DNA of 44,001 nt, the filler included, from Jimgerdemannia flammicorona (taxonomy: Eukaryota): assembly GCA_003990765.1 (NCBI GenBank). It is 2 parts of 2 records of this genome, joined end to end, with 100 filler letters (N's around TTAATTAATTAA, not from the genome) between each part and the next. Parts side by side here need not be neighbours in the genome. Positions count along the whole stretch, not along the records: positions 1 to 21,951 come from RBNJ01001358.1; 1 more part is not named here. One strand, given 5' to 3'. Shown piece by piece: positions 1 to 44,001 of the stretch. How positions within the stretch are numbered: the first letter of the stretch is position 1; each line of letters opens with the position of its first letter. The notes under the pieces are model-generated. The model did no database searches and had not been told where the DNA came from. It worked only from the letters and a program-made list of their open reading frames with translations. Made by a program: the position numbers and the translations under genes.

Positions 1-312
1 CGGTTACACGATATACGCCAGCAAGCACGAGGATTTATCGCCAAAGCACAAGAATGCCAAAAGAGGTACTACGACCGCAAAGCCGACCTCGAACCCCTGC
101 TCATTGGACAAAAGGTCCTGGTGTACCGTACCATCATAGAAGGAAACTGGAGTACCAAGCTTGAACCAAAATGGGAAGGCCCCTATCTCATACACCAAGT
201 ATTCTCGAACCACACTTATCAACTCAAGACCTTGGATGGAGTTATACTCAAGACCAAGATACATCGCAACCGCATAAGACTCTACTACTCAAGAGAAGCA
301 AAACGCATTTGA
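1..312 (+). pseudogene. Integrase C-terminal region (GPY/F motif, SH3-like) of element C, partial
   Basis: QKVLVYRTIIEGNWSTKLEPKWEGPYLIHQVFSNHTYQL...IHRNRIRLY; aligns with the IN ends of A (~12830-13020) and B (~14890-15080). Confidence 0.9.
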
Positions 313-845
313 ACAAATCCTGTTCACTTTGTCTGTGTCGTCTCCGCTGGAGATATGACGGACGTTTCACTCGGAACTCAAGAAAGCCAACAACGTTGGA
401 GCCAGACTTAAGCCCATCCACATGACAGACATTGTTACTAAGAAATTGCCTCGGATTACAAGTAATACTATTTCCGATGGGTTCGAACCCCCAGCCGCGA
501 CTATGGGAGCCCTCGCCCTAGACAAGGATGGCCAGTCCTCACAAATGCGCTGGCATTCTGCTCGTCCCTGGAGTTAAGACCACCCAACTCTGTGTAACCC
601 TCACCACCGAGGATGGCTCTAATTTTGCAAGGGGCAGATGTGACGTAAGCAAATGACAACAGAGTACCAGTGACTGCTAAGATCAGATGACATAATGGCG
701 TGACAATCAAATAGACAGCCTGACCCATTAGGTGATCATCCCAAAAGAAGACAAGATGATCTGAGCCAAAATGAAGACCACGTTATTTAAGGAACCATAC
801 TCCGCCTCAGGGATCAGCACCAAAGAACCAAGTACCCACCACACA

Positions 846-1832
846 ATGCCTCCCATTCGCCGATCCAACCAGACCTCCCGCCGCTCTACCCCTTTGCCTG
901 ACCCAAAGACCCTGATCTTTGAAGCTATCAAGAAGGCCATCTGGCGCCCAGACACTTCTGAACACTTGAACTTCTACACTGAGGACCTTGGACACTTCAT
1001 CAACTACCGGTATATAATGACCCAACAGCTCAAAGACACTACCGAACGAATGACCCTCTGGCATGACTATGAAATCGGACACCGCCTTCGCAATGAGACT
1101 CAAGAAGGCGACTAGGAAGACCTCATTGCTGAAATGTTAACCACCAGCCAGCTAATCAAGAGAGCCCTCCGTGTCCATCAAATCTTCCACCATATTCCCT
1201 GGGCTATAGCACACTTGCAAGGAGTAACAGCTGGCAGCCTCTCACGCCTTTCAACTGAAGATGCTGACTGGATAGAATCTGAAGTAGCCAACACTATTGG
1301 CAGCAACTGCATCACCGTAGGAAGCCAACAAACCGAACCTACTCAGCCAGGCTTCCACACCACCCCACTCCGAGACAACCATCAAGGTCACCTAATGAGT
1401 CTTATGGAGATATTTGAAGGACCGCCCATCACTATAGAGACACTCGTTGGAGCTACCCCAACCACCCACCACCCTGTCAGCCACAATTCACACCTCATCA
1501 TTTGGGAACCGAATCAAGAAGAAGCCCAAGAAGTTCCTATCTTTGAAGAGGAGGCCCAAGAACTCCAAGACCCTGCCCCTGAAGAAACCCCCTCTGACAC
1601 TGAAACTGACGAGCCTTCAGAAGAAGAAAAGGAGCAACAGAGAGTCTATCAGTCCTCTGTCCACATTCAAGCTGTTCAAGGGTTGGAGAATGTTGTTGAA
1701 GATGACTGGCCACTTTTCTACCCCCTCACCTCTTGGCTGGTGCTTCCCCCCTTTGAGGAGAGATATGACGAAGAAGAAATCACAACCCAGCAAGATTTGC
1801 CCGCCACGGACGAAGGGTACTATTTCCTCTAG
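846..1832 (+). pseudogene. LTR-encoded accessory ORF of element C (~328 codons, one in-frame TAG at 1113-1115), unknown function, acidic C-terminal tail
   Basis: ORFs 771-1115 and 1134-1832 are in the same frame, separated by one TAG. Motifs LIFEAIKKAI / WHDYEIGHRL / ALRVHQIFHHIPWAIAHLQGVT align with ORFs in A and B. Confidence 0.75.
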
Positions 1833-1865
1833 AGTACCGCCCATCAGCTGTGAGAACCCAGCTCA

Positions 1866-2080
1866 TGTCAGCTCATCCGAATCCAGCATTGCTACCCAGT
1901 ACCACCGTTTTCAGCATTTTTGTCAGCAGGTCCGAATTCAGCGTTACCACCCTCCACAACCGTTTCTGGCAACAATCATCGTATTATGTCAGCTCATCCG
2001 AATCCAGCGTTGCTACCCAGTACCACCGTTTTCAGTATTTTGTCAGCAGATCTGAATCCAGTGTTGCTATCCCCTACAAC
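1866..2080 (+). repeat. Imperfect tandem repeats in U3 of LTR C (approx. 120-bp duplication built from ~60-bp subunits)
   Basis: atgtcagctcatccgaatccagc(a/g)ttgctacccagtaccaccgttttcag occurs at ~1866 and ~1987, with related tgtcagcag(g/a)tc(c/t)gaat units in between and after. Confidence 0.8.
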
Positions 2081-2194
2081 CCAATCTGTAGTAAACAACA
2101 GCCTGCACCTCGCATCGTGCAAACCAATAGCATAAGTTTGCCACAACGTAGTATATCTTAGCCTTAGTCACGCCCACCTCCCCCATAGCTAGCA

Positions 2195-2238
2195 AACTTG
2201 TATAAATAACCCATATTCTTAGAGTGAATAAATCTCAG
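2195..2238 (+). promoter_or_regulatory. LTR TATA box (2201-2208) plus AATAAA (2227-2232) core of element C
   Basis: aacttgTATAAATAacccatattcttagagtgAATAAAtctcag; almost the same 44-mer is in both B LTRs on the minus strand, and A shows the same spacing. Confidence 0.7.
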
Positions 2239-2389
2239 CCAGTTTGTGTTTAAAAGTAAAAAAGATTACAGAGAAACCTCACTGCCTCCAAGAGACCGGA
2301 TAAATTCTGAGAACAAGATAACAACCTAGAGCAACGGATCGCTCGGAAGTTTGAGTTAAAGAATTTTCTCTTGCCACGGAAAGAAAACG

Positions 2390-2710
2390 TTACCCGACCG
2401 CCATCATTCGAGACCCGAGACCCAGCCAAGGATTCAAGACCAGACCGCCATTTGGACCGCTATTCAGACTGCGCATTCAGACCGCCATTCGAGATTCAAG
2501 ACCCGAAAAACCAAGGAATCTAAGGATACTCAGCCAAACAAGACCGTAGCCTAAGACCCACCAAGATACCCAAACGACCGCCAAAGACCCAAGTTATCCC
2601 GCTCTTTCAAGCTAAACAAGACGGATGAGCGAGCCGTCGACCGTTTCCCGATCTACTGCGCCACAGACCGTTTTAATTGACCGCATAAAGAGCAAGACCG
2701 TCAAGACTGT
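2390..2710 (+). repeat. Array of short GACC(G/C)-type motifs in R/U5 of LTR C
   Basis: Roughly 20 dispersed (a)gaccg/gaccc/gactg units such as agaccgccatt. Confidence 0.6.
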
Positions 2711-2971
2711 CGCCGCATAAATTCAAGTTTGCCATCAAGTTAATCGCCACCAGGAAACTTAGCCAGCATAATCGCCGCCCTTATCCACTAAACAATTGAG
2801 CCATCATTGAACGATCTCCCGCTATTATTATCGCACGTTTCGAACGACCTGTCATGTGACCATCGACCCGCGAACATCACCAACGCCCTCAGATATACAT
2901 CGTGCACTTCACTAAGTGGCACATTGAGCCGCGCAGTCGAAGTTCATTATACATAACTGACGTCACAATAT

Positions 2972-4869
2972 ATAATACATATGAGGCTTTTAAGAGCTTG
3001 AAAAATATCTGATTATTAACTACTAGACTTTGCCAGATAACCATATACTCTCACTTAATCCAATTCCATTGCTATAGCTATAGCTATCATTGTGCCTTTT
3101 GTAATATATATTGTTATTAGTACTAGTTGTCATTATTTCTAATATATATAGTATAGTATTATATATTATATTATACTAAAATCCATTAGCCAGATGTTAT
3201 CTTCATTATTATTGGCTATGTTAGTATATTTACTAGATATTGTTAGCAGTACCTACACTACTGATATTGTTGGTAGTATCTATGCTACTAATGTTATTGG
3301 CAGTATCTATACTACTGATATGTGGTATTTATTTTACTAATGTTATTGATAATACTCATACTACTAATGTTATTGGTAGTACTTATACTGTTGATATTAT
3401 TGGTAGTACTCATATTAGATACAGATGTCATTTATGGTCACTATAGTTATTGTTGATGTCTATACTTTGGACCTTATTAATATTTGCCTTATCTATACTT
3501 TTGTCTATACTTTTGATATTATTGTTTACATCTTATTACAAGCCATATTGTTGACCTCATTGATATTTTTAGTCTTTTTGGCCTTTTCTATACCTTATCA
3601 GTCTTATTGCTGACCTTATTTGCCATATTAGACCTTGGGTTTGGGTTCATCCCCATTGATCTCATTGCTGGTCTTATATATATTAGTTTCATTAGTCTTG
3701 TCAGCTGGTATCCTTGTTGTCATAATCATTATCTTTAACACCTAGGATGAAGTCTCTGCCATCAGAGAGAACTTTATGCCTCAATCACTTGAGAGGGCTT
3801 TGTAATTACCTCAATACTAGAGAGGACTTTGCCTGCTATCTGAAAGAACTTATAATTGCCTTGAATATCTAAGCAGATGCTTTTATTGTAATCATCTTCT
3901 GCTATTAGAGAGGACTTTATAATTGCCTCAAATATCTGGATGGGTGTCTTTATTATAATCACCTTCTACTACTAGAGAGAACTTTGATATCATTATTAGC
4001 AGACTTCTCTTACAATGGAACTATGTTTTCTGTTACCAGGGGGCCATTATAGAGATATCCATCTTAGTGCTCTGGCTCATACTCATATTCATCAGTATAG
4101 TATATAAACTAGAGATGTTCTAGCTACTAACTGGGGCTTACCACTAACCAGGCTATATAGCTACTCAGTTACTAACAGGGCTTATAATCTGTTATATTAA
4201 ACAGAAGAAGTAATTTATTCAAAATACATATGTTGCATATTTTATATATTATTGATAAATGATATGAAACTGATGGAATAGTATATAGTATAAAGTCACA
4301 TGCCTACATATTGAGTTACTATCCTAACAGACTTCTTGAATGGTGTAGATTCTGTATAATATAGTTGATTTTAGCAGATTTCTCAAATAATGAATAATAG
4401 TAATTTTTAGGCTTAGTTTGATAAGAGGACCAAAATATAATAGATCTCTCAAGTTTAAAATTAATAAACTTCTATAAATAAAGTTATATCAGTCAACTGC
4501 TTTATTTGTATAAATAAGTTTACTATAAATATATATATCTAACTAACTAACTTAATATATCAAATATAGCAGATTTCTCAGATTCTTCTAACTTAATCTG
4601 GTAAGCAGACCAAATCAGTAGACTTTTTTATATTAGAAAGTAGACTGAAGTAGAAAAGAAAGCTTTCAATCTCCTAAGTAATAACTTTAGAGTAGATATT
4701 TCTCTTAAGTATTACAAACTTTTCTGAATCAGATGGTCTTTAGCAGATATATCTTTCAAAGTTATTAGGTAGACTTATCTTTTACTTTTGAACTTTTTAG
4801 ATAAAGATTTATTTACCTTTATTACTAGAGTATTTTATATATCATAATTGCTAGCTGATTACTATATAG
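2972..4869. repeat. Heavily eroded AT-rich, CpG-poor repeat relic that hosts element A and resumes at 21672-21951
   Basis: Essentially no CpG and no credible ORF. Imperfect tandem units occur at ~3220-3430 (tactaatgttattggtagtac-like) and ~3760-3990 (agagaggacttt...aattgcct). Confidence 0.45.
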
Positions 4870-5126
4870 CTAATGTAATGGTGATCTCAGAATGATGATA
4901 TCAGTATAAGAGACAGTCTTTTCTTACAAGCTACCAGATTAGAATATAAGAAGATTATACAGTATGACTCAGGCTATAAGATGAGTAATGATGACTAACT
5001 GTGAGTTATTGTGACTACAGTTCAGGCATCTTGAGGAATATAAAAGAAGGATCAAGGAACTGTAGTAGCAGCAACTCAATAAGACCCACCAATCCCAAAA
5101 TAGCTCAAAGACTTACTACAAATGAA

Positions 5127-5948
5127 ATATCTGCTACTCACCCAATCTCAAGGTCAAGGAACCACCAAGGTACCTCAGTTGAAGAAAGAATATTCCAAAA
5201 CATCAGAAGAGCTATGAGGATCCATATAAGAAGGACTTCTAGCCTCAACATAGGTACTATGGATCCTTATCACTTTATCCTCTACTGTTATGAAATGGAA
5301 ACAAGGATCACTATTGCTACCAAATGTCTCCAAATATGGCAGAAGTATGAAATAGGAAACCTTCTCTGCCAGGAATTCCCACAGGTCAGCTCTCAAGAGT
5401 TACAAGATACCACTCCTATGGATATATACAAAACAATGATAGCAAAGAAGATTCATCAGATCTTCAGACATGTATCATGGTCAATCTCCAACTTGGAGTA
5501 TATTAGAGTCTCAGATTTCAGAGATCTGTCAGCCTACTGTATCAATACACTAGAAGCTAGAGTGACTACAGAAGCCCAGTCCACCATCACTCTCAATAGT
5601 GATGAAGTAGAAGACTTCTGGCATTCCATCCTCCAGGACAATCCAGATCAATTCCTGCAAGGATTGATCTCAGTATTCTAAGGCTCAAGTATCCAGGTTA
5701 GATCTCCCCAAGACCCCATATTTGTTCCTTATTTTGTAAAAGAGAATCTCATGGATTGGAGAGCCCCCAATTTCCCTGCTACCAAATATGATGACATCAT
5801 TGGCAATGACATCATCCTGTATAATATATGTAAAGTATGCAAAATGCACAACCAATGTGATGAGACCAAAACATTCATGAACCTCATCTTCTTTGAGGAT
5901 AGTGATGATGAGGATGAAGCCTCTATAGTCCTGAACATTCTGCTTTAA
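5127..5948 (+). pseudogene. LTR-encoded accessory ORF of element A (~273 codons); second copy in the 3' LTR starts at ATG 13638 and is split by element B
   Basis: ORFs 5001-5681 and 5751-5948 are in frame. The TAA at 5679 is CAA in the 3' LTR copy, and ATA at 5127 is ATG in the 3' copy. Motifs RIFQNIRRAM / WQKYEIGNLL / AKKIHQIFRHVSWSI match the ORF of C; acidic tail EDSDDEDE. Confidence 0.75.
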
Positions 5949-6287
5949 GTCTCTTAGTTATACTAAATTATACCAGTATCCTTTTCCTATATAACAGCTG
6001 TTCTTCCTCCAGCATTCTGACCTTATGACTCAGAATTATTCCAGCACCATTTTTCTGTATTACTGAAATTATACCAACATTCTGAACCTGTGCAACTATC
6101 TGTACTGACCCTGGAACTTAGCAGTTCTCTGTATTTCAGCATTTTTATTTGATTATTGGAATTTATATTTAGCTTTATATCTTAGCAACCATTGAATTAT
6201 ATTTTGTATAAATACCCTTCTTATTTCCTCTGAAATAAAGTCAGTCAAGCTCACTTATATACAATCTCTTATAAGTAATCTAAAGAG

Positions 6288-7444
6288 CAACCTTTTCTCC
6301 GCTACCTTACCAGTCACAAAGTTTGGTAGGTGACCTTCCAAGTCCCCTTTCCCCTAATATTACCCCCCTCTACCTCAGGTTGGTTTGCTGTGCCTGCAGG
6401 GGCATAGTGGGAGGAGGGCAATGGTGATGAGTTGCCTCTTTATTGGTGTCAGATCGGTGCTTTCTCTACTTTTTCGCAGATTCTGGTGCCTTCAACTGCA
6501 TCTGGGGTATACCCGTTTTGGTGCGGCACCTTCTTCCTTTTGCCGATGCCAACAAGGTACTGTCTCGGTGTGTCTCAGGCTATGTAGAGAGTTGGCTGAC
6601 CTTGGGTGTCAAGTGCTCAGTGTAAGTTACCTGCAGGTCCTCGGTGCCTGTGATGGGGCCCTCTGGCTTTGGTGAGCTTCCCGGCAAGCGTGGTTCTGGC
6701 ATAGGTGACTGTTTTTCAGGTGTTGTCGGGATGGGAGGGGAGATGGCCATCACAGATAGGAGAAAGGGCGATTATGGTGTACTAGTAGGGTGCCAGGCTG
6801 GGGGTGGTCATTGGGGCTGGGGCTTCGGTGGGGCCTTTTGATTGGTGTGGCATGGTTAGGTAGTAGGTGTCACTCTCGGCTTCTTTTGGCGATTTGTGGG
6901 GTTGGGCCCTGGTCATTGGGGGGGGTCGGGGGGCCTGAGGCTACCCATTTCAGACATCTTGGCTGCACTCAACTGGAACTGGGAGCTGACACGACAATGT
7001 GATCGAGGCCCACAGGCTTGAGTAGTGGGGTATTGGGGGTCTCCTCCCACCTCATATATAAGTCCTCTACTCACCTCGACTGGGAGAACCAGGCCCTACC
7101 CACCGTGTTGTACTTTGATGAGGGTTTTTTCTTTGCCTGTCATTCTCTTTGGGGTGGCAGGGGCTATTCTATTCGGCTCGAGCATGGCCTTGTACATATG
7201 TTGGGTTCTTGGGCATGCACTTTTGGTCGTTGGTGTATGGCTGGGTTTCCCCTGGTAGTAGGGAGAGCATGGTGCGCAGAATGAGATGCAGGCTACTTTG
7301 CCCTGCTGTGCCTGGCATGGTCAAGCTGCTGGACAATAGCTAGCCTAGGTTAATGGGGGGACAGTGCTTGATAGGTGGTGGGGGAGGGTTTTGGCCTATA
7401 TAGTCTAGGTTCCCTTCCAATAAAAATCCGTGGGACATAGAGTC

Positions 7445-7516
<72 letters not shown>
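6288..7516 (+). mobile_element. Non-autonomous poly(A)-tailed non-LTR retroposon (SINE-like or LINE derivative), ~1.16 kb plus A-tail
   Basis: Absent from the other LTR copy. 15-bp TSD AAGTAATCTAAAGAG (6273-6287, 7517-7531), AATAAA near 7419 and an A-tail at ~7449-7516. Further copies at 22052-22381 and 24321-24384. Confidence 0.92.
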
Positions 7517-7522
<6 letters not shown>

Positions 7523-7688
7523 TCTAAAGAGATAATAAGATAGTTTAAAGATAAGAAGTTTGAGGACTATAAGATCTTGGGAAGGCACTCTAATAAGAAC
7601 TTGCTTATAACAAACTTGAGTTAGTCTAAGAGATATATCTTAAAGAGAATCTGATATATTTGAAGGACTCAGCAACTACTACATGACA

Positions 7689-7710
7689 ACTTAGTGCCTA
7701 TTGGCTGGTG
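7689..7710 (+). promoter_or_regulatory. Putative primer-binding site of element A
   Basis: ACTTAGTGCCTATTGGCTGGT follows the LTR directly. Element B has ACTTGGTGCCCATTGGCTAGT at the same position (20182-20162, minus). The priming tRNA is not identified. Confidence 0.65.
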
Positions 7711-7802
7711 ATTCAAGACAAATCTCTCACTTTTAAACTGAAAAACAAATAACCACTACAACAATTACCTGACTATAAGAGTCACTCCTGCAATAATTCA
7801 AG

Positions 7803-10800
7803 ATGGAAATGTGTCCCCCCACATTCTATAGATATACTACTAAAGAGTCAATCCTGACCTTTATTGAAGACTTTGAACAATTTGCTACCATATGAGCCCT
7901 TGGTGTAGATGCACAATTGGTCCTTCTACCAGTCAGCCTCAGAGGACCTACTAGAGACAAGTTCAATATAGATATTATTGCTAATAATAGTGCAACCAAA
8001 CTTGCCAATATGAAGGCCTTTCTCAGAACAATATATTATACCAAAGAGATCAAGCAAGCTCTCAAGGATCAACTCAACACTATCTACCAGAGACTCAGTA
8101 AAGATCCCAACTCATTCTATACCTAAATCTATCACCAGATTGTCTTGGCTAGCTATGATGATGCCCTCAAGGAACAAATAGCAGATTCAACCTTTTTTAA
8201 AGGAGTTCACTCTGAAATTGCCCTAGAAATCTGATCTATCCCAGCTGCACTAACCCTTGATCAGAAAGTGGTCTTTGCATAGAGATATTAGACTGCCAGA
8301 CACCCTGCTAAATACTCAATGGAGAAAATAACTGGTATCAAGATAGAGCCATCAAAGCTAACCAGTATCATATCTACTACAGTTATAAACAGACAACCAT
8401 CCCCACCTACCCCCAAGACAACCAAAGCTGACCCAGTGGAAGAACTTACTAAGCAGTTCGCCGAGATGACTGTACATCTTTGTGATGTTGTTAGAGAAGT
8501 CCGAAGCACCAACAGGAGACCAGTGCAGAGATTTGCAGTCACTACAGAAGAATATAATATCACATGCTTTAGATGTAGAGAAGAAGGCCACTATGCAAAG
8601 AGTTGCATGACTGAAATAAGATGTAAAGCCCAACCAAGCAATGCTAGCAGAACCAGAGAACAAACCAATACAGTAGTCATCAAGGAGATTGGTGATACTG
8701 ACAATGAAGAATACTATGAGGAGTCTGAATTCTACCTTACTACTGAAGATACCAGAACCTGGTCCAAGCCCTATGACAAGAAGAGCAACAGCAAGCCAGT
8801 TGGAAGACCAAAGAAGACCCCAGCTGTCACTATTCAAAGCAAGATCCAATCTAAGGAGATTGATCAAGATATGGAGTTAGATGAAGCTGTCTGTCAAATC
8901 ATTGAAGGTACTACTTCAGTCTTAGGAGAAAGTGAAAGCAAGAAGGAACAGAAGCTGTACAAGACCAAGATCCACTAGTATAATATCTACAAGGACCTCA
9001 AGGAACAGAAGATCAATGCTACTTTTGGACAGCTAGCCAAAGTCTCTGCCTTCAGATAGCAGTTAAGAGTAGAACTTGCAACTACTGCCAAGAATCAAGA
9101 GTACAAGATTGTAGAAGCTCACAATGCATAAGAAGATGATCAAGAAGACTCAGGTAAAGAATTCAAAGACCAGTGCAAGATATCAGCCTATACTCCATAT
9201 CAGATTGAAGATTATATCTTTAATGTCATCATTGATACCGGTGCTGGAGGATGCCTCATAAATAAGAAGGCAATTGACTGCTTAGGCTGGGACATTGAAG
9301 AGTCCACCAAGATGGTCTATGTTATAGCAGATGATATATAAGCTACCCCTCTTGGCAAAATCCAAGAAGTCCCCATTAAGATAAGAGGAGCTACCATTCC
9401 AGTAGATGTGATTGTTACAAGCACCACTAACTATAACATCCTCATTGGCAACCAATAGCTTCACAAGGCCAAGGCCATCATTGACCTCAATACCCAGAAG
9501 ATGCAGATCAACTATAGAGGAAGAAAGGTACAAGTCTCTATCAATGTCCACAAAGGAGTTCTACTAGATATAGAGAAAGGAGATAAAGAGGACATAGAAG
9601 TCTTCATGCACTTGGTGAATAAGAACAAGAACAAGATACCCAAGCTCACAGATGAGCAGTAGTATAACAAGATCATCAATAGCTATATCTCTCAAGGAAG
9701 ATGCCCCCATGGTACTAGGATGTACTACTCTGAACACCTAAATGACTGCTGGTCCTGTATTAGTGAAGTTAGGAAAATCTTCCAACAGAAGCATGAGCAA
9801 GAAGCTGCTGAAGCAAAAAGGAAAGCTGAATAAGATGACCAGCCCCCAGAGCTTCAAGCTAACAGTGATAATGAGAATAAATAAGAACCAGACATCACCC
9901 TCAAGGTCAAGAAGTTTCACTCCAAAGCCAAGATTCCAGAATACAAGACTGAAGGAGCCATAGGAATGGACCTTGCCAGCATTCAAGATGCTACTCTTGA
10001 ACCACAGACCACCACCCTACTTGGCATTGAAATTGGAGTCAAGTTGCCAGAGAACCATGCCAGAATTATCAAGACCAGAAGCAGTCTGGCCAAAAGTGAA
10101 ATCTCAGTTAAAGAAGGAGTAATTGACTCTGATTATATTGGCAAGATCTTCCTTATAGTCAGGAATCATAACCCCACCACTCTATTTGAAGTCAAGAAGC
10201 ATGACAGGATTGGTCAGATGCTGATCTATGAAATCAAGAAGCTCAAGATCACTGAAGCCATCAAACTCATCAAGACCAAGAGAGGAGAACAAGGCTTTGG
10301 ATCTACTGGAAGAGGAGTCTATGCTGCTATCAAGATTACCAAACTTGAACACAAGAAAGACAGAGACCAGAATAAGCACACATATACCATTAGAGAAAAC
10401 TTTCCCCTGGAAGAACAACTTCTCAAGGTCCTACACTAGAATGAAGAAGTATTTGCTACAGACTTCAGGGATATCCACAATCAAGAATCCAAGTACTACC
10501 ATGAAGTTGACACTGGTGATATCAAGCCTATCTACCAGAAAGCCAGACCTATACCACCTGCCTATAGAGAATGGCTGCAAGCAGAACTCAAGGAAATAGA
10601 AGAAGCCAGAATCATCAAGCAAGCTATCAGTCTCTGGGCTTCACCCATTGTTCTTGCTCTGAAAAAAGAAAGCAAGTCTGGAGAGTTTGTACCAAGACTC
10701 TGCATTGACTATAGGAAGCTCAATGCAATCACTAAGAAGAATAGACAGCCCTTGCCAAATATTCAAGAAATCCTGACCACCCTTGGAAGTAAAGCCAAAT

Positions 10801-11831
10801 ATTATATTACCTTGGATCTGTTCTCAGACTTTCATCAGATTGGTCTCACTCAAGATACCAGTGAGAAATCAGTCTTCATCACACCTGATGCTACCTATAT
10901 CTACCTGCAAATGCTATTTGGAATGTGCAATACTCCAGGAAGTTTTCAGTGAATGATGAACAGAGTCTTCAGCAATGAGATTGGAAAATGGCTCTTTATC
11001 TATATTGATAATGTGATCATCTTCAGCAACACTGTATAGGAATATGTCAACCACATACAGCTAGCCCTCAAGAAGCTCAAGGAGCATGGCCTCTATATCA
11101 AGCCTAAGAAATGCAGGTTTACAGCTCAGGAAATTGCCTACCTAGAACACCTCATCAACCAGACCAGAATCTATACAGACCCCATGAAGATTGAGGCTAT
11201 TGCAGCCTATCTGAGACCCAGAACAACTACAGAAGTCCATGCCTTCCTTGGACTAGCCAGCTACTATAGAAGATTCATCAAAGGATACTCTAACATTGCA
11301 GTACCTATCTACAAGCTACTGAAGAAGGAGACTAAATTTGAATAGACAAAAAAATGCCAAGAAACCTTCAATGAACTCAAGACTAGGTTGACCCAAGCAC
11401 CTATCCTCAGAAGACCAGATTGGAACCTAGAATTCATCCTGTAGACAGATGCAAGTGCTATAGGACTTAGAGCAGTCTTAGCTCAGAAGAAAAATGGATA
11501 TAAATATGTCATCTCCTATACAAGCCAAGGTACTTATAGAGCAGAACAGAACTACAAGTTATATAAGCTTGAATGCTTAGCAGTAGTTTGGGCAGTAGAC
11601 AAGTTCCACTACTACCTAGCTAGGAAATACTTCACTATTCAAACAGACCATTCTGCTCTTGTCTAGCTATTCCACACTCTGAACCCCAAAGAAATATATG
11701 TCAGATAGATCTACAGGCTGCAAGAGTATGACTATACTATCAAGCACCACTCAGAGAGAACCAATACCAATGCTGATGCACTCTCAAGGATACTCCAAAA
11801 CACTCCCATCAAGACTATTCAACATAAATAA
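7803..11831 (+). pseudogene. Element A Gag-protease-dUTPase-RT-RNase H polyprotein (single frame, many nonsense mutations)
   Basis: Zn knuckle CFRCREEGHYAKSC; protease VIIDTGAG (~9225); dUTPase motifs; RT RLCIDYRKLN, LDLFSDFHQI, YIDNV (mutated YxDD); RNase H TDAS..., TDHSAL, NADALSR. All checkpoints share the frame of ATG 7803. Confidence 0.92.
9891..10310 (+). pseudogene. dut: dUTPase domain between protease and RT in element A
   Basis: All five trimeric dUTPase motifs are recognisable: GMDL, RSSLA, GVIDSDY, RIGQML, RGEQGFGSTG. Confidence 0.93.
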
Positions 11832-13020
11832 GGAGTTATACTATGGATTAATCAGCTACCTTAGGCAGCAGAAGATGCCCAACCACCTCAAACTCTGGAC
11901 AATCACCATCATCAACCAGACTTAGAAATAGTTTGAATTAGACAACACCATACTCAAAAAAAGAGGAAAGCTTATAATACATAAATACAAGAAGTATCAA
12001 GTAATGAAAGAAGTACATGAACAAGGATATCTAGGAGGAACCAACATATATGACAAGGCAAGAAGAACTATGTGGTGGCCCAAGATGGAAGAAGACCTGC
12101 ACCAATTTGTCAAAGAGTATAATAAGTGCCAAAAACAGAAATAAGATCAGTAAGACCAGGCACCCAGGTTATCAAGAATTGAGCCTATCCTCTTCCACCA
12201 CATTACAATGGATATCATTGGGCTACTACTAGTAACACTATCAGGAAACTGTTATATTATAGTTATTATAGACCTCTTTACTAAATAGATAGAAGTAGGA
12301 GTATTACAAGAAGTCAATGCCCTCTCTATAGCTGACTTCCTGTACTGAGAAATCATCTGCTGCTATAAGACACCAAGGCAAATTACCACAGACTGCAGTA
12401 TAGAATTTGTCAATAGATTTCATGAGATAATGTATCAGAAATACAGGATTCAGTACATCAAGACTACTGCATACCACTCTCAAGGAAATAGACAGATAGA
12501 AAGAACCAACAAGACTCTCAAGAACATTCTGATAAAGATCTCAGACACATATAAGAATTGGAATAACTACCTTCCAACTGCTCTCTCTATTCTACAAGAC
12601 ATACAGTCATAGAGTATACACTTTACTCCAAGAGAACTGCTCTTCAGAGAAGAAGATTCTAATGGAATCTCAGTCACAAATCTAGACCTAACTTGGAGAT
12701 AGGTTGATGCAAAAATCTGGAGGCTACACCAAATTAGGAAGAAAGCTGAAGATTACATCATCAAGTCACAAATACTAATGAGGAAGAATGCAGAAAAGAA
12801 TCACAAGACCCTAGAACCCATCCAAATTGGAGAAAAGGTCCTACTATATCAAAATATGGTAAAAGCCTCATAGTTACGAAAACTGGAGCCCAAATGAGAA
12901 GGACCCTTCTATATGCAAGATATCAAGAGAATTACCTTCTGGCTTAGAAAAATCTCAGAGACTATACTGCCTACCACAGTATATAGGAATAGACTCAAGA
13001 AGTATCATGAACCTATATAA
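11824..13020 (+). pseudogene. Element A integrase, separate ORF in +1 frame overlapping the RNase H stop
   Basis: (M>I)NKELYYGLISYL...TTAYHSQGNRQIERTNKTLK...KLEPK.EGPF; frame differs from upstream pol; same junction as in B. Confidence 0.88.
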
Positions 13021-13374
13021 GAGAAGTAAAATGTAATGACTGCCCATGAGGTTCTAGTTTGTAAATCATAACAGCATATTCCATAATCAGTAGGCTATTT
13101 GTCTGGACCATTCTCTAAGGGATACGATACCAGCAACTACTTATCTGTGAGACTTTTGAAGCCAGAGGAGTTCAAACCATCAACTAATTGGTCAAGATCA
13201 GAATCAGGCCCTTACTCTATATGAAGGAAATGACCCTTCACCATCATGCCAAAATATATAGAGAAGATGCCAGCCTATAAATACCACTTTTTGACCCCTT
13301 GCCAGAGGTTATGGGATCAGCAAATTTTTCAGAACTAGACTAATGAATAAGGATGTTCAAGAAGATCCTTATTC

Positions 13375-13384
13375 AGGAGGAAGA
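13375..13384 (+). promoter_or_regulatory. Polypurine tract of element A
   Basis: AGGAGGAAGA abuts the 3' LTR; B has AGGAGAAAGA (14411-14402, minus). Confidence 0.8.
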
Positions 13385-13935
13385 TATAATGATGATCTCA
13401 GAATGATAACATCAGTATAAGAGACAGCCTTTCCTTGCAAGTCACCAAATTAGAACACAAGAAGATTATATAGCATGACTCAGACTATGAGATGAGTAAT
13501 GATAACTAACTATAAGTCATTGTGACCACAGTTCAGGCATCTTGAGGAATATAAAAGAAGGATCAAGGAACCACAGTAGCAGCAACTCAACAAGACCCAC
13601 TAATCCCAAAATAGCTCAAAGACTTACTATAAATGAAATGCCTGCTGCTTGCCAAACCTCAAGGTCAAGGAACCACTAAGGCACCTCAGTCAAAGAAAGG
13701 ATATTCTAAGACATCAGAAGAGCCATGAGGACCTATACAAGAAGGACTCCTAGCCTCAACTTGGGTACTGTAGATCCTTATCACTTTATCCTCTACTACT
13801 GTGAAATGGAAATAAGGATCACCATTGCTACTGAATACCTTCAAATATGGCAGGAGTATGAAATAGGAAACCTTCTCTGCCAGAAGTTTCCACAGGCCAG
13901 CCCTCAAGAGTTATAAGATACACTTCTATAGATAT

Positions 13936-14401
13936 TGTAATGTAGCAGATGCTTACTCTTGAAAGTATGTCAGATTTCTGTATCTTGAATACTTGATCTT
14001 TTCTGACTCCTCAGAGTCCTTAGGATGCAGGGGTGGATGAGTTCGAAGTGTATCTGCCTACAGGCTTACTAGTTCCTTTACTATCTCTTTGCTTTTGAAC
14101 TATTTTGATCTGAGGTTTATTCACTCTAAGATACTGAGTTATTTATATAAGTTTTACTAACTATAAGGTGGCTAAATAATGGCTCATTTTGCAAGTGCTG
14201 AATCTTTTAACATCTGCCAAGATTTTGCTGATTGCAAAGATTCTAACATCTCCTAAATCTTTACAAATGTTAAAATTTCTGCACTTTGCAAAATATGACT
14301 GCTATTTATGTGGCTATACTATATTGGGAATCAGATTTAGGTACTGCAATCAAATGTCTAATTCCCCTATTTCATGTTACTAATTCAGATCAGCTGTCAC
14401 A
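13936..14401 (-). repeat. 3' LTR of element B
   Basis: Direct repeat of 20183-20648 with about 30 mismatches by manual count, nearly all transitions. Confidence 0.95.
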
Positions 14402-14430
14402 TCTTTCTCCTGAATAGGTGATTCGTCTTA

Positions 14431-14904
14431 GGAGCATCCTATTCACTTGAATTCCCAGGCTTCTACGATTTGTATCTCCTTATACTGTGTGATCTGCATC
14501 ATTACGTCCTTCCAATGTTGTCTCTTGATGTATCCAAAGTCTCCTGGGGTCACTCCTCAGAAATGGGCTAAGGCTGACTCATCGTCTTTAAATAACTTGT
14601 GCACTCTTTTTGCAATTGTGATCTGAATGTAGGAGAGCTGACATTCTCTGATCCAGTCTTCTTTTCCCATCTTCGGTCTTGAATTCAGTAGCTGTCCCAA
14701 CTTGAAGTATTCCTGGAACTTGGTTCAGTTCTGGTAGGCCTTGAAATGTGAAATTCGTGACAAGTGTGTTTGCACTATGCTCTGGATACTGTCAAAGGAT
14801 TCTTCCATAGTTGGTGGCTCAGTGGAACACCACTGTCTTTCAATGGCTCGCTAGGCTGTGCTAGTAATTCTGAGAGCAGCAGTATTACTTCGTTGGCTGG
14901 TCAT
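14431..14904 (-). pseudogene. Accessory ORF of element B between integrase and PPT (~150+ codons; only TGA/TAG stops, no frameshift)
   Basis: Manual translation: MTSQRSNTAALRITSTA*RAIERQW...KFQEYFKLGQLL...ITIAKRVHKLFKDDESALAHF*GVTPGDFGYIK. The ATG overlaps the IN 3' end. Aligns with the LTR ORFs of A and C. Confidence 0.72.
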
Positions 14905-16087
14905 GGTACTTCTTGAGTCAGTTTCAGTGGATGGTAGTGGGGATGATTGTGCCTGAGAGTTTTCGTAGCCAAAAGGTGATTCCTTTTATATCTTGCATGA
15001 GGTAAGGTCCTTCCCACTTGGGCTCCAGTTTTCATGACCATGAGGCTTCTACCATGTTCCGATACACCAGGACTTTGTCTTCTATCTTGATAATCTCTAG
15101 GGGTTTGTGGGTTTTTTCTGCATTCTTCCATTGTAGTGCCTGCGCCTTCGTTATGTAATCCTCAGCCTTTTTCCTGATTTGGTGTAGTCTCTGTATTTCT
15201 CCATCCACGTGTTTCCATACAGCATCCCCATTAGATGATAGAGTTTCTTGAAAACTTTCTTCTCCAAACAGCATTTCTTGAGAGGTAAAGTGGGTACTTT
15301 GTGATCTGATATCTCGGAGAGCAGATAATGCTATTGGCAGATAGTGATCCCAGTTTTCATAATTATCGCAGATCTTGGCAATAACATTCTTGAGGGTCTT
15401 GTTGGTCCTTTCTGCTTGTCCATTTCCTTGAGGGTGATAGGCTGTGGTCCGAATGTGCTGGATCTTATACTTCTTGTAGAGAACCTCGAAGAACTGGTTC
15501 ACAAATTCTGTTCCTCTATCTGTGGTTACTTGCATTAGAGTCTTGAACTGGCAGATAATTTCTTTGTGGAAGAAATCAGCGATTGACTGTGCATTGGCTT
15601 CCTTGAGGGGTCCTGCTTCTATCTACTTTGTAAAAAGGTCTATGATGACAATGATATAACAGTTGCCAGTCAGGGTCAAGAGTAGAGGGCTGATTACATC
15701 CATTGCTACGTGGGCAAATGGTACTGGTTCTATATATGCTGATCCTGGGGCTTGGTTTTGTTGGTCTTGTTTCTGTTTCTGGCATTTGTCGCAGGTTTTG
15801 ACAAATTGTCTGATATCTTTCTCCATTCCTGGCCACCATATCGTTCTTCTTGCCTTGTCGTATGTATTTATTCCTCCTAGATGGCCGAGCTTGTGTACTG
15901 ATTTCATTGCTTGCTCCTTCTTGTGTTCTGGTATAACTAATAGTTTTCCTTTCTTCAGCATTTGTCCATCCATTTCGAATTGTTTCCATATTCTGTTGAT
16001 AATTATTTGTGTCCATTCTTCCAGATGTTGGGGCATCTTTTGCTGTCCCAGATATGTGATGATCCCATAGTAGAGCTCCTTATTCAT
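14885..16087 (-). pseudogene. Element B integrase, separate ORF
   Basis: MNKELYYGIITYL; HHCC finger HKLGH...CDKC; TDRGTEF, TTAYHPQGNGQAERTN; KLEPKWEGPY. Confidence 0.92.
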
Positions 16088-19000
16088 AATTGATTTGTTG
16101 GTTGGAGGTGTTTTGAGGTGTCTGTGAGAGAGCATCTGTATTGGAATTTGTTCTTCCAGGGCAGTGTACAATGGTTACATCATAGGCTTGTAACTTCATT
16201 ATCCATCTAGCATAGATTTCTTTGGATTGTCCAGTTGTCAGTAGCCAGGTGAGGGCTGAGTGGTCCATCTGAATAGTGAAGTGTCTTCCAGCCAGATAGT
16301 AGTGGAACTTTTCCACAGCTCAGATGACTGTGAGACATTCCAACTTGTAGGATTCGTATTATTTTTCAGCTCCTTGGGTTCCTTGGCTAAGATATGCAAT
16401 GACATACTCTTTTTTGTCTTCCTTTTGAGCTAGACCTGCTCCTAGTCCTTGTGCACTTGTGTCTGTCTGAAGGATAAACTCTTAGGTCCAATTAGGTCGT
16501 CTGAGGATGGGTGCCTGGGTCAGTCTGATCTTGAGTTCATCAAATACTTTTTGTTGTCTACCAGTCTACTGAAATTTAGTGTCCTTCTTGTTGAGTTCGT
16601 AGATTGGTCCTGCAATATTGGAGAATCCTCTGATAAATCTACGATAATAGGAGGCAAGTCCCATGAAGGCTTGGGCTTTCATAACAGTGGTGGGCCTTAG
16701 ATATGCTGCTACTACTTGTATCTTGAGGGGGTCCATATGCGTTCCATCTCGATTGATAACATAACTAAGATAGGAGATCTTGATTTCTGCAAATTTGCAT
16801 TTTTTGGGCTTGATATACAGGCCATGCTTCCTCAGTCTTTTCATTATCTGTCATATATGCTGCAAGTGTTCCTCAGGTGTCTTGCTGTAGATGATTACAT
16901 CATCGACATAGACCATCATCCATCTTCCCATGTCATAGTGGAAGATTTTGTTCATCATTTGCTGAAAGCTTGCTGGTGCATTGCACATCCTGAATGGCAT
17001 TTGTAGGTAGATATAGGTTCTGTCTGGGGTGATGAAGGCTGAATTTTCACTTGCCATTTCTGTGAGTCCGATTTGGTGGAATCCTGAGTATAAGTCCAAG
17101 GTGCTGTAGTATGTGCTTCATCTCCCAGTATTATAAGGATGTCACTGATGAGAGGCAGTGGTTGGCGATCCTTCTTGGTAACTGTATTGAGCTTTCTGTA
17201 GTTGACACAGAGTCTTGGGGCGAATTCTCCAGGTTTGCTTCCCTTTTTTGGAGCTAGTATGACTGGTGAAGACCAGGGGCTGCTGACTTCTTTGATAATA
17301 CCAGCTTCTTCCATCTACTTGATTTCTTCTCTGAGCCATTCTCGGTATGCTGGTGGCACAGGTCTTGCCTTTTGGTAAATTGGTTTGGTGTCTCCAGTAT
17401 CTATCTCATGATAGTAGTGTGGAGTCTTTCCCTTGATATCCTTGAAATCCGTGGTGAGGACATCCTCGAATTCATGGAGTATTTTCTTGAGTTCCTCCTT
17501 GAGTGGAAATTCAATTCCAATGGTGTAACTGTGCCTGTTTGTGATTTCCTCCTTCTTATACTCTAGTTCAGTGATCTTGGTGCTGGCGAATACTCCTCTT
17601 CCTGTAGATCTGAATCCTTTCTTTTCTCTTTTCGTTTCCTCCAAATTCTTGACTTCTATGATCCTTGGTTGTAGGATTGGAAAGATCAACATCTGTGCCA
17701 ATCAGTCCTTCTTCTTGACTGGGAATGGGATTGTAGGATTGTAATTCCTAGCAATGAGCAGGATTTCTCTGATATAGTCAGAATCGATGACTCCTCCTTC
17801 AATCGTAATTTCACTTCTGGCCAGGCTACTTCTTGTCTTGAGGATCCCGACATGATCCTTTGGGATAGTCATTTCCAGTCCAGTTGCGAGTAAGGTGGTT
17901 GTTTGGAGTTCTAGTACAACTTTTTCTACTGTAGCAATGTCCATTCCAGCTGCATTTTCTGACTTGTATTCTGGCAGGACTGCATCAGGGTGGGTCCTTC
18001 AGATCTTGATCTTAATTTCTTCTTCATCATTGCTATCCTCCAGGAGGGCTGGTAGTTCATCATCTTCCTTCTCCTTCTCTTCTCTGATCTGTTTTTTGAG
18101 AGCTTTTTGTCTTCTTTCCTGGTGGATTTTCTTGATTCTGATAGTGCACTGGTAGCAATTGTTGACATGCTCCATACAGTACATCTTGATCCCATGAGAA
18201 CAGACTCCTTGTGGTATATAGCCTTCTGCGATCTTCTTACACCATTCTTCTTCACTCATTTGTCCAACTTTCTTCTTTAGAGTAGTCACCATATAAGCTT
18301 CCTTTTGCTTGTTCTCTTCTTCCTCCATATCAGGCAAGACTCCTTTGTTGACATTGATGGGAATTCGTATTTTCTGTCCCCAGTAGGTGATTTGCATTTT
18401 CTGGGCATTGAGATCAATTACTGCCCTGACTTTGTGAAGCCATTGATTGCCGATGAGAATGTCATAGTTGGTGGCATTGGTTACAATTACATCTACTGAG
18501 ATGGTTGCTCCTCCAATCTTGATAGGGACTTCTCAGATCTTTCTCAGAGGGGTGGCTCTTGTACCATCTGCTGTAATGAAAACCAACTTGGTTGCTTCTT
18601 CAACTTCCCAGCCTAGGCAGTCTGCTGCTTTCTTGCTGAGGAGACATTCTCCTGCTCTAGTATCGATGATGGCTTCAAAGACTCTATCTTCGATTTGGTA
18701 TGTTGCATAAGCAGAAGTTTTGTGATTGTCTTCACTTTCTTCTCCTGAGTCCTCTTGAACATTATTGGCCTCGGTTATCTTCCATCCTTACTCCTTAGTT
18801 GTTTTGGCAAGTCCAAACCTCATTTGTTGTCTGAACGTTGGGATTTCTGCAAGCTGACCAAAGGTTGTATTGACCTTTTGTTGGCTGAGATCCTTGAAGA
18901 TATCGTACTTGAAAGTCTTGGTCTTGCAAAGTTTCTTTTCTTTTTCTCCTTTGCTGGCTGGGGTAGTTCTTTGGATAATATCTTGAACTGCTTGCTCCAG

Positions 19001-20062
19001 CTCCATATCTTGGTCCATCTCTTCAGCTTGGCTTTTGGTGGCTGTTTCTATCTATTTTTCTACTGGGTTCTTCTTGGGTCTTTCTGGTGGTCTCTTGTAG
19101 GGTTCCTTGCAAACATCCTTCTTGGTAGTCTGAGCAGGATAGGCCTCCCATTCTTCTTCATCAGAATCTCCAATTTCCTTGAAGGTAATTGTATTGGTCT
19201 GCTCTTTGTTTCATGTAGCATTGCTTGGTTGAGCCTTGCGCTTGGTTTCACTCATACATTCATAAGAGTAGTGGCCTTCTTCTCCACAGGTATAGCAGGT
19301 ACCTTTCTTCTTGTCCGAGGTGGCGGCAAACTTCTGAACTGGGCAGTAGTTTCTTCCTTGGATTTCTTTTACCACATCTCCCAAGTGGGCGGTCATTTCG
19401 GCAAACCTCTTGGCAAGTTCCTCCATAGGGTCACTGTTCTTTTACTGCTCTGTAGTTTTTGGCTGAGGTGTGTTTCGATTGATCATTGTAGTAGGGATCA
19501 CACTAGTTGCCTTGGGTATTTTGATTCTGACTCCTGTGACTCTTTCCATTGTGTGGTCTTATGGGTGTCTGGCTGTCCAATATCACTGAGCATAGGTGAC
19601 CTTCTGTGGTAGATCCAAGACTACTAGTGATGAATGGATGACCATGGCTATCTCTAGGTGAACTCCTTTTATGAAGGTTGTTTCGGCTACTTGATCTTGG
19701 ATAGCAGCAGCATAATCTGTGAGGATTATCTGATATCGAATTCTGGTATAGAATGTGTTTGGATCCTCACTTATTCCTTGGTATATTGTGTTGAGCTGAT
19801 CCTTCAGGGCTTGCTTGATCTCATCTGTATAATATGTATTTCAGAGCCAGGTCTTCTGTGCTGTCAGTATAGCATTGGCATCATTTCCTGTATGGGTTGT
19901 GGCTGTAAATGCTGCTCTAGCAGGACCTTGTAGGCTGAAGGGCATGAGGGCTACTTGCTGTGCTGCTGTCAGGGTCCTTACAGCAGCATACTGTTCAAAA
20001 TTATCAATGAAGGTAATGATTGATTCATCTGAGGTATACTCATGGAATACTGGTGGTCTCAT
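16080..20062 (-). pseudogene. Element B Gag-protease-dUTPase-RT-RNase H polyprotein
   Basis: MRPPVFHEY start; CYTCGEEGHYSYEC; AIIDT(R)AG; SPWSSPVIL, RLCVNYRKLN, YVDDV; DHSAL, NTDALS; one frameshift near 17115. Confidence 0.93.
17600..18016 (-). pseudogene. dut: dUTPase domain of element B
   Basis: AAGMDI, RSSLA, GGVIDSDY, LAQML, GF(R)STG. Confidence 0.92.
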
Positions 20063-20182
20063 ATCTATTTTTTCTGGGTATTATGGCTCAGTTTGTGTAG
20101 TTGCTCGGGTAGTGGTGGTTGTTTGTTGTTCAGCTTGAAAGTGAGGGATTCATCTTGAATTACTAGCCAATGGGCACCAAGT

Positions 20183-20648
20183 TGTAATGTAGCAGATGCT
20201 TACTCTTGAAAGTATGTTGGATTTCTGTATCTTGAATACTTGATCTTTTCTGACTCCTCGGAGTCCTTGGGATGCAGAGGTGGATGAGTTCGAAGTGTAT
20301 CTGCCCACAGGCTTACTAGTTCCTTTGCTATCTCTTTGCTTTTGAACTATTTTGATCTGAGGTTTATTCACTCTAAGATACTGGGTTATTTATACAAGTT
20401 TTACTAACTATAAGGTGGCTAAGTAATGGCTCATTTTGCAAGTGCTGAATCTTTTAACATCTGCTAAGATTTCACTGATTGCAAAGATTCTAACATCTCC
20501 TAAATCTTTACAAATGTTAAAGTTTCTGCACTTTGCAGAATATGGCTGCTATTTATGAGACTAAGCTATATTGGGAATTGGATTCAGGTACTGTGATCAA
20601 ATGTCTAATTCCCCTGTTTCATATTACTAATTCAGATCAGCCATCACA
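20183..20648 (-). repeat. 5' LTR of element B
   Basis: Partner of 13936-14401, followed on the minus strand by the PBS; TATA/AATAAA core at 20357-20400. Confidence 0.95.
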
Positions 20649-21951
20649 ATATATGCAAAACAAGGACAGCAAAGAAGATTCATCAGATCTTTAAGCATGT
20701 ACCATGATTGATCCCTAACTTGGAGTATGTTAGAGTCTCAGATTTCAGAGATCTGTCAGCCCACTATATTAATGCACTAGAAGCCAGGGTGGCTACAGAA
20801 GTCCAGTCCACCATTACTCTCAATAGTGATGAAGTAGAAGACTTCTGACATCCCATCCTCCAGGACAACCCAGATCAATTCCTATAAGGATTTATCTCAG
20901 TATTCCAAGGCCCAAGCATCCAGGTTAGATCTCCCCAAGACTCCACATTTGTTCCTTATTTTGTGGAAGAGAACTCATAGATTGGAGAGCCCCCAATTTC
21001 CCCACCACTGAACATAATGTCATCAGCAATGACATCATCCCATATGACATATATGAAGCATGTGAAATGCATGACCAATGTGATGAGACTGAAACATTTA
21101 CAGACCTCATCTCTTTTGAAGACAGTGATGATGAGGATGAAGCCCCCATGGTCCTGAACATTCTGCTCTAAATCCCTTAGTTACACTGAATTATACCAGC
21201 ATCCTTTTCCTGTGTAATAACTGTTCCTCTACCAGCATTCTGACCTTGTGACTCAGAATTATTCCAGTATCATTTTTCTGTATCACTGAAATTATACCAG
21301 TATTCTGAATCTGTGCAACCATCTGTGCTAACCCTGGAACTTAGCAGTTCTCTGTATTCTAGCATTTTTATTTGGTTATTGGAATTTATATTTAGCTTTA
21401 TATCTTAGCAACTATTGAATTATATTTTGTATAAATATTCTTCTTATTTCCTCTGAAATAAAGTCAGTCAAGTTTACTTATATACAATCTCTTGCAAGTA
21501 ATCTAAAGAGATAACAAGATAGTTTAAAAATAAGAAGTTTGAGGACTATAAGACCTTAGGAAGGCACTCTAATAAGAACTTGCTTATAACAAACTTGAGT
21601 TAGTCTAAGAGATACACCTTGAAGAGAATCTGACATATTTGAAGGACTCAGCGACCACTATATGATACTAATTATAAAATATATAGTAGAACTAATTTAG
21701 AAAGATGTGGCCTACTATTTATAAGTAGAAATAGTATTGATAAGTAGAAATAATATTTATTAATAGAAATGTATTTTATTCTATTTTAGTATATCAGATT
21801 ATTTATATAGTAAAGTAGTATAAGAGGTAACTATGCTGAGTAACTATACTAGATAACTATTTGTACATCATCTGACTATATTATAATATTTGCTCATTAT
21901 ATCAGCCTCTACTAAAGAATAGTCTGTCCTTAGACTATTCTTTATTTATTA

Positions 21952-22051
21952 NNNNNNNNNNNNNNNNNNNNNNNNNNNNNNNNNNNNNNNNNNNNTTAAT
22001 TAATTAANNNNNNNNNNNNNNNNNNNNNNNNNNNNNNNNNNNNNNNNNNNN
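21952..22051. other. Assembly gap / artificial spacer (N44-TTAATTAATTAA-N44)
   Basis: Exactly 100 positions, with an all-frame-stop linker in the middle. Confidence 0.95.
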
Positions 22052-22381
22052 CACTGAGCACTTGATGCCCAAGGTCGGCCGACTCCCTACGTAGCCCGAG
22101 ACACACCGAGACAACACCTTGTTGGCGACGGCAAAAGGAAGAAGGCGCCGCACCAAAACGGGTACACCCCAGACACAGCTGAAGGCACCAGAATCCGCGA
22201 AAAAGTGGAGGAAGCACCGATCCGACACCGATAAAGGGGCAACTCATCACCATTGCCCTCCTCCCACTATGCCCCTGCAGGCACAGCAAACCAACCCGAG
22301 GTAGAGGGGGTAATATTAGGGGAAAGGGGACTTGGAAGGTCGCCTACCAAACCTTGTGACTGGTAAGGTAGCGGAGAAAGG
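22052..22381 (-). mobile_element. Second copy (5' 330 bp) of the poly(A) retroposon; remainder lost in the gap
   Basis: Reverse complement matches 6291-6621, starting at the same 5' end (cctt(t)tctccgctaccttaccagtcac); retains more CpG. Confidence 0.93.
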
Positions 22382-23776
22382 ACCATATATTTACTTTCTC
22401 TCTAGCTAAGTCCAATCTATATTCAGCAATAGCCTCTGCCCTCTTGATTTGCTTAGCTTCTAGTCTAACCAAAAGCTCATCTATTACTATGTATATCATC
22501 CTTTTGATACTCCAAGCAAGCCCTCTATTAAATTTCTAATCTATATCTCTGTTCTTATCAGAAGACTAACTCTCTAGCTATCACTATTATTTTAGTCTCT
22601 CTTATGATATCTACCTTATATCTCTCCTCATCCAAATACACTATCAGTATCTTCTTTGTCAGAGCCTCCACAATATCATTACTCTACAGAATTCTTACTC
22701 AGTGCTCCTCACTGATAACTCACAAGTTCATATTTCCCAATTTCTCAGCTATCAAGTTATTTATCATCTAGTATATTCACTATAAGTTCCCAATCTCCCT
22801 ACTCTCAGAGATTGCTGGCTGACCAGCCCTGAGTATTACTGTGTCTACCCCAGCACTTGTCAATTCATCTTACTTCTCTTCAGAGATATCCACCAGCTCC
22901 TCCTCCCCAATCTCAATTACTTACCCTTCACTCATCACCTCAGACACTATGACAAGTCCCCAATATCTCCACATTCTCACCAGCTATTGGCTGGACATCC
23001 TGAGCCTTCTTTTTAATATTCTTACTCTTCTTTTATATCTTTAGTATACTATTATTATAGAGCATCTAATCTCTTATCTCCCAGCTCCAACTCTAAGTCT
23101 TAGTACTCCTTCTCTCCTTCTCACTAGTCAGCAACTCTCTCTACCTCTTACACTTCTAAGCCCTCTCTCACTGCTCTTTATTTACCTAAATATACCTTTT
23201 ATCTATTATCTCTAAGTAAGTTAAGTCTATATATGCCTTCTATATCTTAGTCTGTCATCTTACTGTCCTACTGAGCTCCTCTAATATCTTCACTAAATCC
23301 TTCTTCTCCTTCTCTATACTTCTCTTCACTCTTGTCACTTTGTAGATAAATATCCTCCATATCAGTACTGAGGACCAATCTCTCAACTTCTCTATAGTCT
23401 CCTTTTTAGTCAACTGGAGTTTAATATCTACATCTTCTATTTTGAAAAAAATCCTCTCTCAGATCTGGAAGCCAATATCAACTACTTTGCTATACTTAGT
23501 TATAGTCTTCTCTACTCTCTTTTTTATCTTAGCTATTATTATTATTATTAATACTTTCTTTACTAGTGGCTAGACTACTCTGGGGTCTCACCTAAGATAA
23601 TAAGCTATTAAAACCACTATCTCATCTACAGTCAACCCCACCTTCAATACCTTCTCTAAAAAAGTAACTTTCTCAAAGCCCACCTCTACCTCCTTAAATC
23701 TCTTCAAAAACTTTATCAAAATAACTTTAGCTATATGCTTCAAGATTAGCTTCAGAACTATTTCCACTATCACTAC

Positions 23777-24195
23777 TAGTGCTCCCAATAAATCAAATCG
23801 AATCGAATTTGGTCCAAACTCGATTTAATTCGATTGAATCAAGGGTCCAATTTGATTTGATTCAAATCAAATCAAAGGTCCAATTCGATTCAAAGTTCAA
23901 TTTGAACCTTAATTTTCAAAATGTAATAACTCGACGAAAACTCATCCAAATTTAACATATTTTAGCTTGTTAGATTCACCATATTAATGTGATTCTAACA
24001 AGCTAAAGTATGTTATATTTGGATGAGTTTATACTGAGTTATTGCATTTTGAAAATTAGGGTTTGAATCAGACCCTCAATTTGATTTGACTTTTGATTCA
24101 ATTCAAATTGATTCAAATTGAAAAATCCCCAATTCAATTTGACTCGTTTAACCCTCAATTCGATTTGAATTGATTTAACTCATTTGGAAGTACTA
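23777..24195. mobile_element. hAT-type MITE (419 bp) with long internal palindrome
   Basis: TIRs TAGTGCTCCCAA / TTGGAAGTACTA; 8-bp TSD ATCACTAC (23769-23776) / ATCATTAC (24196-24203); subterminal ATTCG/ATTTG pentamer arrays; inner inverted repeat 23905-24063. Confidence 0.85.
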
Positions 24196-24320
24196 ATCAT
24201 TACTAAGTCTTAAAAGTATAATATAACTATAAACTCCAAAATCAATTTCTTAAATAATAGACCACTACTAAGCCCATTATATCATCAGTCAGATCTTCCA
24301 ATCTCTACTAGTCTCTCTAT

Positions 24321-24384
24321 TTTTTTTTTTTTGTTTAACGGACTTATGTCCTGCGGATTTTTATTGAAAGGGAACCTAGACTAT
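24321..24384 (-). mobile_element. Extremely 5'-truncated copy (~50 bp + A-tail) of the poly(A) retroposon family
   Basis: Reverse complement matches 7399-7450 (tagtctaggttccctt.caataaaaatccg..ggacata); 16-bp TSD CTACTAGTCTCTCTAT at 24305-24320 and 24385-24400. Confidence 0.9.
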
Positions 24385-24906
24385 CTACTAGTCTCTCTAT
24401 ATAATATTACTATTAATTATTATATCTCTTTTTTTTTTTTTCTAATTCTCTATTACATCTCTATCAACAGTCACTCTACTACTCTCAGCCACAACCCCTA
24501 CACTTACTCTTCTAGACAAAGAACTTTCTGCCCTCTTCAGAATAATCTTACCTTTCTCCTTAACTATATCAGTCCAAGCACCTACTGACCAATCCCTCTC
24601 TTTTACTTTGTCAGCAAAGCTTGAGAAGTCAGATCTACCCTCACTTTTACCAAATACTAACTCTCCTTCAGACCTTTCACCACTACTCACACCTCTAAAA
24701 GCACTCATCTTCAAACCATAACTTCTCCCTATATGCTACCAGCTAAATGCCCTAAGTCCACCTAACCTAACACACCCATCTAAACTTTTGCTTAATGACA
24801 TTTTACTAATACCTTTTCTTTGAGTTGTGTTGAAAAGTGTTGCCTGAAGTTTTGTGTAACACGAATTATACCAGAGAAAGGCGATGGGGTTTGCGAATCC
24901 TGCCTT

Positions 24907-26952
24907 GAGAACTCTTTGTCAGACGCGCCAAATTCACCGTTGAAATTAGACGCCAGGGGCTCTTACGGTTTTGAAGGTCCCGTGATCTTGCCGCCCTTGC
25001 CCGGGTGTTGCCAGACCGTGCACGCATTGCGATCGTGCGTAACACTTCTCGGTGGTACTCTGCTGGCTTGGGGAGAGAGGAAACGATGTACCCGAGCTGA
25101 CCGGCAGGCTCTCCATTGCCTTGTCAAGGCAAAAATTGACGATGGCGGACACAAGTCTCGTCTGCCGGGACCGGATGGCGGTGGCGAGGGCGCTCTCCTT
25201 GCGGCGGTTGCGGGGAACCCAGACCGATCCCTTTTCGTTCTTTTCTGAGTCGCAAAGTTCTTGCCCGAATACTTGTTGGTGTAGTTGGTGATGAGTCCGA
25301 TCACCTCGTTTATGGTGGGGTGTTTCTGGTACCGGATGTCGGTGAAGTGCGCGATCAGGGTCAGGAACTCGGCGGCATTCCGCACGATGGCTGTCTTCTA
25401 CGCCAGGGTGATGCTTTCCTCATCCGGTAGCTCCAGCACCACCGGACTTGCTCAAAAGGTGACGTGCAGCCGTTGAGAGCTAGTGGAAGTGATCTCGAGC
25501 TTGACTATCTCGATGCAATCAATTTCAAGGGTCCGAGAACTGGTCTCATCTGCGTGGAACGCCGCGTTTCCAAGTCTGGACTACTTCTGAAGAGCGCGAT
25601 GGTATATTTGCCGATGCTGAAGAATTTCTTGTGGTTCTGGTCACTCTCCTGTGGATCCTGAGGAGGTTCCACACCTTGTCCAGGTCCTTCTAGTCGGTGG
25701 TAAAGGTGGAGAAAACGTGAGGTCTGTCTGACGATTGGTCGTTCTCGACGCTGTTCGAGTCGTTGGTGCCCACATCCGTGAGTTTCGGTTCCTTTTGTCA
25801 TCCGCAGGATAAATGGTCAGGAATGTCAAGTGCCGGTGGGTTTGTGAGGGAGCAGAAGCGAGCGCGGTGTGATGCTCTTCATCGTGATATAGAATCCATC
25901 CTCGAAACAGAAAGTATGCAAAAAGTCACTAGCAGTGGATTGATGGAGGGGACAGAGCTTGAATGGGTCGTATACGGTGTAGGTCGTCGAGACGAGCACT
26001 ACAAGTTGGCCTGTGCTAAGAAAACACATTCTCTGTATCTCATGCGTCCGGGTCGAGCTGAGCTTCAAACCGTTCTTTATCGAATAGCATGAAAACGCAG
26101 GTTCTAGCGACCGAGTATGCACAACTAAGAAGGCGCCTTCTGAAGAAATATCCATTGTCAACACGTCCTTGACACCGTCCTCAAGGGCGAATGCAGCGTT
26201 AGAACGTTCAGGTTGTCATTCCCCGACGACATAAAAATCTCCTTATGCATCAATGTGAGCTGGTGGATTAGAACGCTAGTTTGCCATTGCCACTCGTGCG
26301 GTAAGTCCTATGTGTATTCCTTCATATTTTCCACGTCTGCGCGTCCCACAGCTAAATCTTCCCTGGGTAATGCTGCAGCACGGTTAATACGTCCCCCTCA
26401 ACGAACCCGGCAGCATAATTCTGGCCCTCGGCGAACTCAGACAATTTCGTGCCCGCGTTTAGCGCGGCGAAGACCTCAAAACGGGAACAGTGAGTGCCCT
26501 GGTCTTCATATGCGTACGTCACGGCCACATACTCGGCACTACGGGAAAGCGACAGGGCGATTTTGCGTCGGAGCCGAAAGATGGTTTCGTGCGTAAGCGG
26601 GATCGTCGTCGGCGCCGACCATATATTCACGGAGTCGGCAGCAGGGTCGGCAGAGAGCCGCCACAGCGTGAGCGTGCCGTTGTTGCTAAGCACCGCGACC
26701 TCTCCAGTGTCGTTCAAAGCCAAAGCCGCAATCTCGTCTGGCGCGCGCGGTGGCTCGGCAGGTGATCGAATATTTCAACGGCGTCGTCGTTCCGCGTGAT
26801 ATCGCTTCTATTGTCATCGCGGTCAGAGGTCTCTGTCAATCATTGGGACGTCGCCGGATGGTGATAGAGCGGTGACGCCGATGAAGGTCGATAAGGCGAA
26901 GGGGAAGGAGCCTGAGCCCACGCTGGTGATGTGTGATATGTAGGTCGACCAT
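24907..26952 (-). pseudogene. Truncated, deletion-riddled tandem paralogue of the WD40-like/TRP channel gene
   Basis: Co-linear with ~30210-32371 (ALNDTGEVAVLSN.GTLTLWRLSADPAADS...; ATG at 26952); many frameshifting deletions; transmembrane half missing. Confidence 0.93.
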
Positions 26953-28651
26953 AAGGGACTGTAATTATGTAATTTGAGGTGAGCTACCTCTGGTGGCTTA
27001 GTATGCCCTAAAAATCAGACAGAAAGTACTTTTTAAAAGTGGCCGTCTCTATATGTGATGTTGGTTTTGTTTAGGCTATTTGTTTTGAAACCCATAGCAT
27101 GGCTGCCGATTCAATTAATATTTCCCGAGATCAATATTTCCCGAGAATGTATATACTACACAATGAAATCTGAGTGTTGCTCGCGAAATCACCACGTCCT
27201 ATCTTGTAACTTTAGTATTAATAAAAATCAATTAATAATATAAATATGATACTTATAATTATATTTCTAAAAACAATACATTATAAACTTAAAGATCTTA
27301 ATATTAAGCAGTTAAAATTTTAGTCTGATATCACTGTTTATAAAAATATTTTGCAAAAATGGTTTATAAGATAAACAAAAGCAATCTCTTAAAAATGGTA
27401 TCAGTATCTTATCAAGAGCATATTATATTATAAGTTCTGATTAAATGCAAAAAATTACTTGATATAATATAAATTATATTTTTATATATTATAATTCATA
27501 GTTTTAGTCATCTCACATCTTTTAAATCTTTTGTAAGCGAAGAGTTGGAGGTGGCGGCTTTGTTCCAAAATATCATCTATGTATCTGCGATGACTGGAAC
27601 TCGACAAGCGACCAAAGAAAGTAGAGTTAGGAAGCGAAACTGCATGCATCCGAACCAACCATAAATTATCACCCCTCCGCTCCACGCATTCCAAGACGCA
27701 ACACCACATCCACCAACAACCCCATCCGACAGTTGTTGCCAGGATAATCTGCAACCGCCGTGGGTACAGGAGTTCCCAGACAGTCGCAATACCCCCGAGG
27801 CGCGGCATGTCACAATAAAGCGGACGAACTCATCGTCAACTAACTTGTGGGCCATCATCCAGGCTTCGGACCGGAGGGTATTCTTGCGGAACGTTGCGTC
27901 GGATACCAAGATGGGGTTCTTCTGTGTTAAATTGACGTACCTTTGCGCTGTGCGAGGGTACTGGACAGATATATAAGAGAGACTGTGGAGATATCTTGGA
28001 GGGAACAGGAAGTTGCTACTTAAGAACAGTTCTACCAGGGTGATTTTGACAAACTCGCAATACATCATAAAACCACATTACGGGCATGGTATACTTTATG
28101 TGCACCTGTACTTAAAGTACAAGTACTTAAATATATGGTATTTGTAATGACAAGGGTATGAGGCCTCGACCACCCGAAGCAGAGGTGTTATTCTTCATAT
28201 TATGTGCTTTAAATGCTTCACGAGCCGCACTAAGATTTCAGACTATTCTGAAATATTGTCATCACATACCAGCTTGGATCCTTAAAGTTGGTGACAATAT
28301 CAACCTCAATTACATAGTTTGCGTCTAGATTTCTGCATTTTCGTCTTAATAGCGTTTGAATAGTGGGTATCGCTGAATTGATTTACCTGCCAGACTGCAA
28401 CGGATCATGTATACCCCTTAAATAATTATACTTGCATTCTGTACAGGATAACCATTGGTGTCGTTGGCGGATAAATACATTGATCTTTATAATACATTGA
28501 CTTTATAATACATGGACATTAAGTACTATTGAATATATATAATTTAGCACTGACCATTACTGTAATTAATCTGCCAAAAAAGAATGAACAAAGATGTATT
28601 TGACACGCTCTATTATCCACCCCCCCCCCCCCCCCCCCCCCCCCCGCGGCC

Positions 28652-31600
28652 TTACTCGCGTTTCAACACCTCGTGCAGCAGTGCCTTGAGATCGGCAATT
28701 TCTGCTTGCATGCTCGCAACACGCTCGTCGAGCTTGTTCTCAAGTTCGGCCGTCAGCCCGGCCGCAACGTTATGCAGTGACGGCCCGGCCGCGCTCGGCT
28801 GCGCCGGGGCCCTGGCACCGCCGCCACCAGAAGCATCTACGAAACTCGCCAACGCGGACTCGATCGTGTCCCGGATGTCCTTAGCACTGAATTCGGGATT
28901 GGGCGCCGTATTCTGGCGGACGTAGGCGGCCCAGTCATTGCTCTTGTCGAGGAAGGCTGCGGTGTGGTTGTGGTGGGGATGGGGGTTTGATCGGGATGGG
29001 AGAAAATGATGTGGCATCCATGTCAGTCAAAACGGTTTGGAGTAGGACCAAAGTTTAATAGGCGATGAATGTTGCATACCTTCGTAATAGATATATTTTG
29101 GGAAGTACCGCTTGTTCTGCCTGCTCTTAGGTCCCATCCAGTACACCTCAATCTCCGCGATCAACTCCGTCATCTGATGCAACCAAACCCGCTCGCCTTG
29201 TTCTGCGGTTTCGGTGTACACGCTGTTCAACAGCGCAATCAACACATTGAGTAGAATGATTGCCGTGAGCAACACGAACGTGCACCTGAAGATGATGACT
29301 GGGATATTGCCATCATAACCCGCGGAAATGGTGCTGTAGTCTCCTGAGAGGAAGAGGTACACACTCAGCAGGGCAGTTGTAAACAGCTTGAAAGCATTGG
29401 TAGGCGTGGCGGTTTGGTCGGTCTGCTGCAGTGTAATGTTAAGCGGGCCCGTCGTAGCGTACAGCGTGCCATTGAACGCGGTTGGCGAGGGTGCAGGGTC
29501 CTCGTTCTTGAGGAGAAGGAAGAGCGCGTGCGCAAAGCTAATTACCACGACGAACATGACGACCAGAAGCCAGACGGCCTTCTGAACAATGTGGTAGAGG
29601 ATCGCTGCCGTGACACCGATCCCCTGGAAGACGCGGAGTTGGACGAGGAGGTGCAGCCACATAAAGAAGACCGAAAAGGAGTTCAACCATGGAGGAGGTA
29701 TTTTACCCTGCAACGCTAGAATCGACGCCGCCGCTGAAAAGGTTAGGGAAGCCAGATCGAAATAATTGTACATGGAAAACCAGTAACGCAAGCGATGGCC
29801 TGCCATCTGCCGCACCTCCTGAACAAGGAACAAAACCGCCAGGGCCAATACAGTTGCATAGAGGCCGGAATAGGGGTAAAATACGGCGATGGAGAAAAAA
29901 ATTAGCCTGATGACCTGGAGGCAAACCAGGAACGTGTATATTCGGCCAGCAAACATCTCCCACTTATAGTAGATTATTGGGTAAATGAGCTGCGGCGCGA
30001 CGAACAAGTTGCGGCGCAATGCGATGGTTGAGTATACACTTCGCGGCTTGATAATGGTCTTCCACATCGCCTTGCGATTGTCTCTGTGGAATAGGCCCTT
30101 CGACCAATCAATGTCGTCGTGCGGATAGACAAACATATTCGGGAAGGGCAGGACAGACAATACGGCCTGGTGGAAGTCAATATGTTCGTCACGACGTAGC
30201 GACCACCACGAGAACTTCTTGCCAGTCGCGCCGAATTCGCCGTTGAAATTAGACGCCAGGGGCTCGATACAGAGCGGATGGAAATTCTTGTGGTTTGACG
30301 GCCCTGTGATCTTGCGGTGTTGCGGGGCGCCCTTGCCCGGGTGTTGCCAGACCGTGCAGTACGACGCTCGCATTGCGATCGTGCGTGACACGTCTTGGTG
30401 GTATACTGCCAGCTTGGGAAGAGAGGAGACGATGATATCCATGTACCCGAGCTGACCAGGCAGGTTCTCCATTGCCTTGTCGAGGCAATAATTGACGATG
30501 GCGGACACAAGCCTCGTCCGCTGGAACTGGATGGCGGCGGCGAGGGCGCTCTCTTTACGGCGGTTGTGCATGGGGACCCAGACCGAGCCCTTTCCATTGT
30601 TTTCTGAGTCGAGGAACGTCGCGAAGAATTTCTCGATCCCGAGTCGCGCCAGGTCGCCGAGCGGCAGGCACTCGCCCACGATTGAGAGCACATTCCTATC
30701 TGGATACTTGTTGGTGTAGTTGGTGATGAGTCCGATCACATCGTTTATGGGGGGGCGTTTCTGGTACCGAATGTCGGTGAAGTGCGCGTTCAGGGCCAGG
30801 AACTCGGCGGCATTCTGCACGATGGCTGTCTCCTGTGCCAGGGTGATGTTTTCCTCATCCGGTAGCTCCAGCACCACCGGCTCAGTTGAGGATTTGCTCG
30901 AAAGGGTGACGTGCAGCCGTTGAGAGCCAGTGGAAGTGGTCTCGAGCTTGATCATCTCGATGCAATCAATTTCGACGGTGGTCTTATCTGCGCGGAACGG
31001 CGCGTTCCACACCCATTCCAAATCCGGACGGTGGCGGCTACCTCTGAAGAGCGCGATGGAATACTTACCGATGCTGAAGAATCTCTTGTTGTTGGAGTCA
31101 AGCCAACTGGTCACTCCCCTGTGGATCCTGAGGAGGTTCCATACCTTGTCCAGGTCCTTGTCGGTGGCGATGGTGGAGAAAACGTGAGGTCCGTGTAACG
31201 ATTGGTCGTTCTCGACGATGTTTGAGTCGTCGATGCTTGCGTCTGTGAGTTTCAGTTCCTTTTCGTCGTCCGCAGGATAAATGGTAAGGAATGTCGAAGA
31301 AGTGGGAGTGCCGGTGGATTTGTGAGGGAGCGGAAGCGAGCGCGGCGTCATGCTCTTCATCGTGATATGGAATCCACCCTCGAAACAGAAAGTATGCAGG
31401 AAATCGTTATCAGTGAATTGATGGAGGGGACAGAGGCTGAACGGATCGTATACGGTGTAGGTCGTCGAGACGAGCACCACCAGGTGGCCCGTGCTAAGAA
31501 AACACATCCTCTGTATCTCATGCGTCCGGGTTGAGCTGAGTTTCAGGCCATTCTTCATCGAATAGCATAAAAGCGCGGGTTCTGGCGACCGAGTATACAG

Positions 31601-32371
31601 AACCAAGAAGGCGCCGTCTGAAGAAATATCCATTGTCAACACGTCCTTAACACCGTCCCCAAGGTAATACAAGTTCTCTGTTGGACCGTCCTTCAGCGAA
31701 TGCAGTGTTAAGACGTTCAGGTTGTCATTCCCCGACGATATAAAAAAACCCTTACGCAGCAATGTGAGCTGGTGGATTAGAACGTTAGTCTGCCATTGCC
31801 ACTCGTGCGGGAAATCCCACGTGTATTCCTTCACAATTGTCCACGTCCGCACGTCCCACAGTTGAATATTCCCTGGGTAATGCTGCAGCACGACCAATAC
31901 GTCCCCCTCAACGAACCCGGCAGCACAGTTCTGGCCCTCGGCGAACTCGGGCAGTTTCGCGCCCGTGTTTAGCGCGGCGAAGACCTCAAAACGAGAACAA
32001 TGAGTGCCCTGGTCTTCGTACGCGTACGTCACGGCCACGTACTCGGCACTGCGGGAAAGCGACAGGGCGATTTTGCGTCGGAGCCGGAAGATGGTTTCGT
32101 GCGTGAGCGGGATCGTCGTCGGCGCCGACCATATATTCACGGAGTCGGCGGCGGGGTCGGCAGAGAGCCGCCACAGCGTGAGCGTTCCGTCGTTGCTAAG
32201 CACCGCGACCTCTCCAGTGTCGTTCAAGGCCAAAGCCGCAACCTCGTCTGGCGCGCGCAGCGGCTCGGTGGGTTTGTGATGGAATGTTTCAATGGCGCCC
32301 TCGTTCTGTGTGATATCACTTCTGTCGTCGTCGTCACGATCAACGTGGATTGCGATATGTAGGTTGGCCAT
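28652..32371 (-). CDS. TRP-like cation channel with N-terminal WD40-like beta-propeller region; exons 32371-29080 and 28956-28652 (~1198 aa)
   Basis: 1114-aa ORF with IQLWDV / DISSDG propeller-like strands; six hydrophobic helices; pore segment NAFKLFTTALLSVYLFLSGDY; S6 IILLNVLIALLNSVY; TRP-helix-like VWLHQMTELIAEIE. A GTATGC...CTGAC...GCAG intron (29079-28957) joins an in-frame coiled-coil exon. Confidence 0.88.
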
Positions 32372-33826
32372 AGGTGAGATTTGTGAGAGAAAAAGACGGA
32401 TTGTATCTTGAAGCGAGCATGACCCTTATTTATCTGGTTGTATATATATATATGCATGTGGCGCAGGCCCGATCTGTGAGCACTCACTGCTGCGCCTCTT
32501 GCGTTCTTGTGTATATACTTAGGATCGTGTAACTGTATTATAAATTAAAACTGCCAGAATATATCTACGAGAGGGGGGGGTGGGAAAGAAAAAAAAAAAA
32601 AATGTGGAGAAGGATTATTCAAGCGTTCAATACAATCTATGGATAATACACAGGCGTGGCGCACTCTTACACGACTCATCGTTTTCGTCATTGCCGCATT
32701 GCTTCTGAGCGATTTCAGGTTCCCAGAGGTATCTTGTTACGGCTTGCCCGCTGAGCCCCCTGAGCCATCTGAGCCATCTGAGTCACCTGCGTAAATGACG
32801 TCCTGACGCGCATCCCATCTCCTCCAACGACCTCAAGGCTTGTAAGGCTCTTTGGGAAAGTTCCAGCTGAAGCTATTCTTATCATTGCGGCCGGCAGCTT
32901 GGTCTTGAATCCTGGCAGACTGGCCTTAAATCTGAGCGGTCTGATCCCGAACGGCCTAACCTTGGCCCTGAGCGACCTGGATGACGTTAACGACCCTCAC
33001 TTTGAAGCGACAGTCTTCCTCGATCATGAGGGTTCAGAGGGTGGGAAATCTGCGCAGGATATCTCGTTTTCGAAGGGATGATGGGCGGCTTTAGCCTACC
33101 TAAAAATGCATCACTTACCCTGCTTGGAGGTGTTGCTCAAGACGCCTGGATTCTTGGAGGCGCTTGACTCCTTGTTCTTGGGTTCGGCGCCGAACCTGAG
33201 AGTAGCGTGATAGCGTGACAAACTTGAGTGAGACCATACCGCGTAATTTTATAATTTTTTTTTTTTTTTTTTCGTTTTGTGCCATAATCAATTAGTAGCA
33301 TACCATAGCTCGCCAGGAAGGAGTACGTTATCACAAGGTAAATGTTTACAGCTTCTTTCTCTTTCCGTACTAATTCTCCAGCACTAACAGCAAAATTCTA
33401 ACTACCGAGCACTGGCCACGGCACCGAGCATACTCTTGCGCTTTTCTGGACCCACTCCTTCCATCCTGCTCCGCTTAGAGCGTGTTTCGGCTCATTTTCT
33501 CGTAGCCACCTACAGAAATGTAGGCGACGAGACCTGTTTTTCCAGTGCTCGATTTGACATAGCAATGAGTGATTCATTTTTTCATAGATAAATGTCATCT
33601 GGGGTCGATCATATCGCATTTGAACACATTCGCTTTTTTTTTTTTTTTTTTTTTTTAAAAAAAAATAAAAAAAAATACGACATCTATTAAACGTCCGTTA
33701 AGCATGCTCTATTCGAAAAGATTGAGAGATGCAATCACATCTCGACTCACATCTCGACTCGTATCCAATCTACAAGGCGGTCTCGCGCGCATGACTTATA
33801 TACCGTCTTCGCCAACACTTCACACC

Positions 33827-35556
33827 TCAACCCAAGATCTGCACCTTGATTACTCCATCCTTGCCAGACTTGACGTGCTCGAATGCCTTGATAGCCTCCT
33901 CAAGCTTGTACGAGTGCGTTATGAGGGGGCGGACGTTAATAGCCCCGGAGGCGATGAGCTGGATGGCGCGCGGGTAGCTGTGTGTGGATGCGAAAGACGG
34001 TCAGCAAACAAAAGAGACGATCGTAACGGTCGTAATGGTATATCGCGGCCCTCGTGACGATTGCAGGGCAGACAAACTCACGTGTTGGCGTAACGAAAGA
34101 TGCCCTTGATGTCGATCTCTCGCGCACCGATCTCGGCGACGGGAAGGTTCTGCACTGTGGAGCCCATGCCAACAAGAACGACGGAACCGCCATTCTTGGT
34201 GACCTGTGGAGGCACAAAAGCAGAAACGGGAAAACCGCTTAGGAATCTCCCACGCACAAAAAGAGTCAATACATCATCCGACGTTCTATCTCACCAGCCA
34301 CTACTCACATAGAACGCCGTCTGCACGCACGTCTCCGCACCCGTCGCATCAATTACAATATCAGCCAGCTCCTCTCCAAGTTCGCCCAAGATGTACCTAG
34401 CGGTGCGACGGGCGTACTCGATATTCGGCTCGCCGAGAGCGGCACGCTCTAGCAAGACCTGGGAGTCGGTGTAATATGTCTTTGCAAAGTCAAGGCGGGT
34501 GGAAGCGATGTCTGGAAATTTGCCAAAGAGGATTTCTGTCGGTGAGCCCGAATGCCGTGAGAGAAACGAAAGAGGAAGTATGCAGATGAACTACAAACCG
34601 GCGATGGTGACGTGCGCGGCGCCTGCGGCCTTGGCCATGGCGCAAATGAGCAGGCCCACAGGCCCGGCGCCGAAGACAAAGACTCGGTCGCCGGCCTTAA
34701 GGCCAGAGCGGTTAGCGGCATGGACGGCCACAGAGAGGGGCTCGACTAGGGCACCCTCTTCGAGGGTCACATTCGCGGGGAGTCTAAGGAAAAAGAAATT
34801 GCAAAGAGGGAGGATTTGAGGATGAAAGGCATAGGTTTGCGCCATACGTGGAAAAGGTTCAAAACGGAAACGTACTTGTAGCAGAAGTCGGCGGCGTGCG
34901 TGTAGTAGTTACAGAGGGTGCCGTCGTACGGTGGGGTAGCAGCGCTGGGATTTTGGTGATAACAGAGTGACTAATCCATTACCAACCTTATTCACATATT
35001 GGATGCCTCTCTCTACACTCCTCCCATGGTGACACCTACAACCGCATATCCGGACACAGGTTATACCGCCCATTCTTACACTGCTCGCAGACGCGACAAC
35101 AGATTCCGGGCTCGAGAGCGACGCGGTCGCCGACTTTGAGGTGTGTGACGCCCGGGCCGAGCGCGGAGACCACACCGGCAGACTCGTGGCCTAGGACCAT
35201 GGGAGCTTTGAGCTTGAAATCGCCGATGCCGCCGTGGGCCCAGTAGTGTACGTCGGAGCCGCAGATACCTGTGACCTTGATGTTCACTTGGACCTCTGGT
35301 AAGGTAGGGAGAAGAGAAAGAGTGAGGAACAGCGGAGTAGGGAGCGGGATTTTGGGATTCTCAGACTCGTTTTCCCCGACAATGTACCTCCTGCCTTAGG
35401 CTGAGGGACTGGGCGGTTTTCCTATGAAGGACGACAGCAGAGGGGTTGAGCTTCAGGCGCGTTGCGGCGGAGCGGTGAGGTTGGTTAAACCCTACATACT
35501 GGAACTATTTCGCCCTGCTTGACCAGGACGACGGAGTAGTTTGTGTTTTCAAACAT
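33827..35556 (-). CDS. Zn-dependent NAD+ polyol dehydrogenase (sorbitol/xylitol dehydrogenase), multi-exon
   Basis: TGICGSDVHY, VLGHESAG, GDRVALEPG, structural Zn cysteines, FAATPPYDGTL, LVEPLSVAVHA, GAGPVG, REIDIKGIFRYAN, VIKVQILG*. GT-AG introns; first exons 35556-35500, 35421-35388 and 35295-35040. Confidence 0.95.
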
Positions 35557-38500
35557 GGTTTCGTGAGATGAAGGTCGACAGAAAGGAAGGGCCGAAGAAA
35601 AACAGTCTTCGCCCTTTTGGAAACAATGATTTCCGAACTAACGAACTCCCCAACGACTTATGGGCTCCCCAACGTAAAATTAAGCGATGACGTCAAATTA
35701 GACTAGCGCATGTAGATGGGCGTTGCTATGATACTATAACGACATTTTATCCCATCTATAGAATAGATAAAATGTAAAATATTGTAAAAAATAATAATAA
35801 TGTAAAATAGTATTATAATAGCCATCCGTTGAAAATGCTTGTCATAAAGTACGATTAAAATTAAAAAGAACATAATATTGATATATATTTAATTAAATTT
35901 TACTAATACCTACTTTGTAATTATAATTATAATTACATTTATCTTTTTAAAAAATTTAAGAAAATATATATATAAATTAATTTTAAACTCGATTTTATTA
36001 TTATTGTAGTTGGAAAATATCATCTTATAATATATAGACCTTTATACAATTATAGCACAATATATTATTTATTTAAGATTTCTAAGAATGTGAGTTAAAA
36101 TAAATAAAGTCAGATTTCTAGTCATACAAAATCAGTTAATACAATACATATGACTAGCTGCAGTATCATAGAGAAGATTATTATGCTTGATTATTATATG
36201 AATATCTGGAAACCCTGTACACGTTACTGGAAAAGACGGACTTAATTACAAGAGAGGTAAATTTCCGGCCAGCGACGTATATATATACGTCCCGGCATTG
36301 CGTTAAAGAGACAAGGGCACATCTTCAAACATCAATACAAAATCCGACGACAGAATTGTACATACGCGTACATTACATTGCACAGGGTAGGATGACGTGA
36401 AAGAAATGACCTTTAAACGTGGAAATCAGATAATTTTTTTTTTTTTATGTGTGCGTTCGAGTGGTTTGTTTCCTGGAAGCCTGTCGTTCTATATTTATGG
36501 CCCGCCTATACGTTACGAGTTTCTTGACAATATACACATAGACCGTCGTGATAAAAGGTATCGACCAAGCGCACTGTTGTAAATCGATTTTTGGCCAGGT
36601 GTTTCACGGTGGGATGGCCAAAAGCACACGATAGTCATTAAAGCTCTTTGTAGGCCCAACCATACAGTGAGTTATGAGGTGTCAAATGCTGCGCCTTTCG
36701 TGGTTAAAAGACAAGCATTGGCATTTGACATGCCATACGGAGCTGATTAACCTAACGCCAAAAGCTCGTTAATTCATTACGCAAACACATGGCGACCTAA
36801 TCCGGAAGCGTGACTCGCGATTGTCGAGTCGCGCGCGCCATCCAGCGAGCCGCGTCGAGACCATCTGAATGTCATCATTTGCAGCGGGGTTCTCGATGAC
36901 AAGGTGAATGGGCGCCAGCACCGGTGGATGGGAGATGGAGAGCTCGGAACTCGTTGACATTTCGTGGTCGTCATTGGGCTTCAGCCATGGGTGACGAGTC
37001 TCGTGTCGGATTCCAGCTTGTATCGCGCTGCCATTACATTCAAGGATGGAAGGAAGGCTTGTTTGTAGTTTGATGAATCATTGTTTTTATTGTTTGGCAC
37101 ATGTGAATGATGAAGCTTCGAGTCTGGCATTTGAAAGAAAGTGTTCAATCTCACCATCATTTCATTTTGAAAGGAGTCCCACTTTGGCGAAGTTCAACCA
37201 CGTGTGCATATATTGAGCCCTTGGCCCTGGCCCTGATCCCACACAATGACGATGAATCATGTGCCCTGTTCAATTAGGCACATCACGATGTACATATACC
37301 TCTCTCAGTGGAGGTCAGGTGGGCCTTCGCGCTCGTTTATGGCAACGGTATGAAGCTAGCTGACTCGAAGCCAAAAGCGAGAAGGTTGGCATATGCCTTG
37401 AGAGTTTTGGCAGGTGGAAATGACGTAATGCCAATTATGGGTCATCGAAAGAAATTTGTTCGGATGGCCAATGATAGCTATCACTCTCGCGCCTGCCTGA
37501 CATCTATGATAACGGTGTTTTTGTCGTTGTCCTGGTTTCATATCACAACGATAATCAAGTGTGAACTTTTTGGTGTCCATCACGCAACCGATTTTTGGCG
37601 ATTGCGCGTTGGTAAGTAAAACAGGGACACCACCATAGCGCAATGAGACATACACGTACACCACCATATAGAAATGCAGCGCAATGAGACATCCACCATC
37701 CAAAAATGCAGCACACTCGGACATACATAGTACACCACCATGAAGTCGCGATGTCCATGTTTACTACCTTAGTCTCAAAGGCTCCAGATCGACCGATGAT
37801 AGCGGAAATTTTTCGCCAGGGCCGCCAAGGTGATAATTCTGGCGTTCCTATTAAGACAATGCTTACGGTACACCCTTCTCGTTCGGGTGTACCCCGCCTG
37901 TCCGGTTTTAGAGAGTACACGTAATTTCGCGATGATGTGGAGGATGGAGAGTAGGATTAACCTTTTGTTAATGCGTCATACGGAATGAAATCATATGCGT
38001 GCAATGTGCCAATGTGCACATCAAGCCGCCATCCGTGGAGCAATTAATGGACACGACGCGCCACGCGAGTTCACGATGGACTTTTGGATTCTATCGTGCG
38101 GAAATCGTATTCCAAAACCTATTTTCCAGGGAGGGACCACGTTACGTTATAATTCCACACCATGGAACGAGCGGTTATCGGATCGCGGCACCAAAACTGG
38201 GAAAACGTCGTCGTCAGCATCGATAACGGGCTGCGAAGGCAGTCGCCTCGCAATCCCCTCACCCAGTTCATTGGTGAATAGGTGCCGTGATAGATACGGA
38301 AGGATGGGTTTTCCTTTGGGGAGGAGGATGGTGCCGCGCTGCGCAGGGCGGGGAGGCTATCGCGTTCTGGCATGGCTGTATGTAAGCAAGCTAGTTGCGC
38401 ACGAGATGTTTTGTGCCAGCCCGAAAACGGAGGGGAGCAATTACATTGTGTAGAGGTCCCTTGGGCTATCATGTGAAATGGCCTGTTTGCGCAAGTCTGT

Positions 38501-39241
38501 GCGAGGCCGCGCTTCAAGGGTCGGCTCGCATAATGGAGTGCTAGGCCCCGTCCGGGGGTTCGTCACATGGTCCAGGGCGGCTTTGCACATGAAAATGGAG
38601 GGAATCTCCCACCTCCTCGACTCCTTGTGCTTATAAGATCGGAGCGTTTGTTTGGCCTTCCAGTTCCCCATTCTACAACCTCGGTAACAGTCGCTCGTCG
38701 TGGAAAATGAGGCCCGCCTTCCTTTCCACTTTTGACCATTCCCTATTCTCTCTGTAACGACCCCCAGCTCGACCCCAGCTTGTTTTTCTTTCCGCATTAC
38801 CCCAACCAGATCCGGTTTTGCTACCCTGCGACCAAGACCCCGTCCGCCCCTGGACCCGAACCTGCCAAAGAAAAGCACCCACTCCTCCCAACGTCTCTAT
38901 GAGGTTATGACCAATCATTAGCGTTGAGCCTTCACCCTTTCCACACCCGCCACCGCCACCTACCGTCACCCGTCCAGCGTCTTTAAATATTATTGTTTTC
39001 CCACACCCTAACCGCCAATAATACCGATCCCCTCCCGTTAAATAAGCCAGGAGTCTTCCTTGCCATCAACCGCCAACCCCACCGATCACCCCAGTAGCCC
39101 ACCCAACGCCTGCACCACCTCTCCGGTTCCTTCAAGCGCCGCGCGCCGCCCAAACCCCTTCGCCCACACGAACCTTCTGATCTCGCCTCCCTTGCTTCCG
39201 AGTCAACGACTGCCTCTCTCGCGACCTTAACCACCGACACC

Positions 39242-39406
39242 ATGTCCTATACGCAAACCACCACCACGGCCTCCACTTACTCGCAGGAGAATGGCAGCGC
39301 CAGCATACCCGCTTCGGCGTCCCAACAACAGCAACAGCAACAGCGACAACAGCAACAGCAGCAGCGCAGGCAAGCTGCAATCGCCGCCCAACGCGAACGC
39401 ATGGCA

Positions 39407-39446
<40 letters not shown>

Positions 39447-40914
39447 ATCCTTCTGCCGGATCTGGATCTGGATCTGGATCCGTATCCGGAGATATTATGG
39501 ACGGGTTCTCGGCGGGGGCGTACTCGTGGCCAATCCTGTTCGCCATTGTACCGCCACTCGGCGCTTTGTTATGGGGTACCGCTGAGGCGTGGGGGGATTT
39601 TTTGTTACTAGTGTTGATTTCGTACTATCTGTATAACTTTATCAAAGGTATGAAGAATATCTTGCCAGTTTCAAAAAATTAATGCATGTGTGCCTCGATC
39701 GAGCGATCGTCGTCATGTGAACATTACATAATATGGATCCAAAGGCACGGACCCTGGGTATCATGGAACTCGACTTCAAACTCACTATTCTTCTCCCCCC
39801 CTTATCAGTCCCCTGGGAGCTCTATCACGCAGCCGTATCCCGGCGCCAGCAGTACAACAGTGCCGGTATCGTCTCCGATAAAGCTACAGACGCGAAACAA
39901 GAGCAACGGCGGCAGCAAGCTGCCGCTGAGCTGCGGCGACAAGAGCTGGCGTCATTGCTGCTTGTTGTGGCGTCGCCATTTCTTGCGGGCTACTCGCTGC
40001 TGTGGATCAAAAATTACCTTTCGGAGTACGACAAGTATATGTCCAACTTCAACATAATGCTGTTCGTGTTCGCTGCTACCATCCGCCCATTCGTCCACGT
40101 CGTCGGACTCGTCAAGCAGAGAGCGTTGTACCTGCAGGAGCAGGTGCATTATCCGTCCACCGAAGTCGAGGTGTTGAAGAAGAGGGTTGTGACGCTAGAG
40201 CAGGAGATTGATGTGCTGAAGAAGGCGTTCGCTACTAAGAAGGACTTGGGACAGGTGAGTTGGGGAATGGTGATGAAAATGATGGGAATTGAGGGCATCT
40301 TGGCTAATCGTCTGGGGTACTGGAAGACGAAAACGAAGAGGGGTGGTTGTACGTACAATCGAGCAGTCAATTTCAAATACGGCCCCAAATACGGCTCCAT
40401 CCCAAACCATCACACACTAACCCATTCAACACACCATTTTTCACTAACCCAGGTCGCCTCCGGCCTCGCCCCGACACTGTCCCAATTCAACCGCTCGCTT
40501 AAACGCTTCGAGAAGAAGGAGCAGTTCCTACGCACGTATTCCGAAGAGCGGTTCGACTTCTTGGAGGCCAAGATGCGCGACTTCGACCAATACGTGCAGT
40601 ACCGGATCGAGCAAGACCAGCGTGTCTCGCCGCAGCGCTTCATCGCCACCCTGCTATTCCTCCCCCTCAACTTGACCCTGCAGGCCGTGGGGATCGTCGC
40701 GGGGCTCGTGCCCATCCCGCGTGCCCTCCTACCGGCGCCCAAGAACCCCAAGCCCATTGGGCTCACGCCGAATGGTATGCCGAACGGGAATGGATATCAT
40801 GGCCCGTCAGCAAAGGACGTCGATATGGAGAGACAGTTCCATTTGCATAGGCAGGCGATGGAGGCAGGAGAAGTTGGGAATGGCAGCGAGAGCGAGGAGT
40901 CCGTGAGGCATTAG
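39242..40914 (+). CDS. Fungal multi-pass membrane protein with coiled coil, unknown function; exons 39242-39647, 39809-40254, 40453-40914
   Basis: Poly-Q/poly-A N-terminus; TM segments SWPILFAIVPPLGALLWG and DFLLLVLISYYLY; GT-AG introns restore the frame (IK-VPWELY; LGQ-VASG). Confidence 0.85.
39324..39480 (+). repeat. Coding microsatellites: CAA/CAG (poly-Q), GCC (poly-A), GGATCT (GS)
   Basis: Directly visible within exon 1. Confidence 0.9.
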
Positions 40915-41687
40915 ATGGGGTGGGATTGTTTGAAGGACGTTTTAGGTTAAGTTAAAAAATGATTTTGTTAAAGTCTGGGTAAGGAGCCCCATCAATCAAT
41001 CAATGCTCCTTTTTATTTTCAGGTTTGTTTCCTTTATGTGTGTAGATCATGCATGGAGGGACTCGAACATCCTTCTACGTTACATCACGATTTCCTTTTC
41101 TTCTGTTTGTCAGCCATCATCCCATCTCATCATTCACACCCTTTCCAACCCTAAGCTTCGCTGCTTTTCGTCCGTCTATTCTTATGTACTTATTCTATAT
41201 GTAGTCTTTCTGTTTCGATAAGTCGGCGTCGTGCTGTGGCGCTCCCGCTCTGCCTGACACCCGGTCATATCGTTGTCCGAGGACTTCGCGCCATAACCAC
41301 GCACGCTCAAAACCCCACGTTTTTGGTACACAATAGATCTTAGCCTTCGCGCGTTTGCTACATAGTCTTTGTTGTCTCCCATCCCGCTCTTCGAGCTTGC
41401 ATGTATATTCGCTCGTGTATATCTTTTGGAGCAGCTCAGTTGTGGATTCAGGAATAATATTAATGTAGACGCGCGATTTGGTATTGGAGGACTGTAAACG
41501 GCAAGGTTATTTTGTGGCGGTGTGATGCGGGTCCAAGCGTGTGTGACGTCAATGGCATTTGATGGACGTCATTTGGTGGCTGGAAAGGAAAGGGCGGCCG
41601 CGTGGCTTGACTGCACAATCTATAAAACACAACCCACATCCTCTTTCCCTCTCAACAACACCTTCCCCAAAGAAACGAACCCCAATC

Positions 41688-44001
41688 ATGACCACGACCA
41701 CAAGTCCAGCCCTCAACCCTAAACAGGTGCACTACCTCAAGCGTGAGTTGATCACCCTTGAGCTGGAGAAGGAGTTGAACCTTCTCGGTGAGAACGCAAC
41801 GCTACGCACGCTCTTCCCGACTGACAACCCAGCCGACGGCATCACGGCGGGTCTGGCGACCGTCCCGACGTCCATGATGGCGCTGCGTGCGGACACGCCG
41901 CTGTTGCGACACGCGTTCAACCAGTACGTGCTGACATTTCCGCTGCTACAAGACACGGACCGGGTCGAGTTTTGGGGCAAGGTGCAGCGGTTCCTAGACG
42001 AGTTCCGAAAGTTACAGATCACCAACTCAGCCGAGCGTACCGAACTCACGCGCCGCAAGAAGATTGGGCAGAAGATTGAAAGACTGCTTGTTTTGTTGTA
42101 CGGCGTCGGGATCAAGGTCAAGGAGGGGAAGGAGGAGAGCATCCGCGTCGAGGAGGAGTTGCAGAAGGTTAAAAACAAAGAACTCGTTGCTAAAATCGTG
42201 AAGATTGAAGGAGAAGAGTCGATCGTTAAGTGGATGACGATGAATGGATTGGATATCAATGTAGTAACCGTGAGGGACGTCACTGAGAAGAAGCACATGA
42301 TGGAGGTTGCTCATGCGGTATGTTTCTAATCTATATGAAAATGCCTGTTTGATATTGTCGATTCCTAGACTGTTCGTTTTCTTTTTCGTTAAAGATTGCG
42401 CTCGTTGAACTGATTTTCTTTTGTATACACGACGTTGTAACCCTACCGTTTCACCGGTTTTTAGGAATTCGTCATCGAGACACGCATCGACGAAAAAGAG
42501 GCCGTCTACGTCGCACGGCGTCACGGCCAGTTTCGCAACCTGTACAACGATGTACGCTTCCACTCCCTTCTCCCGTTCCTAACTCCGCCACCTTGTCTGA
42601 TCATTTAGCCCTCTCTTATTCCTGTCCCTCTCTCAGCTCAAGCACCTTCACCCGACGATCGAAGTCCCACAGGTTCCCCCAAAGGCGCAGAACATCTTCA
42701 ACCGTCGCCCGACGGAGCATCACCTGTACCGCGAGCGTGATCGGCTCTCGCTGCGTTCGTTCCTGCATCGAGTGGTGGCGGACCCGCGGTTGGCGCGCAG
42801 CGAGATTTTCATACAGTTTCTAACGAGCGATCCGTTCAAGATGAACCACGAGGAGTCGTACAACGCCGAGCGCCGCGCTGAAATGGACCAAATCCGCGCT
42901 GACCAGGAGAAGAGGTTCAAGGAAGAAGTTGATCGCAAAGTCGAGAAGCTCAACGAGCAGCTCGAGGGGCTCAAGAAGGAGCTGATGAAGCCTGGTGCGT
43001 TGCAGTAGGGGAAGGGAGGGTACGGGTGCGAGTGGGGAGAAGAGATGTAAAGGACGGGTTGGCTGCGTAGATGTGGGACGTGTTCGCTAATCTAACTCAT
43101 CGCCTTGCCGTTCCATTCACGTATTCCTGCTACAAGGCGGCCTCACCACCCTCTTCAACACGATCAAGACCACCCCCGATGTCGACTCCCTCCCCATGTC
43201 CCTCCGAACGGCCTTTGAATGGGGTCGAATCAAGTACGTAATATCATCATGCTCTGTGCGTCTCTTCTCTCCCTCTGACTTCTAATTCTCTCCTCCCCTC
43301 CCTTAACCCAGTTTCGCCTTCGTCCTGCACACGCACTTCCTCACCTCGGACGACGCCGCGCAGAACCTGGCCACGCTCAAGCGCACTCATTCCTTGATTC
43401 CCTACCGCACGCTCCGCACCGCCCTGCACCTCTCCAACCCGGTGGGCATGATCAAGGGCGTTCTCGACATCTTCCTGGCCCAGCCTTTCGGCACTAACAG
43501 TCTGTTCCAGAGGTGCGCCTTTGGTGTCTCAAGGGTCACGTGTTCATAACTTGAACTCTCACATTTACCTATAGTCCCATATTCACGAATCCCCTTCCCC
43601 TTCCCTCCCCACAAAAAAAAAAAATCCAGGATCCTAATGGCGAACCTGAACGAAGAAGCCAAAGGTTACCAGCAGGATATCGAGGACCTAGAGAAATCGA
43701 TCGGCGACGGGGCGCTGTGCTACAAGGTTCGCAACGCTGTGTACCACTTCAAAGGCGTGGTGGCGGACCCGGCGCTGTCTCCGCCCGAGCAGGTCAAGGC
43801 GCTACTACGCAATGAGCACATCCTGCCTCCGCTCACTCCCGACCAGATCCTGCGTGTCGCCGCCGCCGACCAGGAGGGTGCTGCTGGCAAGGAGGCCCGC
43901 GTGCTCGTGCGAAAGCTAAGGCAACTATGGATTGTGCAGATGAGGAAGAGGGATCAGGAGATGTTGATGGAGTTGGTGACCCAGGTGTGTTTTTTTTTTT
44001 T
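41688..44001 (+). CDS. PX-associated (PXB) + PX-domain protein, Lec1/Ypr097w-like, multi-exon, 3'-partial
   Basis: LNPKQVHYLKRELITLEL, PLLRHAFNQYVLTFPLL, FWGKVQRFL; PX VARRHGQFRNLY...LYRERDRLSLRSFLH; later exons AFEWGRI, LKRTHSLIPY, FLAQPFG. First exon 41688-42317, second from 42465. Family assigned from motif recollection. Confidence 0.85.

Follow-up and report, generated by a model that had tools for sequence, protein, structure and literature searches.

A conserved accessory gene of Ty3/Gypsy elements, placed within the LTR or ahead of it, in Jimgerdemannia flammicorona

Three Gypsy elements and their accessory ORFs

The stretch of DNA analysed here, referred to below as the window (44,001 nucleotides, filler included, from Jimgerdemannia flammicorona assembly GCA_003990765.1), contains parts or all of three Gypsy elements, A, B and C, each with an accessory open reading frame (ORF; Table 1). 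Element A has the TSD CTAA, and a dUTPase is encoded by both A and B (Pfam match E = 2.5e-26 and 1.9e-15, respectively). The 370 nt between the pol stop of A (~13013) and its PPT are non-coding, and a search of 13013-13384 with the accessory-family HMM gave no match. By blastp, the IN C-terminus of C matched those of A (E = 6e-21) and B (E = 1.5e-28). Because the 5′ LTR of C lies outside the window, we infer the boundaries and status of its 3′ LTR, which are established directly only for A. The ends of this LTR form a terminal inverted repeat (TATGACG...CGTCACA), a short purine run, GGAGA, precedes it, and its length of ~2.6 kb exceeds the maximum of 2.3 kb given in the initial annotation.

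Table 1. Positions of the features of elements A, B and C, counted along the window.
Element	Feature	Position (strand)	Details
C	IN C-terminus	1-312 (+)	pol stop TGA at 310-312; the only portion of C's internal part in the window
C	Putative 3′ LTR, TATGACGG...GACGTCACA	354-2967 (+)	starts 41 nt after pol stop
C	Upstream TATA-like box, TATTTAAG	784-791 (+)	62 nt before ORF ATG
C	Accessory ORF	846-1832 (+)	328 codons; one internal TAG at 1113-1115
C	Main core-promoter/polyA module, TGTATAAATAACCC ... AGTGAATAAATCTCAG	2196-2240 (+)	
A	5′ LTR	4874-7688 (+)	from self-blastn and alignments
A	Upstream TATA box in 5′ LTR, TATAAAAG	5039-5046 (+)	88 nt before ORF start
A	Accessory ORF copy in 5′ LTR	5127-5948 (+)	one internal TAA at 5679
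A	Main TATA in 5′ LTR, TATAAATA, and AATAAA	6207-6240 (+)	AATAAA ~20 nt after TATA
A	Foreign insert in 5′ LTR	6288-7516	unrelated, 1.23 kb
A	Internal region	7689-13374 (+)	gag (CCHC), PR, dUTPase, RT, RH, IN; many stops; from Pfam and translations
A	PPT, AGGAGGAAGA	13375-13384 (+)	directly before 3′ LTR start at 13385
A	3′ LTR	13385-13935 and 20649-21667 (+)	interrupted by B
A	3′ LTR, part one	13385-13935 (+)	upstream TATA 13550-13557; N-terminal part of ORF from ATG 13638
A	3′ LTR, part two	20649-21667 (+)	remainder of ORF to ~21171; main TATA 21430; LTR end
B	Full Gypsy element	13936-20648 (-)	nested within the accessory ORF of the 3′ LTR of A; from self-blastn and Pfam
B	LTRs	13936-14401 and 20183-20648	466 bp, 93.8% identical; TSD ATAT
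B	PPT, AGGAGAAAGA	14411-14402 (-)	adjoins LTR start TGTGACAG
B	Short accessory ORF	14904-14443 (-)	153 codons + TGA

The accessory ORF of C is 80% identical to an intact 325-aa protein, P0002, with which it shares an MPP start. The copy in the 5′ LTR of A, which shares 62-70% identity with P0004 and P0005, both intact proteins, has lost its start codon to mutation (ATA at 5127). The copy in the 3′ LTR retains ATG at 13638 and is itself disrupted by stops, a frameshift and the insertion of B. In B, the ORF opens 20 nt ahead of the pol stop, with its ATG in a different frame, and contains three internal stops (TAG at 14853, TGA at 14727 and TGA at 14559); it had previously been drawn to 14431, but its natural stop is the TGA at 14445-14443, which matches the C-terminal end of the intact B-type protein P0028. 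A single C-to-T change separates each of the stops in the window copies from a codon for the residue, Q or R, that intact relatives carry at that site, and 107 of the 111 differences between the two LTR copies of A are transitions. All accessory copies in the window are dead, and a current function is not demonstrable from them.

A conserved protein family

With stops translated as X, pairwise blastp of the three ORF translations gave E = 5e-18 for C and A (29% identity over 219 aa), 2e-6 for C and B, and 7e-4 for A and B; self-blastn of the window found no match between C and A at the DNA level. Together with intact relatives in public data, these alignments bear out the homology first suggested for the three ORFs, and identify them as one real conserved coding family. 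Elsewhere, members of this family are intact, 153-342 aa long, and share a conserved start, which reads MP in all long forms. Full-length examples represent six or more divergent lineages (P0002/P0008/P0012, P0005, P0016, P0021, P0028, and the ORFs of L001 and of the metagenome contig L002).

A profile search of 1,835,955,588 proteins returned 14 matches of 40-342 aa. All 14 were short, stand-alone family members, none was fused to a pol domain, and no host-type paralogue was found among these 1.84 billion representatives. The named sources of family members are all metagenome collections in which the only annotation is 'hypothetical protein', and a Pfam search with the accessory protein matched no family. 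When A was compared to L002 by blastn, the sole alignable DNA was the ORF and an 18-nt leader (L002 51-784, ~68%), with nothing aligned in the remainder of the LTR; within the ORF, pN was 0.28 against a saturated pS of 0.73. On these comparisons, the ORF is a genuine and apparently undescribed lineage-specific accessory gene of a dUTPase-bearing Ty3/Gypsy group whose host is probably fungal.

The long form of the protein, ~250-340 aa, comprises a short basic N-terminal tail (net charge +2 to +4), a ~145-aa all-helical core that is near neutral, a conserved 'DNPDQFLxGL..FxGPPI' module, and a long tail that ends in a conserved hydrophobic motif. The acidic nature of this tail, noted at first reading, is evident in the long forms from its net charge of -9 to -24, whereas the short B-type protein (153 aa) corresponds to the core alone. 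No signal of a TM helix was detected, with no hydrophobic segment and a highest 19-aa Kyte-Doolittle mean of 1.07, in agreement with the view that the product is not env-like. From 19 sequences, AlphaFold2 modelled the core as seven helices with a mean pLDDT of 91.3 and a pTM of 0.84; the acidic tail was modelled at pLDDT <50. Among the 50 structural matches listed for the core model, seven are ParB-family HTH domains (VirB, SopB, P1 ParB, KorB and Spo0J), all of which cover the same model range, 54-140, and five such domains are among the 50 matches listed for the full-length model. The scores of these ParB/KorB/SopB/VirB matches, and of phage DUF3102, are all below the noise level stated for the tool, and we treat them as a lead only. 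Neither the ParB/KorB/SopB/VirB-type HTH nor DUF3102 gave a sequence-profile match, and the family profile searched against PDB sequences hit no ParB, KorB, SopB or VirB chain at E<=10. The core is not basic (pI ~5-7 in long forms), unlike the usual simple DNA or RNA binders.

Position in the LTR and candidate promoter

In both LTRs of A, the whole ORF falls in the interval from the LTR start, just past the PPT, to the main TATA/AATAAA module, which is downstream of the accessory stop codon, and it is therefore in U3. The initial annotation had placed the ORF in U3 in both A and C: for A, this is shown by the LTR boundaries, PPT, TSD and downstream TATA/AATAAA, and for C it is the probable arrangement given a single LTR. 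The L002 contig has the same layout, with a core module 180 nt past the ORF. This module, AACTTGTATAAATAACCC..AGTGAATAAAYCTCAG, is common to C, both B LTRs and L002, and is nearly identical among them. In B, the gene instead lies between IN and the PPT, as previously described, with its start overlapping the end of pol and its end before the PPT; the proposed difference in gene position relative to the PPT among relatives thus stands, with the U3 location of C the putative member of the set. A gene in U3 is duplicated with the LTR at each integration, and a switch in the purine tract that primes plus-strand synthesis would shift the gene into or out of the LTR.

Ahead of the ORF, we identified a further, conserved TATA box that lies 62-88 nt upstream of the ATG in four LTR-borne lineages (A, C, L001 and L002). 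On the + strand of the whole 44 kb window, TATAAAAG occurs only at 5039 and 13550, the equivalent positions of the two A LTRs, and it precedes the ATG by 88 nt in A, 80 nt in L001 and 65 nt in L002. TATA-like motifs occur in these LTRs at a density of 1.26 per kb, so the chance of finding one in a given 40-nt window is ~0.05. The conserved upstream TATA suggests a promoter-ORF-polyA unit contained in the LTR; judged from these motifs, the accessory gene would have a promoter of its own. Common descent, and not independent retention, may account for the boxes of A, L001 and L002, and in B the equivalent TATAAAAG is part of the coding sequence of IN (D-I-K), where it does not have to act as a promoter.

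The gene had also been described as vertically kept, which is questionable. The IN C-termini group A with B (70% identity) and set C apart (36-45%), whereas the accessory protein pairs A with C (70 bits) and not with B (25 bits). The conflict implies that lineages have exchanged the LTR/ORF or that the short B-type has evolved at a strongly accelerated rate.

Candidate roles and comparison with known systems

The reading we favour, to which we give about an even chance, is that of a U3-borne accessory gene with its own TATA and a polyA signal in the LTR, whose product is a nucleic-acid-binding regulator of its own element. Transcription would begin from the upstream TATA box (TATAAAAG or TATTTAAG) and end at the LTR's own polyA signal, such that every LTR, solo LTRs included, would constitute a self-contained promoter-ORF-polyA unit. 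In the weakest step of this proposal, the product would be a nuclear protein of the trans-activator type that combines an HTH-like core with an acidic activation tail and regulates expression of the element. A regulatory role is suggested by the architecture, namely the basic N-tail, the helical core with its weak HTH-like resemblance, and the acidic tail.

We consider it possible, if rather doubtful, that the protein instead acts post-transcriptionally in the manner of Rev or CERV, binding unspliced genomic RNA via its N-tail and core to aid export, stability or packaging, and that its synthesis depends on a subgenomic mRNA that is transcribed from the main LTR promoter and spliced. Its N-terminus is Arg/Ser-rich (e.g. 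MPPTRRSNQTSRRS and MPAARQTSRSRNH), the 3′ end of the genomic RNA carries the gene, either within the U3 of the 3′ LTR or just before the PPT, and A, L001 and L002 share a conserved pre-ATG leader, AAGACTYACYACAAAY, that could serve as an acceptor region. Precedents come from two reports, in which ORF3s of LTR retrotransposons typically come from spliced messages (PMC5408684), and CERV, an accessory protein of the Ty3/Gypsy element Cer1, comes from a spliced mRNA and is needed for gRNA export (PMC10309623). However, inspection of L001 and L002 by eye revealed neither a convincing pyrimidine tract nor a convincing branch point ahead of the ATG, the conserved upstream TATA box would be superfluous to a spliced message, and an acidic tail would be expected of an activation domain more than of an export factor.

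A host-directed function, in which the acidic tail and its hydrophobic motif (..DEDEAP.VLNFLL) dock a host chromatin or defence factor to counter silencing, is in our view unlikely. Short linear motifs are kept in the disordered, very acidic tail of A-type proteins, L001, L002 and P0016, the modelled pLDDT of the tail is low, and the excess of transitions between the A LTR copies implies that repeats are subject to strong C-to-T mutation in the host, evasion of which would benefit the element. The B-type protein lacks the tail, though, which therefore cannot be the universal functional part, and the idea is pure inference.

An origin as passenger cargo, with a fragment of a host gene captured and then carried along by hitch-hiking without a role in the element life cycle, is improbable. 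Capture of foreign ORFs by LTR retroelements is documented (PMC5408684, PMC6431247), and the dUTPase of these same elements is one such acquisition (PMC2864245); but the profile search of 1.84 billion representatives yielded no host-type paralogue, and the gene is kept in many divergent lineages and in two positions with a conserved start and a pN well below pS. Finally, the notion that there is no gene, only conserved non-coding LTR sequence open in one frame by chance, could draw on the stops in all three window copies and the frameshift in the A 3′ LTR copy, but is effectively refuted by the intact homologues, which include multiple ORFs of 250-340 codons, and is opposed by a C-A similarity seen at the protein level only, a pLDDT of 91 from 19 sequences, and the Q or R codon that lies one C-to-T change behind each stop.

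The backbone of the elements is that of dUTPase-containing fungal Ty3/Gypsy elements such as PosPlaTy3-5, in which the dUTPase lies between PR and RT (PMC2864245). A figure legend there (Figure 3) lists, for some fungal elements, an 'add. ORF' of unassigned function, and the text makes no mention of an ORF inside an LTR. Lineage-specific extra ORFs are likewise described for bdelloid LTR retrotransposons, as ORF3s (PMC5408684), and for Retrosat2, whose ORF0 lies upstream of gag-pol and outside the LTR (PMC3485330). The gene described here resembles the plant and rotifer examples as an additional ORF of no assigned function that is kept across related families, and differs from ORF0 in its location wholly within the LTR in three lineages (A, L002 and, putatively, C). 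Extra ORFs in plant Ty3/gypsy elements were reportedly also treated by Steinbauerova in 2011. As with CERV of C. elegans Cer1, which regulates the element's own RNA (PMC10309623), we find an accessory, non-env protein of novel sequence beside gag and pol in a Ty3/Gypsy element; CERV, by that account, depends on splicing and acts in gRNA export.

A whole gene within the LTR with an apparent promoter of its own is an arrangement otherwise known mainly from complex retroviruses. The mammalian betaretrovirus MMTV carries the sag superantigen ORF in the U3 of its LTR, and Sag is a type II membrane glycoprotein. Like sag, the gene described here is a complete ORF in U3, and hence occurs in both LTRs and at the 3′ end of the genomic RNA; unlike Sag, its product has no hydrophobic segment or Pfam match, the element has no env, and the host is probably a fungus. 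The internal promoter of foamy viruses is located in env, whereas the putative promoter here is in U3. Foamy virus tas and bet are 3′ regulatory genes transcribed from a promoter other than that of the LTR, and both promoters are activated by Tas (PMC8670036 and PMC13220597). The proposed combination of a nucleic-acid-binding core, an acidic tail and a dedicated TATA box, here drawn from motifs, would work similarly.

Three decayed Gypsy elements and their accessory ORFs

Three elements, designated A, B and C, were defined by self-comparison of the window, boundary alignments and motif coordinates. Along A and B, Pfam domains occur in the order zf-CCHC, RVP_2, RVT_1, Integrase_H2C2 and rve, and with a CCHC gag, PR-RT-(RH)-IN order, direct TG..CA LTRs, a polypurine tract (PPT) and a 4-5 bp TSD, both have a Ty3/Gypsy (Metaviridae) backbone. 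The LTRs of A have the ends TGTAATGG...CATGACA, the TSD CTAA and a mutual identity of 87-88%. Those of B are 466 bp each, with the ends TGTGACAG...CATTACA and the TSD ATAT, and are 93.8% identical, which fits B being the younger insertion. In C, TATGACGG begins 41 nt past the integrase stop, and an inverted match to it, CGTCACA, is found at 2961-2967, where G+C drops; we infer a 3' LTR at 354-2967 from this one copy, with the 5' LTR beyond the window. A dUTPase domain (PF00692) lies between RVP_2 and RVT_1 in both A (about 9885-10439, plus strand, E = 2.5e-26) and B (17702-17998, minus strand, E = 1.9e-15). This placement between PR and RT is already described for some basidiomycete Gypsy elements (excerpts of PMC2864245), and in it A and B resemble dUTPase-bearing fungal Gypsy elements of the PosPlaTy3-5 type. 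For one host ORF in the window the closest Atlas clusters belong to Ascomycota and Basidiomycota (scores 0.90-0.91), weak evidence by which the host is probably a fungus.

Features of elements A, B and C, in window coordinates
Feature	Position	Strand	Remark
C integrase, last 103 codons	1-312	+	C enters the window here
C accessory ORF	846-1832	+	single TAG at 1113
A 5' LTR	4874-7688	+	broken by an unrelated 1.23 kb insertion, 6288-7516
A 5' accessory copy	5127-5948	+	ATG mutated to ATA; single TAA at 5679
A PPT AGGAGGAAGA	13375-13384	+	end of A internal region
A 3' LTR	13385-13935 plus 20649-21667	+	split by B
A 3' accessory copy	from ATG 13638	+	split by B, broken further
B	13936-20648	minus	nested in the 3' LTR of A
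B PPT AGGAGAAAGA	14411-14402	minus	
B accessory ORF	14904-14443	minus	three internal stops; natural stop TGA 14445-14443

Other repeats accompany these elements. The 3' LTR of A lacks the insertion found in its 5' LTR. This insertion terminates in a tract of about 37 A, and its first 329 bp recur, inverted and at 92% identity, at 22052-22379; it looks like a poly(A)-tailed retroposon from a family of its own. Just past the LTR end of C, imperfect direct repeats of 9/27 nt form an AT-rich array (3232-3424). Elsewhere, the segment 24907-26819 is 77-85% identical to 30210-32333, and as the latter lies within a 1132-codon open frame (29027-32425, minus strand), the former looks like a partial copy of that host gene, now decayed.

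The initial annotation had placed homologous accessory ORFs in C, in both LTR copies of A and in B, and all were recovered at those positions. For B the location stood while the end was revised, the gene finishing at a natural TGA slightly before the proposed 14431; an intact B-type protein from a metagenome collection (P0028, 153 aa) finishes on the same terminal residues, which supports this stop. The proposed homology was borne out by blastp, with 29% identity over 219 aa between C and A (E = 5e-18) and E-values of 2e-6 for C-B and 7e-4 for A-B; self-blastn found nothing in common between C and A at the DNA level. When the window was translated in all six frames and searched with a family HMM, only the known sites came back (next best i-Evalue 0.22), a result that shows only the absence of further copies, as the window copies were included in building the HMM.

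All accessory copies within the window are dead. Each premature stop checked is one C-to-T change from a codon for the Q or R found there in intact relatives, and transitions make up 107 of the 111 differences between the two ORF copies of A (5127-5948 versus 13638-13935 plus 20649-21180). The host has strongly transition-biased mutation of repeats, RIP-like or by methyl-C deamination. The pN/pS of 0.42 between the two LTR copies of A is uninformative about selection, since these are dead post-insertion copies whose differences are nearly all transitions.

A conserved, element-specific coding gene

Word-indexed searches covered 5.8 billion proteins and yielded 2 relatives from 1144 candidates with C as query, 4 from 537 with A, and 18 from 4189 with a 21-row alignment, P0028 among these 18. 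P0002 (325 aa), retrieved with C, is 80% identical to it, and its start, MPPTRRSNQ, coincides exactly with that of C. Without word indexing, a profile search through 1,835,955,588 representative proteins returned just 14 with E<=0.001; these measure 40-342 aa, each of them too short to be fused to pol. A scan of JGI metagenome contigs added two loci, L001 and L002, with intact ORFs of 292 and 323 codons from the ATG. Intact full-length ORFs are present in at least six divergent lineages, and every long form opens with MP and then a basic stretch rich in Arg and Ser. The source records all belong to metagenome collections and carry the label "hypothetical protein" or none.

The L002 protein is 55% identical to the intact A-type protein P0005. 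When A and L002 were compared by blastn, the aligned DNA was limited to the ORF plus 18 nt of leader (L002 51-784), with none of the rest of the LTR, and the Nei-Gojobori method gave a pN of 0.28 and a pS of 0.73, the latter saturated. Such is the pattern of a coding sequence under constraint within an LTR that elsewhere evolves fast. That the ORF is not a gene is effectively excluded: the accessory family is a conserved, element-specific coding gene.

A match to an already described TE accessory family would have counted against the initial proposal, and no profile from Pfam, NCBIfam or PHROGs came at or near threshold. Pfam gave no family at E<=0.001 and six at E<=10, each matching at most 2 of the 21 members; NCBIfam gave 0 families; the best PHROGs E-value was 0.068, again with each family matching at most 2 of the 21. 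Among viral contigs, 76 pattern matches included no relatives, and a search of the ESM Atlas with P0002 gave no usable match. We also considered the integrase GPY/F C-terminal domain as the source of the conserved "FxGPPI" module, an idea rejected at an hhalign probability of 0.25%. Full-text literature searches, largely outside subscription journals, for ORFs within LTRs and accessory ORFs of LTR retrotransposons found no description of the protein family, although the "add. ORF" of Figure 3 in PMC2864245 may bear on this.

Position of the gene and its candidate promoter

A module of AACTTGTATAAATAACCC followed after about 10 nt by AGTGAATAAAYCTCAG is nearly identical in both B LTRs, C and L002, and outside this module the LTRs of C, B and L002 are not alignable. 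Taken from TGTATAAATAACCC to AGTGAATAAAYCTCAG, it occupies 2196-2240 in C, 14124-14160 and 20371-20407 (minus strand) in B, and 1210-1260 in L002. A has the same layout, with TATAAATA at 6207 and 21430 and AATAAA about 20 nt on. As neither sequence reading nor a motif search turned up a second candidate for promoter or polyA signal in the 466-bp LTR of B, we read the module as the main promoter and polyA signal in A, B, C and L002.

Against these landmarks, the ORF of A starts 250 nt downstream of the LTR start and stops 260 nt upstream of the main TATA, so that the gene lies wholly in U3, in both LTRs, as had been proposed. The order of parts is the same in C (LTR start 354, ATG 846, stop 1832, TATA 2201) and in L002 (ATG 69, stop 1040, TATA 1218), each with one LTR available. 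In B the ATG precedes the pol stop by 20 nt, in a different frame, and the gene ends 31 nt short of the PPT; it is therefore internal. The claim that the position of the gene relative to the PPT varies among relatives thus holds, with U3 in A and an internal site in B. A decayed B-type internal copy between the pol stop and PPT of A was sought but not supported; the family HMM found none, and the DNA aligned to B only at the two ends. In L001, the accessory stop is directly followed by AAGGAGGGAGGA and TTGTAAT (1249-1275), which resembles the junction of PPT and LTR start in A; this long-form gene may occupy an internal, B-like position, although tblastn found no integrase C-terminus upstream of it. 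The U3 of C also contains a direct repeat of about 97 bp (1865-1961 and 1986-2081, 87.6% identical, about 121 bp from start to start) between the accessory stop and the main TATA, possibly an enhancer-like duplication.

Besides the main TATA, A, C, L001 and L002 share a conserved TATA box upstream of the gene, at a distance of 62-88 nt from the ATG. It is the octamer TATAAAAG in both LTRs of A (88 nt), in L001 (80 nt) and in L002 (65 nt), and TATTTAAG in C (62 nt). With 1.26 TATA-like heptamers per kb of these LTRs, the chance of one is about 0.05 per 40-nt window; on the plus strand of the whole 44 kb, TATAAAAG is found at the two A-LTR sites only. The leader from TATA box to ATG is conserved in A, L001 and L002. 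In B, the corresponding TATAAAAG says little about a promoter, because it falls in integrase codons whose amino acids, D-I-K, are common to the integrase of A. The simplest reading of these motifs is a dedicated second promoter for the accessory gene: a transcript from the upstream TATA would cover the ORF and then reach the AATAAA of the same LTR, giving an mRNA of about 1.1-1.5 kb wholly inside one LTR. The strongest rival to this scheme and to the product it would supply is a Rev/CERV-like RNA factor, which would be expressed by splicing.

The predicted protein and its possible role

AlphaFold2 modelled the N-terminal two-thirds of full-length P0005 with confidence and the tail as disordered (mean pLDDT 70.6), and gave a mean pLDDT of 91.3 and a pTM of 0.84 for the 149-residue core of L002 with a 19-row alignment. 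The core model contains seven helices, and one helix spans 37 residues. Foldseek searches of the PDB with both models, and of BFVD, gave no match at E<=0.001, the top BFVD row being a DUF3102 protein (E = 0.35). Among the PDB matches listed, ParB-family DNA-binding domains account for 7 of 50 rows on range 54-140 of the core model (VirB 3.8; SopB 3.6 and 2.7; P1 ParB 3.4; KorB 3.1 and 3.0; Spo0J 2.8), and for 5 of 50 with the full-length model. Searched at E<=10 against the sequences of all PDB chains, the family profile returned only BUB1-beta rows (E = 0.03-0.08) and no ParB-family chain. An HTH-like nucleic-acid-binding domain in the core is, from these models, a lead.

Most members with an N-terminal tail have a net charge of +2 to +4 there, the core is approximately neutral, and the C-terminal tail carries -9 to -24; the B-type protein is core only. 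Within the acidic tail, the hydrophobic motifs DLISFED and terminal VLNFLL are conserved in A-type proteins, L001, L002 and a further metagenome protein, P0016. Five intact members had no TM-like segment (highest 19-residue Kyte-Doolittle mean 0.19-1.07) and no hydrophobic N-terminus, in agreement with the initial view that the protein is not env-like.

We favour a trans-activator as the accessory product, on account of the helical, possibly HTH-like core and the acidic tail; transcribed from the upstream TATA and polyadenylated in the same LTR, the gene would supply a nuclear regulator of the element. This functional reading draws on architecture and a sub-threshold structural resemblance, and competes with an antagonist of a host factor and, as a further alternative, with passenger cargo. 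Carried to its full extent, the trans-activator reading would make every LTR, solo LTRs included, an autonomous TATA-ORF-polyA gene for a sequence-specific DNA-binding activator of the family's main LTR promoter, in Tas-like positive feedback, with solo LTRs supplying the factor in trans, simple PPT shifts carrying the gene across the LTR boundary in either direction, and a core that may be a fold not yet in the PDB; we consider this full version unlikely as a whole.

The gene may have shifted between internal and LTR positions through a changed plus-strand priming site. Its descent was first described as vertical retention, of which the persistence of the family in divergent elements stands and strict vertical descent is not established: the integrase C-termini group A with B (70% identity, versus 36% for A-C and 45% for B-C), whereas the accessory protein of A scores 70 bits with C and 25 with B and shares its LTR location with C. 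Either lineages exchanged LTRs that carry the gene, or the B-type, relocated and truncated, changed at a much higher rate.

Genes embedded in U3, such as MMTV sag, lentiviral nef and foamy bet, are seen as a hallmark of complex retroviruses. The same full-text searches, again largely outside subscription journals, turned up no account of a fungal LTR retrotransposon with a protein-coding gene in its LTR. Extra ORFs in LTR retrotransposons are themselves well known (excerpts of PMC5408684, PMC3485330, PMC6431247 and PMC10309623). If the present reading is true, intracellular retrotransposons without env arrived at a "complex" regulatory organisation independently, LTRs and solo LTRs that are now masked in genome annotation are potential protein-coding units, and the PPT boundary has a concrete case of a gene that crossed it. 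The family would also add an unannotated protein with a confidently predicted, unmatched fold.

In architecture, A matches MMTV sag, whose ORF likewise lies wholly between the LTR 5' end and the main TATA, in both LTRs. The product differs, as MMTV Sag and env-like membrane proteins have a signal-anchor or TM segment that the accessory protein lacks. The closest analogy for the proposed working is the foamy-virus Tas protein with its internal promoter (excerpts of PMC8670036 and PMC13220597); in the accessory family, the conserved upstream TATA is a candidate for such a second promoter, and the acidic tail a putative activation domain.

Follow-up and report, generated by a model that had tools for sequence, protein, structure and literature searches.

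Textbook retroviruses and LTR retroelements bring integrase (IN) into the particle as part of Gag-Pol. Foamy viruses and the Caulimoviridae resemble the lineage described here in giving a replication enzyme its own start codon instead of fusing it to Gag. Foamy-virus Pol, translated from a spliced RNA, nonetheless differs in keeping protease (PR), reverse transcriptase (RT), RNase H (RH) and IN in one protein, whereas IN is separate in our lineage; the Caulimoviridae, on whose polycistronic RNA the ORFs touch or share a few nucleotides, depend on a viral transactivator and are without integrase. In canonical Ty3/gypsy elements (Metaviridae; Ty3, Tf1 and fungal chromoviruses), IN is described as the C-terminal part of Pol, released by the protease, with any recoding placed between gag and pol (PMC3248453). 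The dUTPase-bearing Gypsy elements of basidiomycetes and bdelloid rotifers (PosPlaTy3-5, PMC2864245; Juno, Vesta and TelKA, PMC5408684), compared here by their descriptions, share with our lineage a dUTPase between PR and RT; as far as those descriptions go, they present a single Gag-Pol ORF, or gag plus pol with IN in pol, and mention no separate IN cistron (PMC2864245, PMC5408684).

Reinitiation after long ORFs, with stop and start arranged as AUGA or UAAUG or lying within 20 nt, is described for the calicivirus VP1/VP2, influenza B M1/BM2, fungal hypovirus CHV1 ORF A/B (UAAUG; PMC2699510) and SART1 retrotransposon ORF1/ORF2 (UAAUG) pairs (PMC10275272). In these accounts, as in our lineage, the two codons are out of frame and have nucleotides in common or nearly so, and less of the downstream product is expected; caliciviruses and influenza B are said to need a TURBS structure with 18S complementarity, and SART1 a downstream structure (PMC10275272). 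In contrast to these systems, neither a conserved structure nor a conserved UGGGA motif was found at the tight junctions of the present lineage, and the pair that would be coupled, RT-RNase H and IN, belongs to an LTR element. We found no published description of a separate IN cistron in such elements, nor of RT-RNase H/IN coupling in an LTR element.

Two nested elements and their RNase H/integrase junctions

The window, by which we mean the whole 44,001-nt stretch of Jimgerdemannia flammicorona DNA that was analysed, holds element A on the + strand and element B on the − strand, the latter nested inside the 3′ LTR of the former. Self-blastn delimited the 5′ LTR of element A (4874..6287, +; first bases TGTAATG) and the two parts of its 3′ LTR (13384..13935 and 20649..21510, both +), broken by the insertion of element B, with 4873-5425 matching 13384-13935 and 5422-6287 matching 20649-21510, both at ~87.5% identity. 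The LTRs of element B, found in the same way and named in its own orientation (5′ LTR 20183..20648, −; 3′ LTR 13936..14401, −), have TG..CA ends, run TGTAATG...TCACA and are 93.8% identical, and the element is flanked by the 4-bp target duplication ATAT (13932-13935 and 20649-20652). Translations and Pfam matches across the analysed elements (zf-CCHC, aspartyl proteases, RVT_1, RT_RNaseH, Integrase_H2C2 and rve) give the order Gag-PR-RT-RNase H-IN. The two elements are thus like canonical Ty3/gypsy elements in their TG..CA LTRs, 4-bp target duplication, CCHC Gag, PR-RT-RH-IN order and an IN with an H2C2 finger, a D,D35E core and a KLEPKWEGPY (GPY/F-like) module; they are unlike them in that a single ORF covers Gag through RNase H, and IN starts at a separate AUG that follows or overlaps the stop of that ORF.

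ORF1 of element A (7803-11831, +; CCHC Gag, protease, dUTPase, RT and RNase H, from translation and the Pfam zf-CCHC and dUTPase matches) spans 1343 codons in a single frame with no frame change, as the preliminary description had it, although it is decayed, with 20 internal stops; its terminal TAA lies at 11829-11831. IN follows as ORF2 in the +1 frame (11824-13020, +), with 10 internal stops and a natural stop at 13018-13020, and has an intact close relative of 433 aa (P0161). ORF1 of element B (16080..20062, −), which encodes the same proteins, contains 16 internal stops and one 1-nt deletion near 17116, within RT, that was absent from the preliminary description. Its ORF2 (14885..16087, −), an integrase beginning MNKELYYG with an H2C2 finger and rve core, has 4 internal stops. 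An accessory protein of 153 aa with no Pfam match is encoded by ORF3 of element B (14443..14904, −; 3 internal stops). The ATG of this ORF at 14904 (cATGAcc) and the homologous ATG of element A (13007..13009, +; cATGAac), downstream of which the ORF is decayed, both fall within the last IN codons (KKYH), where they had first been placed.

Reading the sequence on both strands bore out the positions first given for the two RNase H/IN junctions. On the − strand, element B reads attATGAATAAgg; its junction ATGAATAA (16080..16087, −) holds the AUG of the MNKELYYG frame at 16087-16085 and the ORF1 stop TAA at 16082-16080. The corresponding ATAAATAA of element A (11824..11831, +) aligns to ATGAATAA without an indel and reads CAT AAA TAA in the RNase H frame, with the +1 frame (INKELYYG) opened by ATA at 11824-11826, formerly a start codon, 5 nt ahead of the ORF1 stop. 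ORF1 and IN overlap by 8 nt and the step from RNase H to IN is +1 in both elements. A short intron cannot join the two frames, because in neither element does a GT occur from the ADALS(R/Q) codons up to the IN start.

Selection on either side of the junction

Elements A and B are 66.7% identical over 5460 nt, and all indels in their coding alignment are multiples of 3, save the 1-nt RT deletion of element B. Since the stretch that reaches from mid-RT to the IN end (A 10795 to 13013) is free of indels, the frame change in the two elements is homologous, and what had been presented as two independent cases of the junction is instead inheritance from a common ancestor. Substitutions between the elements peak at third codon positions of frame 0 up to ~11800 and of frame +1 past ~11830, the most variable position moving from mod3=2 to mod3=0 between these points. 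Between A and B, dN/dS comes to 0.155 in frame 0 of RT-RH and to 0.051 in the +1 frame of IN, against 0.83-1.40 in the wrong frames; comparison of element B with the metagenome relative L077 gave 0.08 for ORF1, 0.13 and 0.105 for IN and 0.052 for ORF3. Purifying selection thus acts on different frames on either side of the junction, and the frame change is not decay.

These results bear on the reading that the change of frame is a coincidental or inherited defect of dead copies whose IN is supplied in trans. Both elements are indeed dead, with 30 in-frame stops in A and 20 in B, LTR identities of 87.5% and 93.8%, and ATA in place of ATG in A. Against this stand the purifying selection on IN in the shifted frame, the intact ORF1 of L077, and the same layout in 51 of 51 relatives (below), 29 of them free of stops in the matched RH and IN stretches. 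We give this reading a negligible probability, the layout of the relatives together with the A-B and B-L077 dN/dS values having refuted it.

Integrase genes of the relatives

A protein search with the IN N-terminus of element B returned 16749 matches, the best 150 of which were inspected; 16 of these 150 start at the Met of MNKELYYG, and they include stand-alone integrases of 394-448 aa. Relatives were encoded in 452 confirmed stretches of one metagenome collection; the lineage is large and widespread. We kept 80 loci, 51 of which carry RH and IN on one strand. The RH frame is closed by a stop before or at the IN start in all 51 and fused to IN in none, an ATG stands at the codon aligned with the IN start in 43, and 29 have no stop in either matched stretch. 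IN as the C-terminal part of a Pol polyprotein is absent from A, B and all 51 relatives, and the separate layout persists even where amino-acid identity to the integrase used as query is as low as 35%. In L077, which is otherwise intact, an uninterrupted ORF1 of 1168 aa (CCHC-PR-dUTPase-RT-RH, with Pfam PF00692 for the dUTPase as in element A) ends in ATGAATAA, and the junction 12-mer ATGAATAAGGAG is identical to that of element B. The search for intact relatives with RH and IN fused, which the preliminary description had named as its own refuting case, thus found none among the 51, and its proposal of a programmed, inherited frame change with IN as a separate overlapping ORF is upheld by the two-frame selection, the indel-free A-B junction, and the stops and ATGs of the relatives. 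The separate-cistron layout is ancestral, maintained by selection and found in intact relatives, and IN is very probably a separate cistron throughout the lineage, as judged from these sequences.

The IN tree places A, B and L077 in one clade of 15 rows (SH-aLRT 100). Junctions in this subclade lie at -11, -10, -8, -4, -1 or +2 nt, six geometries that cover both non-zero frames; in all 15 rows the ORF1 frame runs on to the AUG across 11-27 poorly conserved tail codons, then closes no more than 11 nt beyond it. Overlapping stop and start codons of the kind seen in SART1-type coupling occur among the relatives as UAAUG or UGAUG (L019, L024, L054, L055 and L078) and AUGA (L008 and L011), and in the window as AUGAAUAA. 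The sister clade of 30 rows has spacers of 63-101 nt in 17 loci and 156-521 nt in 4, and close relatives within it differ, some having 10-11 nt and others 86-101 nt. Proximity of stop and start is therefore not required in that clade, since spacers vary from 10-11 to 521 nt. About 50 nt ahead of the AUG are conserved there (GACACC..AACGGAT.ACCC.TTTTGATTT.AACGGA; 12 sequences, 0 predicted pairs), and this conserved stretch seems to be another signal that drives IN expression in the sister clade.

The spread of relative frames also bears on the idea that ribosomes undergo programmed +1 frameshifting on or ahead of the UAA, of the kind known from Ty1, Ty3 and antizyme, and so join RNase H to IN in A and B. 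In its favour, both elements and the remaining -8 and -11 loci have IN in the +1 frame, the stop might serve as a slow codon, and the P-site codon of element A would be AAA ahead of UAA. However, the 15-row subclade mixes +1 and +2, and across the lineage IN lies in frame 0, +1 or +2 relative to RH in 11, 15 and 25 of the 51 loci, respectively; the spacers often hold further stops, and the AUG kept in 43 of 51 loci is needless for a frameshift. The codon before the stop is AAA in A versus GAA in B and L077, so there is no conserved slippery heptamer of the Ty1/Ty3 type, and the 51 loci share no fixed direction of shift. The varying relative frames and the conserved AUG rule out +1 frameshifting as the mechanism of the lineage, which removes it from the mechanisms first listed; for A and B themselves it is highly improbable.

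Elements A and B are best explained as old copies of two related families in a tricistronic lineage of Ty3/gypsy type. ORF1 would encode Gag, protease, dUTPase, RT and RNase H and be closed by a stop codon, ORF2 the entire integrase from its own conserved AUG (MN/MD-x-E/D-L-Y-Y), and ORF3 a small protein whose start lies within the final integrase codons. The early hint of a polycistronic layout is borne out by ORF3, which begins inside the IN 3′ end and is under purifying selection (dN/dS 0.05, B versus L077). The separation of integrase from ORF1 has persisted through deep divergence, whichever of the three relative frames IN occupies, and many of the copies that show it are intact. A separate integrase raises the questions of how its amount is set and by what route it reaches the reverse-transcription complex. 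Annotation pipelines built on the expectation that IN belongs to Pol will label such elements frameshifted or defective, and their estimates of the active copies in a genome may be off.

Candidate routes to integrase expression

Because the distance between the AUG and the ORF1 stop stays in the range -11 to +2 nt throughout the subclade, we infer reinitiation at the adjacent AUG. Ribosomes ending ORF1 on the full-length RNA would restart at the adjoining AUG, 5 nt ahead of the UAA in the AUGAAUAA of the window, yielding a free integrase less abundant than Gag-RT, and ribosomes finishing the integrase ORF would reach ORF3 likewise. All 15 subclade rows, A and B among them, have out-of-frame stop and restart codons no more than ~20-30 nt apart. 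Against reinitiation, RNAalifold predicted 0 conserved pairs for 14 subclade sequences over the region -70 to +110 nt relative to the AUG. The calicivirus-type motif UGGGA is present within 120 nt upstream in just 1 of 17 tight-junction loci, and both A and B lack it. On this sequence evidence, we put the chance that termination-coupled reinitiation is the means of IN expression at about even. Somewhat less probable is the fuller proposal that the full-length RNA may be a true polycistronic message for ORF1, ORF2 and ORF3, with restarts at stop-overlapping starts that dispense with TURBS-type structure, and with a free IN that must find the particle or cDNA in trans. Free IN acting in trans would be unlike every studied retrovirus or LTR element, and reinitiation after an ORF of 1200-1350 codons with no TURBS-like structure would offer a new natural model of this poorly understood step of eukaryotic translation.

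The tight junctions could stem from compaction alone, and the start ATGAAT-AAR, simply by encoding the N-terminal peptide MNK/MNR, places stops in the two other frames. In one rival reading IN, and perhaps ORF3, would be a separate cistron on its own subgenomic RNA, spliced like retroviral env or foamy-virus pol or started from an internal promoter within or just past the RNase H region, with the subclade overlap reflecting mere genome compaction. Splicing is the usual route by which retroelements express 3′ genes. An RNA of its own for IN would suit the tight junctions that have no conserved structure, the 10 to 521 nt that the sister clade allows between the ORF1 stop and the IN AUG, and the conserved unstructured ~50 nt of that clade, which resemble a signal acting at the protein or DNA level more than they do a structure for reinitiation. 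Yet the tight-junction loci have no conserved AG acceptor in the ~30 nt that precede the IN AUG, and a subgenomic RNA does not predict that ORF1 stays open to the AUG and closes within 11 nt past it in 15 of 15 subclade rows across six geometries. We regard this route as possible, though on the unlikely side.

Internal ribosome entry on the full-length RNA appears improbable. On this model ribosomes would be drawn straight to the IN AUG, whether or not they had terminated on ORF1, by an A/C-rich region free of structure or, in the spacer clades, by a specific RNA element. Over the 60 nt before the AUG, A and C prevail and G is scarce (A 484, C 399, T 292 and G 205 in 23 sequences), and four loci (L015, L023, L034 and L060) carry GGTGAAAGCGAAAGT and a hairpin 10-20 nt ahead of the AUG, in which 4 of 13 pairs are kept through changes on both sides in at least one of the 4 sequences, the only ones from which this covariation comes. 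No element is common to all clades, however, and the strict stop-start proximity of the subclade is left unexplained by internal entry.

Two nested elements with a shared RNase H–integrase junction

Self-comparison and inspection of repeat ends revealed two nested LTR retrotransposons in the window, A on the plus strand and B on the minus strand. Element A has a 5′ LTR at ~4874–6287 and a 3′ LTR that is split by B into 13384–13935 and 20649–21510 (LTRs ~87.5% identical). Element B occupies 13936–20648, with 466-nt LTRs of the form TGTAATG...TCACA that are 93.8% identical. B sits inside the 3′ LTR of A with a 4-bp duplication (ATAT) on both flanks, the uninterrupted target site is seen in the 5′ LTR of A, and B is the younger insertion of the two. 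The internal parts share 66.7% identity over 5460 nt, and A and B therefore belong to different but related families. By their LTRs, target duplication, domain order and Pfam content, both are Ty3/gypsy-type elements.

The first open reading frame of A, ORF1 (7803–11831, plus strand), encodes CCHC Gag, protease, dUTPase, reverse transcriptase (RT) and RNase H; as the preliminary description had it, these lie in a single frame. That frame spans 1343 codons without a shift and contains 20 internal stops. Integrase (IN) follows in the +1 frame at 11824–13020, with 10 internal stops. On the minus strand, B is organized likewise, with ORF1 at 20062→16080 and IN at 16087→14885; a 1-nt deletion in its RT near 17116 is ordinary decay. 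The dUTPase domain of A (9885–10439; PF00692, E 2.5e-26) lies between protease and RT and has a homologous part in B. The same placement is found at residues 535–662 of ORF1 (PF00692, E 2.4e-28) in L077, a metagenome locus that is the closest such relative of B (73.9% nucleotide identity). This protease–dUTPase–RT order is shared with some basidiomycete and bdelloid Gypsy elements, as described in two papers (PMC2864245, PMC5408684). The leader of A, between 5′ LTR and Gag, contains a long A-run at 7300–7500 that reads as poly-Lys in one frame.

At the junction of B, the minus strand reads attATGAATAAgg, with the IN ATG at 16087–16085 and the RNase H-frame stop at 16082–16080; A reads CAT AAA TAA, with the stop at 11829–11831 and ATA at 11824. 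The coordinates first reported for both junctions all proved correct, although the two elements, described there as independent, did not each invent the junction. In a global alignment of A and B, all indels in coding parts are multiples of three, save the 1-nt RT deletion of B, and there are none between A positions 10795 and 13013; A and B therefore share one homologous junction, which did not arise by two separate accidents.

Differences between A and B fall mostly at third codon positions, in frame 0 up to ~11800 and in frame +1 from ~11830. For this pair, in which dS is saturated, dN/dS was 0.155 in the coding frame of RT–RNase H (0.86 and 1.32 in the wrong frames) and 0.051 in that of IN (0.95 and 1.15). 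Between B and L077, the corresponding values were 0.08 for ORF1 (1.08 and 1.40), 0.133 for IN before an internal TAG codon (0.78 and 1.12) and 0.105 for IN after it (1.13 and 1.83). The 12–13 linker codons best fit the RNase H frame (dN/dS 0.31, from very few sites). Thus, IN has been read in a frame other than that of RT–RNase H throughout the divergence of A, B and L077.

Integrase as a separate cistron in relatives

Searched against 1.84 billion representative proteins, the N-terminal IN ORF of B gave 16749 matches at E≤1e-3, and those looked up all came from metagenome assemblies. Among the best 150 of these 16749 matches, 16 proteins start at the Met of MNKELYYG, 5 of which are stand-alone integrases of 394–448 aa. 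For long polyproteins among the matches, the aligned part begins at the H2C2 finger; these proteins carry RNase H and IN fused as usual and belong to more distant families. Seven closely related proteins retrieved by word-indexed search (P0022, P0090, P0155, P0156, P0158, P0160 and P0161) have an IN-frame start inside the ADALSR codons, which shows that the +1 relation holds for these members of the family too.

The JGI metagenome collection, searched with an alignment of five full-length integrases, yielded 452 stretches confirmed as relatives, and the results that follow rest on the 80 of these 452 that were kept as loci. For mapping of the domains by tblastn, the queries were one integrase and the RNase H portions of both elements, with X in place of stops; RNase H and IN fell on one strand in 51 of the 80. 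In all 51, the RNase H frame reaches a stop no later than the start of IN; fusion of the two domains in one frame, which the preliminary description had named as the sign of coincidental decay, was seen in 0 of 51. In 43 loci, the IN start aligns with an ATG. In the remaining 8, the IN match starts at residue 17–62; an ATG follows the stop in 7 of them (L014, L019, L022, L031, L035, L053 and L079), and the first ATG of L075 lies 56 nt before the ORF1 stop. Neither matched stretch contains a stop codon in 29 of the 51 loci. Relative to RNase H, IN occupies frame 0 in 11 loci, frame +1 in 15 and frame +2 in 25. Most of the frame-0 loci carry additional stops in the spacer, which prevents read-through from joining the two domains there. 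L077 carries at its junction the 12-mer ATGAATAAGGAG, identical to B, downstream of an intact ORF1 of 1168 aa with CCHC, protease, dUTPase, RT and RNase H.

A programmed +1 frameshift, one of the routes initially proposed, is rejected for this lineage: the frame relation differs between close relatives while the AUG is conserved, stop-containing spacers occur, and the pre-stop codon is AAA in A versus GAA in B and L077. A short intron fusing the frames in A and B is likewise rejected, as the stretch from the ADALS(R/Q) codons to the IN start contains no GT. Decay as the cause of the frame change is ruled out by the selection tests and the intact relatives, and with no indels at the junction between A and B, the frame change is shared and inherited, as first suggested. 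An alternative genetic code was considered for the TAG codons of A that face TGG and CAA in B, and was dismissed because the 1168 codons of L077 ORF1 are stop-free in the standard code.

With frameshift, intron and decay set aside, the sequence comparisons make it very probable that IN is a separate cistron. The defining Ty3/gypsy habit of translating IN within Pol is not found in A and B. Searches of open-access PMC and bioRxiv full text yielded no account of an LTR retrotransposon whose IN forms a cistron of its own.

Junction geometry and the route to integrase

We tabulated the distance from the ORF1 stop to the IN ATG, with overlaps as negative values, for 42 placed loci. Overlaps comprise −67 nt (a long overlap, 1 locus), −11 nt (ATGAAC..TGA, 2 loci), −10 nt (ATGGA..TAG, 3 loci), −8 nt (ATGAATAA or ATGAATAG, 5 loci), −4 nt (ATGA, 2 loci) and −1 nt (TAATG or TGATG, 4 loci). 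Short spacers measure +2 nt (1 locus) or +10 to +24 nt (3 loci), and longer ones 63–101 nt (17 loci) or 156–521 nt (4 loci). A maximum-likelihood tree of 45 integrases, built by quick search with SH-aLRT as the only support measure, unites A, B and L077 in one clade (support 100). This clade falls within a 15-row clade (support 100), whose junctions all lie between −11 and +2 nt and span six geometries and both non-zero frames. Throughout the 15-row clade, the ORF1 frame stays open to the AUG across a poorly conserved tail of 11–27 codons, for which the chance expectation is 0.31–0.73 per locus among related rows, some with tails sharing ERLPK.GP. The frame then closes at most 11 nt past the AUG, except that the −1 and +2 forms close just ahead of it.

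Stop–start arrangements within 20 nt, including AUGA and UAAUG, are a hallmark of reinitiation after long ORFs and, according to a 2023 review, occur in caliciviruses, influenza B, the fungal hypovirus CHV1 and the non-LTR element SART1 (PMC10275272; for CHV1 also PMC2699510). Because of this hallmark, we favor termination-coupled reinitiation at AUGAAUAA on the full-length RNA as the way IN would be made, with confidence that is evenly balanced. The layout of A and B would work like bicistronic SART1 and the hypovirus, but without their known cis structures, and the genes coupled are different. Several results count against reinitiation: RNAalifold detected no conserved structure around 14 junctions, and UGGGA, a motif resembling that of TURBS (a viral reinitiation structure), occurs in 1 of 17 loci and is absent from A and B.

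The 30-row sister clade also counts against reinitiation: it has mostly spacer junctions, and sequence elements before its IN AUG point to another signal, such as a promoter, acceptor or internal entry site. Directly before the IN AUG, a conserved, apparently unstructured stretch of ~50 nt, GACACC..AACGGAT.ACCC.TTTTGATTT.AACGGA, is found in L020, L028, L030, L032, L037, L040, L049, L050, L058, L063, L066 and L069, and the ORF1 frame of L074 continues to a TGA within it. Candidate roles for this motif are promoter, acceptor and ribosome recruitment. In four further loci (L015:235-1095, L023:1885-2754, L034:2580-3419 and L060:1502-2575), ORF1 extends ~280–360 aa past RNase H, with no Pfam match to the extension in the three scanned (L023, L034 and L060). 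A 63–81-nt spacer follows, with GGTGAAAGCGAAAGT and a hairpin just before the IN AUG; 4 of the 13 hairpin pairs are kept via two-sided changes in at least one of the four sequences. The signal of the spacer clade may also operate in the clade of A and B. Production of IN from a separate subgenomic RNA is a possible but rather doubtful alternative, and internal entry an improbable one.

The integrase TAG codon, ORF3 and neighboring sequence

The same IN codon is TAG in A (12286–12288), B (15625–15623, minus strand) and the otherwise intact L077 (L077:3963-3965); among the 80 related loci, 70 have TGG at this position and 7 have TAY. Programmed or leaky UAG read-through would fit the purifying selection on IN downstream of the TAG (dN/dS 0.105, B versus L077), and a hairpin is predicted ~45 nt downstream, but with little covariation. 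Because Trp occupies this position in two intact close relatives, P0155, which is 79% identical to B, and the A-like P0161 of 433 aa, recurrent TGG>TAG decay appears the simpler and more likely reading, with leaky UAG less likely.

The accessory ORF3 of B (14443–14904, minus strand; 153 aa) has its counterpart at L077:4684-5145 and is strongly conserved between the two (dN/dS 0.052; 0.76 and 2.38 in the wrong frames). Within the final IN codons (KKYH), its ATG was confirmed at positions 14904 (B) and 13007 (A), and the Met is at the same place in L077. ORF3 matches no Pfam family, and its Atlas neighbors were uninformative. Similar frames begin with an ATGA over the IN stop in L015 and a few nt past the IN stop in L047 and L055. 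Counting ORF3, A/B-type elements appear to be tricistronic.

Positions 1–312 and 765–2161 (plus strand) hold the C-terminal end of the integrase (...KLEPKWEGPY...RNRIRLYY) of a third element, C, and then further open frames; the RNase H–IN junction of C lies upstream, outside the window. A 329-nt inverted repeat of 92% identity links 6294–6622, just inside the 5′ LTR of A, to 22379–22052, beyond its 3′ LTR. The latter copy adjoins two 44-nt N runs (21952–21995 and 22008–22051), and the repeat may reflect either another rearrangement or a gap in the assembly. Farther along, a 1132-aa ORF with an Ion_trans domain (29027–32425, minus strand) lies in a host gene context of long intron-free ORFs, and part of it (30210–32333) has a diverged partial duplicate at 24907–26819, with 77–85% identity.
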